Below are positions 1 through 23,432 of a stretch of DNA of 23,432 nucleotides, piece by piece. A model generated the notes under the pieces. That model saw only the letters and a list, made by a program, of their open reading frames with translations. It had not been told where the DNA came from and ran no database searches. This stretch comes from a virus (lineage: Duplodnaviria; Heunggongvirae; Uroviricota; Caudoviricetes), in the IMG/VR virus record IMGVR_UViG_2531839127_000024, positions 1 to 23,432 of that record; one strand, written 5' to 3'. Position numbers and translations under genes: made by a program. How positions within the stretch are numbered: position 1 is the first letter of the stretch; every line of letters starts with the position of its first letter.

Positions 1-996
1 TTATGGACGCATTATGGACATTCCTGACACCGGGTTAAGAGTCACAGCATCTTGTAAGAAATCCGGTGCAAAGTGTGCGTAGGTCATAGTTTGCTGAATG
101 TTAGAATGACCCAGGATGCGCTGCAATGTGATTATGTTACCTCCATTCATTATAAAATGTGTGGCAAATGTATGCCTCAAAACATGCACTGCCTGTCCGT
201 CAGGTAAATCGGGTTTTACTTCCCTGAGAGCATTGCGCACTTTGTAGTAACTGGCATTAAAAAGCCTGCCTGAATTTTTGGTCTTGATCCGTTTAATCAG
301 GTCCTGCGAAACGGGAATTGTCCTGCGCTTTCCGTTTTTAGTTTTCATAAACGTAACCATCTGGTTAATGATGTGTTCAGCTTTCAAATTAGACACTTCA
401 CTCCAGCGTCCACCAGTAGAAAGGCAGACCAGAGTTGCATTTAACTCATCACCATCAAGCATGGATAACAGCCGCGTAATCTCTTCACTGGACAAAAAAG
501 CCATTTCAGTAACAGCTTCACGTAACCGCTTAACCTCACGGAACGGGTTGTGAGAGTGGTATTCACCGGCGTCAATTAACTTGGTGAACATCCCGCTCAT
601 TATTGCCAGATGCCGATTTACGCTGGCTGGTTTAAGACCATCGTTCATCATTACAACGCGATAATCAGTTATCGTTTTCTTTGTTAGCTGGTCAGCTCTG
701 GACACTCCCATTTCTGCAAATTTGGCGATTATTGTCGTCAAACGCCCCCGTTCAATATTTCCACGCTCATGTGATTTTCCGTGATATATCCACCATCTGC
801 CTAACAACTCTGTAAGAGTTCGGCGGTCGGCTGGCTTCTCCAGCCACTCTTTGTTGTGGTAGTTAACCAGCACATGACGTTCGAATGCTTGAGCTTCACC
901 TTTAGTTTTAAATTTCCGCCTGATACGTTTTCCATCTGCACCCTGCGGTCTGACGTCCACTTCATAACGACCATCATCGAGCTTTTTAATAGACAT
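1..996 (-). CDS. int: Tyrosine integrase (P2 Int family), 331 aa
   Basis: ORF with ATG at 996 preceded by GGAGGG; C-terminal catalytic motifs LRHTFATHF and TYAHFAP (H-x-x-R ... Y) typical of tyrosine recombinases; sits next to the repressor as in P2. Stop codon is at positions 1-3, so att lies left of the window. Confidence 0.92.
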   Translation of the reverse strand: MSIKKLDDGRYEVDVRPQGADGKRIRRKFKTKGEAQAFERHVLVNYHNKEWLEKPADRRTLTELLGRWWIYHGKSHERGNIERGRLTTIIAKFAEMGVSRADQLTKKTITDYRVVMMNDGLKPASVNRHLAIMSGMFTKLIDAGEYHSHNPFREVKRLREAVTEMAFLSSEEITRLLSMLDGDELNATLVCLSTGGRWSEVSNLKAEHIINQMVTFMKTKNGKRRTIPVSQDLIKRIKTKNSGRLFNASYYKVRNALREVKPDLPDGQAVHVLRHTFATHFIMNGGNIITLQRILGHSNIQQTMTYAHFAPDFLQDAVTLNPVSGMSIMRP

Positions 997-1089
997 AAAG
1001 CCCTCCGATGACGCTGTTTACTTCTACTACTTGAAAATTAATGCAATTTTCTTTCGTACATTTACTGCACACATATGCTGAATAAATCG

Positions 1090-1389
1090 TCAGCCAGTCT
1101 TTTGGTCTGAGTGGTGCAAGGTTGTTGAGTCTTGCCCAATGTGTGCGAGAGCCGGGGCTATTTGTCCAGCTTCGGGATCTATTTCATCAAACATGAACCA
1201 GTCACGATACTTGCGAAAGCGTGGATGCTTAAACAGCTTCATACCTGCTTCCATAGGCATTTTTGATTTCCCTGATTCATATCCATGATATGTGTAGTAA
1301 TTAATTCCAATTAATTCAGCAAGTTCCTTAGTTTTAAGGCGTTCGGATTCACGAATGAGCTTTAATTTCTCGCTTTGTTCACTTGACAT
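1090..1389 (-). CDS. C: Immunity repressor, P2 C-like (about 99 aa)
   Basis: Small protein divergent from cox; motif GQIAPALAHIGQ...HSDQKTG resembles the C-terminus of P2 C as I remember it. Track start at 1407 is TTG; ATG at 1389 with GGAG upstream is preferred. Confidence 0.75.
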   Translation of the reverse strand: MSSEQSEKLKLIRESERLKTKELAELIGINYYTYHGYESGKSKMPMEAGMKLFKHPRFRKYRDWFMFDEIDPEAGQIAPALAHIGQDSTTLHHSDQKTG

Positions 1390-1482
1390 AATTTTGCTAA
1401 TCTCCAATTATATGGCTACTTGGCAATTTGTGATGCACTCAAAAAGGCTCTAGATGGCTCCAGTTGGTGAATTACAAATCTT
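1390..1482. promoter_or_regulatory. Immunity switch region between C and cox (expected early and repressor promoters plus operators)
   Basis: 93-bp gap between divergent repressor and cox genes; minus-strand TATAAT at 1407-1412; direct repeat GGCTC spaced about 10 bp. Exact promoter and operator positions not resolved. Confidence 0.45.
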
Positions 1483-1854
1483 ATGGAGGATAGCAAAGTG
1501 ACGACAAATGTAGAAATTTCTTGTCAAACTAGCGATGAGGCAAGTTTCGAAAACGAAGCCAAACGCAAAAGCATTCAGATTTCAGAGCGCCCATCAGATT
1601 TGCTGTCGAAAGAGGGGTTTGCTCTTTACATCGGTAAGACACCACGCGCGGTGGCTGAAATGGCTAAAGCGGGAAAGCTGCCAGCCTTCTATATGACAGA
1701 CCCATTAAAACCAAGAGGGAAAGCTGAATTATGGGTAAATCGTCGTGAGTGGGATAAGTATGCGGCACAACTAGTCGAAGAGGCTCCGACCGAGTGGCAT
1801 GACTGGAAAAATCGCATTAGTTACAGCAAATCAAGACATGGCCGTGCGGCTTAA
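1483..1854 (+). CDS. cox: Cox-like excisionase/early transcriptional regulator with N-terminal extension
   Basis: HTH-like segment FALYIGKTPRAVAEMAKAGKLP followed by YMTDP, resembling P2 Cox; first gene of the rightward early operon. Alternative start GTG 1498 has a better RBS (GGAGGA at 1485-1490). Confidence 0.7.
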   Translation: MEDSKVTTNVEISCQTSDEASFENEAKRKSIQISERPSDLLSKEGFALYIGKTPRAVAEMAKAGKLPAFYMTDPLKPRGKAELWVNRREWDKYAAQLVEEAPTEWHDWKNRISYSKSRHGRAA

Positions 1855-1864
1855 GGTGGAAAGG

Positions 1865-2035
1865 ATGAATGAGCCGCGTTGTATTGCTCAGTTATTGCGT
1901 AACGAAAGCCCCAGGGCGATTGACTTCACCATCACCCACGGGAAGGGGCGCAAGGGAATCATTATCCGTACCAAAAAACAGAGTCCGTTAAAAAAGGCTC
2001 TGACCTTTCTGAAAAGCCGGAGGGTATGGAAATGA
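1865..2035 (+). CDS. Small early protein (position of P2 orf78), 56 aa
   Basis: ORF between cox and B; ATG 1865 preceded by AAGGTGGAAAGG; basic protein. Start uncertain (track ORF begins at 1799). Confidence 0.4.
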   Translation: MNEPRCIAQLLRNESPRAIDFTITHGKGRKGIIIRTKKQSPLKKALTFLKSRRVWK

Positions 2036-2532
2036 CAGTGATGACGCTCAATCTCGTTGAAAAACAGCCAGCAACTATGCGCCGGATAATTGGTAAGCAT
2101 CTTGCCGTTCCTCGCTGGCAGGATACATGTGATTATTATAATCAGATGATGGAGCGCGAACGGCTAACGGGTTGCTTTCATGCGCAGTTAAAACAGCGTC
2201 ACGCAACGATGCGTTTTGAAGAAATGAACGACGTCGAACGTGAACGGCTGGTATGTGCAATTGATGAACTGCGTGGGGCATTCTCAAAACGCCGTCAGGT
2301 TGGCGCAAGTGAGTATGCATATATTAGTTTTTTAACAGTCAGTCAGCGTCGCACTTTATTTATGCACGCACGACTGACAGAAAAAGAATTCAACCAGCCA
2401 TACTGGCGAATTAATGAGGAATCATGTTACTGGCGTGATGCTTTATTCCGTGCATTACGTGAATTATTCAGCCTGTTTGAGTATGCACCGACAATTCTGA
2501 CGTCGGTAAAACCAGAGCAATATCTGCATTAA
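2032..2532 (+). CDS. B: Replication protein B-like (166 aa from ATG 2032)
   Basis: Position after cox/orf78; GGAGGG RBS at 2019-2024; length equals P2 B (166 aa) if started at 2032. Track start is 2026. Confidence 0.7.
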   Translation: MTVMTLNLVEKQPATMRRIIGKHLAVPRWQDTCDYYNQMMERERLTGCFHAQLKQRHATMRFEEMNDVERERLVCAIDELRGAFSKRRQVGASEYAYISFLTVSQRRTLFMHARLTEKEFNQPYWRINEESCYWRDALFRALRELFSLFEYAPTILTSVKPEQYLH

Positions 2533-2595
2533 GTAATTACCCAGAGTTTTTAACGCACTTAATTGTGCGGGGCTTCTTTTTGCCTGGAGAAAGTC

Positions 2596-2820
2596 ATGCA
2601 TACAGTTTCTGAAAATCAGTGCGGTAAATACGCATTACTGCTGCAACAGGCCAGAACCGAAGCACAGGCCGACGCAGCGACGCGCTTTTCTTCTCATCTT
2701 GACGCCATGATTCGCCACATCACAAAGGCGGAGTTATCCCGCGTGGAGATAGTCGAGCTGCTCAGTCAGGAGTCGGAAAAATTTCACAATATCGGATTGT
2801 CTCGCGGGGAGGTGCTTTGA
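2596..2820 (+). CDS. Small early protein (P2 orf80 position), 74 aa
   Basis: ORF with GGAGA RBS 5 nt upstream of ATG 2596; stop overlaps the next start. Confidence 0.55.
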
Positions 2821-3122
2821 TGTCCTGTTCTCGTTCAGTTGTATTACTGAATAACGCCTTAAAAATCGCCGTTATGGAAAATGGTGATTTGTCTCTTATT
2901 CAACTTGGTCTTGATAAAGAAAAACGCGACATAACTGAATCTGTTATCGCGATTTATCAGAATGAATTAAATCTCCTGTCTGATGTGGTCAATTTACTTG
3001 TTAAACGCGCTGTATTCCACAAGCAAATTTCCTCAGTGGATGAGCTGACAAAATTAACGACAGAAATCGCCAGCTATTGCGCTGATGAATTTAAGAAGCT
3101 GAACGACAAAAGGAGCTGGTAA
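2820..3122 (+). CDS. Small early protein (P2 orf81 position), 100 aa
   Basis: ATG 2820 overlapping the upstream stop; GGAGGT RBS; translationally coupled chain of small genes. Confidence 0.6.
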   Translation: MSCSRSVVLLNNALKIAVMENGDLSLIQLGLDKEKRDITESVIAIYQNELNLLSDVVNLLVKRAVFHKQISSVDELTKLTTEIASYCADEFKKLNDKRSW

Positions 3123-3346
3123 TGCCGGACAACGTAGATTTTATTCAGGAACAACAGGCTGAATTACTGGAGCGCCAGATTAACGCGGCAAGGGTAAAAC
3201 ATTGCGGTGTTTCTGCGCTGGTTTGCGAAGAGTGTGACGCGCCAATACCTGTTGCCCGTCGTGCGGCTTATCCGTCAGCCACGCGTTGTGTTTCCTGCCA
3301 GTCAGTCTTTGAAGCAAAAAACAAGCATTACCGGAGAATGGCATGA
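3122..3346 (+). CDS. TraR/DksA-type C4 zinc-finger protein (P2 orf82 position), 74 aa
   Basis: CxxC-N17-CxxC motif (CEECDAPIPVARRAAYPSATRCVSCQ); AAAGGAG RBS upstream. Confidence 0.75.
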   Translation: MPDNVDFIQEQQAELLERQINAARVKHCGVSALVCEECDAPIPVARRAAYPSATRCVSCQSVFEAKNKHYRRMA

Positions 3347-3618
3347 GGATTCGTATCGAAATTGGCGAACGTTATGTCGTTACCAGTGACAGCTTTCAGT
3401 TTATTCTCCACGAGAAAAAGAGAGCGGAAAGCGGTAAAAACGCCGGTCAGGAATGGCTGGCGGTGGTTGGTTATTACCCGAAATTAAGCCAGCTCGTTTC
3501 CGGCCTGATGCATCACGATATTCTGACCGGAAGCGCAAAGTCTTTTGCTGATTTAAACGCGCAGGTTGAGCAACTCAGCAGGCGTTGTTCAGAGGCTTTT
3601 GGCTCATATGGCCGTTAA
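3343..3618 (+). CDS. Small early protein (P2 orf83 position), 91 aa
   Basis: ATG 3343 overlaps the orf82 stop; GGAGAA RBS; overlaps the A start region. Confidence 0.6.
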   Translation: MRIRIEIGERYVVTSDSFQFILHEKKRAESGKNAGQEWLAVVGYYPKLSQLVSGLMHHDILTGSAKSFADLNAQVEQLSRRCSEAFGSYGR

Positions 3619-5893
3619 AGCCTCCGGGCGTTTTGTCCCTCCGTCAGCATTTGCTGCAGGCACCGGTAAGGCGTTTACCGGTGCTTATGCATGGAACGCG
3701 CCACGCGAGGCCGTCGGGCGCGAAAGACTCCTTACACGTGACGAGATGCGTCAGGTGCAAGGTGTTTTATCCACGATTAACCGCCTGCCTTACTTTTTGC
3801 GCTCGCTGTTTACTTCACGCTATGACTACATCCGGCGCAATAAAAGCCCGGTGCACGGGTTTTATTTCCTCACATCCACTTTTCAGCGTCGTTTATGGCC
3901 GCGCATTGAGCGTGTGAATCAGCGCCATGAAATGAACACCGACGCGTCGTTACTGTTTCTGGCAGAGCGTGACCACTATGCGCGCCTGCCGGGAATGAAT
4001 GACAAGGAGCTGAAAAAGTTTGCCGCCCGTATCTCATCGCAGCTTTTCATGATGTATGAGGAACTCTGCGATGCCTGGGTGGATGCGCATGGCGAAAAAG
4101 AATCGCTGTTTACGGATGAGGCGCAGGCGCATCTGTATGGTCATGTTGCTGGCGCTGCACGTGCTTTCAATATTTCCCCTCTCTACTGGAAAAAATACCG
4201 TAAAGGACAGATGACCACGAGGCAGGCATATTCTGCCATTGCCCGTCTGTTTAACGATGAGTGGTGGACTCATCAGCTTAAAGGCCAGCGTATGCGCTGG
4301 CATGAGGCGTTACTGATTGCTGTCGGGGAGGTGAATAAAGACCGTTCTCCTTATGCCAGTAAACATGCCATTCGTGATGTGCGTGCGCGCCGCCAGGCAA
4401 ATCTGGAATTTCTTAAATCGTGTGACCTTGAAAACAGGGAAACCGGCGAGCGCATCGACCTTATCAGTAAGGTGATGGGAAGTATTTCTAATCCTGAAAT
4501 TCGCCGGATGGAGCTGATGAACACCATTGCCGGTATTGAGCGTTACGCCGCCGCAGAGGGTGATGTGGGGATGTTTATCACGCTGACCGCGCCGTCAAAG
4601 TATCACCCGACACGTCAGGTCGGAAAAGGCGAAAGTAAAACCGTCCAGCTAAATCACGGCTGGAACGATGAGGCATTTAATCCAAAGGATGCGCAGCGTT
4701 ATCTCTGCCGCATCTGGAGCCTGATGCGCACGGCATTCAAGGATAATGATTTACAGGTCTACGGTTTGCGTGTCGTCGAGCCACACCACGACGGAACGCC
4801 GCACTGGCATATGATGCTTTTTTGTAATCCACGTCAGCGTAACCAGATTATCGAAACCATGCGTCGCTACGCGCTCAAAGAGGATGGCGACGAAAGAGGA
4901 GCCGAGCGAAACCGTTTTCAGGCGAAACACCTTAACCGGGGCGGTGCTGCGGGGTATATCGCGAAATACATTTCAAAAAATATCGACGGCTATGCACTGG
5001 ATGGTCAGCTCGATAACGATACCGGCAGACCTCTGAAAGATACTGCCGCGGCTGTTACTGCATGGGCGTCAACGTGGCGCATCCCGCAATTTAAAACGGT
5101 TGGTCTGCCGACAATGGGGGCTTACCGTGAACTACGCAAATTGCCTCGCGGCGTCAGCATTGCTGATGAGTTTGACGAACGCGTCGAGGCTGCACGCGCT
5201 GCCGCAGACAGTGGCGATTTTGCGTTGTATATCAGCGCGCAGGGTGGGGCAAATGTCCCGCGCGATTGTCAGACTGTCAGGGTTGCCCGTAGCCCGTCGG
5301 ATGACGTTAACGAGTACGAGGAAGAAGTCGAGAGAGTGGTCGGCATTTACGCGCCGCATCTCGGCGCGCGTCATATTCATATCACCAGAACGACGGACTG
5401 GCGCATTGTGCCGAAAGTTCCGGTCGTTGAGCCTTTGACTTTAAAAAGCGGCATCGCCGCGCCTCGGAGTCCTGTCAATAACTGTGGAAAGCTCACCGGT
5501 GGTGATGCTTCGTTACCGGCTCCCACACCTTCTGAGCACGCCGCAGCAGTGCTTAATCTGGTTGATGACGGTGTTATCGAATGGAATGACCCGGAGGTCG
5601 TGAGGGCGCTCAGAAGCGCATTAAAACACGGTCTGAGAAGACCAAACCGTCAGCAAAGAAACGGAAACCCGTTAAAACCGCATGAAATAGCGCCATCGGC
5701 CAGACTGACCCGGTCAGAACGATTGCAAATTACCCGTATCCGCGTTGACCTCGCTCAGAACGGTATCAGGCCGCAACGATGGGAGCTTGAGGCGCTGGTG
5801 CGTGGCGCGACCGTAAATTATGACGGGAAAAAATTCACGTATCCGGTCGCTGATGAGTGGCCGGGATTCTCAACAGTAATGGAGTGGACATGA
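3608..5893 (+). CDS. A: Rolling-circle replication initiator A (761 aa)
   Basis: From ATG 3608 the protein starts MAVKASGRFVPP and is exactly 761 aa, matching P2 gpA as I recall it; contains HWHMMLF (HUH-like) motif. Track start at 3566 is TTG. Confidence 0.9.
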   Translation: MAVKASGRFVPPSAFAAGTGKAFTGAYAWNAPREAVGRERLLTRDEMRQVQGVLSTINRLPYFLRSLFTSRYDYIRRNKSPVHGFYFLTSTFQRRLWPRIERVNQRHEMNTDASLLFLAERDHYARLPGMNDKELKKFAARISSQLFMMYEELCDAWVDAHGEKESLFTDEAQAHLYGHVAGAARAFNISPLYWKKYRKGQMTTRQAYSAIARLFNDEWWTHQLKGQRMRWHEALLIAVGEVNKDRSPYASKHAIRDVRARRQANLEFLKSCDLENRETGERIDLISKVMGSISNPEIRRMELMNTIAGIERYAAAEGDVGMFITLTAPSKYHPTRQVGKGESKTVQLNHGWNDEAFNPKDAQRYLCRIWSLMRTAFKDNDLQVYGLRVVEPHHDGTPHWHMMLFCNPRQRNQIIETMRRYALKEDGDERGAERNRFQAKHLNRGGAAGYIAKYISKNIDGYALDGQLDNDTGRPLKDTAAAVTAWASTWRIPQFKTVGLPTMGAYRELRKLPRGVSIADEFDERVEAARAAADSGDFALYISAQGGANVPRDCQTVRVARSPSDDVNEYEEEVERVVGIYAPHLGARHIHITRTTDWRIVPKVPVVEPLTLKSGIAAPRSPVNNCGKLTGGDASLPAPTPSEHAAAVLNLVDDGVIEWNDPEVVRALRSALKHGLRRPNRQQRNGNPLKPHEIAPSARLTRSERLQITRIRVDLAQNGIRPQRWELEALVRGATVNYDGKKFTYPVADEWPGFSTVMEWT

Positions 5894-6378
5894 TGGCAAA
5901 AATTCACGAGGTAAAGCTGCACGCAAAATATTTCGACCTTGTACTGGAAGGAAAAAAACGCGCAGAGTTTCGGAAAAATGACCGTAATTATGAGCGCGGG
6001 GACACGTTGATTTTGCATGAATGGGTGCAGGGTGTGTTTACGGGGCGAAAGGTTGAAGCCCGGATAACAGATGTTACTGACCTGTCAGACTGGCTGGAAG
6101 ATTATGTCTTGCTAAGTATTGAGCTGCTTAATACGGGCGCATATAAGATTGTGAACTGGAAAGAACTTAGTGAACGTGGTCTGGTATTCAGAATTAATCA
6201 TGAAATTATGCATCAGCTCGGCCTTGCTGTTATGTATGAACCAGAGACGGGCTGTCTGGCGGGGCAGTGGTTGCTGCGGATGGGATATGGAACTATTCAG
6301 ATGAACAGGTGGAGCGTGCAAAGCAAAACGGGTGGCTTGGATAATGCACAGAATACCAGGCGAGATACCGCACCATAA
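5890..6378 (+). CDS. ASCH/DUF3850-like protein (P2 orf91-like N-terminus) with about 70-aa C-terminal extension
   Basis: ATGATG at 5890-5895 overlaps the A stop; GGAG RBS at 5881; N-terminus MAKIHEVKLHAKYFDLVLEGKKRAEFRK is ASCH-like. 162 aa versus 91 aa for P2 orf91. Confidence 0.65.
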   Translation: MMAKIHEVKLHAKYFDLVLEGKKRAEFRKNDRNYERGDTLILHEWVQGVFTGRKVEARITDVTDLSDWLEDYVLLSIELLNTGAYKIVNWKELSERGLVFRINHEIMHQLGLAVMYEPETGCLAGQWLLRMGYGTIQMNRWSVQSKTGGLDNAQNTRRDTAP

Positions 6379-6397
6379 AACTAAAAATATCAAGCTG

Positions 6398-6550
6398 ATG
6401 GCTATTGTTCAGCGTTTACAGCGGATTATGGTCAACGAAAATCTGACGCCCGATGAGCTGGTCGGGTGTGCCGAAATAGTTCGGGATAATTACGGGCGGC
6501 TTAACTATATCGGTCAGTCCAGAGTTGCGCCACCACCACGAAGACGATAG
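6398..6550 (+). CDS. Hypothetical small protein (50 aa), doubtful
   Basis: ATG-initiated ORF at the backbone/cargo junction; no convincing RBS. Confidence 0.2.
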   Translation: MAIVQRLQRIMVNENLTPDELVGCAEIVRDNYGRLNYIGQSRVAPPPRRR

Positions 6551-6773
6551 AGAACGCCGCCAGTCGTGAAACTTGTTTTCAGGGCTGGCGGGGTTGAACA
6601 ACGAGCGTAGCGAGGCGTTAGTTGACAGACATATTTTTACTGCGTTGGTGCCGGTTTTTGACGGTTGAAAGGAGTTAGGTTGGAGAGCTAACAACTTACA
6701 AATATTCAAAAGTAAGCATCCTGTTGCTAACATGAGGTCGATTTTTTATGTGGATGATGCAAAAAGGATAGCT

Positions 6774-7505
6774 ATGGATACTATAATCGCTTTTCTATCA
6801 CTCGCTTTTTTCGTTGCTTTCTTCATCGGGTTAATCAAGCCATCACTGGTGCGAATGCCAAACCGCAAACGTGCAAGTGCGGTTTATCTCGGAGGAGGTT
6901 TTGTATTGAGCATAATTGGTTCAATACTCTATCCAACAGAAAAAAGCCAGCCAGTTGATAAAACTGAAACATCAACCGTTGCAGAACATAAAGTCCAAAA
7001 AACATTCGAATATGGTGAAAAAACACTCAAGGAATATCGGAACGAGTCAAAGAAAACACGACACGATATTGTGAATAGTTACATTGATTTTAAGGAAGTT
7101 CCAGCCACCGCGTCAGATGCGTTTTATGCCTGCATGAGTGAATATACATTTACCAAAGATGATGAGTTGAAACTCGGTGATGTTCTTGGGTGGTGCTTTA
7201 ATGATTATGAAAATGACCCGAATTCACTAAACAATAAAATCAATCTTGATACATTTCAGAGTAATTTTAGTGGTTGGGATGGTTCTTATCGTCCATTGGA
7301 AAAACTAATTAAAGATAATATGAACGATGATTCATCTTATAAACATGTATCAACGGTATATCATCTGGTTTTGAATAAAGACCCGCATGCCATTGTGAAA
7401 ACCACGTTTCGCGGAACTAATGCTTATGGCGGAGTGGTGAAACAGACGATTGCTGCGCGTGTTGATATAAAAACTGGTAAGGTGATATCAATCATAGATA
7501 ATTGA
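6774..7505 (+). CDS. Cargo protein 1: unrecognised membrane protein, two N-terminal TM helices plus about 180-aa soluble domain (243 aa)
   Basis: AAAGGA RBS 5 nt upstream of ATG 6774 (in-frame alternative ATG 6732); hydrophobic segments IIAFLSLAFFVAFFIGLI and VYLGGGFVLSIIGSILY separated by basic loop RMPNRKRAS; AT-rich codon usage unlike the phage backbone. Confidence 0.7.
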   Translation: MDTIIAFLSLAFFVAFFIGLIKPSLVRMPNRKRASAVYLGGGFVLSIIGSILYPTEKSQPVDKTETSTVAEHKVQKTFEYGEKTLKEYRNESKKTRHDIVNSYIDFKEVPATASDAFYACMSEYTFTKDDELKLGDVLGWCFNDYENDPNSLNNKINLDTFQSNFSGWDGSYRPLEKLIKDNMNDDSSYKHVSTVYHLVLNKDPHAIVKTTFRGTNAYGGVVKQTIAARVDIKTGKVISIIDN

Positions 7506-7514
7506 TATCTTACA

Positions 7515-7555
7515 ATGCCGACGCTGAATATTTAATTGGGTGTCGGCATTTTTTG
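7515..7555 (+). terminator. Putative intrinsic terminator after cargo gene 1
   Basis: Stem ATGCCGAC (7515-7522) pairs with GTCGGCAT (7542-7549), followed by TTTTTT; loop is long (19 nt), so moderate confidence. Confidence 0.45.
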
Positions 7556-7614
7556 ACTATTAGAGCGGCAGAACCGAGATTTGTTGCGTATGAGATTAGC
7601 ACTGCGAGAATGTT

Positions 7615-8397
7615 ATGAAAATTATAAACCAACTTAAGAAGTTTGATAAGAAAAGAACGCCAGATGATGGCCGTATTAGTTTGTTATATGAAAACGCGAT
7701 TAAGTATGATATGTACTCTGTATATATTAAAGATAAAAATGATACAGAATACCTCTTTGACTGTTTGGTTGATGGGAAGATAAAGGCTTTTAAATGGGAT
7801 GATGAGGAGCGTAGATTTCATATAAGTTCATGCTTGGATATTTCTGAGGTTACGCCTGATTCTTTTTTTGGTGTTTACTACTACCGTGCGCATGAGTTGC
7901 GATTTAACTCTTTAAATGATTTAACATTTTTAAGGGAGTTGTTCTTTAGAGTAAAGTCTAATTATGAAAATATAAAGTTTAGTCGTGAAAAATATATTTA
8001 TCGACAGCAAAAAAAAGAAATAACTGATGTGATGTTTGTTCTCTCAACGATTATAAGAATGTATCGTGAATGGGATGCTCAAACTGTGTTTAGTGAGTTT
8101 TCAATAATGACCGAAGTCGCTGGTAGTTTATGGGTATACCATGACGATAAAAACAGGATGCGTAAAGAGCTTCGTTTATGCCTGAATTCTCTTGTTCAGA
8201 ATGGAGATCTTGTTGAAACAAGTAGTGGATTTAGGCCAACAGGAAAGGCACTGAACACAATATCTACATTCAATAAAGATGAGGTGCGGTACAGAGAGAA
8301 TTTGAGTACTCAGAAGAAAATGTTTTGGGCTACTTTTTTCGCAGCAGTCGGCGGCGTAGGAAGTATGATTGCAGCTATAATAGGGCTTCTAAAATGA
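7615..8397 (+). CDS. Cargo protein 2: unrecognised protein with cytoplasmic N-domain and single C-terminal TM helix (260 aa)
   Basis: ATG ORF; very AT-rich; C-terminal hydrophobic segment FWATFFAAVGGVGSMIAAIIGLL preceded by KK; no catalytic motif recognised. Confidence 0.7.
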   Translation: MKIINQLKKFDKKRTPDDGRISLLYENAIKYDMYSVYIKDKNDTEYLFDCLVDGKIKAFKWDDEERRFHISSCLDISEVTPDSFFGVYYYRAHELRFNSLNDLTFLRELFFRVKSNYENIKFSREKYIYRQQKKEITDVMFVLSTIIRMYREWDAQTVFSEFSIMTEVAGSLWVYHDDKNRMRKELRLCLNSLVQNGDLVETSSGFRPTGKALNTISTFNKDEVRYRENLSTQKKMFWATFFAAVGGVGSMIAAIIGLLK

Positions 8398-8557
8398 GCC
8401 AACAAAATCGTATGATGAAGTATTGAGTGAAAAGCATTCTTTATATGCATTATTTTGCATGCAACATATGCTATACATTCTAGCTATGAATTGTCAGACG
8501 TGGCAGTACTTCTGTATGGTAATGCAACTGCATTAAAACCGCCCCATGAAGCGGGCG

Positions 8558-8576
8558 GGCGAGGCGGGGAAAGCAC
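8558..8576. other. cos cohesive-end site (19-nt P2-type cohesive end GGCGAGGCGGGGAAAGCAC)
   Basis: Exact 19-mer that I recall as the P2 cohesive end, followed by G/T-rich packaging-region sequence, located just downstream of Q as in P2. Confidence 0.65.
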
Positions 8577-8718
8577 TGCGCGCTGGCGGTGGTGCTGATT
8601 TTATTTTTTCAGCGTCTGAGCGCGTCGTGAAGGCGCTTAGTCTGCCCGTTGAGGCGTTGGTGTGTCTGCGGGGTGTTTTGTGCGGTGGTGAGCGTGTGAG
8701 GGCGTGATGACGGGGTGT

Positions 8719-8740
8719 AAAAAAGCCGCCCGCAGGCGGC
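8719..8740 (-). terminator. Intrinsic terminator of the P-Q operon
   Basis: On the minus strand GCCGCC-TGCG-GGCGGC hairpin followed by TTTTTT, 6 bp downstream of the Q stop. Confidence 0.7.
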
Positions 8741-8745
8741 GATGT

Positions 8746-9780
8746 TCAGCCGTTGTCAGTGTCCAGTGAGTAGTTTTTAAAGCGGATGACCTCCTGACCG
8801 AGCCAGCCGTTTATCTCGCGGATCCTGTCCTGTAGCGGGATAAGCTCATTACGGACAAAGACCTTTGCCACTTTCTCAATATCACCCAGCGACCCGACGT
8901 TCTCCGGCTTGCCGCCCATCAACTGAAAGGGGATACGGTGCGCGTCCAGCAGGTCAGCGGCGCTGGCTTTTTTGATATTAAAAAAATCGTCCTTCGTTGC
9001 CACTTCACTGAGCGGGATAATTTTAATGCCGTCAGCTTTCCCCTGCGGGGCATAGAGAAACAGGTTTTTAAAGTTGTTGCGGCCTTTCGACTTAACCATG
9101 TTTTCGCGAAGCATTTCGATATCGTTGCGATCCTGCACGGCATCGGTGACGTACATGATGTATCCGGCATGAGCGCCATTTTCGTAATACTTTCGGCGGA
9201 ACAGCGTGGCCGACTCATTCAGCCAGGCAGAATTAAGGGCGCTGAGATATTCCGGCAGGCCGTACAACTCCTGATTAATATCCGGCTCCAGCAGGTGAAA
9301 CACGGAGCCGGGCGTGAAGGCTGTCGGCTCGTTGAAGGACGGCACCCACCAGTAAACATCCTCCTCCACGCCACGGCGGGTATATTTTGCCGGTGAGGTT
9401 TCCAGTCTGATGACCTTACCGGTGGTGCTGTAACGCTTTTCCAGAAACGCATTACCGAAAACCAGAAAATCCAGCACAAAGCGGCTGAAATCCTGCTGGG
9501 AAAGCCACGGATGCGGGATAAATGTCGAGGCCAGAATATTGCGTTTAACGTAAATCGGTGAGCTGTGATGCACGGCAGCACGCAGGCTTTTTGCCAGACC
9601 GGTAAAGCTGACCGGTGGCTCATACCATCTGCCGTTACTGATGCACTCGACGTAATCCAGAATGTCACGGCGGTCGAGTACCGGCACCGGCTCGCCAAAG
9701 GTGAATGCTTCCATTTTCGGGGCGCTGGCAGTCATTGTTTTCACCGCTGGCTGCGGTGTTTTCCCTTTTTTCTTACTCAT
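8746..9780 (-). CDS. Q: Portal protein (344 aa)
   Basis: Length identical to P2 gpQ; ATG overlaps the P stop (ATGA); position next to cos. Confidence 0.9.
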   Translation of the reverse strand: MSKKKGKTPQPAVKTMTASAPKMEAFTFGEPVPVLDRRDILDYVECISNGRWYEPPVSFTGLAKSLRAAVHHSSPIYVKRNILASTFIPHPWLSQQDFSRFVLDFLVFGNAFLEKRYSTTGKVIRLETSPAKYTRRGVEEDVYWWVPSFNEPTAFTPGSVFHLLEPDINQELYGLPEYLSALNSAWLNESATLFRRKYYENGAHAGYIMYVTDAVQDRNDIEMLRENMVKSKGRNNFKNLFLYAPQGKADGIKIIPLSEVATKDDFFNIKKASAADLLDAHRIPFQLMGGKPENVGSLGDIEKVAKVFVRNELIPLQDRIREINGWLGQEVIRFKNYSLDTDNG

Positions 9781-11552
9781 CAGTAAAACTCCAGAATGGT
9801 GGATGTCAGCGGAGTGCTGATACCGGCGGTGAGTGGCTCATTTAACAGGGCGTGCATGGTCGCCCAGGCGAGGTCGGCGTGGCTGGCTTCCTCGCTGCGG
9901 CTGGCCTCATAGGTGGCGCTGCGTCCGCTGCTGGTCATGGTCTTGCGGATAGCCATGAACGAGCTGGTGATGTCGGTGGCGCTGACGTCATATTCCAGAC
10001 AGCCACGGCGGATAACGTCTTTTGCCTTGAGCACCATTGCAGTTTTCATTTCCGGCGTGTAGCGGATATCGCGCGCGGCGGGATAGAACGAGCGCACGAG
10101 CTGGAACACGCCGACACCGAGGCCGGTGGCATCAATACCGATGTATTCGACGTTATATTTTTCGGTGAGTTTGCGGATGGATTCAGCCTGGGTGGCAAAG
10201 TCCATGCCTTTCCACTGGTGACGCTCAAGTATTCTGAATTTGCCACCGGCCACCACCGGCGGTGCCAGCACCACGCATCCGGCGCTGTCGCCACGGTGTG
10301 ACGGGGCGTAACCAATCCATACCGGACGTGAGCCGAACGGATTGGCGGCAAACGGAGCATAGTCTTCCCATTCTTCCAGCGTGTCGACCATGCAGCGTTG
10401 CAGCTCCTCGAACGGGAACACCGACGCCTTGTCGTCAACAAATTCACACATGAACAGGTTTTTAAAATCGTCGGCGCTGTTTTCACGTTTGAGCTGCTCA
10501 ATGTCGAACAGCGTGCAGCCGCCTTTCAGGGCGTCCTCAATGGTGACAATCTGCCGCCACTGGCCGTCCGCACAGAGAAGCCCACCGGCAAGGGCGTTAT
10601 GACTGACGTCGATTTCCACGCGTTCGGCGGCGCTGGCGCGTCCCCGGTTAAACAGTTCACCCGACCAGAACGGGTAGGCGTCGTGCGCCAGTGTGGACGG
10701 GGTGGAGAAATAGGTCGAGCGCAGGTGACTCTGTGAGGCCATACCTGATGCCACCTTACGCAGTACCTGAAAATTCGGGATCCAGAAAATCTCGTCGACG
10801 TACAGGTCGCCGTTATGGCTCTGCGCGGTGTTGGAGTTGGTGCCGAGAAAAATCAGTTTTGCGCCGTTATTGCCCAGGACAATTGGGTCACCGGTCAGGT
10901 CAACGTCAACCAGCCGGGCAAAGGCGATGATGTATTCGCGGAACACATACGCCTGCGTTTTACTGGCCGACAGAAAAATCTGGTTATGACCGGTTTTCAG
11001 GGCGCGCAGCAGCGCCTCGCGGGAAAAATAAAACGTCGCGCCAATCTGGCGGGATTTCAGGATATCGCGGATGCGGTGCTCAAGCCCTGCGCGATACCAG
11101 TGCAACTGATATTCGAAAGACTGCTCAAAGAAAATCTGCTCCAGCTTTTCGATGGCCTCGTCACTGAAAAAATTCTTTTTCGGTTTGCGACGCCCGCCTT
11201 TGTTGCGGTTAGCGACGTTCGGATTAAGGTCTGCCTCGTTGCCGGTCTGACTGTAACGGTTGACCCGTGCCAGTCGTTCAATCTGGCGTCCCAGCAGGTC
11301 AATTTCCTTGAAGTCACCGCCGGTTTTCTGCGGTTTGATGATGAGCTGGGTCAGCCGCGCTTCCAGACTCATTTCGACACGGCTGATGGGGGCAACGCTG
11401 TCCCAGCCGTCGCGCTGTTTCCAGCTCTGCACCGTCGGGCGTTTCATCTGCAACATGGCGGCAATCTGCGGCACGGAAAACCCCTGCCAGTACAGCAGCG
11501 CCGCCTGACGACGCGGGTCGTGTAAAAGAGTGGTGTCTGTGGTGATGGTCAT
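9780..11552 (-). CDS. P: Terminase large subunit/ATPase (590 aa)
   Basis: From ATG 11552 (GAGGGA RBS) the protein starts MTITTDTTLLHDPRR and is 590 aa, matching P2 gpP. Track start 11582 is TTG. Confidence 0.9.
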   Translation of the reverse strand: MTITTDTTLLHDPRRQAALLYWQGFSVPQIAAMLQMKRPTVQSWKQRDGWDSVAPISRVEMSLEARLTQLIIKPQKTGGDFKEIDLLGRQIERLARVNRYSQTGNEADLNPNVANRNKGGRRKPKKNFFSDEAIEKLEQIFFEQSFEYQLHWYRAGLEHRIRDILKSRQIGATFYFSREALLRALKTGHNQIFLSASKTQAYVFREYIIAFARLVDVDLTGDPIVLGNNGAKLIFLGTNSNTAQSHNGDLYVDEIFWIPNFQVLRKVASGMASQSHLRSTYFSTPSTLAHDAYPFWSGELFNRGRASAAERVEIDVSHNALAGGLLCADGQWRQIVTIEDALKGGCTLFDIEQLKRENSADDFKNLFMCEFVDDKASVFPFEELQRCMVDTLEEWEDYAPFAANPFGSRPVWIGYAPSHRGDSAGCVVLAPPVVAGGKFRILERHQWKGMDFATQAESIRKLTEKYNVEYIGIDATGLGVGVFQLVRSFYPAARDIRYTPEMKTAMVLKAKDVIRRGCLEYDVSATDITSSFMAIRKTMTSSGRSATYEASRSEEASHADLAWATMHALLNEPLTAGISTPLTSTILEFY

Positions 11553-11725
11553 GAATCCCTCGCCGTGATGAATACACGGCAAGGCTACTGAGTCGCGCCC
11601 CGCGATTCGCTAAGGTGCTGTTGTGTCAGTGATAAGCCATCCGGGACTGATGGCGGAGGATGCGCATCGTCGGGAAACTGATGCCGACATGTGACTCCTC
11701 TAATCACTATTCAGGACTCCTGACA

Positions 11726-12580
11726 ATGGCAAAAAAAGTCTCAAAATTCTTTCGTATCGGCGTTGAGGGTGACACCTGTGACGGGCGTGTCATCAGTGCG
11801 CAGGATATTCAGGAAATGGCCGAAACCTTTGACCCGCGTGTCTATGGTTGCCGCATTAACCTGGAACATCTGCGCGGCATCCTGCCTGACGGCATTTTTA
11901 AACGTTATGGCGATGTGGCCGAACTGAAGGCCGAAAAGATTGACGATGATTCGGCGCTGAAAGGCAAATGGGCGCTGTTTGCGAAAATCACCCCGACCGA
12001 TGACCTTATCGCGATGAACAAGGCCGCGCAGAAGGTCTACACCTCAATGGAAATTCAGCCGAACTTTGCCAACACCGGCAAATGTTATCTGGTGGGGCTG
12101 GCCGTCACCGATGACCCGGCAAGCCTCGGCACGGAATACCTGGAATTCTGCCGCACGGCAAAACACAACCCCCTGAACCGCTTCAAATTAAGCCCTGAAA
12201 ACCTGATTTCAGTGGCAACGCCTGTTGAGCTGGAATTTGAAGACCTGCCTGAAACCGTGTTCACCGCCCTGACCGAAAAGGTGAAGTCCATTTTTGGCCG
12301 CAAACAGGCCAGCGATGATGCCCGTCTGAATGACGTGCATGAAGCGGTGACCGCTGTTGCTGAACATGTGCAGGAAAAACTGAGCGCCACTGAGCAGCGC
12401 CTCGCGGAGATGGAAACCGCCTTTTCCGCACTTAAGCAGGAGGTGACTGACAGGGCGGATGAAACCAGCCAGGCATTCACCCGCCTGAAAAACAGTCTCG
12501 ACCACACCGAAAGTCTGACCCAGCAGCGCCGCAGCAAGGCCACCGGTGGTGGCGGTGACGCCCTGATGACGAACTGCTGA
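11726..12580 (+). CDS. O: Capsid scaffolding protein (284 aa)
   Basis: ATG 11726 gives MAKKVSKFFRIGVEG and 284 aa as for P2 gpO; divergent from P across a 170-bp late promoter region. Confidence 0.88.
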   Translation: MAKKVSKFFRIGVEGDTCDGRVISAQDIQEMAETFDPRVYGCRINLEHLRGILPDGIFKRYGDVAELKAEKIDDDSALKGKWALFAKITPTDDLIAMNKAAQKVYTSMEIQPNFANTGKCYLVGLAVTDDPASLGTEYLEFCRTAKHNPLNRFKLSPENLISVATPVELEFEDLPETVFTALTEKVKSIFGRKQASDDARLNDVHEAVTAVAEHVQEKLSATEQRLAEMETAFSALKQEVTDRADETSQAFTRLKNSLDHTESLTQQRRSKATGGGGDALMTNC

Positions 12581-12638
12581 CCGGCGTCAGTCAGTCCGGG
12601 AAAACCTTCACGATTAACCCTTAATTTCAGGAAAAACT

Positions 12639-13712
12639 ATGCGCCAGGAAACCCGCTTTAAATTTAATGCCTACCTGTCCCGTGTTGCCGAACTGAACGG
12701 CATCGACGCCGGTGATGTGTCGAAAAAATTCACCGTTGAACCGTCGGTCACCCAGACCCTGATGAACACCATGCAGGAGTCCTCTGACTTTCTGACCCGC
12801 ATCAACATTGTGCCGGTCAGCGAAATGAAAGGGGAAAAAATTGGTATCGGTGTCACCGGCCCCATCGCCAGCACCACCGACACCGCCGGTGGCACCGAGC
12901 GTCAGCCGAAGGACTTCTCGAAGCTGGCGTCCAACAAGTACGAATGCGACCAGGTTAACTTCGATTTTTATATCCGCTACAAAACGCTGGACCTGTGGGC
13001 GCGTTATCAGGATTTCCAGCTCCGTATCCGTAACGCCATTATCAAACGCCAGTCCCTTGATTTCATCATGGCCGGTTTTAACGGCGTGAAGCGTGCCGAA
13101 ACCTCTGACCGCAACAGTAATCCGATGCTGCAGGATGTGGCGGTCGGCTGGCTGCAGAAATACCGCAATGAAGCCCCGGCGCGCGTGATGAGCAAGGTCA
13201 CTGACGAGGAAGGGCACACCACCTCTGAGGTTATCCGCGTGGGTAAGGGCGGTGATTATGCCAGCCTTGACGCACTGGTGATGGATGCGACCAATAACCT
13301 GATTGAGCCGTGGTATCAGGAAGACCCTGACCTTGTGGTGATTGTGGGACGTCAGCTACTGGCGGACAAGTATTTTCCCATCGTCAACAAGGAGCAGGAC
13401 AACAGCGAAATGCTGGCTGCTGACGTCATCATCAGCCAGAAACGCATCGGTAACCTGCCGGCGGTACGCGTCCCGTACTTTCCGGCGGATGCGATGCTCA
13501 TCACGAAGCTGGAAAACCTGTCCATCTACTACATGGATGACAGCCATCGCCGCGTGATTGAGGAAAACCCGAAACTCGACCGCGTGGAGAACTACGAGTC
13601 AATGAACATTGATTACGTGGTGGAAGACTACGCCGCCGGTTGTCTGGTGGAAAAAATTAAGGTCGGTGATTTCTCCACACTGGCTAAAGCGACCGCAGAG
13701 CCGGGAGCGTAA
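12639..13712 (+). CDS. N: Major capsid protein (357 aa)
   Basis: Length equals P2 gpN; follows the scaffold gene. Confidence 0.9.
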   Translation: MRQETRFKFNAYLSRVAELNGIDAGDVSKKFTVEPSVTQTLMNTMQESSDFLTRINIVPVSEMKGEKIGIGVTGPIASTTDTAGGTERQPKDFSKLASNKYECDQVNFDFYIRYKTLDLWARYQDFQLRIRNAIIKRQSLDFIMAGFNGVKRAETSDRNSNPMLQDVAVGWLQKYRNEAPARVMSKVTDEEGHTTSEVIRVGKGGDYASLDALVMDATNNLIEPWYQEDPDLVVIVGRQLLADKYFPIVNKEQDNSEMLAADVIISQKRIGNLPAVRVPYFPADAMLITKLENLSIYYMDDSHRRVIEENPKLDRVENYESMNIDYVVEDYAAGCLVEKIKVGDFSTLAKATAEPGA

Positions 13713-13715
13713 CCG

Positions 13716-14459
13716 ATGACGAGTCCCGCACAGCGCCACATGATGCGGGTCTCGGCAGCGATGACCGCGCAGCGGGAAGCCGCCCCGCTGCGACATGCAA
13801 CTGTCTATGAGCAGATGCTGGTTAAGCTCGCCGCAGACCAGCGCACACTGAAAGCGATTTATTCAAAAGAGCTGAAGGCCGCGAAAAAACGCGAACTGCT
13901 GCCGTTCTGGTTGCCGTGGGTGAATGGCGTGCTGGAGCAGGGCAAAGGTGCACAGGATGACATTCTGATGACGGTCATGCTGTGGCGTCTGGATACCGGC
14001 GATATTGCCGGTGCGCTGGAGATTGCCCGTTATGCCCTGAAATACGGTCTGACCATGCCGGGTAAACACCGCCGTACCCCGCCGTACATGTTCACCGAGG
14101 AGGTGGCACTTGCGGCCATGCGCGCCCACGCTGCCGGTGAGTCTGTGGATACCCGCCTGCTGACGGACACCCTTGAACTGACTGCCACGGCTGACATGCC
14201 TGATGAAGTGCGCGCAAAGCTGCACAAAATCACCGGTCTGTTTCTGCGTGACGCTGGTGATGCCGCCGGTGCGCTGGCTCACCTGCAACGTGCGACACAG
14301 CTCGACTGTCAGGCAGGCGTCAAAAAAGAGATTGAACGACTGGAGCGGGAGCTGAAACCGAAGCCGGAGCCGCAGCCCAAAGCGGCCACCCGCGCCCCGC
14401 GTAAGATCCGGAGCGTGACACCGGCAAAACGTGGACGCCCGAAAAAGAAAGCCAGTTAA
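13716..14459 (+). CDS. M: Terminase small/endonuclease subunit (247 aa)
   Basis: Length equals P2 gpM; basic C-terminal tail (KRGRPKKKAS). Confidence 0.88.
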   Translation: MTSPAQRHMMRVSAAMTAQREAAPLRHATVYEQMLVKLAADQRTLKAIYSKELKAAKKRELLPFWLPWVNGVLEQGKGAQDDILMTVMLWRLDTGDIAGALEIARYALKYGLTMPGKHRRTPPYMFTEEVALAAMRAHAAGESVDTRLLTDTLELTATADMPDEVRAKLHKITGLFLRDAGDAAGALAHLQRATQLDCQAGVKKEIERLERELKPKPEPQPKAATRAPRKIRSVTPAKRGRPKKKAS

Positions 14460-14558
14460 CAACCGAATGCGCCCCGCGCCAGGGCGGCACGCCGGTCAGT
14501 GAGGGTGAATCACCTGACACTGCACCGGCGTCCACCGCCCGACTTTTCAGAGGTAGTC

Positions 14559-15068
14559 ATGATGACGCTGATTATTCCGCGAAAGGAGGCTCCCGTGTCC
14601 GGTGAGGGTACGGTGGTTATCCCGCAACCGGCAGGCGACGAGCCGGTGATTAAAAACACGTTCTTTTTTCCCGATATCGACCCGAAGCGCGTCCGGGAAC
14701 GTATGCGCCTTGAGCAGACCGTCGCCCCCGCCCGTCTGCGTGAGGCCATCAAGTCAGGCATGGCGGAGACGAATGCGGAGCTGTACGAGTACCGCGAACA
14801 GAAAATTGCCACCGGTTTTACGCGTCTGGCGGACGTCCCGGCGGACGACATCGACGGTGAAAGCATCAAAGTTTTTTACTACGAGCGCGCCGTGTGTGCG
14901 ATGGCGACCGCGTCGCTTTATGAGCGTTATCGCGGCGTGGATGCCAGTGCGAAAGGTGACAAGAAGGCTGACAGCATTGACAGCACCATTGATGAACTGT
15001 GGCGGGATATGCGCTGGGCGGTGGCGCGTATCCAGGACAAGCCGCGCTGCATCGTGAGTCAAATCTGA
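14559..15068 (+). CDS. L: Head completion protein (169 aa)
   Basis: ATG 14559 with AGAGG RBS gives 169 aa as for P2 gpL; track start 14499 is an upstream alternative. Confidence 0.85.
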   Translation: MMTLIIPRKEAPVSGEGTVVIPQPAGDEPVIKNTFFFPDIDPKRVRERMRLEQTVAPARLREAIKSGMAETNAELYEYREQKIATGFTRLADVPADDIDGESIKVFYYERAVCAMATASLYERYRGVDASAKGDKKADSIDSTIDELWRDMRWAVARIQDKPRCIVSQI

Positions 15069-15271
15069 TGAAGACCTTTGCGCTACAGGGCGACACGCTC
15101 GACGCCATTTGTGTCCGGTATTACGGGCGCACTGAGGGCGTGGTTGAGACCGTGCTCGCCGCAAATCCGGGACTGGCTGAACTGGGTGCGGTGCTGCCAC
15201 ACGGCACCGCCGTCGAACTGCCCGACGTTCAGACCGCGCCCGTGGCTGAAACTGTCAATCTGTGGGAGTAA
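15068..15271 (+). CDS. X: Tail protein X (LysM-like), 67 aa
   Basis: ATG 15068 overlapping the L stop; 67 aa as for P2 gpX. Confidence 0.85.
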   Translation: MKTFALQGDTLDAICVRYYGRTEGVVETVLAANPGLAELGAVLPHGTAVELPDVQTAPVAETVNLWE

Positions 15272-15274
15272 CGC

Positions 15275-15556
15275 ATGACAGCAGAAGAAAAAAGCGTCCT
15301 GTCGCTTTTCATGATTGGGGTGCTGATTGTTGTCGGCAAGGTGCTTGCCGGTGGTGAACCCATCACCCCGCGTCTGTTTATCGGGCGCATGTTGCTCGGT
15401 GGTTTTGTCTCGATGGTTGCCGGTGTTGTTCTGGTGCAGTTTCCTGACCTGTCACTGCCTGCGGTGTGCGGTATCGGCTCCATGCTGGGTATCGCCGGTT
15501 ATCAGGTGATTGAGATTGCCATTCAGCGCCGTTTTAAGGGCAGGGGGAAACCGTAA
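15275..15556 (+). CDS. Y: Holin (93 aa)
   Basis: Two or three hydrophobic helices and a charged C-terminus; 93 aa as for P2 gpY; immediately upstream of the endolysin. Confidence 0.88.
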   Translation: MTAEEKSVLSLFMIGVLIVVGKVLAGGEPITPRLFIGRMLLGGFVSMVAGVVLVQFPDLSLPAVCGIGSMLGIAGYQVIEIAIQRRFKGRGKP

Positions 15557-16053
15557 TGCCGGTAATTAACACGCATCAGAATATCGCGGCCTTTCTCGAC
15601 ATGCTGGCCGTGTCCGAAGGGACGGCGAATCATCCGCTGACGAAAAACCGGGGCTATGACGTGATAGTCACCGGACTGGACGGGAAGCCGGAAATTTTCA
15701 CTGACTACAGTGACCACCCGTTCGCGCATGGCCGACCGGCGAAGGTGTTTAACCGTCGCGGTGAAAAATCCACGGCCTCCGGTCGCTATCAGCAGCTTTA
15801 CCTGTTCTGGCCGCACTACCGCAAACAGCTTGCCCTGCCGGATTTCAGTCCGTTGTCACAGGACAGGCTCGCCATTCAGTTGATCCGCGAACGCGGTGCA
15901 CTGGATGACATCCGGGCGGGACGCATTGAGCGCGCCATTTCACGCTGTCGCAATATCTGGGCGTCCCTGCCGGGAGCCGGTTACGGTCAGCGTGAGCATT
16001 CACTGGAAAAACTGGTCACCGTCTGGCGTACCGCTGGCGGCGTACCGGCTTAA
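15556..16053 (+). CDS. K: Endolysin, lambda R-like lytic transglycosylase (165 aa)
   Basis: Motifs FLDMLAVSEGT, GYDVIV, FTDYSDHP and NIWASLPGAGYGQ align to lambda R; 165 aa as for P2 gpK. Confidence 0.92.
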   Translation: MPVINTHQNIAAFLDMLAVSEGTANHPLTKNRGYDVIVTGLDGKPEIFTDYSDHPFAHGRPAKVFNRRGEKSTASGRYQQLYLFWPHYRKQLALPDFSPLSQDRLAIQLIRERGALDDIRAGRIERAISRCRNIWASLPGAGYGQREHSLEKLVTVWRTAGGVPA

Positions 16054-16067
16054 ACGGAGTAAACACC

Positions 16068-16493
16068 ATGAAGAAATTATCCCTTTCACTGATGCTGAAC
16101 GTGTCGCTGGCGCTGATGCTGGCACTGTCCCTGATTTACCCGCAGAGCGTGGCCGTCAGTTTTGTCGCCACCTGGGCGATTCTGGCGACGGTTATCTGTG
16201 TGGTTGCCGGTGGTGTCGGCGTGTATGCCACGGAGTATGTGCTGGAACGCTACGGGCGGGAGCTTCCGCCGGAATCGCTGGCCGTGAAGATTGTCACGTC
16301 GCTGTTTTTGCAGCCGGTGCCGTGGCGCAGACGGGCGGTGGCTCTGGTGGTGATGGTGGCGACGTTTATCTCGCTGGTCGCTGCCGGGTGGATTTTTACC
16401 GCGCTGATTTATCTCGTGGCGTCGGTGTTCTTCCGGCTGATACGTACGGCCTGCCGTCAGCGTTTTGAGGGGCGGGAACCATGTCAAAGCTGA
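16068..16493 (+). CDS. lysA: LysA membrane protein (lysis timing), 141 aa
   Basis: Multi-TM hydrophobic protein after the endolysin; length equals P2 LysA. Confidence 0.85.
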   Translation: MKKLSLSLMLNVSLALMLALSLIYPQSVAVSFVATWAILATVICVVAGGVGVYATEYVLERYGRELPPESLAVKIVTSLFLQPVPWRRRAVALVVMVATFISLVAAGWIFTALIYLVASVFFRLIRTACRQRFEGREPCQS

Positions 16494-16906
16494 TGATTGT
16501 GATGGTTGTGCTGTTATCGCTGGCGGTGGCGGGGCTGTTTCTGGTGAAGCATGAAAACGCCAGCCTGCGCGCCTCGCTGGACAGGGCGAACAACGTCGCC
16601 AGCGGGCAGCAGACGACCATCACCATGCTGCAAAATCAGCTTCATGTTGCCATCACCAGGGCAGACAAAAACGAGCTGGCGCAGGTGGCACTGCGTCAGG
16701 AACTGGAGAACGCCGCGAAGCGTGAAGCACAGCGCGAGAAAACCATCACGAGGTTACTTAATGAAAACGAAGATTTTCGCCGCTGGTACGGTGCTGACCT
16801 GCCTGATGCTGTGCGCCGGTTGCACCAGCGCCCCGCCTGCACTGACGCCAGTGATTGTCCCCAACGCCTGCCCGAAAGTGAGCCTTTGCCCGATGCCGGG
16901 CAGTGA
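16481..16906 (+). CDS. lysB: LysB, Rz-like inner-membrane spanin (141 aa)
   Basis: N-terminal TM helix then coiled-coil-like periplasmic domain; length equals P2 LysB. Confidence 0.85.
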   Translation: MSKLMIVMVVLLSLAVAGLFLVKHENASLRASLDRANNVASGQQTTITMLQNQLHVAITRADKNELAQVALRQELENAAKREAQREKTITRLLNENEDFRRWYGADLPDAVRRLHQRPACTDASDCPQRLPESEPLPDAGQ

Positions 16907-17051
16907 CCCGGAGACGAACGGCGATTTAAGTGCCGATATCCGGCAGCTTGAGAACGCGCTGGCACGCTGTGCCATCCAGGTAAAAATGATTAAACACTGT
17001 CAGGACGAAAACGATGCTCAAACCCGACAGCCTGCGCAGGGCGCTGACTGA
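16761..17051 (+). CDS. lysC: LysC, Rz1-like outer-membrane lipoprotein spanin embedded in the +1 frame of lysB (96 aa)
   Basis: ATG 16761 inside lysB; signal peptide with lipobox LCAGC; Pro-rich mature part; 96 aa as for P2 LysC. Confidence 0.8.
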   Translation: MKTKIFAAGTVLTCLMLCAGCTSAPPALTPVIVPNACPKVSLCPMPGSDPETNGDLSADIRQLENALARCAIQVKMIKHCQDENDAQTRQPAQGAD

Positions 17052-17481
17052 TGCCGTCACGGTGCTGAAAACTAACCCCGAGATGCTGCGGATATTCGTG
17101 GATAACGGGAGTATTGCCTCCACACTGGCGACGTCGCTGTCATTCGAAAAGCGTTACACGCTCAATGTGATTGTGACCGACTTTACCGGTGATTTTGACC
17201 TGCTCATTGTGCCGGTGCTGGCGTGGCTGCGGGAGAATCAGCCCGACATCATGACCACCGACGCAGGCCAGAAAAAGGGCTTCACGTTTTATGCAGACAT
17301 CAACAATGACAGCAGCTTTGATATCAGCATCAGCCTGATGCTGACCGAGCGCACGCTGGTCAGTGAGGTGGACGGCGCACTGCATGTGAAGAATATCCCG
17401 GAACCCACGCCGCCGGAGCCGGTCACCCGCCCGGTGGAGCTTTATATCAATGGCGAACTGGTGAGCAAGTGGGATGAATGA
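17014..17481 (+). CDS. R: Tail completion protein R (155 aa)
   Basis: Length equals P2 gpR; position after the lysis genes. Confidence 0.88.
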   Translation: MLKPDSLRRALTDAVTVLKTNPEMLRIFVDNGSIASTLATSLSFEKRYTLNVIVTDFTGDFDLLIVPVLAWLRENQPDIMTTDAGQKKGFTFYADINNDSSFDISISLMLTERTLVSEVDGALHVKNIPEPTPPEPVTRPVELYINGELVSKWDE

Positions 17482-17926
17482 GTTTAAGCGTTTTGAAGAC
17501 CGGCTGACCGGACTGATTGAATCGCTGTCACCGTCAGGGCGTCGGCGACTGAGTGCCGAACTGGCGAAGCGCCTGCGGCAGAGTCAGCAGCGTCGGGTGA
17601 TGGCACAGAAAGCCCCGGACGGCACACCCTACGTGCCACGCCAGCAGCAGAGCGCCAGAAAAAAGACTGGTCGTGTTAAGCGAAAAATGTTTGCGAAACT
17701 TATCACCAGTCGTTTTTTGCATATCCGCGCCAGCCCGGAGCAGGCATCAATGGAGTTTTACGGCGGGAAGTCACCGAAAATCGCCAGTGTGCATCAGTTC
17801 GGTCTGTCGGAAGAAAACCGGAAAGACGGTAAGAAAATTGATTATCCGGCGCGCCCTCTGCTCGGCTTCACCGGTGAGGATGTACAGATGATTGAAGAGA
17901 TTATCCTGGCTCACCTCGACCGTTAG
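17474..17926 (+). CDS. S: Tail completion protein S (150 aa)
   Basis: Length equals P2 gpS; overlaps the R stop. Confidence 0.88.
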   Translation: MNEFKRFEDRLTGLIESLSPSGRRRLSAELAKRLRQSQQRRVMAQKAPDGTPYVPRQQQSARKKTGRVKRKMFAKLITSRFLHIRASPEQASMEFYGGKSPKIASVHQFGLSEENRKDGKKIDYPARPLLGFTGEDVQMIEEIILAHLDR

Positions 17927-17992
17927 TTGTGCCATTCCCGACACCTCATCGTCACATTGCCGCCGGTATGACCCGGCGGCATCCTTCCCGTT
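17927..17992 (+). promoter_or_regulatory. S-V intergenic region: hairpin (putative terminator of the O operon) and expected late promoter for V
   Basis: Perfect 8-bp stem GCCGCCGG (17959-17966) / CCGGCGGC (17973-17980) with 6-nt loop but no U-tract; partial dyad TGT-N10-ACA at 17928-17943; operon boundary in P2. Confidence 0.4.
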
Positions 17993-18628
17993 ATGAACAC
18001 TCTCGCAAATATTCAGGAACTCGCGCGCGCACTGCGCAACATGATCCGCACCGGCCTTGTCGTCGAAACCAACCTTAAAGCCGGTCGCTGCCGTGTGCAG
18101 ACCGGCGGCATGTGCACCGACTGGCTTCAGTGGCTGACCTGTCGTGCCGGGCGTTCGCGCACATGGTGGGCACCTTCCGTGGGGGAGCAGGTGCTGATTC
18201 TGGCCGTGGGCGGTGAACTTGACACGGCGTTTGTTCTGCCGGGGATTTATTCCGGCGATAACCCCGCGCCGTCTGCGTCGGCGGATGCCCTGCATATCCG
18301 TTTCCCTGACGGGGCGGTGATTGAGTATGAACCTGAAACCAGTGCACTGACGGTAAGCGGAATTAAAACGGCCAGCGTGACGGCTTCTGATTCTGTTACT
18401 GCCACGGTGCCGGTGGTCATGGTGAAAGCGTCAACCCGCATCACCCTGGACACCCCGGAGGTGGTCTGCACCAACAGACTGATTACCGGCACGCTGGAAG
18501 TGCAGAAGGGCGGGACGATGCGCGGCAACATTAAACATACCGGCGGTGAACTCTCATCAAACGGTAAGGTACTGCATACCCATAAACACCCCGGCGACAG
18601 CGGCGGCACAACCGGGAGTCCTCTATGA
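17993..18628 (+). CDS. V: Baseplate spike/assembly protein V (211 aa)
   Basis: Length equals P2 gpV; first gene of the baseplate operon. Confidence 0.9.
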   Translation: MNTLANIQELARALRNMIRTGLVVETNLKAGRCRVQTGGMCTDWLQWLTCRAGRSRTWWAPSVGEQVLILAVGGELDTAFVLPGIYSGDNPAPSASADALHIRFPDGAVIEYEPETSALTVSGIKTASVTASDSVTATVPVVMVKASTRITLDTPEVVCTNRLITGTLEVQKGGTMRGNIKHTGGELSSNGKVLHTHKHPGDSGGTTGSPL

Positions 18629-18972
18629 CAGCACGTTATCTCGGAATGAATCGCAGTGATGGCCAGACTGTCACTGACCTTGAGCATATCAGCCAGAGTA
18701 TCGGCGATATCCTGCGCACACCGGTCGGCTCACGAGTGATGCGTCGTGATTACGGCTCGTTGCTGGCGTCAATGATTGACCAGCCGCAGACCCCGGCGCT
18801 TGAGTTGCAGATTAAGGTCGCCTGTTACATGGCGGTGCTGAAATGGGAACCCCGCGTCACCCTGTCATCTGTCACCACGGCGCGCAGTTTTGACGGGCGA
18901 ATGACGGTCACGTTAACCGGCCAGCACAACGACACCGGCCAGCCACTTTCGTTAACCATCCCTGTGAGTTGA
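18625..18972 (+). CDS. W: Baseplate wedge protein W (gp25-like), 115 aa
   Basis: Length equals P2 gpW; ATGA overlap with V. Confidence 0.9.
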   Translation: MTARYLGMNRSDGQTVTDLEHISQSIGDILRTPVGSRVMRRDYGSLLASMIDQPQTPALELQIKVACYMAVLKWEPRVTLSSVTTARSFDGRMTVTLTGQHNDTGQPLSLTIPVS

Positions 18973-18976
18973 AACC

Positions 18977-19885
18977 ATGCCGATTATCGACCTGAACCAG
19001 CTACCCGCACCGGATGTGGTCGAGGAGCTGGACTTTGAAACCATTCTCGCCGAACGCAAGGCGACACTGATTTCCCTTTACCCGGAAGACCAGCAGGAGG
19101 CGGTCGCCCGTACCCTGACGCTGGAATCCGAGCCTCTCGTCAAACTGCTGGAGGAAAATGCTTATCGTGAGCTTATCTGGCGTCAGCGTGTGAATGAGGC
19201 CGCACGGGCGGTGATGCTGGCCTGTGCCGCCGGTAATGACCTTGATGTGATTGGTGCCAATTACAACACCACGCGCCTGATTATCACTCCGGCAGATGAT
19301 TCGACTATCCCGCCGACACCGGCAGTGATGGAATCTGACACCGATTATCGTCTGCGTATTCAGCAGGCGTTTGAGGGCTTAAGCGTCGCCGGGTCGGTGG
19401 GAGCCTATCAGTATCATGGTCGCAGTGCCGACGGGCGTGTCGCGGATATCTCTGTCACCAGTCCGTCTCCGGCCTGCGTCACCATCTCCGTACTGTCACG
19501 TGAAAATAACGGTGTCGCATCCGAAGACCTGCTGGCTGTGGTGCGTAACGCCCTTAATGGCGAGGACGTCAGGCCGGTGGCCGACCGCGTGACCGTGCAG
19601 TCTGCCGCCATCGTTGAATACCAGATAAACGCCACGCTTTACCTTTACCCTGGTCCCGAAAGCGAACCCATCCGCGCTGCCGCCGTGAAAAAACTGGAAG
19701 CGTATATCACGGCACAGCACCGGCTGGGGCGTGACATCCGTCTGTCTGCCATTTATGCCGCTTTGCATGTGGAAGGTGTGCAGCGTGTCGAACTGGCTGC
19801 ACCACTGGCCGACATCGTGCTCAACAGTACGCAGGCGTCTTTCTGTACCGAATACCGCGTCGTGACCGGAGGCTCGGATGAGTGA
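18977..19885 (+). CDS. J: Baseplate protein J (302 aa)
   Basis: Length equals P2 gpJ; synteny. Confidence 0.9.
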   Translation: MPIIDLNQLPAPDVVEELDFETILAERKATLISLYPEDQQEAVARTLTLESEPLVKLLEENAYRELIWRQRVNEAARAVMLACAAGNDLDVIGANYNTTRLIITPADDSTIPPTPAVMESDTDYRLRIQQAFEGLSVAGSVGAYQYHGRSADGRVADISVTSPSPACVTISVLSRENNGVASEDLLAVVRNALNGEDVRPVADRVTVQSAAIVEYQINATLYLYPGPESEPIRAAAVKKLEAYITAQHRLGRDIRLSAIYAALHVEGVQRVELAAPLADIVLNSTQASFCTEYRVVTGGSDE

Positions 19886-20489
19886 TTCGCGACTGCTGCC
19901 GACCGGCTCATCACTGCTTGAAGTTGCCGCCGCAAAAGCCTGTGCGGAAATTGAAAAAACGCCGGTCAGTATTCGTGAGCTGTGGAACCCGGATACCTGT
20001 CCGGCAAATCTGCTGCCGTGGCTGGCGTGGTCATTTTCGGTTGACCGCTGGGATGATAAGTGGCCGGAAGCGACAAAACGCGCTGTTATCCGCGATGCGT
20101 ATTTCATTCACTGCCATAAGGGCACTATTGGTGCGATTCGCCGTGTGGTGGAGCCACTCGGCTATCTGATTGAGGTGAGGGAGTGGTGGCAGCTCAACGA
20201 GGAGCCGGGGACGTTCCGTATCGTTGTCGGCGTGCTTGAGCAGGGTATTACCGAGGAAATGTATCAGGAGCTGGAGCGCCTCGTTGCTGATGCAAAACCG
20301 GCAAGCCGCCATCTGACGGGACTGGCTATCAGTTTAAGTACAACCGGCAACATTTTTGCCGGTGCGGGATGCTATCACGGCGACGCCCTGACGGTTTATC
20401 CCTACACCCCGGAGGCCATTATTGTCGGAGGGGATTATTTCCCGGCCTCGGCCATTCATTTAATTGATAACCTGAGAGTAAACGCATGA
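19878..20489 (+). CDS. I: Baseplate/tail protein I (203 aa)
   Basis: GGAGG RBS; overlaps the J stop and the H start; synteny with P2 I. Confidence 0.85.
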   Translation: MSDSRLLPTGSSLLEVAAAKACAEIEKTPVSIRELWNPDTCPANLLPWLAWSFSVDRWDDKWPEATKRAVIRDAYFIHCHKGTIGAIRRVVEPLGYLIEVREWWQLNEEPGTFRIVVGVLEQGITEEMYQELERLVADAKPASRHLTGLAISLSTTGNIFAGAGCYHGDALTVYPYTPEAIIVGGDYFPASAIHLIDNLRVNA

Positions 20490-21898
20490 CAGTGAAATAC
20501 TACGCCATTCTGACTAATCAGGGCGCAGCACGGCTGGCTAACGCGACGATGCTCGGCAGTAAGCTGAATCTGACGCAAATGGCCGTTGGTGATGCGAATG
20601 GTGTCTTGCCGACACCAGACCCGGCACAGACAAAACTGATTAACCAGAAACGCATCGCGCCGCTGAATCTTCTGAGTGTTGACCCGAACAACCAGAGCCA
20701 GATTATTGCGGAGCAAATCATCCCTGAGAACGAGGGCGGATTCTGGATCCGTGAGATTGGGCTTTATGATGATGAAGGCGTACTCATTGCGGTGGCGAAC
20801 TGCCCGGAAACGTACAAACCGCAGTTGCAGGAAGGCAGCGGTCGTACCCAGACTATCCGCATGATTCTGGTTGTCACGAATACCGAAGCCATCACGCTGA
20901 AAATCGACCCGTCGGTGGTACTGGCGACCCGTAAATACGTGGATGATGAAGTCCTGGAATTAAAGCTGTATGTGGATGACCAGATGAGAAACCACATTGC
21001 CGCACAGGATCCTCATACCCAGTATGCACAGAAACATAATCCGACATTTACCGGAGAACCAAAAGCGCCGACGCCTGCCGCAGGAAATAACACCACGCGG
21101 ATTGCGACCACTGCGTTTGTACAGGCCGCTATTACCGCTCTGATTAACGGTGCGCCTGCCACGCTGGATACACTGAAAGAAATTGCCGCAGCCATTAACA
21201 ATGACCCGAAATTCAGCACCACCATTAACAATGCGCTGTCAGGTAAGCAGCCACTGGATGAGACGCTGACTCATTTGAGTGGGAAGGATGTTGCCGGTCT
21301 TCTCGCATACCTTGGTTTGGGAGAAGGCTCTGCATTACCTGTTGGTGTCCCTGTTCCGTGGCCTTCAGCCACTCCGCCAACAGGCTGGCTGAAATGCAAT
21401 GGTGCGGCTTTTTCTGCTGAAGAATACCCGGAACTGGCAAAGGCTTACCCGACAAATAAATTGCCAGATTTACGTGGTGAGTTTATTCGTGGCTGGGATG
21501 ACGGGCGAGGGATTGATGAGGGGCGCATACTTCTCAGTTGTCAGAGTTTTGCTTTCCAGGACCATGCGCACGCTCTGCCAACCGGAGTGGGTAATCCGTC
21601 AGACCAGATGGAAAGCGATATCTATGCGGTTTTCAACGATGTACCAGAAATACCCAGTGCGGCCCTGAGTCCATCGTCGTCAGGAACATCATGGGACGCA
21701 ACCAGTAGGGCAGACAAGGTAATCCTTTATCGCAAGGACCTTTCACCAACAGGTAATAACAACGCAATAGCGACCGGATTACCACCATTCAGGACTTACA
21801 GGGCATCGACCTCAGACGGTGTTACTCATCCGTCCGTGTACGCATCTGAAACCCGTCCGCGCAACATTGCATTTAACTACATCGTGAGGGCTGCATAA
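20486..21898 (+). CDS. H: Tail fibre protein H (470 aa): conserved N-terminus, shared shaft segment, and collar-type receptor-binding tip
   Basis: N-terminus is P2 H-like (GGFWIREIGLYDDEGVLIAVAN); C-terminal tip has tail-collar-like motifs (LPDLRGEFIRGWDDGRGID, ETRPRNIAFNYIVRA). Residues encoded by 20879-21326 are duplicated in inverted orientation downstream. Confidence 0.9.
   Translation: MTVKYYAILTNQGAARLANATMLGSKLNLTQMAVGDANGVLPTPDPAQTKLINQKRIAPLNLLSVDPNNQSQIIAEQIIPENEGGFWIREIGLYDDEGVLIAVANCPETYKPQLQEGSGRTQTIRMILVVTNTEAITLKIDPSVVLATRKYVDDEVLELKLYVDDQMRNHIAAQDPHTQYAQKHNPTFTGEPKAPTPAAGNNTTRIATTAFVQAAITALINGAPATLDTLKEIAAAINNDPKFSTTINNALSGKQPLDETLTHLSGKDVAGLLAYLGLGEGSALPVGVPVPWPSATPPTGWLKCNGAAFSAEEYPELAKAYPTNKLPDLRGEFIRGWDDGRGIDEGRILLSCQSFAFQDHAHALPTGVGNPSDQMESDIYAVFNDVPEIPSAALSPSSSGTSWDATSRADKVILYRKDLSPTGNNNAIATGLPPFRTYRASTSDGVTHPSVYASETRPRNIAFNYIVRAA
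20879..21326 (+). repeat. Left arm of 448-bp perfect inverted repeat (inside H)
   Basis: Reverse complement of 22985-23432 is identical at every block I compared (position p pairs with 44311 minus p); truncated by the window end, so true length is at least 448 bp. Confidence 0.9.
21300..21325 (+). other. Candidate 26-bp serine-invertase crossover site (hix/gix/cix-like), left
   Basis: TTCTCGCATACC-TT-GGTTTGGGAGAA: two imperfect 12-bp inverted half-sites of the TTnTCnnAAACC type around a central dinucleotide, ending 1 bp inside the inner boundary of the inverted repeat. Confidence 0.6.
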
Positions 21899-22503
21899 TG
21901 GCGAAAGCAAAATTAAACAGTGCGTTTATTGCCACCGTGGCAGGAGAAATCACTGTGTACAACTACCGGGGCGACACCCGCGAATACATATCCTCATCGG
22001 TTGAGTATCTGCCTGTGGGGGTGGGTATTCCTGCCAATTCCTGTACCGATGCGCCCGGCACACATAAGGCTGGTTATGCAATCTGCCGTTCTGCAGATTT
22101 TAACTCATGGGAATATGTGCCAGACCATCGCGGTGAAATTGTCTATGGCATCGAAACGGGGGAATCAAAAGAAATTACTGTGCCGGGGGATTACCCTGAA
22201 AATACGACCACTTTTGCCCCATTAACGCCATACGATAAATGGGATGGTGAGAAATGGGTAACAGATACCGAGGCACAGCATAGCGCCGCAGTAGATGCAG
22301 CAGAAGTACAGCGCCAGTCTCTGATTGATGCTGCTATGGCTTCCATCAGTCTGATTCAGCTGAAATTGCAGGCCGGACGTAAACTGACGCAGGCAGAAAC
22401 AACCCGCCTTAACGCTGTGCTGGATTACATTGACGCGGTGACGGCAATAGATACCAGCACCGCGCCTGATATTATTTGGCCTGTATTCCCTGAGACTGAT
22501 TAA
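21898..22503 (+). CDS. G: Tail fibre assembly chaperone (Tfa/gpG-like), 201 aa
   Basis: ATG overlaps the H stop; N-terminal VYNYRGDTREY...LPANSCTDAP is typical of lambda Tfa/Mu U-type chaperones. Confidence 0.85.
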   Translation: MAKAKLNSAFIATVAGEITVYNYRGDTREYISSSVEYLPVGVGIPANSCTDAPGTHKAGYAICRSADFNSWEYVPDHRGEIVYGIETGESKEITVPGDYPENTTTFAPLTPYDKWDGEKWVTDTEAQHSAAVDAAEVQRQSLIDAAMASISLIQLKLQAGRKLTQAETTRLNAVLDYIDAVTAIDTSTAPDIIWPVFPETD

Positions 22504-22669
22504 CCTCAATCAGTATTGGTTCGCCTTTCTCATTAATTGTTAGCTCCATGCCCTGAGGAATTTCTGTCATAGTAAAAAACCAGTTGTCCTCCGGTAATTC
22601 AATAGCCCCGGTCACGTCATGAAGACCGGGGATTACTTCAGTCAAAGTAACTGGATTAAACAGGCGCAC
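22472..22669 (-). CDS. Putative short alternative tail fibre assembly chaperone (65-86 aa depending on start)
   Basis: Minus-strand ORF immediately downstream of the alternative fibre tip; GGAGGG RBS before GTG at 22669 (track start 22732); 3' end overlaps G convergently by 32 nt. No Tfa motif recognised, so the call is positional. Confidence 0.4.
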   Translation of the reverse strand: MRLFNPVTLTEVIPGLHDVTGAIELPEDNWFFTMTEIPQGMELTINEKGEPILIEVNQSQGIQAK

Positions 22670-23432
22670 AATAAACCCTCCATGAAAAAGCATTTGATGA
22701 TGGTCTGCCGTCGTACATCTGGCAGCGGGCATAAAAGCCGGTATTTGTTACCTGATCATCCACGATCATTGAAACGTGAACATTATTAGGTGTGCTCTCG
22801 TAATCCGTTCTTATTCTTTCTGCGATACTGATAAAACGTGAAAGTTTAGGCAGTGCAATTGGGTAAACGACTTTAGCCAGTCCATTATCATTAGATCCAC
22901 CGGTTCCAAATACTTCTATTGCACCATCTGACCAGCGTACCCATGCACCATTGGCATTAGCTCCTCGCTGAATGACATATCTGGCTTCTCCCAAACCAAG
23001 GTATGCGAGAAGACCGGCAACATCCTTCCCACTCAAATGAGTCAGCGTCTCATCCAGTGGCTGCTTACCTGACAGCGCATTGTTAATGGTGGTGCTGAAT
23101 TTCGGGTCATTGTTAATGGCTGCGGCAATTTCTTTCAGTGTATCCAGCGTGGCAGGCGCACCGTTAATCAGAGCGGTAATAGCGGCCTGTACAAACGCAG
23201 TGGTCGCAATCCGCGTGGTGTTATTTCCTGCGGCAGGCGTCGGCGCTTTTGGTTCTCCGGTAAATGTCGGATTATGTTTCTGTGCATACTGGGTATGAGG
23301 ATCCTGTGCGGCAATGTGGTTTCTCATCTGGTCATCCACATACAGCTTTAATTCCAGGACTTCATCATCCACGTATTTACGGGTCGCCAGTACCACCGAC
23401 GGGTCGATTTTCAGCGTGATGGCTTCGGTATT
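22656..23432 (-). CDS. Alternative tail fibre gene or gene segment, partial; 5' end beyond the window
   Basis: Minus-strand ORF whose first 149 codons in the window are identical to H (inverted repeat) and then diverge into a different 110-aa C-terminal tip; no in-frame stop up to the window edge. Confidence 0.75.
   Translation of the reverse strand, partial: NTEAITLKIDPSVVLATRKYVDDEVLELKLYVDDQMRNHIAAQDPHTQYAQKHNPTFTGEPKAPTPAAGNNTTRIATTAFVQAAITALINGAPATLDTLKEIAAAINNDPKFSTTINNALSGKQPLDETLTHLSGKDVAGLLAYLGLGEARYVIQRGANANGAWVRWSDGAIEVFGTGGSNDNGLAKVVYPIALPKLSRFISIAERIRTDYESTPNNVHVSMIVDDQVTNTGFYARCQMYDGRPSSNAFSWRVYCAPV
22985..23432 (-). repeat. Right arm of 448-bp perfect inverted repeat (truncated by window end)
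   Basis: See left arm; identity stops exactly at 21326/22985. Confidence 0.9.
22986..23011 (-). other. Candidate 26-bp serine-invertase crossover site (hix/gix/cix-like), right
   Basis: TTCTCCCAAACC-AA-GGTATGCGAGAA read on the plus strand; inverted copy of the left site, again at the inner repeat boundary. Confidence 0.6.

What the first reader, a model, noticed from the sequence alone, without database searches (positions are those of the whole stretch)
6379..8557. AT-rich two-gene cargo island at the tin/old position, directly upstream of cos
In P2 the segment between orf91 and cos carries the exclusion genes tin and old, and this locus is a recognised hotspot where P2-like prophages exchange anti-phage systems. 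Here it holds two genes with strongly AT-rich composition, unlike the GC-rich backbone. They encode a 243-aa protein with two N-terminal TM helices and a 260-aa protein with a single C-terminal TM helix. No OLD-family ATPase/nuclease-sized ORF (about 586 aa in P2) is present, and I see no recognisable catalytic motif in either protein. Position, composition and membrane association make this the best candidate for an undescribed exclusion or abortive-infection module.
Basis: partly seen in the sequence, partly recalled or inferred. Interest (0 to 1): 0.8.

Follow-up and report, generated by a model that had tools for sequence, protein, structure and literature searches.

The report
Two separate membrane-protein cassettes before cos
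The AT-rich island next to the packaging site of this P2-like prophage is real, but it holds two independent single-gene cassettes rather than one two-gene system: a relative of phage 186 Orf97, already recorded as blocking phage infection, and a membrane-anchored protein from a large family that nobody has studied.

Summary
Window 6624-8516 has GC 0.37 against 0.53 elsewhere. It carries two + strand genes just before the P2 cos site (8558-8576). One encodes a 243-aa protein with two N-terminal TM helices, the other a 260-aa protein with one C-terminal TM helix.

(1) The genes are not an obligate pair. Each occurs alone or with unrelated neighbours in many phages. Rousset et al. 2022 list them as separate single-gene entries (systems 12 and 68), and tested neither.

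(2) Gene 1 is not undescribed. It is a full-length homologue (76% identity) of coliphage 186 Orf97, whose GenBank note reads "expression from plasmid blocks 186 infection". In 186-like phages it follows tum in the LexA-controlled SOS operon. Here it is cargo, with no tum and no LexA box. Charge distribution, two invariant cysteines and HdeA/Tai4-like plus cystatin-like folds point to a periplasmic domain. That suggests exclusion at the cell envelope.

(3) Gene 2 has no known relative. It is a tail-anchored protein with a cytoplasmic beta-domain and a winged helix. Its family (phrog_7611; 637 clusters) occurs as single-gene cargo in several prophage types and as a Vibrio cholerae integron cassette. 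A defence role is plausible but untested.

The parts
6593..6621 (+). 29-nt junction motif GTTGAACAACGAGC-N3-GCGAGGCGTTAG that marks the left edge of the variable cargo
   Evidence: Unique in the window, with 0 matches expected by chance. Homology to P2-type phages ends at about 6623. The motif is shared with phage 186, where it lies 49 bp after orf97. It is present once in 88 of 116 hotspot loci.
6774..7505 (+). Gene 1: Orf97-family protein, 243 aa. Two N-terminal TM helices, a disordered linker, and a predicted periplasmic alpha+beta domain with two invariant cysteines.
7515..7554 (+). Intrinsic-terminator-like hairpin plus T6 between the two genes
   Evidence: RNA fold -24 kcal/mol, z = -5.8, 0 of 200 shuffles fold as well, followed by UUUUUU. 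Present only in the E. coli lineage of the pair.
7615..8397 (+). Gene 2: tail-anchored inner-membrane protein, 260 aa. Cytoplasmic beta-domain (about residues 32-97), long helix, winged-helix domain (about 135-210), juxtamembrane helix and C-terminal TM (about 236-258).
8558..8576 (+). cos: the 19-nt P2 cohesive-end sequence, which forms the right boundary of the hotspot
   Evidence: Identical to the last 19 nt (cosR) of the phage P2 record AF063097.

Best explanation
The island consists of two independent single-gene accessory cassettes lodged in the gpA-cos hotspot of a P2-type prophage.

Cassette 1 (6774-7505) encodes an Orf97-family inner-membrane protein. Two TM helices form a hairpin with a strongly basic cytoplasmic loop. 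They display a disulfide-stabilised alpha+beta domain in the periplasm. By homology with phage 186 Orf97 it most likely excludes superinfecting P2/186-like phages. By inference from topology and fold, it does so at the envelope, by binding a periplasm-exposed part of the incoming phage's DNA-delivery apparatus. T4 Spackle and P22 SieA work this way.

Cassette 2 (7615-8397) encodes a tail-anchored inner-membrane protein whose cytoplasmic part is a variable beta-domain plus a conserved winged helix. It most likely acts alone, as a membrane-tethered sensor-effector that aborts or excludes infection. This is inferred only from its architecture and from where its relatives are found.

Shown: the anatomy, the homology, the independence of the two genes, and the mobile-element contexts. 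Inferred: periplasmic location, envelope-level mechanism, and any defence role for gene 2.
For: Gene 1 function. Full-length 76% identity to 186 Orf97. The depositors' note on that gene reads 'expression from plasmid blocks 186 infection', and the gene sits in the annotated operon p95-tum-t95a-orf97-t95b.

Gene 1 topology. The loop has net charge +5 against -1 on the flanks. The only two cysteines are invariant across 38 diverse homologues. The best fold matches are periplasmic proteins: HdeA/HdeB, YmgD, the T6SS amidase-immunity proteins Rap1a and Tai4, and VirB8-like domains.

Independence. Co-occurrence counts. A strong terminator between the genes in this lineage. Rousset et al. list them as separate single-gene systems 12 and 68.

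Gene 2 autonomy. It is the sole cargo gene between gpA and cos in L031, L033 and L034. Relatives occur in non-P2 prophage accessory regions. One relative is a single-gene V. cholerae superintegron cassette flanked by attC repeats. Across 637 clusters the N-terminal domain varies while the winged helix, juxtamembrane helix and TM anchor are conserved.

Precedents. Spackle (PMC7677548), SieA (PMC10883804) and PdpSau (PMC10127798).
Confidence: 0.55

Rival explanations
1. One reading: the two membrane proteins work together as one two-gene exclusion or abortive-infection system, for example a periplasmic sensor plus a cytoplasmic membrane effector.
For: They are adjacent and co-oriented. The pairing recurs at high divergence: gene 1 at about 77% and gene 2 at about 60% identity in Klebsiella/Enterobacter-type phages, with adjacent locus tags in K. 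aerogenes. Gene 2 is the second most common downstream neighbour of gene 1, at 15-16 of 80 loci.
Against: Gene 1 occurs without gene 2 in 64 of 80 viral loci and 89 of 95 E. coli genomes. Gene 2 occurs without gene 1 in about 16 of 36 loci and in up to 10 of 16 E. coli genomes (the one I inspected, L122, has no gene 1), sometimes as the only cargo gene. In 186-like phages gene 1 belongs to the tum operon backbone, and gene 2 is just one of at least 12 alternative cargoes after the junction motif. There is a strong terminator between them here. A gene 2 relative is a one-gene integron cassette.
Confidence: 0.1
2. Gene 1 is not an exclusion factor. It could be an envelope or SOS-linked accessory protein, for example a membrane-tethered HdeA-like periplasmic chaperone, an orphan immunity protein against peptidoglycan-targeting toxins, or a helper of prophage induction.
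For: The top fold hits are the acid-stress chaperones HdeA/HdeB and the T6SS amidase-immunity proteins. In 186-like phages it is co-transcribed with the antirepressor Tum under LexA control. PMC5322425 groups tum and orf97 as an induction module.
Against: The depositors' note states that expression blocks 186 infection. There is no Pfam HdeA match in any of 38 members. The gene persists in P2-type phages without tum, so it has a tum-independent role. Fold scores are modest and cover only a sub-domain.
Confidence: 0.15
3. Gene 2 has a non-defence function: a membrane-tethered winged-helix regulator or DNA anchor, a lysis or cell-division modulator, or a selfish or toxic membrane protein.
For: Winged-helix folds are typical of transcription factors, partition proteins (TubR) and kleisins. 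There is no defence-model match. One relative lies in a chromosomal context that is not obviously mobile. The hotspot also carries non-defence cargo.
Against: It is repeatedly found as an exchangeable single gene in defence-rich hotspots of unrelated prophages and in an integron array. The pattern of a variable N-terminal domain with a conserved anchor is typical of sensor-effector immunity proteins. It is not conserved with any phage core module.
Confidence: 0.3

Closest known systems
Coliphage 186 Orf97 (GenBank U32222.1, AAC34191.1; phrog_3403)
   Same: Full-length homologue of gene 1: 76% identity, same length, same two TM helices, same invariant cysteines. Same position close to cos. The annotated phenotype is 'expression from plasmid blocks 186 infection'.
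   Different: In 186 the gene is the second gene of the LexA-repressed SOS operon, after tum. The window copy has no tum and no LexA box, lies on the cargo side of the junction motif in a P2-type phage, and is followed by another cassette.
T4 Spackle (and Imm) and P22 SieA superinfection-exclusion proteins
   Same: Small phage-encoded envelope proteins that stop DNA delivery by related phages. Spackle is periplasmic and inhibits the tail lysozyme gp5 (PMC7677548). [quoted passage not shown] Gene 1 has the matching predicted location, and its homologue has an exclusion phenotype.
HdeA/HdeB, YmgD and the T6SS immunity proteins Rap1a/Tai4 (periplasmic helical fold)
   Different: 5-16% identity and no Pfam match. 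Gene 1 adds a cystatin/NTF2-like sheet and a 2-TM anchor.
Rousset '2TM + 1TM + TIR' system of P2-like phage AC1
   Same: Same hotspot, and likewise a 2-TM protein next to a 1-TM protein (PMC9122126).
   Different: There is no TIR gene here, and the TM proteins are unrelated (hhalign probability below 1%).
PdpSau of Staphylococcus aureus prophages
   Same: A single prophage accessory gene encoding a membrane-anchored protein with a cytoplasmic domain. It aborts infection with membrane depolarisation (PMC10127798). This is the working analogy for gene 2.
   Different: PdpSau has an N-terminal anchor and an unrelated sequence. Gene 2 is tail-anchored and has a winged helix. No phenotype is known for gene 2.

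Membership tests
Phage 186 Orf97 family (phrog_3403) | Full-length sequence homology to 186 Orf97 | tested here: met
   76% identity over residues 1-243, E = 8e-117. phrog_3403 matched over residues 1-243, E = 3e-147.
Phage 186 Orf97 family (phrog_3403) | Two N-terminal TM helices plus a conserved C-terminal domain with two cysteines | tested here: met
   C120 and C141 are invariant in 38 sequences.
Phage 186 Orf97 family (phrog_3403) | Placed after tum in a LexA-controlled SOS operon | tested here: not met
   No Tum homologue in the window (best E = 0.84) and no LexA box upstream of gene 1. 60 of 80 related loci do have tum. This is a feature of context, not of the protein family.
Phage 186 Orf97 family (phrog_3403) | Expression blocks infection by 186-type phage | not testable with these tools
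   Known only from the GenBank note on U32222.1.
P2 Tin | Sequence homology to Tin | tested here: not met
   BLASTP E > 1 for both proteins.
OLD-family nuclease | An ABC-ATPase + TOPRIM protein of about 586 aa | tested here: not met
   Longest ORFs are 257 and 260 aa. No Pfam or PADLOC ATPase or TOPRIM hit.
Rst 2TM_1TM_TIR (phage AC1 system) | A TIR protein together with homologous 2TM and 1TM proteins | tested here: not met
   No third gene. hhalign probability 0.3% and 0.4% against the AC1 TM proteins.
Any PADLOC-DB v2 defence or candidate family | A match to a defence-protein HMM | tested here: not met
   No hit at all for gene 1 and no significant hit for gene 2 (best E = 0.021, DruD). Nothing below E = 1e-3 for 68 remote gene 2 relatives.
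HdeA/HdeB chaperones | HdeA fold and a match to the family profile | tested here: inconclusive
Winged-helix DNA-binding regulators (MarR-like), for gene 2 | A winged-helix fold | tested here: met
Winged-helix DNA-binding regulators (MarR-like), for gene 2 | A match to an HTH family profile, and DNA binding | tested here: inconclusive
   Only 2 of 68 relatives give weak HTH_45 hits. The region has net charge -2. DNA binding cannot be tested here.
Integron gene cassette (gene 2 family) | A single ORF flanked by attC sites | tested here: met
   Met for the V. cholerae relative: VCR repeats end 84 bp upstream of the start codon and begin 1 bp after the stop codon. This does not apply to the window copy, which is prophage cargo.

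The most novel reading that the evidence does not exclude
Gene 2 defines a large, unrecognised family (phrog_7611; at least 637 clusters at 50% identity) of single-protein, tail-anchored, winged-helix membrane proteins. The family moves between prophage hotspots and integron arrays. It could be a new kind of stand-alone anti-phage sensor-effector, in which a variable cytoplasmic beta-domain senses a phage component and the conserved winged helix, juxtamembrane helix and TM anchor carry out the response at the inner membrane.
Probability: 0.3. Interest if true: 0.6.

Novelty: new member of a known kind. Interest (0 to 1): 0.4.

Why it matters
For gene 1, the result links a common but unannotated hotspot entry (Rousset system 12; 95 of 5426 complete E. 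coli genomes) to an old, nearly forgotten exclusion phenotype in phage 186. It also adds a structural and topological hypothesis that can be tested directly: a periplasmic, disulfide-bonded binding domain. That would explain why the gene is kept both in the 186 SOS operon and as free cargo in P2-type phages.

For gene 2, it shows that a rare hotspot gene belongs to a large, coherent family with a fixed architecture. The family travels as a single gene in several kinds of mobile element. That makes it a reasonable candidate for the growing list of one-gene membrane defences.

The work also corrects the assumption that neighbouring genes in this hotspot form one system.

Tried and rejected
- Pfam, NCBIfam and PADLOC scans of both proteins and of 38, 24 and 68 family members found nothing consistent.
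- A PDB sequence-profile search found nothing.
- The BFVD viral fold search for gene 1 gave only unannotated hits. AFDB50 was not available.
- P2 Tin homology was rejected. Kinship with the AC1 2TM/1TM proteins was rejected. The two proteins are not related to each other.
- Accession and peptide searches in the Vassallo 2022 supplements and in the full-text library found nothing.
- A profile search with the remote gene 2 alignment through the word-indexed database added nothing. The remote alignment was too divergent for a locus scan.
- The genome-contig scan gave only one locus.
- The idea that gene 2 is the effector of the upstream reverse transcriptase in 10 E. coli genomes was rejected. 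That RT and its HTH partner form a complete type VI retron protein pair.
- No Rfam RNA was found in the island.
- A terminator after gene 1 is not general. It is strong only in the E. coli pair lineage, so I use it only as lineage-specific support.

Full report
**What is there.** The window is a P2-type prophage. It runs from the gpA replication gene (3566-5893) through a DUF3850/ASCH ORF and a 68-aa ORF, then two + strand ORFs at 6774-7505 (243 aa; the ORF is open from 6732) and 7615-8397 (260 aa). After these come the cos site, then portal Q (8746-9780, - strand) and terminase P. The P2 cosR 19-mer sits at 8558-8576.

GC drops to 0.366 over 6624-8516, against 0.534 for the rest of the window. 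No other window of the same size falls below 0.438. Hydropathy and AlphaFold2 confirm two N-terminal TM helices in gene 1 and one C-terminal TM helix in gene 2. No ORF is OLD-sized, and neither protein resembles P2 Tin. The one correction is that the first 245 bp of the stated interval are conserved backbone.

**The two genes are not one module.** I fetched 36 loci encoding gene 2 relatives and 80 encoding gene 1 relatives.

- Gene 2 has gene 1 directly upstream in about 20 of 36 loci and no gene 1 in about 16 of 36. In L031, L033 and L034 it is the only gene between gpA and cos.
- Gene 1 has gene 2 downstream in 16 of 80 loci. It has nothing downstream (about 500 bp to the portal gene) in about 11 of 80.
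- Elsewhere gene 1 sits beside at least 12 other gene types. These include an RT-Abi-P2, a DUF262-like protein and a 2-TM family of 205-242 aa.
- In 5426 complete E. coli genomes, gene 1 occurs in 95, gene 2 in 16, and the pair in 6.
- Ten of the sixteen carry a divergent gene 2. In the one I inspected (L122), and in viral loci L022, L029 and L037, it follows a complete type VI retron RT+HTH pair.
- Between the two genes here lies a strong terminator-like hairpin: -24 kcal/mol, z = -5.8, followed by U6. It is specific to this lineage.
- Rousset et al. 2022 (PMC9122126, Table S5B) list the two proteins separately. Gene 1 is 'system 12' (single gene, '2 TM', 210 occurrences) and gene 2 is 'system 68' (single gene, '1 TM', 62 occurrences). 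Neither is among the systems they cloned.

**Gene 1 is an Orf97 homologue.** A tblastn search of phage records shows 76% identity over all 243 residues to Orf97 of coliphage 186. Weaker relatives occur in Vibrio phage VHML (45%) and in Helicobacter and Aeromonas phages.

The 186 record annotates orf97 with 'expression from plasmid blocks 186 infection'. It places the gene in the LexA-controlled SOS operon p95-tum-t95a-orf97-t95b. The operon is attributed to Brumby et al. 1996 in PMC5322425.

Sixty of the 80 gene 1 loci have a Tum homologue immediately upstream. In those 186-like phages orf97 is part of the backbone. The 20 E. coli P2-type loci and this window have no tum and no LexA box.

I therefore infer an N-out/C-out topology with a disulfide-bonded periplasmic binding domain. 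I also infer an exclusion mechanism at the envelope, analogous to T4 Spackle (PMC7677548) or P22 SieA (PMC10883804). The phenotype is taken from a database note. The location and mechanism are inference.

**Gene 2 is a member of a large uncharacterised family.** No Pfam, NCBIfam, PADLOC or PDB-sequence match exists. No sequenced phage record encodes a relative.

A profile search of 1.84 billion representatives finds 637 clusters at E<=1e-3 and 233 at E<=1e-10. Nearly all are 250-300 aa and align over their full length. The C-terminal TM is kept in 110 of 132 full-length representatives, and 19 more have it slightly further from the end. All 68 sampled members hit phrog_7611, 'unknown function'. 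The C-terminal winged helix and juxtamembrane helix are the best conserved part, and the N-terminal domain is the most variable.

Relatives occur in accessory regions of other prophage types and beside a umuDC-like module at the edge of an integrated element. In V. cholerae a relative is a single-gene superintegron cassette bracketed by VCR/attC repeats. One relative lies in a context that is not obviously mobile. This pattern fits an autonomous, horizontally traded function. I think defence is the most likely, by analogy with single-gene membrane Abi proteins such as PdpSau (PMC10127798), but nothing demonstrates it.

**Comparison with known systems.** Gene 1 passes the sequence and architecture tests for the Orf97 family but not the operon-context feature. 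Neither protein is related to the TM proteins of the validated AC1 '2TM+1TM+TIR' system, to Tin or OLD, or to any PADLOC model.

**Verdict.** The feature is real and the position argument is sound. The island is two cassettes, not one system. Gene 1 is a new member, in a new genomic context, of a family with a recorded exclusion phenotype. Gene 2 is an unstudied family and deserves a direct test. Overall interest is moderate (0.4). The most novel reading still open is that gene 2's family is a new widespread one-protein membrane defence (probability about 0.3).

Noticed in passing
window 6593-6621; also L128 (phage 186) 4281-4309 and most of L005-L120: A conserved 29-nt motif, GTTGAACAACGAGC-N3-GCGAGGCGTTAG, marks the left edge of the variable cargo. 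It lies 181 bp upstream of gene 1 in E. coli P2-type phages. In 186-like phages it lies about 50-58 bp downstream of orf97 and about 100 bp upstream of whatever cargo follows. Some loci have two copies flanking a cassette (L059, L104). It may be a recombination junction or a regulatory element. It forms only a weak hairpin and matches no Rfam family.
   Followed up: partly
L051 6831-7529, L002 4217-4873, L003 4340-5038 and 17 other loci: The commonest downstream neighbour of gene 1 (20 of 80 loci) is another uncharacterised family of 205-242 aa. The three members I read in full (L001-L003) show two hydrophobic N-terminal segments and a variable C-terminal domain. I did not examine it further.
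   Followed up: no
L129 5001-5801 (V. cholerae chromosome 2, AP023332.1): A remote relative of gene 2 is a single-gene cassette of the V. cholerae superintegron, bracketed by VCR/attC repeats. There are 17 repeat copies in 10.8 kb.
   Followed up: yes
L005 5466-6768 (Pantoea sp. B65): Here a gene 2 relative directly follows a Tum homologue, in the slot that orf97 occupies in 186-like phages (Tum sequence).
   Followed up: partly
window 5893-6378 and 6344-6550: Homology to canonical P2 (AF063097) ends at 6113, inside the gene after A. This phage has a DUF3850/ASCH + DUF7415 ORF (related to a PHROG annotated as RNA-binding protein) and a 68-aa ORF (phrog_11386) where P2 has orf91.
   Followed up: no
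L122 1837-3073 (E. coli EH01-18-02), also L022, L029, L037: A type VI retron protein pair (PADLOC HTH_VI + RT_VI) occupies the same hotspot just upstream of a divergent gene 2. No msr/msd RNA was detected with Rfam.
   Followed up: partly

Follow-up and report, generated by a model that had tools for sequence, protein, structure and literature searches.

Cargo protein 1, a 243-aa protein encoded by an Escherichia coli prophage, is by sequence comparison a full-length ortholog of Orf97 of coliphage 186. With a probability of roughly 55%, we favor the reading that it is an inner-membrane-tethered, periplasm-facing exclusion factor directed against P2/186-like phages, which would hinder genome delivery after adsorption. 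The Orf97 family and its recorded exclusion phenotype were already known, and the gene in our window (the whole stretch of DNA that was analyzed, 23,432 nucleotides from a P2-like [Peduoviridae] E. coli prophage) is the ortholog of a described phage gene. What is modestly new here is a structural and topological model of Orf97 and its tie to a large, unannotated family of extracytoplasmic domains.

Orthology to Orf97 and the cassette in its prophage

Cargo protein 1 is 76% identical to 186 Orf97 (AAC34191.1) over 100% of its length and 97% identical to the protein named Orf97 in Peduovirus P22H4, and it matches phrog_3403 across residues 1 to 243 of 243 (E = 2.8e-147). Like its 186 counterpart, it is 243 aa long, has the two-TM hairpin, cysteines, and motifs, and is encoded between gpA and cos, close to the right end of its genome; the surrounding backbones differ, being 186-type in 186 and P2-type here. 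The Orf97 relationship was absent from the original prediction for this DNA. No family in Pfam, NCBIfam, or PADLOC (PADLOC-DB v2) matched the protein in searches at E ≤ 1, a sequence search of the PDB gave no match, and a search of BFVD gave no named relative.

Within the family, 186 Orf97 is the only member with a recorded phenotype: a one-line note in GenBank record U32222 states that its expression from a plasmid blocks 186 infection. It is possible that this phenotype, obtained with a plasmid-expressed membrane protein, is an overexpression artifact. In the searchable literature on Orf97 function we found passing mentions only, and nothing on topology, fold, or mechanism. Brumby et al. (1996, Virology 219:105) reportedly described the SOS operon of 186 that contains orf97, and PMC5322425 cites that work.

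The gene is set in the window as follows (coordinates, strand, feature).

1-996, minus strand: integrase
3566-5893, plus strand: replication endonuclease gpA, the end of the early genes
Between gpA and the cargo genes, plus strand: ASCH/DUF3850 gene and a 68-aa ORF (RefSeq)
6705-6733, plus strand: weak candidate sigma-70 promoter (TTCAAA, 17-nt spacer, TAACAT; 8/12 matches), picked out by eye and of low confidence
6764-6768, plus strand: Shine-Dalgarno sequence AAGGA, 5 nt ahead of the ATG, kept as AAAGGA in 186 and P22H4
6774-7505, plus strand: coding sequence of cargo protein 1 (243 aa plus stop), the Orf97 ortholog (phrog_3403)
7514-7554, plus strand: intrinsic terminator (12-bp stem plus U6), ending the cargo-1 transcript before cargo gene 2
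8746-9780, minus strand: portal gene, 3' of the two AT-rich cargo genes
8746-11582, minus strand: portal and terminase genes, after which come the late genes

The 732-bp gene extends on the plus strand from an ATG at 6774 to a stop codon at 7503-7505. A longer in-frame ORF starting at 6732 was discarded: the phrog_3403 alignment is complete from the 6774 start, homologs are nearly all 243 aa long, RefSeq uses this start in the identical sequence of E. coli E70, and the position of the Shine-Dalgarno sequence favors it. Identity to E70 (NZ_CM173937) is 100% over the 3-kb stretch that was searched (5800-8800). A minus-strand ORF at 6416-6733, considered as a divergent neighbor, matches phrog_33524, but RefSeq has the plus-strand 68-aa ORF there.

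Cargo 1 lies between gpA and the portal gene, in the P2 cargo hotspot; this slot is a documented P2 defense hotspot, in which P2 itself has old and tin (PMC9122126). The cargo genes are AT-rich, at 36 to 38% GC versus 50 to 58% in the backbone, and this composition, the hotspot position, and a terminator of its own mark cargo 1 as a phage- or prophage-borne accessory gene. Homologs of about 243 aa are spread throughout Enterobacterales, and cargo 1 is present in 84 of 5,426 complete E. coli genomes, always on the chromosome. Cargo 2 accompanies it in only 6 of those 84. The RNA of the terminator between the two genes folds with a free energy of -21.6 kcal/mol (z = -5.5), and none of 200 shuffled sequences was as stable. 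The strong terminator and the rare co-occurrence rule out a two-gene system with cargo 2 and indicate that cargo 1 is an independent single-gene cassette.

The order gpA-orf97-portal/cos is common to the window, 186, P22H4, and one Serratia prophage. In a Photorhabdus P2-like element, the orf97 homolog instead adjoins ogr, and a 186-like element has the arrangement tum-orf97-reverse transcriptase; the Serratia and Photorhabdus copies are without tum. The tum-orf97 SOS operon is a trait of the 186 context, and membership in the protein family is independent of it.

According to its GenBank record, 186 orf97 is SOS-induced rather than lysogen-constitutive. Whereas 186 has tum, p95, and a LexA box, the window is without all three and its t95a hairpin is truncated: a tblastn search of the window for tum found none (best E, 0.84), and no LexA box was found upstream of cargo 1. 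The DNA becomes homologous to that of 186 at 48 bp ahead of the ATG, within the t95a terminator, whose left arm has been lost here; these ~50 bp are conserved with both 186 and P22H4. A consensus promoter scan (threshold, 9/12) of the 223-bp spacer at 6551-6773 found no promoter.

These features bear on an alternative with the same topology, in which the protein would act during lytic development, like T4 Imm and Sp, and would guard a cell that is already committed against additional injections or lysis from without. Once induction or infection has taken place, the SOS operon would supply the transcript in 186, and read-through out of the early gpA operon would do so here. Such a role would suit the location of 186 orf97, which follows tum in the p95 operon, is under LexA repression, and is preceded by a partial terminator. 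It would also suit the missing terminator arm, the lack of a clear promoter, the onset of 186 homology so close to the ATG, and the fact that gpA, the ASCH gene, and the 68-aa ORF upstream are all on the same strand as cargo 1. We nevertheless regard it as unlikely, because old and tin, the exclusion genes that P2 expresses in its lysogens, reside in this slot (PMC9122126), and because cargo 1 comes with its own terminator, a conserved leader, and a candidate promoter, albeit a weak one, at 6705-6733.

Membrane anchor and orientation of the soluble domain

The N-terminal part of cargo protein 1 is made up of three segments.

6780-6836, plus strand: TM helix 1 (residues 3-21); Kyte-Doolittle (KD) mean 2.69, summed Hessa dG -3.5; AF2 helix 2-21; predicted to run from periplasm to cytoplasm
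6837-6872, plus strand: basic loop KPSLVRMPNRKR (residues 22-33); charge +5, no acidic residues; predicted to be cytoplasmic
6873-6929, plus strand: TM helix 2 (residues 34-52), glycine-rich; KD mean 1.81; AF2 helix 31-52; predicted to run from cytoplasm to periplasm

The original prediction for 6774-7505 was of two hydrophobic helices separated by a short, strongly basic loop, and this architecture was confirmed by KD hydropathy, by the Hessa scale, and in 43 homologs. The loop sequence quoted there, KPSLVRMPNRKRAS, corresponds exactly to residues 22-35. Helix 1 is strongly hydrophobic. Helix 2 is moderately so, and its summed Hessa dG of +2.0 is marginal, as second helices of hairpins commonly are. 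AF2 packs the two helices against each other as a hairpin, and the rest of the protein has no comparable hydrophobic segment (maximum KD, 0.48). Across the 43 homologs, which extend down to 51% identity, the loop has on average 4.6 K/R and 0.02 D/E, the 15 residues past helix 2 have 2.0 K/R and 2.2 D/E, and the N-tail is MD, ME, or MS, two residues that are acidic or neutral. This charge pattern is not chance. Invariant positions in this region are P23, V26, M28, and R31 of the loop and, where helix 1 leads into it, G19 and L20.

Helix 2 is the counterpart of the single TM segment in relatives with a zinc ribbon, and it is predicted to act as an uncleaved signal anchor. A cleaved signal peptide formed by helix 1, the case named at the outset as one that would count against the predicted topology, does not fit cargo protein 1: the protein opens with an acidic N-terminus (MD), has neither a basic n-region nor a conserved AxA site, and carries its basic stretch behind helix 1, not ahead of it. 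At the same N-terminus (MDTIIAF...), we found no lipobox of the form L-x-x-C.

By the positive-inside rule, the loop had been assigned to the cytoplasm and the C-terminal domain to the periplasm. Four lines of evidence support this assignment in silico: the charge bias of the hairpin described above, a coupled pair of cysteines, the lipoprotein and zinc-ribbon anchors of relatives, and the HdeA/HdeB-like fold of the helical subdomain.

The cysteines, C120 and C141, show no variation within the Orf97 clade. Among 100 distant representatives with the helical subdomain, 72 have both, 26 have neither, and only 2 have just one, a coupling with a Fisher p of ~1e-21 when calculated over these 100 without phylogenetic correction. 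Where the pair has been lost, contact pairs of the F/A, Y/A, or F/G type stand in for it. In the AF2 model, the two residues are placed symmetrically in a helix-loop-helix (helices 111-127 and 134-147), each 7 residues from the loop. Such joint retention or loss of the cysteines is characteristic of a structural disulfide, which points to an oxidizing compartment; a C120-C141 disulfide probably staples the helical subdomain.

A profile search of 1.84 billion representatives recovered 2,908 relatives (~2,900 clusters at 50% identity). Within the best 148 of these 2,908, the C-terminal module was present in 141, and 123 of the 141 have at least one TM segment upstream of it. The anchors of these 123 include 44 two-TM hairpins and 24 cases of a cytoplasmic zinc ribbon followed by one TM segment. 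A lipobox was scored in 6, although that of P0246 looks false. Another 18 were scored as having no TM segment; by eye, 4 to 5 of these carry short lipoprotein signals (P0161, P0172, P0191, P0220, and the truncated P0173), and the others are mostly fragment-like. Among the 141 module-bearing proteins, no convincing cytoplasmic version of the domain was found.

These anchors matter for an inverted, single-pass arrangement, in which the only membrane-spanning segment would be helix 1 (N-out, C-in), with helix 2 lying peripherally and the soluble domain in the cytoplasm. The marginal Hessa value of helix 2, which reaches +3.3 in homologs, would fit such an arrangement and is the chief weak point of the predicted topology. 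However, the lipoprotein relatives and those with a zinc ribbon and one TM segment put the domain outside the cytoplasm, and the coupled cysteines, the neutral-to-acidic stretch past helix 2, and the hairpin packing in AF2 also stand against it, so that we consider it highly improbable. In contrast, the conclusion that cargo protein 1 is membrane anchored with its C-terminal domain outside the cytoplasm is well supported in silico.

The predicted hairpin leaves only about 12 residues in the cytoplasm and so speaks against a sensor that reads infection cues inside the cell; together with the lack of a partner gene, it also makes an abortive-infection sensor or effector unlikely. In such a scenario, the hairpin would permeabilize or depolarize the inner membrane upon infection and kill the cell. 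Helix 2 is glycine-rich and the loop is conserved beyond the need of a plain anchor, and small transmembrane proteins are common effectors in hotspot defense systems (PMC9122126), all of which would suit a toxic effector. Against this, most of the mass of the protein is a well-folded extracytoplasmic domain, PADLOC gave no match, and the single-gene cassette has no sensor partner, with cargo 2 both rarely present and separated by a terminator. We judge killing of this kind to be very unlikely.

Fold and conservation of the soluble part

Beyond the anchor, three further segments can be distinguished.

6936-7001, plus strand: variable, disordered linker (residues 55-76); pLDDT below 50 at residues 56-73; poorly conserved, indel-rich alignment
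7002-7238, plus strand: helical subdomain (residues 77-155), HdeA/HdeB-like; C120 at 7131-7133 and C141 at 7194-7196
7239-7502, plus strand: C-terminal alpha+beta module (residues 156-243), cystatin/NTF2-like, with two helices followed by four antiparallel strands; no Pfam entry

The AF2 model, built from 43 sequences, has a mean pLDDT of 85, with residues 77-243 above 90, and shows a folded domain of ~165 aa behind the disordered linker. The description of the C-terminal domain as Asn/Asp/Lys-rich holds only mildly: residues 55-243 (189 aa) contain 10.6% K, 9.0% D, and 7.4% N.

The helical subdomain resembles HdeA and HdeB (PDB 1bg8 and 4xvv), which are periplasmic acid-stress chaperones. The similarity is one of fold only, at 5 to 16% identity; there is no sequence-level match, the protein is not a member of the Pfam HdeA family, and the subdomain is here one part of a larger tethered protein. 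The HdeA disulfide joins C18 and C66, and it is not equivalent to C120-C141 of cargo protein 1. Likewise, the C-terminal module matches cystatin/NTF2-like folds only generically and at the fold level (6 to 13% identity to the designed protein 4r80, Bacillus subtilis YqzG [2lyx], latexin [2bo9], and the periplasmic domains of VirB8).

In contrast to the generic fold, the motif carried by the module (FSxWDGS...IK..M.D..SY.H..T.Y...T.F.G.N..G) is specific to the unannotated Orf97-module family. Its residues F165, S166, W168, D169, G170, S171, K180, D185, S188, Y189, H191, T194, N216, and G219 are each conserved in at least 84% of ~140 representatives. Module-only relatives are 60 to 90% identical across Planctomycetota, Nitrospirota, Deltaproteobacteria, and others. 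Such conservation over distant phyla is unusual for recognition of fast-evolving phage parts and suggests a conserved envelope ligand; the depth of conservation may point to a general envelope function.

Alternatively, cargo protein 1 could serve envelope fitness as a moron, namely, a membrane-tethered periplasmic chaperone or binding protein, and plasmid expression could block 186 infection merely by perturbing the envelope. We hold this to be decidedly unlikely, since the likeness to HdeA is confined to the fold, with the disulfide located elsewhere, and since full-length copies occur only in prophages and phages of the P2/186-like kind, in cargo positions. Furthermore, two of the three distant loci that were inspected adjoin an integrase or an IS91 transposase.

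Proposed exclusion at the envelope and its implications

An exclusion factor, as the original prediction had suggested, agrees with the sole functional record of the family, the GenBank note on 186 Orf97; it is from this homolog that we infer the function of cargo protein 1. In the model that we favor, the Orf97 ortholog would be carried as a self-contained cassette of a ~50-bp leader, the ORF, and its own terminator. Its product would be anchored in the inner membrane by a hairpin of two helices, exposing only the 12-residue loop to the cytoplasm and both ends to the periplasm. A flexible linker of ~20 residues would tether a two-part periplasmic domain, in which the HdeA-like subdomain, probably stapled by C120-C141, would pack on the cystatin/NTF2-like module with its deeply conserved polar surface. 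By analogy with the 186 record, cargo protein 1 would exclude superinfecting P2/186-like phages at the cell envelope, most likely through binding of the periplasmic domain to an envelope or tail-tip component needed for genome delivery after adsorption. Both the block at DNA entry and the expression of the prophage copy in lysogens are inferences within this model.

The classical envelope-level exclusion proteins T4 Imm and Sp, P22 SieA, HK97 gp15, lactococcal Sie2009, Streptococcus thermophilus Ltp, and T5 Llp are small and phage-encoded. They are products of single genes at moron or cargo positions, are anchored in the membrane so as to face either the periplasm or the cell exterior, and need no cytoplasmic sensor to act. 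In silico, cargo protein 1 has their size, anchoring, periplasm-facing orientation, and single-gene cargo position in common with them. However, it shows no similarity to the described families (Imm, Sp, SieA, SieB, gp15, Ltp, and Llp/Cor) in Pfam, NCBIfam, or PADLOC at E ≤ 1, and its combination of an HdeA-like with a cystatin-like fold differs from theirs. Whereas Llp, Cor, and Ltp have a lipobox, cargo protein 1 does not, although some of its distant relatives do. Old and Tin of P2 are cytoplasmic proteins that act after DNA entry; in contrast, cargo protein 1 is predicted to face the periplasm, and the sequences are unrelated. What cargo 1 has in common with old and tin at the gpA-gpQ locus (Rousset et al. 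2022, PMC9122126) is the slot, the AT-richness, and the form of a single-gene cassette.

A broader proposal, which we put forward tentatively and consider improbable as it stands, is that the Orf97 module represents a widespread new class of envelope-level phage exclusion modules that sit on interchangeable anchors and target a conserved component of the envelope instead of a variable phage protein. If this were true, mobile elements of many phyla would use the module on a two-TM hairpin, on a zinc ribbon with one TM segment, or on a lipoprotein signal, and Orf97 would offer the first experimental access to a large family of extracytoplasmic domains that lacks annotation.

To our knowledge, work on the P2 hotspot has dealt nearly entirely with cytoplasmic defense systems, and a periplasm-facing, single-gene exclusion factor in this hotspot would broaden that cytoplasm-centered picture. 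Orf97 has had a one-line phenotype since the 1990s; there is now a falsifiable model for it, in which a hairpin of N-out/C-out topology carries a cystatin-like module and an HdeA-like subdomain stapled by a disulfide. The result is modest for the window itself, but a mechanism for Orf97 would annotate thousands of proteins.

Composition and content of the cargo region

Across both cargo genes (window 7000-8500), the second of which is strongly AT-rich, GC content was 33 to 38%, compared to 50 to 62% in the replication genes and structural genes on either side, indicating that the cargo is foreign DNA that was recently acquired. Cargo gene 1, the orthologue of coliphage 186 orf97, is accompanied here by the following genes and open reading frames (ORFs):

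5857-6378, + strand: DUF3850/ASCH plus DUF7415 gene, the first gene 3' of gpA, overlapping the gpA end
6345-6551, + strand: 68-aa hypothetical protein (RefSeq annotation), overlapping the minus-strand ORF
6416-6733, - strand: 105-aa ORF matching phrog_33524 (E = 3e-44)
7615-8397, + strand: cargo gene 2, 260 aa, with one hydrophobic tail at the C terminus

The product of cargo gene 2, whose single C-terminal hydrophobic tail reads MFWATFFAAVGGVGSMIAAIIGLLK, was matched over its full length by phrog_7611 (E = 5e-164). No match was detected in Pfam, NCBIfam, or PADLOC, nor by tblastn against 50,697 phage records. This protein may represent a separate candidate, a tail-anchored defence or toxin protein. 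Parts of window 5800-8800 were matched in 2,160 of 5,426 E. coli genomes; the two cargo genes occurred together in just 6. Upstream, the DUF3850/ASCH domain is a putative RNA-binding fold, and the gene carrying it together with DUF7415 is kept in many P2-like prophages. In place of the minus-strand phrog_33524 ORF, RefSeq annotates the plus-strand 68-aa ORF; of these two overlapping ORFs, one was probably called in error and then propagated across databases.

Cassette boundaries and cargo in other hosts

We observed that window 6553-6621, located 5' of cargo gene 1 and containing an inverted repeat (CCGCCAG...CTGGCGG), is 87% identical to a segment of the 186 locus that lies 3' of orf97 (L001 4741-4809). 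The extreme right end of 186 was matched by window 8517-8556. Taking both matches together, the conserved blocks that surround orf97 are arranged differently in 186 and in the prophage, a difference that suggests recombination junctions on either side of the cassette. Different cargo follows the Orf97 gene in two other loci:

L008 (186-like element) 4783-6330, - strand: reverse transcriptase (RVT_1), 515 aa
L004 (Serratia P2-like prophage) 5755-6723, + strand: 322-aa protein, with no match in Pfam

That this cargo varies with the host is consistent with a modular hotspot made up of independent cassettes.

Modules of the Orf97 protein

Among distant relatives carrying only the C-terminal module, P0218 and P0269-P0385 are 110 to 170 aa long and consist of the 80-aa WDGSH module preceded by either a signal anchor or the combination of a zinc ribbon and one transmembrane segment. 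These short proteins, encoded in Planctomycetota, Nitrospirota, Deltaproteobacteria, Methylotenera, and one Lokiarchaeota-labelled bin, are mutually 60 to 90% identical between phyla. Such cross-phylum conservation is unusually high for an unannotated domain.

The N-terminal two-transmembrane hairpin of cargo protein 1 (window 6774-6965, residues 1-64; motif GLIKP...R/K-rich) also matched the N termini of phrog_28655 (E = 0.002) and phrog_23546 (E = 0.026), two further PHROG families of unknown function, and was present in distant relatives with other middle regions (P0208, P0212, and P0232). In Peduovirus P22H4 (L002, LR595869), the tblastn match starts at locus position 4001; the deposited "Orf97" CDS (4133-4732, 200 aa) starts 44 codons too late, so the annotated protein lacks the entire hairpin. 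Within the hairpin, conservation is higher in the loop than in the helices. The hairpin has the appearance of a reusable module and may have a role beyond anchoring the cargo 1 protein.

Follow-up and report, generated by a model that had tools for sequence, protein, structure and literature searches.

An autonomous cargo gene in the gpA-gpQ hotspot of a P2-like prophage encodes a predicted tail-anchored protein with a plausible role in defence

The final gene before cos in a P2-like prophage, referred to here as cargo gene 2 (7615..8397, + strand), encodes an orphan protein of 260 aa that is predicted to be tail-anchored by its C-terminus. It is autonomous from its neighbouring genes, and its product belongs, by homology search, to a large family that has no Pfam model and rides on phages and plasmids. 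From this context, a role of the gene in defence is plausible. The window, i.e. the whole stretch of DNA that was analysed (IMGVR_UViG_2531839127_000024:1-23432; 23,432 nt), is a P2-like (Peduovirus) prophage of Escherichia coli, and all 79 phage records matched by megablast with positions 5800-9000 are P2-like. The chromosome of E. coli E70 carries the 1.8 kb around cargo gene 2 at 100% identity, and five more complete genomes, IHE3034 and APEC O78 among them, match this stretch at 98.6-99.8%.

In the RefSeq annotation of IHE3034 and E70, the gpA replication endonuclease is followed by a DUF3850/ASCH protein, a small hypothetical protein and two further hypothetical proteins, which are the cargo genes; beyond them, the portal protein and the terminase ATPase subunit lie on the opposite strand. 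The DUF3850/ASCH protein (5892-6344, + strand), with DUF7415 as its C-terminal segment (Pfam E = 1e-17 and 3e-12), is followed, between gpA and the cargo genes, by the 68-aa hypothetical protein at 6344-6550 (+ strand). These two genes correspond to P2 Orf91 and are apparently semi-conserved backbone and not variable cargo. Cargo gene 1 (6774-7505, + strand; ORF listed from 6732) encodes 243 aa with hydrophobic N-terminal helices at aa 3-21 and 34-52 and a positively charged loop between them, so that its C-terminal domain of ~180 aa is predicted to be periplasmic; the protein matches phrog_3403 and no Pfam family.

Downstream of cargo gene 2, the backbone conserved among P2-like phages starts again at ~8517, and the right-hand boundary of the hotspot is given by the 19-mer GGCGAGGCGGGGAAAGCAC (8558..8576, + strand), which we take to be the P2 cohesive end (the P2 record gives the coordinates of cosR and not its sequence). 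The 160 nt from the stop codon of cargo gene 2 to cos (8398-8557) are AT-rich, with conservation across P2-like phages limited to the last ~40 nt, and in a consensus scan two minus-strand terminator-like hairpins (8558-8539 and 8740-8725) flank cos. The same type of scan yielded no convincing sigma-70 promoter in the region directly upstream of cargo gene 2 (7555-7614). According to the P2 record, old and tin occupy this same cos-proximal position between gpA and gpQ in P2, so the label "cargo", which a reading of the sequence alone had given the gene, is apt. The gpA-gpQ region is a hotspot of anti-phage systems (Rousset et al. 2022, PMC9122126). With a GC content of 34.7%, compared with ~53% for gpA and the portal gene, cargo gene 2 is also marked by composition as acquired cargo.

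The open reading frame begins with ATG, and the only library match of its product is phrog_7611, which has no assigned function and is matched over the full length (E = 5.1e-164; residues 1-260 against positions 1-260 of a 260-position profile). A word-indexed search returned ~30 homologous clusters of 45-63% identity and equal length. Against homologues ~60% identical, dN/dS is 0.12-0.13, at a distance where dS is saturated; against near-identical copies, which differ at a handful of sites only, it is 0.36-0.49. Judged by the phrog_7611 match, the conserved length, the many homologues and the low dN/dS, cargo gene 2 is a real gene under purifying selection and not a chance ORF. Among related loci, one homologue has a frame break (L035, 7827-8584) and another is truncated to a 126-aa ORF (L037, 7965-8345), so the gene is occasionally lost through decay.

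The best 19-residue Kyte-Doolittle window of the protein comprises aa 241-259 (FFAAVGGVGSMIAAIIGLL; mean 2.20), with a single residue (K260) beyond it. Since the runner-up window over the entire protein reaches only 0.88, neither a signal peptide nor a second transmembrane helix is predicted. K234 and K235 immediately precede the helix, and the 25 preceding residues comprise six K/R and three D/E. We infer membrane insertion with an N-in topology by the positive-inside rule (K234, K235), which would place the body of ~235 aa in the cytoplasm. The predicted protein thus has a lone hydrophobic helix near its C-terminus and no signal peptide, the hallmarks of a tail-anchored protein. The sequence-only reading had proposed just this single C-terminal helix preceded by lysines, together with an N-terminal domain of ~235 aa lacking nucleotide-binding or nuclease motifs, and on both points our analysis agrees with it: Walker A, HxH and CxxC motifs are absent from the protein, and no family in the libraries covers the domain. 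A profile and structure-based homology search, suggested there as a check, found no housekeeping or structural homologue: scans of Pfam and NCBIfam assigned no family, the best PADLOC-DB v2.0.0 match (DruD; E = 0.021 over 45 residues) was not significant, and PDB searches with the single sequence gave nothing significant. In GenBank phage records, tblastn with the protein found no match.

The breadth of the family became visible in an exhaustive phmmer search of the protein against 1.84 billion representatives. Whereas the word-indexed search alone had suggested a narrow enterobacterial family, phmmer returned 340 clusters at 50% identity with E <= 1e-3, 66 of them with E <= 1e-10. Nearly all members are 250-300 aa long (about 265 aa is typical) and align end to end. 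A profile search started from 88 diverse members added more proteins, all annotated as hypothetical and lacking both Pfam domains and fusions to other domains; the named sources of further members include Flavihumibacter (Bacteroidota) and the betaproteobacteria Oxalicibacterium, Denitratisoma and Rubrivivax. Searches of Pfam, NCBIfam and PADLOC with 24 close or 88 distant homologues gave no convincing family match. The PADLOC matches of the 88 members were isolated, concerning one member each with E > 0.001, and PDB profile searches with the family returned nothing beyond low-complexity transmembrane matches.

The C-terminal helix (aa 236-259; 8320..8391, + strand) is conserved in the family: each of the 88 distant members examined ends in, or close to, a hydrophobic segment. 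In a FSALAAIGSAYAAF-type subgroup the score of this segment falls to 1.35-1.5, a borderline value for spanning the membrane. A conserved polar/small stripe runs along the helix. Thr occupies position 240 in 73 of the 88 members, and Ser or Ala in the rest; position 247 is small (A, G, T or S) in 87; position 250 is polar in 80 (Q in 48, S in 21, T, N or D in 11); and position 251 is Ala in 48. These positions are 3-4 and 7 residues apart, and therefore all fall on one face of the helix. In a single transmembrane helix, such a conserved polar and small face is a mark of specific helix-helix contact. The pattern suggests that the tail-anchor helix self-associates or binds a partner in the membrane and is not a passive anchor; the conserved helix is, at any rate, probably functional.

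Directly before it lies a charged, membrane-adjacent helix (aa 216-235; 8260..8319, + strand) with the motif YEeeERRH......Q[RK], which ends in K234 and K235. Family conservation is highest in the C-terminal half of the protein, where the consensus in window numbering reads W173..H176-P.....L.L.SLV.SGDL......Y..TGKAL.TL.eYEeeERRH......Q[RK]...LT. The best-conserved cytoplasmic segment (~aa 134-215; 8014..8259, + strand) is predicted to form a helix-helix-helix-beta-hairpin, with a weak winged-helix-like assignment. Across the 88-sequence alignment L143 never varies, and at least 90% of the sequences keep H176 and A212. The N-terminal region (~aa 1-133; 7615..8013, + strand), which matched no known family, has a low-confidence prediction of four strands forming a sheet (aa 36-75), with helices after it. 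Conserved positions on the N-terminal side are P16, I21, Y34, W61, the Y/H88-Y90 cluster and L143.

Both AlphaFold models were computed from a single sequence and are therefore of low confidence, with a pLDDT of 50.8 for the full-length protein and 51.5 for aa 126-236. At this level (pLDDT ~51) they agree on the sheet at aa 36-75, the helices and the helix-helix-helix-beta-hairpin at ~aa 136-208, and they show one long helix from ~aa 210 to the C-terminal end. Foldseek found no significant match in the PDB for the model of aa 126-236 (best E = 0.16, TM-scores <= 0.4). The non-significant list consists mostly of winged-helix proteins (LmrR, CggR, MepR, the cullin WHB domain, histone H1, STIV F93 and YodB). 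Together with the motif L..L...G-[DN]-L......Y..TGK, this list gives a weak hint of a winged-helix domain. Among profile matches, a winged helix-turn-helix appeared as HTH_45 in one member only (E = 0.002 to 0.03), and the PDB profiles yielded nothing relevant.

Using a 29%-identical member (P0045) as tblastn query, we located the family on plasmids, most of them conjugative, of Klebsiella, Enterobacter, Salmonella, Yersinia, Agrobacterium, Shewanella and Burkholderia, and in 11.9-kb filamentous Vibrio phages. In one of these, Vibrio phage 10N.237.312.D05_PE002 (Tubulavirales; L042, 5752-6531), a member ~21% identical to the cargo gene 2 protein is encoded in the accessory region, immediately behind the zot-like gene I, so the family rides single-stranded DNA phages besides tailed phages and plasmids. 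The genomic neighbourhoods vary, and some of them contain defence-related genes. The Klebsiella plasmid copy has a restriction endonuclease and a DNA-binding protein as neighbours, and the Yersinia plasmid copy (40% identical to the cargo gene 2 protein) lies between HEPN and DUF2971 proteins, near an integrase and HigBA. Other copies have nothing but transposases, recombinases or toxin-antitoxin genes next to them. Chromosomal copies stand beside an IS110 transposase (Denitratisoma) or in an integrase-bounded island with an Xre-type antitoxin. In a Rubrivivax genome (L050, 7462-7983) and a related metagenomic contig (L051, 181-822), a gene of 173-213 aa without a Pfam domain ends ~18 nt before the family member and may be a subfamily-specific partner. 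No constant partner gene was found across the family contexts examined. This patchy, single-gene distribution on mobile elements is typical of genes in inter-element conflict, which is not proof of such a role.

The best explanation of these observations, which we hold tentatively and as somewhat short of probable, is that cargo gene 2 encodes a stand-alone lysogenic-conversion protein with anti-phage or anti-mobile-element activity, which would protect the lysogen, or the host of a plasmid, from its place on the cytoplasmic side of the inner membrane. The following mechanism, each step of which we infer, would then apply. Cargo gene 2 would be a self-contained "moron" whose product sits N-in in the inner membrane with its 235-aa body in the cytoplasm. 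This body, made up of an alpha/beta region and a winged-helix-like segment close to the membrane, would recognise a component of the infecting phage, upon which the C-terminal helix, via its stripe face, would join itself or a partner in the membrane. As an outcome, either the membrane would be compromised (abortive infection) or the establishment of the incoming genome would be blocked. We favour a defence reading because of the hotspot position, the foreign GC content, the autonomy of the gene, the spread over mobile elements, the helix stripe and the background rate in the related P4 hotspot, where six of eight randomly chosen unknown loci proved defensive (PMC13586616).

A bolder version of this reading, rather doubtful as a whole, extends it to the entire family. 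Its members would be widespread single-gene tail-anchored immune proteins of phages, plasmids and integrative elements in several phyla, with the cargo gene 2 protein as the first recognised member. The winged-helix-like module would detect nucleic acid or protein of the invader on arrival, and oligomerisation through the helix stripe would lead to depolarisation or a block of establishment. Such a minimal one-protein sensor-effector would be of a kind not yet described.

Several observations speak against defence: there is no PADLOC match, the protein is missing from the DefensePredictor tables that were searched, the fold assignment is weak, the helix of one subgroup is borderline in hydrophobicity, P2 hotspots hold non-defence cargo too, such as partition systems and a cytolethal distending toxin (PMC9122126), and several plasmid or chromosomal contexts of the family lack recognisable defence genes. 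The last two also speak for the alternative that cargo gene 2 is non-defence cargo, i.e. a membrane-tethered regulator, a factor for element maintenance, envelope physiology or virulence, or a neutral passenger. Machine learning predicts 15-32% of unknown P2 proteins to be antiviral (2026 study, PMC13586616) and hence most of them not to be, and the lack of catalytic motifs and the disrupted copies in L035 and L037 would equally suit a gene without immune function. Against this stand the purifying selection, an architecture kept across very distant hosts and the patchy distribution on mobile elements only, which are typical of conflict genes; moreover, a membrane-fixed transcription factor without a periplasmic sensor or a release mechanism would be unusual. 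We regard non-defence cargo as unlikely, though as an explanation of real weight.

A second alternative stays within inter-element conflict and dispenses with cell killing. In non-abortive superinfection exclusion, the protein would hinder the entry or release of phage or plasmid DNA at the inner membrane, e.g. by binding DNA or an ejected protein. A prophage cargo with a predicted membrane anchor suits such a role, as does a possible nucleic-acid-binding, winged-helix-like segment ~20 residues from the membrane. Relatives are found on conjugative plasmids and filamentous phages, which likewise profit from excluding kin elements, and the frequent neighbour, cargo gene 1, has the typical shape of an exclusion protein with its two transmembrane helices and predicted periplasmic domain. 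Known exclusion proteins, T4 Imm, P22 SieA and HK97 gp15 among them, are for the most part smaller and carry their transmembrane helices at the N-terminus. The cargo gene 2 protein departs from this pattern and shows no homology to them in PHROGs and Pfam scans; with one residue past the helix, it would also make no contact with tail or ejection proteins in the periplasm. We consider exclusion distinctly unlikely.

The relation between the two cargo genes bears on a further alternative, a two-gene membrane system in which cargo gene 1 would face the periplasm and cargo gene 2 the cytoplasm. Between the genes lies a terminator-like hairpin with a 12-bp stem followed by U6 (7514..7554, + strand), with a dG of -21.6 kcal/mol and a z of -5.5 (0 of 200 shuffles folded as well); by its form, it is an intrinsic terminator. 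We compared 36 related loci, all of them taken from IMG/VR except for one, which belongs to a Pantoea genome. In every sufficiently long one of them the cargo gene 2 homologue lies between gpA and the portal (Q)/terminase (P) genes and is the last gene before the cos-proximal backbone. A cargo gene 1 homologue stands directly upstream in 20 of the 36 and is missing from the other 16. In L028-L032, for example, the cargo gene 2 homologue follows straight after gpA as the sole cargo, and in L002 and L024 a small ORF of 146-160 aa precedes it. In three E. coli P2-like phages (L019, 6519-7767; L026; L034), where the cargo gene 2 homologue is 55% identical, the upstream genes are instead a 104-aa HTH-like ORF and a 316-aa ORF, the N-terminus of which presumably resembles reverse-transcriptase/Abi-type proteins.

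Some evidence does link the pair. All six complete E. coli genomes with this cargo gene 2 allele also carry cargo gene 1, and in 13 loci (L011-L015, L017, L018, L020, L021, L023, L027, L035 and L036) a diverged pair (cargo gene 1 72-84%, cargo gene 2 55-62% identity) stands beside another type of gpA (~36% identity), so the two genes appear to have travelled together for some time. The portal and terminase genes of these loci are 80-88% identical, and the retention of pair and portal/terminase beside a divergent gpA indicates that the replication module was exchanged while the cos-side block was kept together. Conversely, cargo gene 1 occurs in 84 of 5,426 complete E. coli genomes and in 78 of these 84 without cargo gene 2; no cargo gene 1 homologue was found near the family members outside P2-like phages, including the 40%-identical Yersinia plasmid copy; and the two were curated as separate systems, #68 and #12, the latter being cargo gene 1 (210 occurrences, "2 TM", outside the tested-systems table; Rousset et al. 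2022, PMC9122126). With a strong terminator between the genes and the pair adjacent in 20 of 36 loci, neither obligate co-occurrence nor obligate co-transcription with cargo gene 1 was found. Shared descent of one hotspot arrangement is, in our judgement, the simpler explanation of their co-occurrence, and a two-gene system is quite improbable.

Should the stand-alone anti-phage reading be right, cargo gene 2 would be a very compact single-gene addition to the repertoire of the P2 hotspot, and a function would be at hand for a family of at least 340 clusters that is now without a Pfam model, a solved structure or a name. The stripe residues suit point mutants asking whether a single tail-anchor helix can be an effector, and being small and autonomous, the protein is cheap to test and a fair experimental candidate. 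If it is not defensive, it would be a reminder that hotspot cargo need not be immunity.

The protein had already been catalogued as the P2-hotspot "System #68" (Table S5B in Rousset et al. 2022, Cell Host Microbe, PMC9122126), described as a single protein without Pfam and with "1 TM" and recorded 62 times in 18,150 E. coli loci. The System #68 sequence is identical to that of the cargo gene 2 protein at 259 of 260 residues (I3V) and comes from the same gpA-gpQ location. When peptide fragments were searched in the supplementary tables of that study, they matched Table S5 only and were absent from the tested-systems table. New beyond this entry are the breadth of the family, as delineated by homology search, the stripe conserved in the helix and the evidence that the gene is independent of System #12. 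A literature search by protein accessions or phrog id found no mention of the protein, another joining "tail-anchored" and "anti-phage" found no paper, and the protein is absent from the searched supplementary tables of the DefensePredictor paper. A 2026 NAR study of the P2 and P4 hotspots assayed unknown genes from P4 only, and none of its new systems shares the tail-anchor architecture (PMC13586616).

Among known systems, P2 Tin had been brought up by the sequence-only reading for its similar size. That comparison is right and meaningless (253 aa for Tin, 260 aa here), and the Tin-like function derived from it finds no support. Tin acts by poisoning gp32. The P2 record notes that it blocks the growth of T-even phages. 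Like cargo gene 2, tin is non-essential cargo of the lysogenic-conversion type between gpA and cos. Unlike cargo gene 2, which lies on the gpA strand after a terminator and whose product ends in a predicted transmembrane helix, tin is encoded on the minus strand within the old-tin mRNA, and its product has neither a transmembrane helix nor a hydrophobic C-terminus. Homology between the two was rejected, with a BLASTP E of 5.4 and an hhalign probability of 0.08% for the 88-sequence family profile against Tin (NP_046797).

Defence acting through transmembrane helices is known from lambda RexB and from the transmembrane effectors of CBASS, Pycsar and retron systems. The P2-like phage AC1 carries a 2TM+1TM+TIR defence system (PMC9122126). 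With such components cargo gene 2 would share the combination of cytoplasmic sensing and a membrane part, both putative here, and it shares coding on mobile elements or in hotspots; the likeness is one of design only. It differs from them in being a single gene without a signalling enzyme or nucleotide-binding domain, in its one transmembrane helix at the extreme C-terminus and in lacking PADLOC homology. The tail-anchored inner-membrane proteins ElaB, YqjD, YgaM, Flk and DjlC of E. coli have a cytoplasmic N-terminal body, a single transmembrane helix at the C-terminus and a very short periplasmic tail. Their cytoplasmic domains are unrelated to that of cargo gene 2, for which the Pfam scan gave no DUF883 or J-domain match. 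The predicted topology of the cargo gene 2 protein matches theirs, whereas they are encoded by chromosomal housekeeping or stress genes and cargo gene 2 is low-GC cargo of mobile elements.

What the first reader, a model, noticed from the sequence alone, without database searches (positions are those of the whole stretch)
8558..8745. Intact internal cos site shows prophage or circular topology and marks the cargo as the extreme right genome end
The 19-nt cohesive-end sequence is internal and followed by G/T-rich packaging-region sequence and the Q terminator. The cargo island therefore occupies the last roughly 2 kb of the packaged genome, where P2-like phages tolerate replacement.
Basis: partly seen in the sequence, partly recalled or inferred. 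Interest (0 to 1): 0.35.

Follow-up and report, generated by a model that had tools for sequence, protein, structure and literature searches.

The report
Ordinary P2-type prophage cos site
This is the normal DNA-packaging (cos) site of a P2-like prophage of Escherichia coli, lying where it does in every integrated P2-family phage, next to the known variable accessory-gene hotspot; it is correctly read but not new.

Summary
Observation confirmed. The 19-mer GGCGAGGCGGGGAAAGCAC occurs once, at 8558-8576 (+). It is identical to the cosL/cosR annotated in phage P2. Window 8529-8958 is 97% identical to the circularised P2 end junction, including the tQ terminator and the portal gene Q. At least 19 phage records have a terminus exactly at window 8558.

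Interpretation supported. The gene order (int-C-cox-B-A-cargo-cos-Q-P-O-N-M...) is P2 permuted at attP. The closest genome, E. coli E70 (99%), carries the element integrated between pflA and pflB. The region between gpA and cos is the published gpA-gpQ hotspot (Rousset et al. 2022), and this gene arrangement is listed in that paper's supplementary table.

Refinements:
The 55-bp P2/P4 core is 8529-8583, and a second conserved TGCAT island lies at 8433-8465.
- Cargo gene 1 (6774-7505) is a 76% homologue of phage 186 Orf97. Gene 2 (7615-8397) is an uncharacterised protein with a C-terminal membrane anchor.
- The pair recurs in Enterobacter and Cronobacter prophages at the same place.

Verdict: already known, low interest. 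Cleavage itself was not testable here.

The parts
8558..8576 (+). cosN: the 19-nt cohesive-end sequence GGCGAGGCGGGGAAAGCAC. By homology with P2 and 186, the top strand is nicked 5' of 8558 and the bottom strand after 8576.
   Evidence: Unique in the window. Identical to the annotated P2 cosL/cosR. At least 19 phage records have a terminus at this exact base. The 186, PSP3 and EtG records annotate it as 'top strand cut at 5' end and bottom strand cut at 3' end'.
8529..8583 (.). 55-bp cos core shared by P2 and its satellite P4: TGCATTAAAACCGCCCCnnnAAGCGGGCG, then the 19-mer, then nGCGCGC.
   Evidence: Anchored comparison of the window with the P2, P4 and 186 junctions. [quoted passage not shown] Information content is 1.4-1.9 bits per position over -30..+27 in 106 unique cos regions, the window's among them.
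8539..8558 (-). G+C-rich hairpin (CCGCCC/GGGCGG, 8-nt loop) followed by TTTT on the - strand. It is terminator-like, lies inside the cos core and abuts the nick.
   Evidence: The sequence is conserved in P2 and P4. In 186 two of the six stem pairs are broken without compensation (read by eye), so sequence rather than structure seems to be what is conserved.
8433..8465 (.). Second conserved island on the right-arm (cargo) side: aGCAT-N8-TGCAT-N5-TGCATGC, about -125 to -93 from the nick.
   Evidence: There are 5 TGCA in the 130 nt left of cos, against a window-wide mean of 0.56 per 130 nt, and no higher count occurs anywhere else in the window. In 106 unique IMG/VR P2-like cos regions (the window's included) TGCA occurs at -124 (42%), -111 (61%) and -101 (71%). 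Information content is 0.46-0.81 bits there and at most 0.18 beyond -130. The island is also present in P2, P4, 186, Enterobacter and Cronobacter prophages. Its function was not tested.
8577..8718 (+). G/T-rich left-arm sequence between cosN and the Q terminator.
   Evidence: 75% G+T. About 96% identical to P2 20-159, and the window matches the family consensus at 8-10 of every 10 positions in all but one block (6 of 10 at +80..+89).
8719..8740 (-). tQ, the intrinsic terminator of the P-Q (terminase-portal) operon.
8746..9780 (-). gpQ portal protein, 344 aa.
   Evidence: Pfam Phage_portal. Collinear with P2 Q.
9780..11552 (-). gpP large terminase, 590 aa.
   Evidence: Terminase_5, Terminase_6N and Terminase_6C domains. 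RefSeq annotation of the E70 homologue.
13716..14459 (+). gpM small terminase, 247 aa.
   Evidence: Pfam Phage_term_smal, E 3e-48.
3608..5893 (+). gpA replication endonuclease; left border of the hotspot.
   Evidence: Pfam Phage_GPA, E 7e-124. Annotation in E70.
5893..6550 (+). Semi-conserved genes after A: an ASCH/DUF3850 protein (orf91-like, 5893-6345) and a 68-aa ORF (6345-6550, phrog_11386).
   Evidence: Shared with Wphi and others up to about window 6621.
6774..7505 (+). Cargo gene 1: a 243-aa protein with two N-terminal membrane helices, homologous to phage 186 Orf97.
   Evidence: 76% identity over 243 aa, E 2e-148. The 186 record notes 'expression from plasmid blocks 186 infection'. phrog_3403. 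AF2 model with pLDDT 83 and no significant PDB fold match.
7615..8397 (+). Cargo gene 2: an uncharacterised 260-aa protein with a beta-rich N-terminal domain, a long helix, a winged-helix-like domain and a C-terminal membrane helix.
   Evidence: phrog_7611. No Pfam, PADLOC or NCBIfam hit. 30 homologue clusters; those that carry a source name are enterobacterial. AF2 pLDDT 86. The Crp/PrfA-like and winged-helix fold hits are weak (best E 4e-3, TM 0.23).
1..996 (-). Integrase. Its stop codon is the first base of the window, so attL would lie just outside.
   Evidence: Pfam Int_N and Phage_integrase. In E70 pflA lies 31 bp beyond it.

Best explanation
The feature is the cohesive-end packaging site (cos) of a P2-like (Peduovirus) temperate phage, seen in prophage gene order. 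After excision and circularisation, the phage terminase (gpM small subunit and gpP large subunit, both encoded in the window) would recognise the cos region. It would make staggered nicks 5' of 8558 on the top strand and after 8576 on the bottom strand, giving 19-nt 5' overhangs. The Q side would become the left end of virion DNA. The accessory genes at 6774-8397 would become the last ~2 kb of the right end. P2-family attP lies between ogr and int, far from cos, so cos is always internal in the integrated prophage. The interval between gpA and cos is the known hotspot where P2-like phages exchange accessory, often anti-phage, genes. Shown here: sequence identity, synteny, the ends of related phage records, the integrated state of the closest relative, and the variability of the hotspot. 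Inferred: actual cleavage, packaging competence and the function of the cargo.
For: - The exact, unique 19-mer matches the annotated P2 cosL/cosR.
- Identity to the P2 circular junction is 97% from -28 to +399.
- The 55-bp P2/P4 core is intact.
- No rare base occurs in -40..+72 when compared with 105 other P2-like cos regions.
- Records of P2, Wphi, L-413C, fiAA91-ss, 186, PSP3, EtG, SEN1 and others start or end at exactly this base.
- Phages 11W and 10W carry a 99.5% and 98.7% identical cos region; 10W's record gives E. coli lysogens as its source.
- The window is collinear with P2 as a permutation at attP.
- Intact Q, P and M genes lie next to the site.
- The closest genome, E70, has the prophage between pflA and pflB, with a 13-bp direct repeat 30,593 bp apart.
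- The hotspot is described in PMC9122126, and this arrangement is listed in its supplementary table.
- The cargo is low in G+C (0.28-0.41) against 0.5-0.58 for the backbone.
- Relatives carry different genes in the same interval.
Against: - Nothing in the sequence argues against it.
- The window holds no att site or host DNA, so integration is inferred from a 99%-identical relative, not seen directly.
- The window ends before the tail genes FI-D and ogr, so completeness of the prophage cannot be judged from the window alone.
- Cleavage and packaging were not observed.
- The upstream TGCAT island is shifted by 1 nt and its first motif is AGCAT rather than TGCAT. The significance of this is unknown.
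Confidence: 0.95

Rival explanations
1. The sequence is a genuine P2-type cos, but it sits in a defective, no longer packageable prophage, so it is a relic rather than a working site.
For: P2-type prophages are often cryptic. The window lacks the last third of the late region, so completeness cannot be checked. In E70 the tail-fibre gene is annotated as incomplete or frameshifted around an invertible segment. Function was not tested.
Against: Every P2 homologue inside the window is an intact ORF, including Q, P, M, N, O and the replication genes. The cos core shows no rare substitutions. E70 carries the remaining tail genes and ogr as intact CDSs. The tail-fibre 'pseudogenes' are the alternative ends expected in an invertible segment.
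Confidence: 0.1
2. The window comes from a circular or concatemeric phage assembly with an arbitrary start point, not from an integrated prophage.
For: The window has no host DNA or att site, and it begins exactly at a gene boundary (the int stop codon). A circularised assembly opened next to attP would look the same.
Against: The best match (99% over 21.3 kb) is chromosomal and flanked by pflA and pflB. 3214 of 3231 matching places for the cargo-cos segment (5850-8800) in complete E. coli genomes are chromosomal.
Confidence: 0.08
3. It is the cos of a P4-like satellite, not of a helper phage.
For: P4 has the identical 19-mer and the same left flank.
Against: P4 diverges completely from +27 onward. 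The window instead continues into the P2 left arm, tQ, Q and P at 97% identity. No P4 genes are present.
Confidence: 0.01

Closest known systems
cos site of bacteriophage P2 (AF063097/NC_001895; Ziermann & Calendar 1990)
   Same: Identical 19-nt cohesive end. The same 55-bp core, the same G/T-rich left arm, the same tQ terminator and the same distance to the portal gene, with 97% identity over 430 bp.
   Different: Ten substitutions and two 1-nt indels over the 430 aligned bases, several of them in the left arm. Homology to P2 on the right arm stops at -29. Beyond that only the TGCAT motif arrangement is kept.
cos sites of satellite P4 and of phage 186
   Same: The left flank TGCAACTGCATTAAAACCG.CCC...AAG.GGGC, the 19-mer (186 differs at 2 positions) and GCGCGC are shared. 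The window matches P4 and 186 further to the left (from 8523) than it matches P2. The upstream TGCA cluster is shared too.
   Different: P4 has an unrelated left arm. 186 is only ~73% identical across the left arm.
gpA-gpQ anti-phage hotspot of P2-like phages (Rousset et al. 2022, PMC9122126); the tin/old region of P2
   Same: The same location between the replication gene A and cos/portal. Content differs between close relatives and G+C is low. This very arrangement (DUF3850/ASCH plus three hypotheticals, including WP_001476973) is listed in that paper's supplementary locus table.
   Different: There is no hit to any PADLOC defence model, and I found no defence test of this arrangement. The genes point towards cos, whereas P2 tin and old point away from it.
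Right end of phage 186 (SOS operon tum-orf97, then cos)
   Same: Cargo gene 1 is 76% identical to 186 Orf97 and lies in the same position just before cos.
   Different: The window has no tum/DinI gene and no LexA box upstream of gene 1. An extra gene (7615-8397) lies between the orf97 homologue and cos. 186 lacks it, while Enterobacter and Cronobacter 186-like prophages have it.
Phage lambda cos (cosQ-cosN-cosB)
   Same: The same logic: a nicking site giving 5' cohesive ends, flanked by accessory recognition sequences and cut by a two-subunit terminase.
   Different: No sequence similarity. The overhang is 19 nt rather than 12 nt. From established knowledge, not tested here: P2 terminase uses monomeric circles rather than concatemers as its substrate.

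Membership tests
P2-family (Peduoviridae) cos site | The 19-nt cohesive-end sequence GGCG(A/T)GGCGGGGAAAGCA(C/T) | tested here: met
   Exact match to the P2/P4 version at 8558-8576. This version is found in 75 of 105 IMG/VR P2-like cos regions.
P2-family (Peduoviridae) cos site | The 55-bp core conserved between P2 and P4 around the nick sites | tested here: met
   Window 8529-8583 differs from P2 and P4 only at the 3 loop positions and 1 position that also differ between P2 and P4.
P2-family (Peduoviridae) cos site | Position immediately downstream of the portal gene terminator, at the junction of the early-region right end and the late-region left end | tested here: met
   170 nt separate the 19-mer from the Q stop codon, with tQ in between. 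The spacing is the same in Enterobacter (166 nt) and Cronobacter (169 nt) prophages.
P2-family (Peduoviridae) cos site | Cognate terminase (gpP, gpM) and portal (gpQ) encoded by the same element | tested here: met
   Intact ORFs with the expected Pfam domains.
P2-family (Peduoviridae) cos site | Cleavage by terminase to give 19-nt 5' overhangs, and sufficiency for packaging or transduction | not testable with these tools
   Needs end sequencing of virion DNA or a cosmid transduction assay.
Integrated prophage (as opposed to a free circular genome) | Flanked by host DNA and by duplicated att core sequences | tested here: inconclusive
   This cannot be seen in the window, which starts at the int stop codon. 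In the 99%-identical E70 element, pflA and pflB flank it, and a 13-bp direct repeat ACCAATAACTGAC lies 30,593 bp apart.
P2 gpA-gpQ accessory/anti-phage hotspot | Located between gpA and gpQ/cos, with unrelated gene content in otherwise collinear relatives | tested here: met
P2 gpA-gpQ accessory/anti-phage hotspot | The cargo confers protection against other phages | not testable with these tools
   No PADLOC, Pfam or NCBIfam hit. The only hint is the 186 record's note on orf97.

The most novel reading that the evidence does not exclude
The P2-family packaging signal may have a second accessory element that has not been described: the phased TGCAT island about 95-125 bp to the right-arm side of the nick (window 8433-8465). 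It is conserved at fixed distance in P2, 186, P4 and more than 100 prophages, even though the adjacent cargo is unrelated. It could be a binding site for the small terminase or a host factor, in the manner of a cosB or cosQ analogue. If so, it would set the true inner boundary of the cargo hotspot. The rival reading is that it is a conserved promoter or regulatory region for leftward cargo genes, since in P2 it overlaps the -35 region of the old promoter. I could not read Ziermann & Calendar 1990, so the island may already be covered there.
Probability: 0.2. Interest if true: 0.35.

Novelty: already known. Interest (0 to 1): 0.1.

Why it matters
The finding matters little beyond correct annotation. 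It fixes the virion genome ends of this prophage and identifies the element as a Peduovirus in prophage order. It places the two uncharacterised membrane-protein genes in the published cos-proximal hotspot, where anti-phage genes are enriched. That makes them reasonable but unproven candidates for an exclusion function. The exact cos coordinates are also useful in practice for building cosmids or cos-knockout helper strains.

Tried and rejected
- Chance match: rejected, with 0 matches in 100 shuffles even at 3 mismatches.
- P4 satellite cos: rejected, because the left arm is P2-type.
- Exact source genome: not found among 5,426 complete E. coli genomes. The best is E70 at 99% over 1-21327.
- Defence annotation of the cargo: PADLOC, Pfam and NCBIfam gave nothing. 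PHROGs returned only families of unknown function.
- Fold searches of AF2 models against the PDB: no hit at E <= 0.001 for either cargo protein. The Crp/PrfA-like match for gene 2 has TM 0.23 and I do not rely on it.
- LexA box upstream of the orf97 homologue, as in the 186 SOS operon: none found.
- Structural role for the hairpin at 8539-8558: not supported, since 186 breaks two stem pairs without compensation.
- Ziermann & Calendar 1990 is not held, so I could not compare the mapped minimal cos with the TGCAT island.
- Three paper searches failed on term length and two gave nothing useful.
- The IMG/VR conservation profile is anchored without gaps, so conservation far from the nick is underestimated wherever indels occur.

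Full report
**Observation.** The 19-mer GGCGAGGCGGGGAAAGCAC lies at 8558-8576 on the + strand. It is the only match in the window even with three mismatches allowed, and none of 100 dinucleotide-preserving shuffles produced a match. In the P2 reference record AF063097 the same 19 bases are annotated 'cosL; left cohesive end' (1-19) and 'cosR; right cohesive end' (33575-33593). I joined the two P2 ends into the circular junction and aligned it to the window. Window 8529-8958 matches P2 -28 to +399 with 416/428 identities and two single-base indels.

The stretch 8577-8718 is 75% G+T, with GC skew +0.31 and AT skew -0.29. The - strand hairpin at 8740-8725 followed by T6 corresponds to the P2 feature 'tQ; putative rho-independent terminator for P operon'. 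The portal gene Q ends at 8746.

**Independent support for the cut site.** In two searches of 50,697 phage records, many P2-family genomes have a terminus at exactly window 8558. These include P2, Wphi, L-413C, fiAA91-ss (annotated cosL), 186, PSP3, EtG (the last three annotated 'cohesive end; top strand cut at 5' end...') and SEN1. At least 19 of the listed rows behave this way. Phages 11W and 10W have cos regions 99.5% and 98.7% identical to the window's; 10W's record gives E. coli lysogens as its source.

**Anatomy of the site.** I anchored the window, P2, P4 and 186 on the 19-mer. The block shared by the window, P2 and the otherwise unrelated satellite P4 is TGCATTAAAACCGCCCCnnnAAGCGGGCG, then the 19-mer, then nGCGCGC. 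That is 55 bp, window 8529-8583. [quoted passage not shown] On the left the window matches P4 and 186 from 8523, a little further than it matches P2.

A scan of IMG/VR for the 18-mer gave 115 loci with at least 200 nt on both sides. With the window added, 111 sequences were unique and 106 were P2-like. Information content is 1.4-1.9 bits per position from -30 to +27, and the window agrees with the consensus throughout. Against the 105 other sequences it has no base rarer than 15% between -40 and +72. By sequence, the site is 'intact'.

**A second conserved island.** Left of the core, conservation falls and then rises again at about -125 to -95 (0.46-0.81 bits, against at most 0.18 beyond -130). 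The island is a phased set of TGCA(T) motifs. TGCA occurs at -124, -111 and -101 in 42%, 61% and 71% of the unique sequences, and at -35 and -29 inside the core. P2, P4, 186 and Enterobacter and Cronobacter prophages all show TGCA-N9-TGCA-N6-TGCA there. This holds although their neighbouring genes are unrelated.

The window has aGCAT-N8-TGCAT-N5-TGCATGC at 8433-8465, shifted by one base. The 130 nt left of its cos contain 5 TGCA against a window-wide mean of 0.56, and no 130-nt stretch elsewhere in the window has more.

What the island does is not shown. In 186 it lies after the last annotated terminator (t95b) and before cos. In P4 and 186 the adjacent genes point towards cos. Both facts favour a packaging role. 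In P2, however, it overlaps the -35 region of the leftward old promoter, judging from the annotated transcript starts 149-151 nt from the nick. A promoter or regulatory role is therefore the rival reading. Either way, the conserved cos-associated region starts near 8430, only about 35 nt after the last cargo stop codon (8397).

**Topology.** BLAST of the window against the whole P2 genome gives three collinear blocks. Window 1851-6113 matches P2 26277-30539 (97%). Window 8558-17928 matches P2 1-9369 (98%). Window 17993-20314 matches P2 10308-12629 (95%). This is the P2 map opened at attP (P2 24356-24383, between ogr and int) rather than at cos, which is the prophage order. The window begins at the stop codon of int and holds no host DNA, so integration is not visible in the window itself.

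The best match among 5,426 complete E. coli genomes is strain E70, at 99.0% over window 1-21327. There the element lies in the chromosome between pflA and pflB, running int ... ogr. A 13-bp direct repeat (ACCAATAACTGAC) sits 30,593 bp apart at its borders. For the cargo-cos segment 5850-8800, matches occur in 2,159 of 5,426 genomes, and 3,214 of 3,231 places are chromosomal. The reading 'prophage or circular topology' is correct, and prophage is much the more likely of the two.

**Cargo and hotspot.** Relative to P2, the window replaces P2 30540-33545 (the end of orf91, plus tin and old) with window 6114-8528. Relative to the wider family, sequence is shared up to about 6621 (Wphi and others), and then relatives diverge. 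Its G+C is 0.28-0.41 against 0.5-0.58 on either side.

This is the hotspot described by Rousset et al. [quoted passage not shown] That paper counted 1,650 arrangements in 18,150 loci (PMC9122126). A 2026 preprint confirms it as the main P2 defence hotspot. The arrangement here (DUF3850/ASCH plus three hypotheticals, with the accessions WP_001409868, WP_001476973 and WP_000554772 that RefSeq gives in E70) is listed in that paper's supplementary table.

**The cargo genes.** Gene 1 (6774-7505, 243 aa, two N-terminal membrane helices) is 76% identical over its full length to Orf97 of phage 186. Orf97 occupies the same place before the 186 cos, belongs to the 186 SOS operon (PMC5322425, citing Brumby et al. 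1996) and carries the record note 'expression from plasmid blocks 186 infection'. The window has no tum/DinI gene and no LexA box upstream of gene 1.

Gene 2 (7615-8397, 260 aa) has no Pfam, PADLOC or NCBIfam hit. It belongs to a small family of 30 clusters; those with a source name are enterobacterial. A confident AF2 model (pLDDT 86) shows a beta-rich domain, a long helix, a winged-helix-like domain and a C-terminal membrane helix. Its PDB matches are only weak.

The two genes also lie side by side, after a DinI/tum gene and before cos and the portal gene, in Enterobacter and Cronobacter 186-like prophages at 55-60% identity. Gene 1 also occurs without gene 2, in 186, S164 and P22H4. Their function is unknown. 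An exclusion role is a reasonable guess from the 186 note and the hotspot context, but nothing here tests it.

**Mechanism.** The following comes from knowledge of the P2 family and is not shown here. After excision by Int and Cox and circularisation, gpM and gpP bind the cos region and nick 5' of 8558 (top strand) and after 8576 (bottom strand). The DNA is packaged through the gpQ portal. The virion genome then runs from 8558 rightwards through the late genes, across the rejoined att site and the early genes, and ends with the cargo and 8576. Q, P and M are intact in the window.

**Verdict.** The feature is textbook for P2-like prophages, which are present in about 40% of complete E. coli genomes. 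It is already known and of low interest. Two things go modestly beyond the finding: the conserved TGCAT island on the cargo side of cos, and the conserved Orf97-plus-partner gene pair. Both are recorded as leads, not results.

Noticed in passing
window 8433-8465 (also P2 33452-33478; P4, 186, L013, L016): A phased TGCAT motif island (TGCA-N9-TGCA-N6-TGCA) lies about 95-125 bp on the cargo side of the cos nick. It is conserved at fixed distance in P2, P4, 186 and more than 100 IMG/VR P2-like elements, although the neighbouring genes are unrelated. It may be an accessory packaging element. In P2 it may instead be part of the old promoter region.
   Followed up: partly
window 6774-7505: Cargo gene 1 is a 76%-identical homologue of phage 186 Orf97 (record note: expression from plasmid blocks 186 infection). 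Here it lacks the tum/DinI gene and LexA box that precede it in 186.
   Followed up: yes
window 7615-8397; L013-L016: Cargo gene 2 encodes an uncharacterised protein with a winged-helix-like domain and a C-terminal membrane anchor. In Enterobacter and Cronobacter prophages it is found directly after the Orf97 homologue and before cos, which suggests a two-gene module.
   Followed up: partly
window 8539-8558, - strand: A second terminator-like hairpin (CCGCCC/GGGCGG followed by TTTT) lies inside the cos core and ends at the first base of the cohesive end. It is conserved in P2 and P4, but two stem pairs are broken in 186.
   Followed up: partly
window 21327-23432: Similarity to the otherwise 99%-identical E70 prophage stops at 21327, inside the tail-fibre gene (20486-21898). 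A tail-fibre assembly gene follows (21898-22503), then a 246-aa ORF on the opposite strand (22656-23396). E70 has a recombinase gene just beyond this point. The layout looks like an invertible, host-range-switching tail-fibre segment in a different orientation or allele.
   Followed up: no
window 17928-17993: The nonessential P2 gene orf30 (P2 9439-10224) is absent. About 64 bp replace about 940 bp between gene S and gene V.
   Followed up: no
window 1-1850: The integrase, repressor C and cox are only ~67% identical to P2 or not alignable at DNA level. This points to a different immunity and integration specificity. In E70 the site is between pflA and pflB, with a candidate 13-bp att core ACCAATAACTGAC about 100 bp left of the window start.
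   Followed up: partly
window 6416-6733, - strand: A 105-aa antisense ORF in the spacer before cargo gene 1 matches phrog_33524 (E 3e-44). RefSeq does not annotate it in E70. It may be a real small gene or a recurrent miscall in phage records.
   Followed up: no

Follow-up and report, generated by a model that had tools for sequence, protein, structure and literature searches.

Evidence for a two-state Pin-type invertible tail-fibre module in a P2-like prophage of Escherichia coli P0299917.x, with a reversed copy of H at the contig end best read as an assembly artefact

Background

The exchange of tail-fibre tips by an invertase is a textbook mechanism, known from Mu, P1 and e14 onwards. The locus analysed here raises two linked questions: whether a fibre gene of a P2-like phage, bounded with its neighbours by matching inverted sites, belongs to such a switch, and why a second, reversed piece of the same gene stands at the very end of the contig. 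The window, i.e. the whole stretch of 23,432 nucleotides that was analysed, agrees with its source contig APYK01000117.1, of assembly GCA_000357165.1, without a mismatch and stops 2 nt short of the end of that contig. Our reading, to which we assign a probability of about 0.93, is that the locus is a two-state invertible tail-fibre module of the Pin type in a P2-like prophage of E. coli P0299917.x, and that the reversed H at the contig end is an artefact of assembly. The sibling isolates used for comparison are those of the E. coli P0299917.x series, including P0299917.5 and P0299917.8; 5-8 substitutions per 12 kb separate their contigs from the window, a distance that may reflect close relationship or draft errors and does not make them proven clones.

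Results and discussion

Identity of the prophage and content of the invertible segment

The Pfam families encoded in the window follow the P2 gene order, i.e. int ... Q P O N M L X holin lysA/B/C R S V W J I H G, with the integrase at positions 1-996, and annotated P2-type prophages share 97-99% identity with the window. By these sequence features the phage is P2-like (Peduoviridae), and the window represents the left two-thirds of the prophage (int ... V-W-J-I-H-G). Two cargo ORFs, at 6732-7505 and 7615-8397, gave no match in PADLOC or Pfam.

In the orientation of the window, the whole H gene spans 20486-21898 on the plus strand and carries a PF12571 domain in residues 1-150. Its constant part, residues 1-280 (20486-21326, plus strand), lies outside the invertible segment and is the same in both fibres up to the sequence ...LLAYLGLGE. 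The unique invertible segment follows as 1,658 bp at 21327-22984, and both tips with their accessory genes lie inside it. On the plus strand, it encodes tip 1, which comprises the C-terminal 190 residues of H (21327-21898) with a Collar domain (PF07484) at residues 287-334, and the 201-aa protein G, the tail-fibre assembly protein for tip 1 (21898-22503; PF02413 Caudo_TAP, E=2e-30; phrog_105), whose start overlaps the stop codon of H (TAATG). The minus strand encodes a 65-aa ORF (22472-22669; phrog_5400, to which no function is assigned there) and the 109-residue tip 2 cassette (22656-22985), identical at 100% to the corresponding part of the proteins P0002 and P0004 of sibling isolates. This gene content agrees with the first-pass annotation, which had placed the H tip and G on one strand and an alternative tip with a short ORF on the other.

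The constant part of H joins either tip in frame, giving a fibre of 470 aa with tip 1 and of 389 aa with tip 2 (P0002); the two share residues 1-280 and diverge thereafter. Tip 2 is silent in the native form of the window's orientation, and inversion turns it into the end of the in-frame 389-aa fibre. In the flipped siblings it is tip 1 that is reduced to a silent ORF, of 207 aa, on the other strand. By sequence, tip 2 has no match among solved structures or in Pfam and only its predicted fold is informative: the AF2 model (pLDDT 84) resembles the foot of the R1/R2 pyocin fibres and gp53 of AP22.

The short ORF next to tip 2 had been described as a chaperone. The part of this description that stands is its position as the partner of the alternative tip; the chaperone label itself comes from conserved position, as the protein shows no similarity to PF02413 (Caudo_TAP, the family of lambda Tfa, Mu U and P2 G). 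It has no match in Pfam or NCBIfam, and an hhalign profile comparison with G returned a probability of 0.2%, i.e. the two are unrelated. Homologues with 48-78% identity occur in Klebsiella, Kosakonia and Lelliottia, and in the latter two genera, where H-tip 2 is fixed, the homologue alone separates it from the sheath gene. From this conserved position, the 65-aa protein is a probable accessory or chaperone of tip 2. This conserved partner gene of pyocin-foot-like fibre tips, 54-65 aa in length, falls into none of the described chaperone families and may repay further study.

Crossover sites and the inverted repeat

The left, H-side site is a 26-bp element, TTCTCGCATACC-TT-GGTTTGGGAGAA, at 21300-21325 on the plus strand, where it encodes the LLAYLGLGE of H; its exact reverse complement is found at 22986-23011. 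It consists of two 12-bp half-sites, which agree with each other at 10/12 positions within one site, around a 2-bp AA/TT core. The first-pass annotation had proposed a pair of 26-bp inverted sites of the serine-invertase type about 1.7 kb apart, with identity between the arms ending 1 bp beyond each, and on both points it was right. The degenerate invertase-site pattern occurs in the window at these two places only, against 0.00 expected from 100 shuffles, and a half-site scoring scan of the window yielded no third site, the two sites scoring 18.6 and the next best candidate 13.2. Identity between the arms stops at 21326 and 22985, i.e. at the inner ends, 1 bp past each site. A feature that had gone unmentioned is that the repeat also continues outward beyond the 26 bp, as a perfect inverted repeat of 448 nt (20879-21326 and 22985-23432, 100% identical) that reaches the end of the window; in the source contig it measures 450 nt and extends up to the contig end.

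The native prophage is organised differently on the right. Its right site is TTCTCCCAAACC-AA-CGTTTATGAAAA, found in this native form in a sibling contig (L012, 12501-12526) as TTCTCCCAAACCAACGTTTATGAAAA, and the true inverted repeat is just 15 nt long. In the right site as printed in the window (22986-23011, plus strand), the native part comprises the inner half and the core (22986-22999), and the outer half (23000-23011) is derived from the H side. The right-hand site in the window is thus an assembly chimera, representing the junction of the flipped orientation. Comparison of finished strains 61 and 64 and of the sibling contigs confines the point of exchange to the 15 nt at 21312-21326, a stretch that contains the central TT. 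An arrangement like that of the P1 C segment, with long repeats inside the segment and sites at its outer ends, is ruled out, as both finished genomes and siblings place the breakpoints within the 26-bp sites, where the window's repeat has its inner ends.

Both orientations among sibling isolates and finished genomes

The first-pass annotation had proposed a search for the segment in both orientations, and both are observed. In two sibling contigs (L012 and L015) the prophage is complete and its 1,658-bp segment is the exact reverse complement of that in the window, with 0 mismatches; the segment is followed by the right site, a 197-aa gene with Resolvase and HTH_7 domains, the genes from the sheath to D, ogr, and host DNA. 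Across the contigs of the P0299917.x series, H is joined to tip 1 in five and to tip 2 in six. In one assembly, APYN, both junctions are present on separate contigs, and a single I-H constant sequence is linked to either tip, as is expected of one prophage that flips. The same holds at a homologous locus in the finished sister strains 61 and 64, where an exact inversion of the segment, with identical coordinates, is the sole difference over 9.8 kb.

A junction census of 5,426 complete E. coli genomes recovered the H-tip 1 junction in 488 and the H-tip 2 junction in 36, counts that do not amount to a clean ratio of orientations because tip 1 also occurs with other partner cassettes. Separately, a 41-mer scan of IMG/VR identified another P2-like phage, in which the segment has the opposite orientation.

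The invertase gene

The invertase gene is absent from the window and from its own contig, which stops before the position that the gene would occupy; the link between module and invertase is drawn from sibling assemblies and relatives. In sibling contigs APYP01000022.1 and APYR01000126.1, which carry the same prophage, the 197-aa Resolvase+HTH_7 gene lies 55 nt past the right site and is followed by the sheath gene, so that the Hin/Gin-family invertase that had been expected to the right of the module is indeed there. In L012, it occupies 12581-13174 (PF00239 and PF02796; phrog_125, 'DNA invertase'). The closest finished relatives have the same layout, with invertase and then sheath gene past the module; the nearest of them, E70, is 99.0% identical over window positions 1-21327 and continues with the module, the recombinase and the sheath gene.

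The protein is 88% identical to Pin of e14 (PinE), 80% to Cin and 76% to Gin, and its best match among solved structures is Gin (3UJ3, E=7e-95). Its ORF is intact, and the MLIGYVRVS9 motif with the catalytic Ser9 is conserved. The first 215 coding nucleotides are 90% identical to pinE and include, at +71, a match to the degenerate Fis consensus that is common to this gene, pinE, gin and cin; no second Fis site stood out clearly at the expected spacing.

The reversed copy of H at the contig end

Positions 22985-23432 carry, on the minus strand, a reverse copy of the H constant region 20879-21326 that runs to the contig end, in the place where the native siblings have the invertase and sheath genes. 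This copy is best read as an assembly artefact of a culture of mixed orientation, and not as a second H gene. The assembler would have joined the segment to reads from the other orientation and stopped 450 nt later, at the contig end. Consistent with the artefact, none of 5,426 complete E. coli genomes matches at least 80% of window positions 20400-23432 in one place. A perfect repeat of H together with a flipped junction at the contig end implies that the culture contained both orientations when it was sequenced, and we therefore infer a mixed-orientation population in the APYK culture. One detail, the arm length of exactly 450 nt, counts against the artefact, as assembler logic gives no account of it. 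A fold-back or hairpin artefact of the library is ruled out, because 1,658 nt of unique DNA lie between the arms, with the recombination sites as exact limits.

The printed layout could also be literal, with the chromosome, or a sizeable sub-population, carrying two H genes that converge on the segment, as might result from invertase-mediated recombination between two P2-like prophages or between two copies of one. Such an arrangement is found in the finished genome of bR_120_Kylling (NZ_CP182374.1), where V-W-J-I-H-G faces tfa-H'-I'-J'-W'-V' with H-type sites at both ends, the reciprocal junction (sheath'-invertase', segment, invertase-sheath) is found at a distance of about 97 kb, and the window's phage has a 97% relative in one of the two prophages. 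The two junctions are at 2.142 Mb and 2.237-2.241 Mb of that genome. A contig that ended where two copies of H lose their identity would likewise explain the abrupt end of the arm. However, the arms in bR_120_Kylling are just 75-77% alike, whereas those of the window are 100% identical, and among the genome matches no mosaic boundary recurs at position 20877. Furthermore, sibling contigs of 162-164 kb cross the prophage from host DNA to host DNA without a break at H; as a single contig spans host, prophage and host, the prophage must be single-copy and H unrepeated in those genomes. The same unbroken contigs make a second prophage with a shared H constant region an unlikely source of the copy, and the linkage of one I-H constant sequence to either tip in APYN also speaks for one flipping prophage over two facing H genes. 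We consider the literal layout improbable. Similarly poor odds attach to the idea that the H-facing-H end was a real molecule in part of the culture, formed when the invertase joined sites on two prophage copies, be they on sister chromosomes or in a second P2-like prophage. If it were true, tail-fibre invertases would also drive chromosome rearrangement, splitting prophages and re-pairing their halves.

The bR_120_Kylling genome may deserve attention in its own right, as it contains two P2-like prophages whose halves have been exchanged across their invertible modules. By sequence comparison, an event of the kind just described appears to lie behind the roughly 97-kb inversion between them.

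In annotation, where a perfect inverted repeat beside a fibre gene extends to the end of a contig, it should be taken as a mis-join across an invertible segment and not as a second gene. Such a repeat can also serve, at no extra cost, as evidence that the culture contained both orientations when it was sequenced.

Is the switch still active, and what drives it?

The module might be a fossil that no longer inverts, the orientations in the databases being old fixed states. Decay of related loci is on record: the e14 module of K-12 sits in a defective prophage, and in E70 the H gene is annotated as a pseudogene and the inner half-site is one C shorter. Against this, near-identical isolates of one series differ in orientation with 0 mismatches across the segment, both junctions occur in the one assembly APYN, nothing but the inversion distinguishes strains 61 and 64 over their 9.8-kb locus, and the invertase has an unbroken ORF that retains the catalytic Ser9. 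We regard a fossil as very unlikely, even more so than two facing H genes. Least credible of all is inversion by general homologous recombination (RecA) on the inverted repeats, for which the perfect 448-nt repeat printed in the window would be long enough; that repeat is, however, an artefact, correctly assembled copies have a 15-nt inverted repeat, which is shorter than a useful RecA substrate, and the breakpoints fall within a 26-bp invertase-type site with a Pin-like invertase gene adjoining. A shufflon, which uses the tyrosine recombinase Rci and multiple sfx sites, is ruled out by the two sites in the window and the adjacent serine-type recombinase.

Under the two-state Pin-type module that we favour, the small serine invertase encoded just to the right would act on two 26-bp sites, one inside H and the other before its own gene. 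If it works like Gin, Hin and Cin, it would make staggered cuts at the central AA/TT, rotate the half-sites by 180 degrees and religate them, and a Fis-bound enhancer in the 5' end of the invertase gene is probably needed. The N-terminal 280 residues of H, being outside the segment and promoter-proximal, would be transcribed with the late V-W-J-I-H operon in either state. State 1 provides the Collar-type tip 1 on a 470-aa fibre with the Caudo_TAP chaperone G, and state 2 the pyocin-foot/gp53-like tip 2 on a 389-aa fibre with its 65-aa partner. A population of lysogens would release particles with two receptor specificities. The precedent of Mu and P1 and the differing folds of the tips (Collar versus pyocin-foot-like, the latter from a predicted model) suggest that inversion changes the host range. 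The layout of a Gin/Cin/Pin-type host-range switch, as originally proposed for this locus, is supported by the invertase, the orientations and the sites, with the refinement that its closest counterpart is the Pin/pix system.

Comparison with known systems

Canonical P2 (NC_001895) agrees with the window's phage in gene order from int to H-G and in the late tail operon, but its H is a fixed gene of 669 aa, followed by G, a terminator, fun(Z) and FI. Neither a crossover site (with up to 3 mismatches) nor an invertase was found in NC_001895, which bears out the view that the module is foreign to canonical P2 with its I-H-G-terminator-fun(Z)-FI arrangement. The invertase module occupies the Z/fun hotspot, a placement that has been noted for P2-like phages (bioRxiv 10.1101/2024.10.15.618418).

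The G segment of Mu (D108) and the C segment of P1 follow the same logic, with the constant fibre gene S outside the segment and Sv/U and Sv'/U' inside it. The half-site pattern is common to e14, P1 and the gix site of D108, and the match is best with e14: P1 sites agree at 18-19/26 positions and D108 gix at 17/26. The gix core is GA whereas the core here is AA, and the phage families differ. The P1 segment contains 0.6-kb inverted repeats inside it; the long repeat of the window is unlike these, being an artefact located outside the sites.

The closest likeness is to the P segment of e14 (Pin, pix), where an I-like gene, the constant part of the fibre gene, a site, a tip with its tfa, the opposing tfa' and tip', a second site and the invertase follow in the same layout. 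The native right site agrees at 26/26 positions with the site next to pinE of K-12, and the H-side site at 23/26 with the left site of e14. The two differ in their cassettes, which are the stfE'/tfaE and stfP/tfaP tip-tfa pairs in e14 as against tip 2 with its 65-aa ORF here, and in their setting, as e14 is a defective remnant with stfE annotated as a pseudogene whereas the P2-like prophage around the present module appears to be complete. For e14, sequencing and PCR have demonstrated the inversion experimentally (PMC4272514).

The same study documented, again by sequencing and PCR, inversions in two P2-like prophages of EPEC E2348/69, with both fibre variants coexisting in clonal cultures (Goldberg et al. 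2014; PMC4272514). Compared by their published description, these loci belong to the same kind of phage and likewise use an invertase and inverted repeats to alter the C-terminus of the fibre; one of them has three repeats and four variants, whereas the window has two sites (PMC4272514). This kind of switch is thus already known, including by experiment in P2-like prophages of E. coli (PMC4272514), so that the present locus adds little to the biology and its practical value lies in annotation.

The crossover sites and the invertible segment

The window covers the left part of a P2-like prophage and opens with an integrase gene (1-996, minus strand), followed by replication, head, lysis and baseplate genes up to I, the tail-fibre gene H and G. 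The 26-bp site TTCTCNNNWACCWWGGTWTNNGAGAA is present twice, at 21300-21325 and, as a perfect reverse complement, at 22986-23011; a pattern scan finds it at no other place in the window, and the pattern has 0 expected occurrences in shuffled sequence. A half-site scoring scan of the window likewise detects no third crossover site, the two sites scoring 18.6 each, against 13.2 for the runner-up. Within H the site is read in frame and codes for LLAYLGLGE. The two sites are 1,658 nt apart, and the segment between them carries the last 190 codons of H (tip 1, with the Collar domain) and G (Caudo_TAP) on the plus strand, and an alternative tip of 109 codons (tip 2) and a 65-codon ORF (22472-22669) on the minus strand. 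The first-pass annotation was therefore correct both in placing two inverted 26-bp sites here and in its account of the enclosed genes.

Both orientations and the native layout

In complete genomes that share these cassettes the order is V-W-J-I-H-G, the 65-aa ORF and a reversed tip on the other strand, a site, a gene for a "recombinase family protein", and the tail sheath gene. The closest finished relative, E70, is 99.0% identical over window positions 1-21327, the match stopping at the site, and has a recombinase gene and then the sheath gene downstream of its fibre module. Two contigs of the P0299917.x series to which the window belongs, APYP01000022.1 (163.6 kb) and APYR01000126.1 (162.2 kb), contain the whole prophage with host DNA on both sides. 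Their order is I, the constant part of H (residues 1-280) joined to tip 2, the 65-aa ORF, reversed G and tip 1, and the right site, TTCTCCCAAACCAACGTTTATGAAAA, which precedes a 197-aa Resolvase+HTH_7 gene; sheath, tube, E, T, U, D and ogr follow. The invertase gene sought to the right of the module is thus present in these siblings, and reversing and complementing their segment reproduces window 21327-22984 with 0 mismatches.

Both orientations were likewise found more widely. Among the P0299917.x contigs five carry the H-tip 1 junction and six the H-tip 2 junction, and assembly APYN (GCA_000357305.2) has both, on different contigs. A full-length 389-aa fibre combining the constant part of H, as in the right arm of the window, with tip 2 is represented by proteins P0002 and P0004, whose first 280 residues are those of the window H (with one substitution in P0004); by their source names all three come from the series "Escherichia coli P0299917.x". 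At this locus the sister genomes of strains 61 and 64 are distinguished solely by the orientation of the homologous 1,658-bp segment, which is precisely inverted at the same coordinates and 100% identical once reversed, and the exchange can be placed in 15 nt common to both sites, central dinucleotide included.

In E70 (NZ_CM173937.1 982500-992500, site at 2326-2351 of this locus) the annotation gives H as a pseudogene, truncated where the crossover site lies. Its inner half-site, TTCTCCAAACC, has one C less than TTCTCCCAAACC; either the switch has truly decayed or a homopolymer was misread in sequencing.

The long inverted repeat at the contig end

The site pair is present as first described, but the repeat extends far beyond 26 bp: 20879-21326 pairs with 22985-23432 at 100% across 448 nt, the right arm reaching the window end. 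As established by exact-protein look-up, the window matches the draft contig APYK01000117.1 (GCA_000357165.1, 74,204 bp) with 0 mismatches and stops 2 nt short of its end, and in the contig the repeat is 450 nt. As it runs to the contig end, what the window holds past the second site is the reversed constant part of H and not the right flank of the phage. At least 80% of window 20400-23432 in one place was found in 0 of 5,426 complete E. coli genomes.

The right arm is the H-tip 2 junction, reversed and joined to a contig of the H-tip 1 orientation; the module proposed in the first-pass annotation is supported, with the one correction that its right-hand site as printed, with the 448-nt arm, is very probably an assembly chimera. 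The sibling contigs that run from host to host show a single-copy prophage, and both junctions therefore cannot share one molecule. A mis-join by the assembler, in a culture containing both orientations, is the simplest explanation of the reversed arm. The same assembler produced redundant contigs with arbitrary ends (e.g. APYN...116, 1.17 kb repeated from APYN...021), and all 5/5 H-tip 1 contigs break off within or just past the module, the place where a mixed population would confuse it.

These five contigs end at window positions 21951, 22086, 22790, 22898 and 23434, and contigs crossing the module are of the H-tip 2 orientation only (WGS sets APYK to APYS). In these draft assemblies contigs break systematically at invertible segments.

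That two H genes can truly face each other is seen in the finished genome of bR_120_Kylling (NZ_CP182374.1), in which H-G faces tfa-H'-I'-J'-W'-V' (primes denote reversed copies) with H-type sites at both sides. However, its H arms are only 75-77% alike, whereas those of the window are identical, and the sibling isolates have one intact prophage; a real rearrangement in the window is hence highly improbable. A Pin-type invertible fibre module with a mis-joined contig end accounts for the data as a whole with a probability of roughly 0.93.

When back-to-back invertase-sheath arms were used as query against the 5,426 genomes, with a baseline of 50%, only bR_120_Kylling rose above it: at 2.237-2.241 Mb reversed sheath and invertase genes, a fibre segment, and invertase and sheath genes follow one another, with invertase-type sites on either side. 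This locus (NZ_CP182374.1 2233887-2244098) and the H-facing-H locus (2137834-2147006) appear to be the reciprocal junctions of an inversion spanning ~97 kb, by which two distinct P2-like prophages are joined head to head at their fibre modules. Both end points of the apparent inversion fall in invertible modules, and both prophages are split.

The two tips and a small putative accessory ORF

The partner of tip 1 is G, a standard Caudo_TAP protein; the start of its gene overlaps the stop codon of H. Tip 2 has no Pfam match and no PDB sequence match; its AlphaFold model (pLDDT 84) resembles the C-terminal foot of R1/R2 pyocin fibres and AP22 gp53 (Foldseek probability 1.0, TM 0.61-0.67), a domain with which P2-type tails bind their receptors. 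The 65-aa ORF is conserved at 48-78% identity in Klebsiella, Kosakonia and Lelliottia. In P2-like prophages of the latter two, H-tip 2 is fixed and nothing but this ORF separates it from the sheath gene, the loci having no Caudo_TAP gene and no invertase, so that the ORF occupies the position of G as sole accessory gene. It is unrelated to G and Caudo_TAP and belongs to no Pfam or NCBIfam family, matching only PHROG 5400 (unknown function). A putative role as tip 2 chaperone is accordingly reasonable from its position. Further copies lie at 5151-5336 in the Kosakonia locus (L020), 5350-5514 in locus L021 and 5151-5348 in locus L022, and these 54-65-aa ORFs may constitute an undescribed small family of fibre accessory proteins or chaperones. 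They share the core motif TEV.PG.HD.TG...LP.D.WFFT and always stand 3' of a pyocin-foot-like tip 2.

Other cargo

ORFs of 257 aa (6732-7505) and 260 aa (7615-8397), both on the plus strand and with neither Pfam nor PADLOC match, lie between the replication region (A, 3566-5893; ASCH/DUF3850 protein, 5857-6378) and the portal gene. This slot corresponds to the P2 old/tin cargo hotspot, which frequently carries anti-phage genes. Between S and V the window has only a 66-nt gap (17926-17993). Relatives carry extra cargo there (locus L001, 1-594; locus L003, 1-622; the Kosakonia locus, 782-1477): in strain 23CRST001 it encodes a TIR-domain protein, in strain 61 a hypothetical protein and in Kosakonia a DUF6216 protein.

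The invertase and comparison with known systems

The invertase of the sibling contigs is 88% identical to e14 PinE, 80% to P1 Cin and 76% to D108 Gin, keeps the MLIGYVRVS9 motif, and has Gin (3UJ3, E=7e-95) as its best match among solved structures. The first 215 coding nt of its gene are 90% identical to pinE, and a Fis-consensus match at +71 is common to this gene, pinE, gin and cin. The enhancer position in such invertase genes is known and agrees with this match, which may belong to a Fis-dependent enhancer. Compared with published sites, the native right site is identical to the K-12 e14 site adjoining pinE (26/26), and the H-side site agrees in 23/26 positions with the left site of e14, in 18/26 with the P1 site adjoining cin and in 17/26 with D108 gix.

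Canonical P2 (I-H-G-terminator-fun(Z)-FI) has no crossover site and no invertase, as the first-pass annotation had held in setting the module apart from it. Its reading of the layout as Gin/Cin/Pin-type switching agrees with the invertase, the sites, the two orientations and the order of parts in e14 of K-12, which is that of the native module here. Inversions have been found in two P2-like prophages that EPEC E2348/69 carries, as well as in e14, with PCR confirming coexistence of the variants (Goldberg et al. 2014, PMC4272514), and a 2024 preprint describes DNA invertases with inverted neighbouring genes at the Z/fun hotspot of P2-like phages (bioRxiv 10.1101/2024.10.15.618418). Hundreds of complete E. 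coli genomes have junctions like those of the window. The element is of an already known kind, a member of the Pin/Gin/Cin family that is nearest to Pin/pix.

Follow-up and report, generated by a model that had tools for sequence, protein, structure and literature searches.

The P segment of the defective element e14 of E. coli K-12 (stfP-tfaP / tfaE-stfE-pinE) consists of a constant fibre part followed by two convergent tip-plus-helper modules with overlapping 3' ends, and is served by the invertase Pin. The G segment of phage Mu (Gin; S-U / S'-U') and the C segment of P1 (Cin) follow the same logic: a constant N-terminal fibre part is retained while the C-terminus and the assembly protein are swapped by a Din-family serine invertase, resulting in a change of host range. 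In P1, repeats of 0.6 kb lie inside the cix sites. With respect to the assembly proteins, the conserved C-terminal domain of Tfa is viewed as the functional core of these chaperones. According to the summary of North et al. 2019 given in PMC9608196, binding to the fibre tip is a function of the N-domain of Tfa, and trimerisation one of the C-domain. In P2-like E. coli prophages, inversion of the tail-fibre C-terminus was measured by Goldberg et al. 2014 (PMC4272514), with one two-state and one three-site (shufflon-like) locus in EPEC E2348/69.

The stretch of viral DNA analysed here (23,432 nt, referred to as the window) carries at its right end what we consider, with a probability of roughly 85%, to be an invertible tail-fibre cassette in a P2-like E. 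coli prophage, orthologous to the e14 P segment/Pin system. The kind of system (Pin/Gin type) is thus already known; the new part is an uncharacterised module composed of a minus-strand fibre tip (tip B) and a helper of 65 residues (orf65). The fibre gene H is found in the P2 gene order V-W-J-I-H, and its constant part is expressed whichever way the switch points (Table 1). In line with the original prediction, two unrelated tips follow a shared ...LAYLGLGE on opposite strands, and the interval proposed for them, 21327-22984, is exactly the 1658 nt between the arms (20879-21326 / 22985-23432) of a perfect inverted repeat. The minus-strand copy of ...LAYLGLGE is part of the right repeat arm and leads into the tip ARYVIQRGANANGAWVRWSDGAIEVF...CAPV, which at 109 aa is as short as had been expected (about 110 aa) and has no detectable similarity to the plus-strand tip, tip A (BLASTP best E 0.26).

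Table 1. Features of the tail-fibre cassette and its surroundings, in window coordinates
Feature	Position	Strand	Description
Gene H	20486-21898	+	470 aa; ...LAYLGLGE reached at residue 280
H constant N-terminal and shaft part, residues 1-271	20486-21299	+	Pfam Phage_tail_fib 1-150, E 3e-62
Left crossover site	21300-21325	+	TTCTCGCATACC-TT-GGTTTGGGAGAA; 12-2-12 imperfect dyad symmetry; encodes LLAYLGLGE in frame
Tip A	21326-21898	+	190 aa, currently fused to H
TfaA	21898-22503	+	201 aa; Caudo_TAP
orf65	22472-22669	-	65 aa, GTG start, MRLFNP...
Tip B	22656-22985	-	109 aa; silent in present orientation; stop 22656-22658
Right crossover site	22986-23011	-	inverted copy of left site
Outer part of right repeat arm	23012-23432	-	perfect inverted copy of H codons about 132-272

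The inner ends of both repeat arms are formed by a 26-bp site which occurs only twice in the window, compared to 0 occurrences expected by chance. As in Din-family invertible segments, the two inverted copies show dyad symmetry around a 2-bp core, and a constant 5' part is in frame with alternative 3' parts and their helpers. Of its 26 positions, the left site has 3 that deviate from the e14 site in stfP, and in complete genomes the right site, with TTTTCATAAACG as its outer half, is identical to the pinE-proximal site of e14. A search for a third crossover site, as in a shufflon-type layout, found none. There is also no serine invertase gene within the window, because the source contig, the draft contig APYK01000117.1, ends 2 nt beyond it. 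In every complete relative examined an invertase of 164-197 aa with 86% identity to PinE is located immediately to the right of the cassette, typified by a recombinase of 188 aa with the tail sheath gene after it. The missing gene therefore reflects sampling and not biology, and an invertase is presumably acting in the source strain as well.

The 1658-nt cassette is present both ways round in complete E. coli genomes, H being in frame with tip A in 23CRST001 and with tip B in NCTC9064 (463-aa CDS). Comparison of the four junctions in both orientations (L001 versus L002) places a reciprocal exchange at the central TT, that is, at the core of the site as in other Din-family segments. Orientation also differs within strain series, between records with matches at identical coordinates or of equal length: strains 61 and 64 form one such pair, DG341-1 and DG351-2 another. 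L008, an isolate contig in IMG/VR, carries tip B fused to an H constant region with 100% identity to that of the window. About 2% of complete E. coli genomes contain the tip B/orf65 module. Of 60 genomes sampled, 23 have tip B inside a CDS annotated as 'phage tail protein' and hence in the expressed orientation, a count that relies on annotation and is approximate only. A census of junctions as a measure of orientation was set aside, as it is confounded by the divergence of the constant regions and by the pairing of tip A with numerous other cassettes.

Taken together, these data support the notion that tips A and B are alternative C-termini for the single tail-fibre gene H, swapped via site-specific inversion. 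According to the proposed mechanism, a serine invertase, itself encoded outside the window but immediately to the right of the cassette in complete relatives, would recombine the two inverted 26-bp sites by exchange at the central TT. As the left site lies within gene H, where it encodes LLAYLGLGE, a flip of the 1658-nt segment would exchange both the end of H and the downstream helper gene without displacing the late-operon promoter or the constant H part. The present orientation would then yield H-tipA (collar/gp37-like) with the Caudo_TAP chaperone TfaA, and the opposite one H-tipB (gp53/R-pyocin-like lectin foot) with orf65. Two types of particle would thus leave a population of lysogens, and these would be expected to recognise different receptors on the cell surface. 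The known cases of Mu, P1 and carotovoricin suggest by analogy that the two tips may differ in host range. A scan of the cassette for promoters and terminators revealed nothing above shuffled expectation that could express the silent module.

Tip A is a putative receptor-binding C-terminus of the collar/gp37-like fold class. Its predicted collar-type motifs, LPDLRGEFIRGWDDGRGID and ETRPRNIAFNYIVRAA, are present, Pfam Collar is matched (PF07484; E 5e-15, 55.6 bits compared to a cutoff of 24, H residues 287-334), and only its length has to be corrected, from 191 to 190 aa. Among structures in the PDB it matches the short tail fibre 9cuy (E 4e-17), the T4 gp37 tip 2xgf (E 3e-16) and gp12, and among the PHROGs the tail fibre families phrog_523/3100. 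It contains one HxH motif, a variable, allele-specific middle part (residues about 65-150) and a conserved end, ...NIAFNYIVRAA. The chaperone expected to follow it is indeed present: the 201-aa TfaA is a tail-fibre assembly protein and the cognate chaperone for tip A, with matches to Pfam Caudo_TAP (PF02413; E 2e-30, 106 bits compared to a cutoff of 22.1, residues 78-199) and phrog_105 (E 2e-96), and a dN/dS of 0.12-0.17.

Tip B has a different fold. Its sequence has no match in the PDB and stays below the threshold of Pfam Gp53-like_C (PF21882; 14.8 bits compared to a cutoff of 24.9, E 0.042), and the link to known structures came through fold comparison only, in which a confident model matches the AP22 gp53 tip (4mtm) and the R-pyocin fibre feet (6cl6, 6cu2, 6cxb). 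Going by this model, tip B is predicted to be an alternative receptor-binding C-terminus in the form of a lectin-like beta-sandwich foot.

Its presumed helper, orf65, has a longest possible reading of 86 aa and comprises 65 aa when read from the GTG at 22669. It overlaps tip B by 14 nt, which suggests translational coupling, and its homologues (57-66 aa across Enterobacterales) are always found directly after a tip-B homologue with the same 14-nt overlap. Searches of the PDB, NCBIfam and Pfam with orf65 gave no match, the PHROGs only phrog_5400 (function unknown), and BLAST comparisons revealed no similarity to TfaA or to the 147-aa Tfa of phage pro483; structure prediction gave a weak model (of five models, a single one reached pLDDT 75), for which no structural neighbour was found. 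A link to Tfa surfaced only through an exhaustive HMMER search, and hhalign aligned orf65 at 99% with residues 1-57 of the 131-aa Caudo_TAP protein P0206. Judged by these profile comparisons, orf65 and full-length Tfa proteins are homologous over the N-terminal, fibre-binding part, whereas their conserved C-terminal domain is missing from orf65. Although orf65 would thus work like a Tfa N-domain, it is not classed as a Caudo_TAP member: PF02413 is not matched (E up to 1) by any of 24 members of its family, there is no C-terminal domain, and homology is confined to the N-terminal 57 residues. The prediction that the minus-strand tip, too, has a chaperone of its own therefore holds as far as the presence of a small ORF is concerned, but this ORF corresponds only to an N-terminal Tfa domain. 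Another candidate homologue, the 2709-aa repeat protein P0191, was rejected despite a strong summed HMMER score over 15 stretches: individually, the repeats reach an identity of only about 25-29% (pairwise E 0.002 or worse), and we treat the score as a sum of weak resemblances rather than as a sign of homology.

Several features of the minus-strand module might suggest that it is a decaying, non-functional leftover and the prophage effectively one with tip A only: the downstream ORF, at just 65 aa, has no counterpart of the conserved Tfa C-terminal domain, tip B is annotated merely as 'hypothetical protein' in most genomes, no close relative (more than 36% identity) of it is carried by any of 50,697 deposited phage records, and in E. 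coli W an IS3 element is inserted at orf65. However, tip B and orf65 show no frameshifts or stops at a dS of about 0.3-0.5, with a dN/dS of 0.09-0.16 for tip B and 0.16-0.28 for orf65, and both families keep a constant size and conserved motifs down to 54-60% identity (54% for tip B) in Enterobacter, Salmonella, Serratia, Hafnia, Xenorhabdus, Kosakonia and Erwinia. Moreover, tip B is in the expressed orientation in the 23 sampled genomes mentioned above, it is the only fibre tip of a P2-like prophage in Kosakonia, and its confident model resembles known receptor-binding feet. The leftover reading is thereby already largely refuted and, in our view, very improbable; the degenerate remnant which the original prediction had named as the finding that would speak against it is not what the minus-strand tip turned out to be. 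As to orf65, the Kosakonia prophage has H-tipB and an orf65 homologue as its sole fibre module, with this homologue at the position of gene G, no invertase, no Caudo_TAP protein or other Tfa, and no downstream room for a C-terminal domain. Orf65 alone thus appears to suffice as helper for a lectin foot of the gp53/R-pyocin type, and we tentatively propose that it represents a minimal, single-domain class of tail-fibre helpers, possibly acting as chaperones, that have the Tfa fibre-binding N-domain but no C-terminal trimerising domain. Alternatively, and in our estimation unlikely, orf65 might be no folding chaperone but a structural accessory, retained on the tip-B trimer, that aids receptor binding (cf. 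Mu Tfa and T2-type gp38), or the foot might fold by itself and orf65 be unrelated to it. The presence of the fibre-binding domain without trimerising helices would be consistent with an accessory, as would the observation that the Tfa proteins of Mu and Ur-lambda stay on the mature fibre (PMC9608196), but the strict synteny of tip B and orf65, their overlap and the gene-G position in Kosakonia fit a chaperone and a retained adaptor alike, and the homology to Tfa N-domains makes an unrelated function unlikely. As a minimal helper, orf65 may itself be retained on the fibre and form part of the tip that binds the receptor.

The long inverted repeat is what made the locus visible, and is probably an assembly artefact. 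It is 100% identical over 448 nt and its right arm is cut by the window end at the end of a draft contig, whereas true prophages have repeats of 21-31 nt followed by the invertase; beyond the crossover site, the right arm therefore probably originated as a fold-back when reads of the flipped orientation were assembled, or else represents a second prophage copy, and it lies outside the switch proper. If the 448-nt repeat were real, it might represent a second H in head-to-head position, resulting from recombination of two P2-family prophages at the crossover sites, or a long repeat of the P1 kind, in which case RecA could also invert the segment without an invertase. Junctions of the former type, V-W-J-I-H-[cassette]-H'-I'-J'-W'-V', do exist in the complete genome CP182374.1 and in contig L008, in both cases between two different P2-family prophages, and an additional break in one of the sister assemblies, at 20407 and thus shortly before the start of H, hints at a second related prophage in the strain. 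However, the H genes in these genuine head-to-head cases are only about 70-80% identical, in contrast to the perfect identity of an arm that stops at a draft-contig end, and none of 5426 complete genomes has at least 80% of the structure. In addition, the break point differs among all five sister assemblies, being located within the cassette or immediately behind it, in four of them inside the segment, and many public contigs with orf65 are just 1.2-1.7 kb long, both being typical of mixed-orientation reads. A real long repeat is thus doubtful, and fold-back is the reading we prefer. Of practical relevance, such switches break short-read assemblies and can give rise to fold-back contig ends which look like long inverted repeats. 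The same crossover sites may let Pin-type invertases recombine different P2-family prophages; if this were true, whole cassettes would move between backbones, and the head-to-head junctions would be large chromosomal inversions.

The switch itself is a textbook case of DNA inversion as bet-hedging on phage host range. What is added by the present case is a compact and well-delimited module of a 109-aa tip and a 65-aa helper without annotation. If a 65-aa protein suffices to fold or complete a lectin-type foot, this would refine the model of the two-domain Tfa chaperone and provide a very small cassette to retarget P2-type phages and R-type tailocins.

In comparison with the individual parts of known fibres, the collar region of tip A and its C-terminal NIAFNYIVR motif have counterparts in the T4 gp37 tip and in short tail fibres, but whereas gp37 forms a long needle, tip A is much shorter and has a single HxH motif. 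TfaA is a full Caudo_TAP member like the chaperones of the Tfa (lambda gpK / P2 G) family. Tip B has only 15-19% sequence identity to the R-pyocin feet and the AP22 gp53 tip, and pyocin fibres have a Tfa-type chaperone of roughly 150 aa, not one of 65 aa. With respect to the switch as a whole, mechanism and logic match those of Mu and P1, which have another phage backbone; both Mu modules contain a full-length Tfa in contrast to the one-domain orf65, and while the P1 repeats lie inside the sites, the genuine repeat has about 27 nt here, the long repeat being outside the sites and probably artefactual. The inverting fibre genes of carotovoricin Er represent the same kind of locus, and so do the fibre loci of the P2-like prophages of EPEC E2348/69 (PMC4272514), which in addition belong to the same phage family and host species and for which coexisting orientations have been measured in cultures. 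The cassette described here is regarded as an orthologue of the P segment of e14, with which it shares its layout, nearly all positions of the crossover sites and, in complete relatives, the invertase; however, e14 is a defective remnant with two helpers of the Caudo_TAP type and its own pinE, whereas the present cassette, whose invertase is absent from the window, resides in an apparently complete P2-like prophage and combines in one of its modules a tip B foot with a 65-aa one-domain helper.

The window holds the left and central portion of a P2-like prophage, starting with the integrase, continuing with genes for replication, head, lysis and baseplate, and reaching V-W-J-I-H, and the coordinates originally predicted for the alternative fibre tips, 21327-22984, coincide exactly with the 1658-nt spacer inside a perfect inverted repeat. 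This spacer is an invertible cassette comprising the plus-strand tip A of the tail-fibre gene H, its assembly gene tfaA, the small orf65 and the minus-strand tip B. Upstream, a 173-aa ORF (5857-6378, plus strand) with DUF3850/ASCH and DUF7415 domains precedes two ORFs for which searches of Pfam and PADLOC gave no match, in the interval between the replication and portal genes, which in P2 is a hot spot for accessory and defence genes.

Features of the prophage and of its invertible tail-fibre cassette
Feature	Coordinates	Strand	Evidence or remark
Integrase	1-996	-	Pfam Phage_integrase
ORFs of 257 and 260 aa	6732-7505 and 7615-8397	+	Between replication gene and portal gene
Gene H, 470 aa	20486-21898	+	Phage_tail_fib N-terminal domain, E 3e-62; Collar domain, residues 287-334, E 5e-15
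Left crossover site	21300-21325	+	In frame within H, encodes LLAYLGLGE
Tail-fibre assembly protein TfaA, 201 aa	21898-22503	+	Caudo_TAP, E 2e-30
orf65, 65 aa	22475-22669	-	GTG start at 22669, 14 nt ahead of tip B stop
Tip B, 109-aa C-terminus	stop 22656-22658	-	ORF enters from window end and passes ...LAYLGLGE
Right crossover site	22986-23011	-	Inverted copy of left site

Each repeat arm carries, on its inner side, a terminal 26-bp crossover site with 12-2-12 dyad symmetry, TTCTCGCATACC-TT-GGTTTGGGAGAA, which occurs twice in the window as against 0 occurrences expected by chance, and a search for a third copy in the window found none. Both orientations of the cassette are present in other genomes. 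In E. coli 23CRST001 the whole cassette is 100% identical to that of the window and has to its right the gene of a 'recombinase family protein' (188 aa) and then the tail sheath gene; in E. coli NCTC9064 it is inverted, a 463-aa CDS consisting of H fused to tip B while a tip A fragment and tfaA face away from H. In a further locus (L008) tip B is fused to an H constant region which is 100% identical to that of the window over its last 421 nt, and in same-series records matching in coordinates or length (strains 61/64 and DG341-1/DG351-2) orientation is the sole difference. The four junction sequences display a reciprocal exchange of outer and inner half-sites at the central TT, which is the outcome expected of a serine invertase. 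An invertase encoded just past the cassette would turn the 1658-nt segment around by recombining the two sites, and the late operon would read the constant part of H and then whichever module faces it, yielding either H-tipA with TfaA or H-tipB with orf65.

The arms of the perfect inverted repeat (20879-21326 and 22985-23432) are 448 nt long and 100% identical, as compared to repeats of just 21-31 nt in genuine prophages and phages, and the long repeat is probably not real. None of the 5426 complete genomes covers at least 80% of the structure from H to the right arm. By an exact-protein match the window was traced to the draft contig APYK01000117.1 (GCA_000357165.1; 74,204 nt), which shows no difference from it in the 12,947 nt compared and stops 2 nt past the window end; four sister assemblies break inside the cassette (window positions 21951, 22086, 22790 and 22898), and many public contigs carrying orf65 measure just 1.2-1.7 kb. 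The simplest reading is an assembly fold-back: reads from cells with a flipped segment would link tip B to the constant part of H, and the assembler would have followed such reads. Alternatively, a real second copy of H may lie behind the repeat, as head-to-head junctions of two different P2-family prophages through the cassette are found in the complete genome CP182374.1 and in L008; however, in these cases the two H genes are only ~70-80% identical. A fold-back, if true, would be indirect evidence of switching in the sequenced culture. All five draft assemblies of this strain series break within or just past the cassette, at five different positions, and one sister assembly has an additional break at 20407 of the window, a short way upstream of H, which may reflect the presence in the strain of another, related P2-like prophage.

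With respect to the tips themselves, the two are unrelated after the common ...LAYLGLGE (best BLASTP E 0.26 between them), as had been proposed, their sizes being only trivially different from those predicted (190 instead of 191 aa, and 109 instead of about 110 aa). Tip A matches the short tail fibre 9cuy (E 4e-17), the T4 gp37 tip 2xgf (E 3e-16) and gp12 in the PDB, with similarity extending over the collar region as well as the ...NIAFNYIVR motif at the C-terminus. Its first ~60 residues and the cognate Tfa (tail-fibre assembly protein) are widely common to P2-like and lambdoid phages, and its middle part is allele-specific. Two close alleles (window 21326-21895 and NCTC9064 locus 4018-4590) are separated by 7 nonsynonymous substitutions and no synonymous one, all seven within residues 65-150 of this middle part; in two alleles, too few for a test, this hints that the receptor-binding surface is under diversifying selection.

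Tip B matches no PDB sequence and reaches Pfam Gp53-like_C only below threshold (E 0.042). The original prediction would have been refuted by tip B proving a degenerate remnant, a reading contradicted by the evidence that it is functional: dN/dS values of 0.09-0.12 against E. coli alleles (dS ~0.3) and 0.16 against Kosakonia show purifying selection, and it is conserved in Serratia, Enterobacter, Salmonella and Xenorhabdus at identities as low as 54%. Of 5426 complete E. coli genomes, 116 carry the module, and among 60 sampled records tip B lies in 23 within a 'phage tail protein' CDS, i.e. in the expressed orientation, while only 3 of 50,697 deposited phage records contain a relative (identity ≤36%). 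Because the tips differ in fold and family, they would likely recognise different receptors. The P2-like prophage of E. coli W (NC_017664.1, locus 2069-3514) has an H-tipB fusion, with an IS3 element inserted just past the tip B stop, at the beginning (5' end) of orf65; this arrangement recurs in records labelled DH5alpha, HBUT-L and B-766.

Each tip had also been predicted to be followed by its own chaperone, which holds for TfaA, whereas orf65 is related only to the N-domain of Tfa proteins and its helper role is inferred. Its relatives begin with MRLFNP..., in line with its GTG start at 22669, and form a family of 267 members (E ≤0.001) of uniform length (57-66 aa) in E. coli, Enterobacter, Salmonella, Citrobacter, Cronobacter, Hafnia, Kosakonia, Xenorhabdus and Erwinia, with a dN/dS of 0.16-0.28. 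In all loci examined the gene follows a tip B homologue directly, on the same strand and with an identical 14-nt overlap. In Tfa proteins a variable N-domain binds the fibre, and trimerisation is attributed to a conserved helical C-domain (PMC9608196, summarising North et al. 2019). By exhaustive HMMER search, orf65 was connected to the full-length Tfa protein P0206 (131 aa; Caudo_TAP, E 3e-20), residues 1-57 of which align with the orf65 family (hhalign probability 99%, BLASTP E 1e-15), and P0213 (147 aa) behaves in the same way (E 8e-14). By these alignments orf65 is the counterpart of the variable fibre-binding N-domain without the helical C-domain, and it might act as a chaperone or retained adaptor. 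Its structure model is weak, and a search with it found no structural neighbours. The giant DUF285/spiralin-domain protein P0191 (2709 aa), which matches orf65 in 15 tandem repeats of ~78 aa (HMMER summed E 2e-32), was rejected as a homologue, single repeats being only ~25-29% identical with pairwise E values of 0.002 or worse.

In a P2-like prophage of Kosakonia sacchari (L015/L016, 2851-4186), a 387-aa H, whose C-terminus shares 64% identity with tip B, has just an orf65 homologue between it and the sheath gene. As the prophage has neither an invertase nor a Caudo_TAP gene, the tip B/orf65 pair looks like a fibre module sufficient in itself, orf65 taking the position of P2 gene G, and the prophage represents a natural 'locked B' state; the old crossover site is still discernible as ...LLKYLGLAEA. 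In E. coli UC4224 (locus 1524-3532) module B is paired with a different A module, consisting of a 580-aa H and an 88-aa hypothetical protein in place of Caudo_TAP, and further small unannotated fibre helpers may exist.

Comparison of window 21300-23011 with 23CRST001 (L001 4150-5861) shows that the H constant regions flanking the identical cassettes are just ~72-80% identical. The switch from divergence to identity falls on the crossover site, with 1 mismatch in the outer half-site and 0 from the core inwards, from which it would seem that the recombination site lets cassettes pass from one prophage backbone to another. Two different P2-family prophages are joined head-to-head through the cassette in NZ_CP182374.1 (2118000-2167000; junction at L005 3343-5253) and likewise in L008 (2807-5500), in the order ...V-W-J-I-H-tfa / tfa'-H'-I'-J'-W'-V'.... 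One partner is 186-like with CI/CII and the other, P2-like with C/Cox/int beside pflA, has an H 98% identical to that of the window; such a junction looks like an inter-prophage chromosomal inversion with breakpoints at crossover sites, or a misassembly.

Orf65 as a one-domain Tfa relative and these hints of crossover-site-mediated exchange between prophages are the most novel points of the locus. Experiments on E. coli P2-like prophages have already measured the inversion of tail-fibre C-termini (Goldberg et al. 2014, PMC4272514), and the kind of system is therefore known. In the e14 prophage of E. coli K-12, the site inside stfP, CTCTCGAAAACCTTGGTTTGGGAGAA, differs from that of the window at 3 positions, the site adjoining pinE, TTTTCATAAACGTTGGTTTGGGAGAA, recurs unchanged on the right-hand side of the cassette in the complete relatives L001-L003, and the recombinase beside the 23CRST001 cassette is 86% identical to PinE. 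The locus is an orthologue of e14 Pin carried by an apparently complete P2-like prophage; it belongs to a known kind of system, and what sets it apart is its uncharacterised second module.

Follow-up and report, generated by a model that had tools for sequence, protein, structure and literature searches.

A short conserved gene behind the alternative tail-fibre tip of a P2-like prophage encodes a putative stand-alone Tfa N-terminal-type domain

The invertible module and the start of its short minus-strand gene

The window (the whole stretch of 23,432 nucleotides analysed here) is the late/tail region of an E. coli prophage that is P2-like (Peduovirus-type) and carries an invertible tail-fibre module. 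In the G-on orientation present here, the tail-fibre gene H (20486-21898, plus strand; 470 aa, Phage_tail_fib and Collar domains) is followed by G (21898-22503, plus strand; 201 aa), a classical two-domain tail-fibre assembly protein (Caudo_TAP, PF02413, E 2e-30, 106 bits; phrog_105, E 2e-96) that is the chaperone for the currently expressed tip. The minus strand carries the alternative-tip ORF (22656-23396, '246 aa'), whose unique part of about 109 aa (22656-22984) is of the Gp53-like_C type and ends in ...FSWRVYCAPV. Its match to Pfam PF21882 is weak (E 0.045), and the tip profile matched the R1/R2 pyocin fibres 6cxb, 6cl5, 6ct8 and 6cl6 at E 0.002-0.02, a weak resemblance to their lectin-fold foot. 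Between the alternative tip and the end of G, and convergent with G, lies the short ORF that is the subject of this work. NCBIfam gave zero matches for the short ORF, G or the alternative tip.

The same cassette adjoins a serine recombinase gene in near-identical prophages of complete E. coli genomes; the window itself stops at 23432, short of the expected position of that gene. Strain NCTC9064 was found to be alt-on, that is, with the alternative tip fused to the constant part of H and followed by the short gene, and Combat2C1 showed the G-on arrangement. In E. coli strains 61 and 64 (NZ_CP048326.1 and NZ_CP048322.1), whose records are of almost equal length, the same coordinates 1558117-1559965 are occupied in opposite orientations, which is consistent with an active inversion switch. 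Because opposite orientations occur in near-identical prophages, the module appears to be a working switch of the Mu/P1 style.

Alt-on and G-on genomes have window positions 21309-22999 in common and diverge outside them. The collinearity break between the two orientations placed the left crossover site (26 bp, TTCTCGCATACCTTGGTTTGGGAGAA) at 21300-21325 on the plus strand, inside the codons for ...LGLGE, and the right one (26 bp, TTCTCCCAAACCAAGGTATGCGAGAA) at 22986-23011 on the plus strand, the latter also by comparison with Combat2C1, in which the right site reads TTCTCCCAAACCAACGTTTATGAAAA. The two 26-bp sites are inverted relative to each other, have a central dinucleotide and lie at the segment boundaries. 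We take them to resemble the hix/gix/cix consensus sites. The outer half of the right site in the window is the H-constant version (GGTATGCGAGAA) as against the recombinase-proximal version (CGTTTATGAAAA) in Combat2C1, and none of the complete E. coli genomes covers at least 80% of 20486-23432 in one place. Thus the right end of the window looks like an alt-on junction, and it may have arisen as an assembly chimera from a population of mixed orientation, in which case the long inverted repeat there would not be genuine, the '246-aa' alternative-tip ORF would be partly artefactual and the short gene would be unaffected. It should also be pointed out that a 448-nt inverted repeat, 100% identical between 20879-21326 and 22985-23432, carries the crossover sites at its inner ends and is cut exactly by the window end.

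The initial annotation had described the short minus-strand ORF at 22472-22732 as 65-86 aa long against 201 aa for G, overlapping the 3' end of G convergently by 32 nt and the stop of the alternative tip by 14 nt or more. All of these values agree with the ORF list. The overlap with G occupies 22472-22503 (G ends at 22503), and the overlap with the tip stop depends on which of three in-frame starts is used: 14 nt for the 65-aa form starting at GTG 22669, 38 nt for the 73-aa form (ATG 22693) and 77 nt for the 86-aa form (ATG 22732).

The 65-aa form (22472-22669, minus strand, GTG start and TAA stop; product MRLFNPVTLTEVIPGLHDVTGAIELPEDNWFFTMTEIPQGMELTINEKGEPILIEVNQSQGIQAK, pI 4.2, 7.3 kDa) is favoured over the longer two because four kinds of sequence evidence converge on it. 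First, a Shine-Dalgarno sequence, GGAGGG (22676-22681, minus strand), precedes the GTG by 6 nt and falls within the W-R-V codons of the tip, and GGAG(G/A) stands at the same position in most of the fetched loci, a few having GGAGT or GGGAGG. Second, PGAP calls exactly this 198-nt CDS as WP_001440573.1, 'hypothetical protein'. Third, the homologues start with M/V-RLFNP, the 73- and 86-aa extensions being unconserved in the family alignment, and the phrog_5400 match leaves out the first 21 residues of the 86-aa ORF. Fourth, an in-frame stop lies no more than 22 codons upstream in 18 of 46 distinct loci, sometimes just 1-2 codons before the start. The start codon among these 46 loci is ATG in 31 and GTG in 15.

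Mis-called starts are common in this small family, with 73-, 86- and 87-aa versions among the database homologues. For example, Escherichia phage S164 (3923-4186) was deposited with an 87-aa ORF bearing an unconserved N-terminal extension; the tip upstream of it is a 148-aa remnant adjoining the recombinase.

Conservation, selection and synteny of the short gene

Searching 5.8 billion proteins yielded 123 homologues, nearly all of 57-69 aa and all annotated 'hypothetical', from at least eight genera of Enterobacterales (Escherichia, Enterobacter, Salmonella, Citrobacter, Hafnia, Xenorhabdus, Erwinia and Pantoea), with identity reaching down to about 58%. The exact protein is present on 997 contigs, and the cassette was found in 106 of 5426 complete E. 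coli genomes at a coverage of at least 80%. Among 66 loci retrieved by sequence pattern from GTDB genomes and IMG/VR, the open frame of 57-69 aa is kept in about 60. For 38 distinct coding sequences that are only about 55-70% identical, the median NG86 dN/dS was 0.14 in frame; pN/pS was about 1.0-1.8 in four of the other five frames and 0.35 in the third-position-aligned reverse frame, and all five alternative frames contain stop codons. The length, start and Shine-Dalgarno sequence of the gene are kept across genera. The small ORF is a real, conserved gene under purifying selection.

These results bear directly on the suggestion of the initial annotation that the ORF might be spurious, having arisen by chance on the antisense strand or overlap of its neighbours. 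It is indeed short and overlaps both neighbours, but the shared part amounts to only 46 of its 198 nt, and more than 120 homologues, the low dN/dS and the conserved loci rule this reading out; we assign it practically no probability.

Comparison with related prophages, which the initial annotation had proposed as a check, showed that the small ORF is conserved and follows the same type of tip. Of the fetched loci whose upstream tip is intact, nearly all have the gene behind a homologue of the alternative tip (...FSWRVYYAPV), and in nearly all of them the 14-nt overlap (22656-22669, minus strand, in the window) and the GGAG inside the W-R-V codons of the tip are kept. A reverse search seeded on the tip had 54 usable loci, of which 53 have a small ORF after the tip (50 recognised by pattern and three by inspection, a few being frameshifted or truncated). 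The 14-nt overlap was present in 48 of the 50 pattern-found ORFs; in two loci (L110 and L116), the tip and the small ORF are separated by a gap of 15 nt. As this conserved overlapping arrangement carries the ribosome-binding site of the small gene, it suggests that the tip and the small gene are probably translationally coupled. Meanwhile, pairwise identity among the small proteins tracks that among the tips (Mantel r 0.73, a value reached by none of 2000 permutations), as is expected for any tightly linked gene pair. Identities range over 52-100% in the core of the small protein and 29-100% in the tip.

On the other side of the gene, the arrangement varies. The convergent overlap with a G-type gene is 17, 20, 23, 29 or 32 nt in relatives, or is replaced by a gap of 26-87 nt, and the downstream partner can also be a different convergent tip, a sheath gene or nothing. 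Because both partner and overlap vary, the 32-nt overlap with G is incidental; a regulatory role for it was considered and rejected, as the overlap is unconserved.

Seven P2-like contigs (L041, L047, L050, L052, L053, L064 and L067) have no inversion module. Their gene order is gpI, H, small ORF, sheath and tube, so that the small ORF occupies the G slot, and neither a Caudo_TAP gene nor a recombinase was found in them between locus positions of about 3300 and 9000.

Relationship to tail-fibre assembly proteins

The small ORF matches phrog_5400 (E 7.9e-25), with residues 22-85 of the 86-aa ORF aligned to positions 1-66 of the 145-position profile. PHROG 5400, of unknown function, is the current catalogue entry of the small family, and its profile mixes N-domain-only and two-domain members. 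The small ORF gave no match to PF02413 (Caudo_TAP) even at E <= 1. Homology to Tfa proteins was detected through two-domain relatives. Cronobacter phage JK004 gene_1 (128 aa), which adjoins fibre genes with Gp53-like_C tips, aligns over residues 1-58 (tblastn E 4e-5) and continues for about 70 aa past that boundary into a Caudo_TAP C-terminus (E 1e-20). A second Caudo_TAP protein of 131 aa (P0137) was recovered by phmmer at a library-wide E of 8e-6 and aligned to the family profile by hhalign with Prob 99.1 and E 9e-19. When the family profile was compared with an alignment of 19 classical Tfa proteins, which holds no member of the small family, a local match was obtained (Prob 86%, E 5e-6) that aligns just before the linker and the C-terminal helices. 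The profile reached significance only against this 19-sequence alignment, and the comparison with the G of the window alone was not significant.

The small protein ends at residue 65 and lacks the C-terminal helical domain (...YR.LL.RVD....WP...), as do all members of 57-69 aa. On these alignments it is a predicted stand-alone Tfa N-terminal-type domain that ends at the domain boundary. The homology to Tfa sought as a check of the initial annotation thus held for the N-terminal domain, through JK004 gene_1 and the 131-aa protein, and failed for the C-terminal domain, which is absent. Together with the position in the G slot, the N-domain homology supports the minimal-chaperone option as a putative assignment.

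Several other searches were less productive. Searching the PDB sequences with the small-family profile gave chance-level matches only, JK004 gene_1 as a seed retrieved no loci from viral contigs, and single-sequence AF2 models were too poor for use, with a pLDDT of 51 (small protein) and 46 (tip). Giant repeat proteins were set aside as homologues, their scores being made up of matches of about 8 bits summed over many repeats. The score of a protein of 2709 aa with Spiralin and DUF285 domains (P0121; phmmer E 2e-32) arises from 15 weak repeats of about 78 aa with 23-29% identity, and further matches were to a 1373-aa protein (P0129) and to others with He_PIG, SpaA or DUF5979 domains. Such matches probably reflect score summation over repeats rather than homology.

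The N-only architecture is not confined to one subfamily. In the inversion modules of two loci, both convergent partner genes are short and N-domain-only (481-666, plus strand, and 647-862, minus strand, in L116; 5001-5186, plus strand, and 5167-5382, minus strand, in L043). The second N-only subfamily among these partners begins with 'MWYWNP...' and is paired with a Gp53-like tip ending in '...YYFAEGY'; JK004 gene_1 is its two-domain counterpart. The architecture is therefore found in at least two subfamilies.

We next consider the reading, also raised in the initial annotation, that the gene is a non-functional remnant, namely the 5' part left when the convergent G cut a former two-domain Tfa' gene, now hitch-hiking with the tip. 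The existence of two-domain relatives (JK004 gene_1 and P0137), the end of the ORF inside G and a few disrupted copies would fit such a history. However, a dN/dS of 0.14 across sequences so divergent, the constancy of length, start and Shine-Dalgarno sequence across genera, the same end at the domain boundary whatever follows, and the use of the G slot by non-invertible phages all oppose it. Because selection and a constant architecture are both in evidence, the remnant reading is disfavoured and we hold it to be very improbable. Decay of the gene does happen in individual prophages: it is disrupted, by truncation to 9 aa or by a frameshift, with the tip intact, in IMGVR_UViG_2506520037_000005 (L026/L082) and in L124.

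Another possibility is a split chaperone, in which G, the Tfa of another prophage or a stand-alone C-domain protein would lend the N-only protein a C-terminal trimerisation domain in trans. E. coli genomes usually hold several Tfa genes, and phrog_3792 (78 positions) matches only residues 121-199 of G, so that C-domain-only proteins may exist. However, the alt-on orientation puts G antisense to the late transcript, the L043 and L116 modules have N-domain-only partners alone, and a phage dependent on a host-borne helper would be vulnerable. As the H-to-sheath/tube stretch that was searched in the seven non-invertible contigs contains no Caudo_TAP gene, these G-less genomes disfavour a domain acting in trans, and we regard the split arrangement as improbable.

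Putative role at the alternative tip

We consider it likely that the gene encodes a helper specific to the alternative tip, either a mini-chaperone or an accessory protein, whose translation is coupled to that of the tip. According to this proposal, inversion of the segment would fuse the constant part of H to the alternative tip, and the late transcript would then run through the tip and the small gene, with G antisense. As the ribosome-binding site and start of the small gene lie in the last tip codons, its translation would be coupled to that of the tip at the place where the tip polypeptide emerges. The small protein would bind the nascent lectin-foot-like tip, probably with one copy per tip subunit, and would either aid the folding and solubility of the tip or stay on the mature fibre as an accessory protein like Mu Tfa; the fibre itself would bring about trimerisation. 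Here we infer the translational coupling, the tip binding and the chaperone activity from sequence comparison. Because PF02413 failed to match and the trimerisation domain is absent, the classical chaperone mechanism cannot simply be assumed.

The known kind to which the protein is closest is that of the Tfa chaperones (lambda Tfa, P2 G, Mu U/U' and P1 U; PF02413). Like them, the small gene lies directly downstream of and co-oriented with a fibre gene, fills the G slot and is specific to one type of tip; its product is homologous to the N-domain of two-domain members, and the tip-plus-chaperone cassette is invertible in the style of Mu and P1. Unlike them, the protein has 65 aa instead of about 130-200, lacks the whole conserved C-terminal helical domain (W..YR..L..VD...WP), which is the hallmark of the Tfa family and is thought to trimerise the chaperone, falls below the Pfam threshold and is annotated as hypothetical. 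The small N-only family is covered by no Pfam or NCBIfam family, and a literature search on WP_001440573.1 and on truncated or N-only Tfa proteins turned up no specific report. In the modular model of Tfa derived from Mu Tfa (structure 5YVQ) and Pam3 gp25, a variable N-terminal beta-domain binds the fibre and conserved C-terminal helices trimerise (PMC9608196).

R-pyocin fibres offer a further parallel, as those with a lectin-fold foot need a chaperone encoded downstream to be soluble and co-purify with it (PMC6363177). The chaperones concerned are PA0621 and Prf16, and the alternative tip is itself weakly similar to the R1/R2 foot domain. Pam3 gp25, T4 gp57A and T4 gp38 are similarly small, phage-encoded, fibre-specific helpers. 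The N-terminal beta-sandwich of Pam3 gp25 binds the fibre tip (PMC9608196), and this protein keeps the C-terminal trimerising helices that the small protein lacks. No homology between the small protein and either Pam3 gp25 or T4 gp57A was detected here. T4 gp57A is a general helical chaperone, and PA0621, at about 150 aa, is presumably full length.

The protein might also be an adhesin or accessory subunit instead of a folding chaperone, staying on the mature tip and adding to or masking receptor binding in the manner of Mu Tfa, T2-type gp38 or a transient cap. This alternative partly overlaps the mini-chaperone or accessory reading preferred above. Mu and Ur-lambda Tfa have been reported to stay on mature virions via their N-domain (PMC9608196), the small protein consists of that binding domain only, and it co-varies with the tip. 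Its core is, however, more conserved than the tip, which is the opposite of what a diversifying receptor-contact surface would show, and a role as adhesin in place of folding helper seems rather unlikely to us.

A wider generalisation of the mini-chaperone reading would be that, for the whole class of lectin-foot tips (Gp53-like_C or R-pyocin-foot-like), a stand-alone fibre-binding domain of 6-7 kDa is the complete assembly factor. We put this forward tentatively, as a conjecture with a real prospect of being correct that we nevertheless stop short of favouring. If true, the engine of Tfa in current models, its conserved C-terminal trimerisation domain, would be dispensable; a monomeric, translationally coupled 'clamp' mechanism would take its place; and an unrecognised, widespread mini-chaperone would have to be transferred together with such tips when they are used to retarget phages or tailocins.

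The family would in any case represent a natural dissection of the two-domain Tfa, in which the putative specificity domain alone is under purifying selection and fills the G slot, and the real job of the C-terminal domain becomes directly testable in a simple P2-like system. It is relevant to fibre engineering as well, since fibres of the P2, P1, Mu and R-pyocin types need their cognate chaperone when they are exchanged to change host range, and a 198-nt gene overlapping the stop codon of the tip is easily lost. For annotation, a widespread family now carries the labels 'hypothetical' or 'unknown function', and gene callers often pick the wrong start (73 or 86 aa). A mirror image of the N-only family is hinted at by phrog_3792 ('tail assembly chaperone'), whose match on G, at about 22258-22494, points to stand-alone C-domain proteins.
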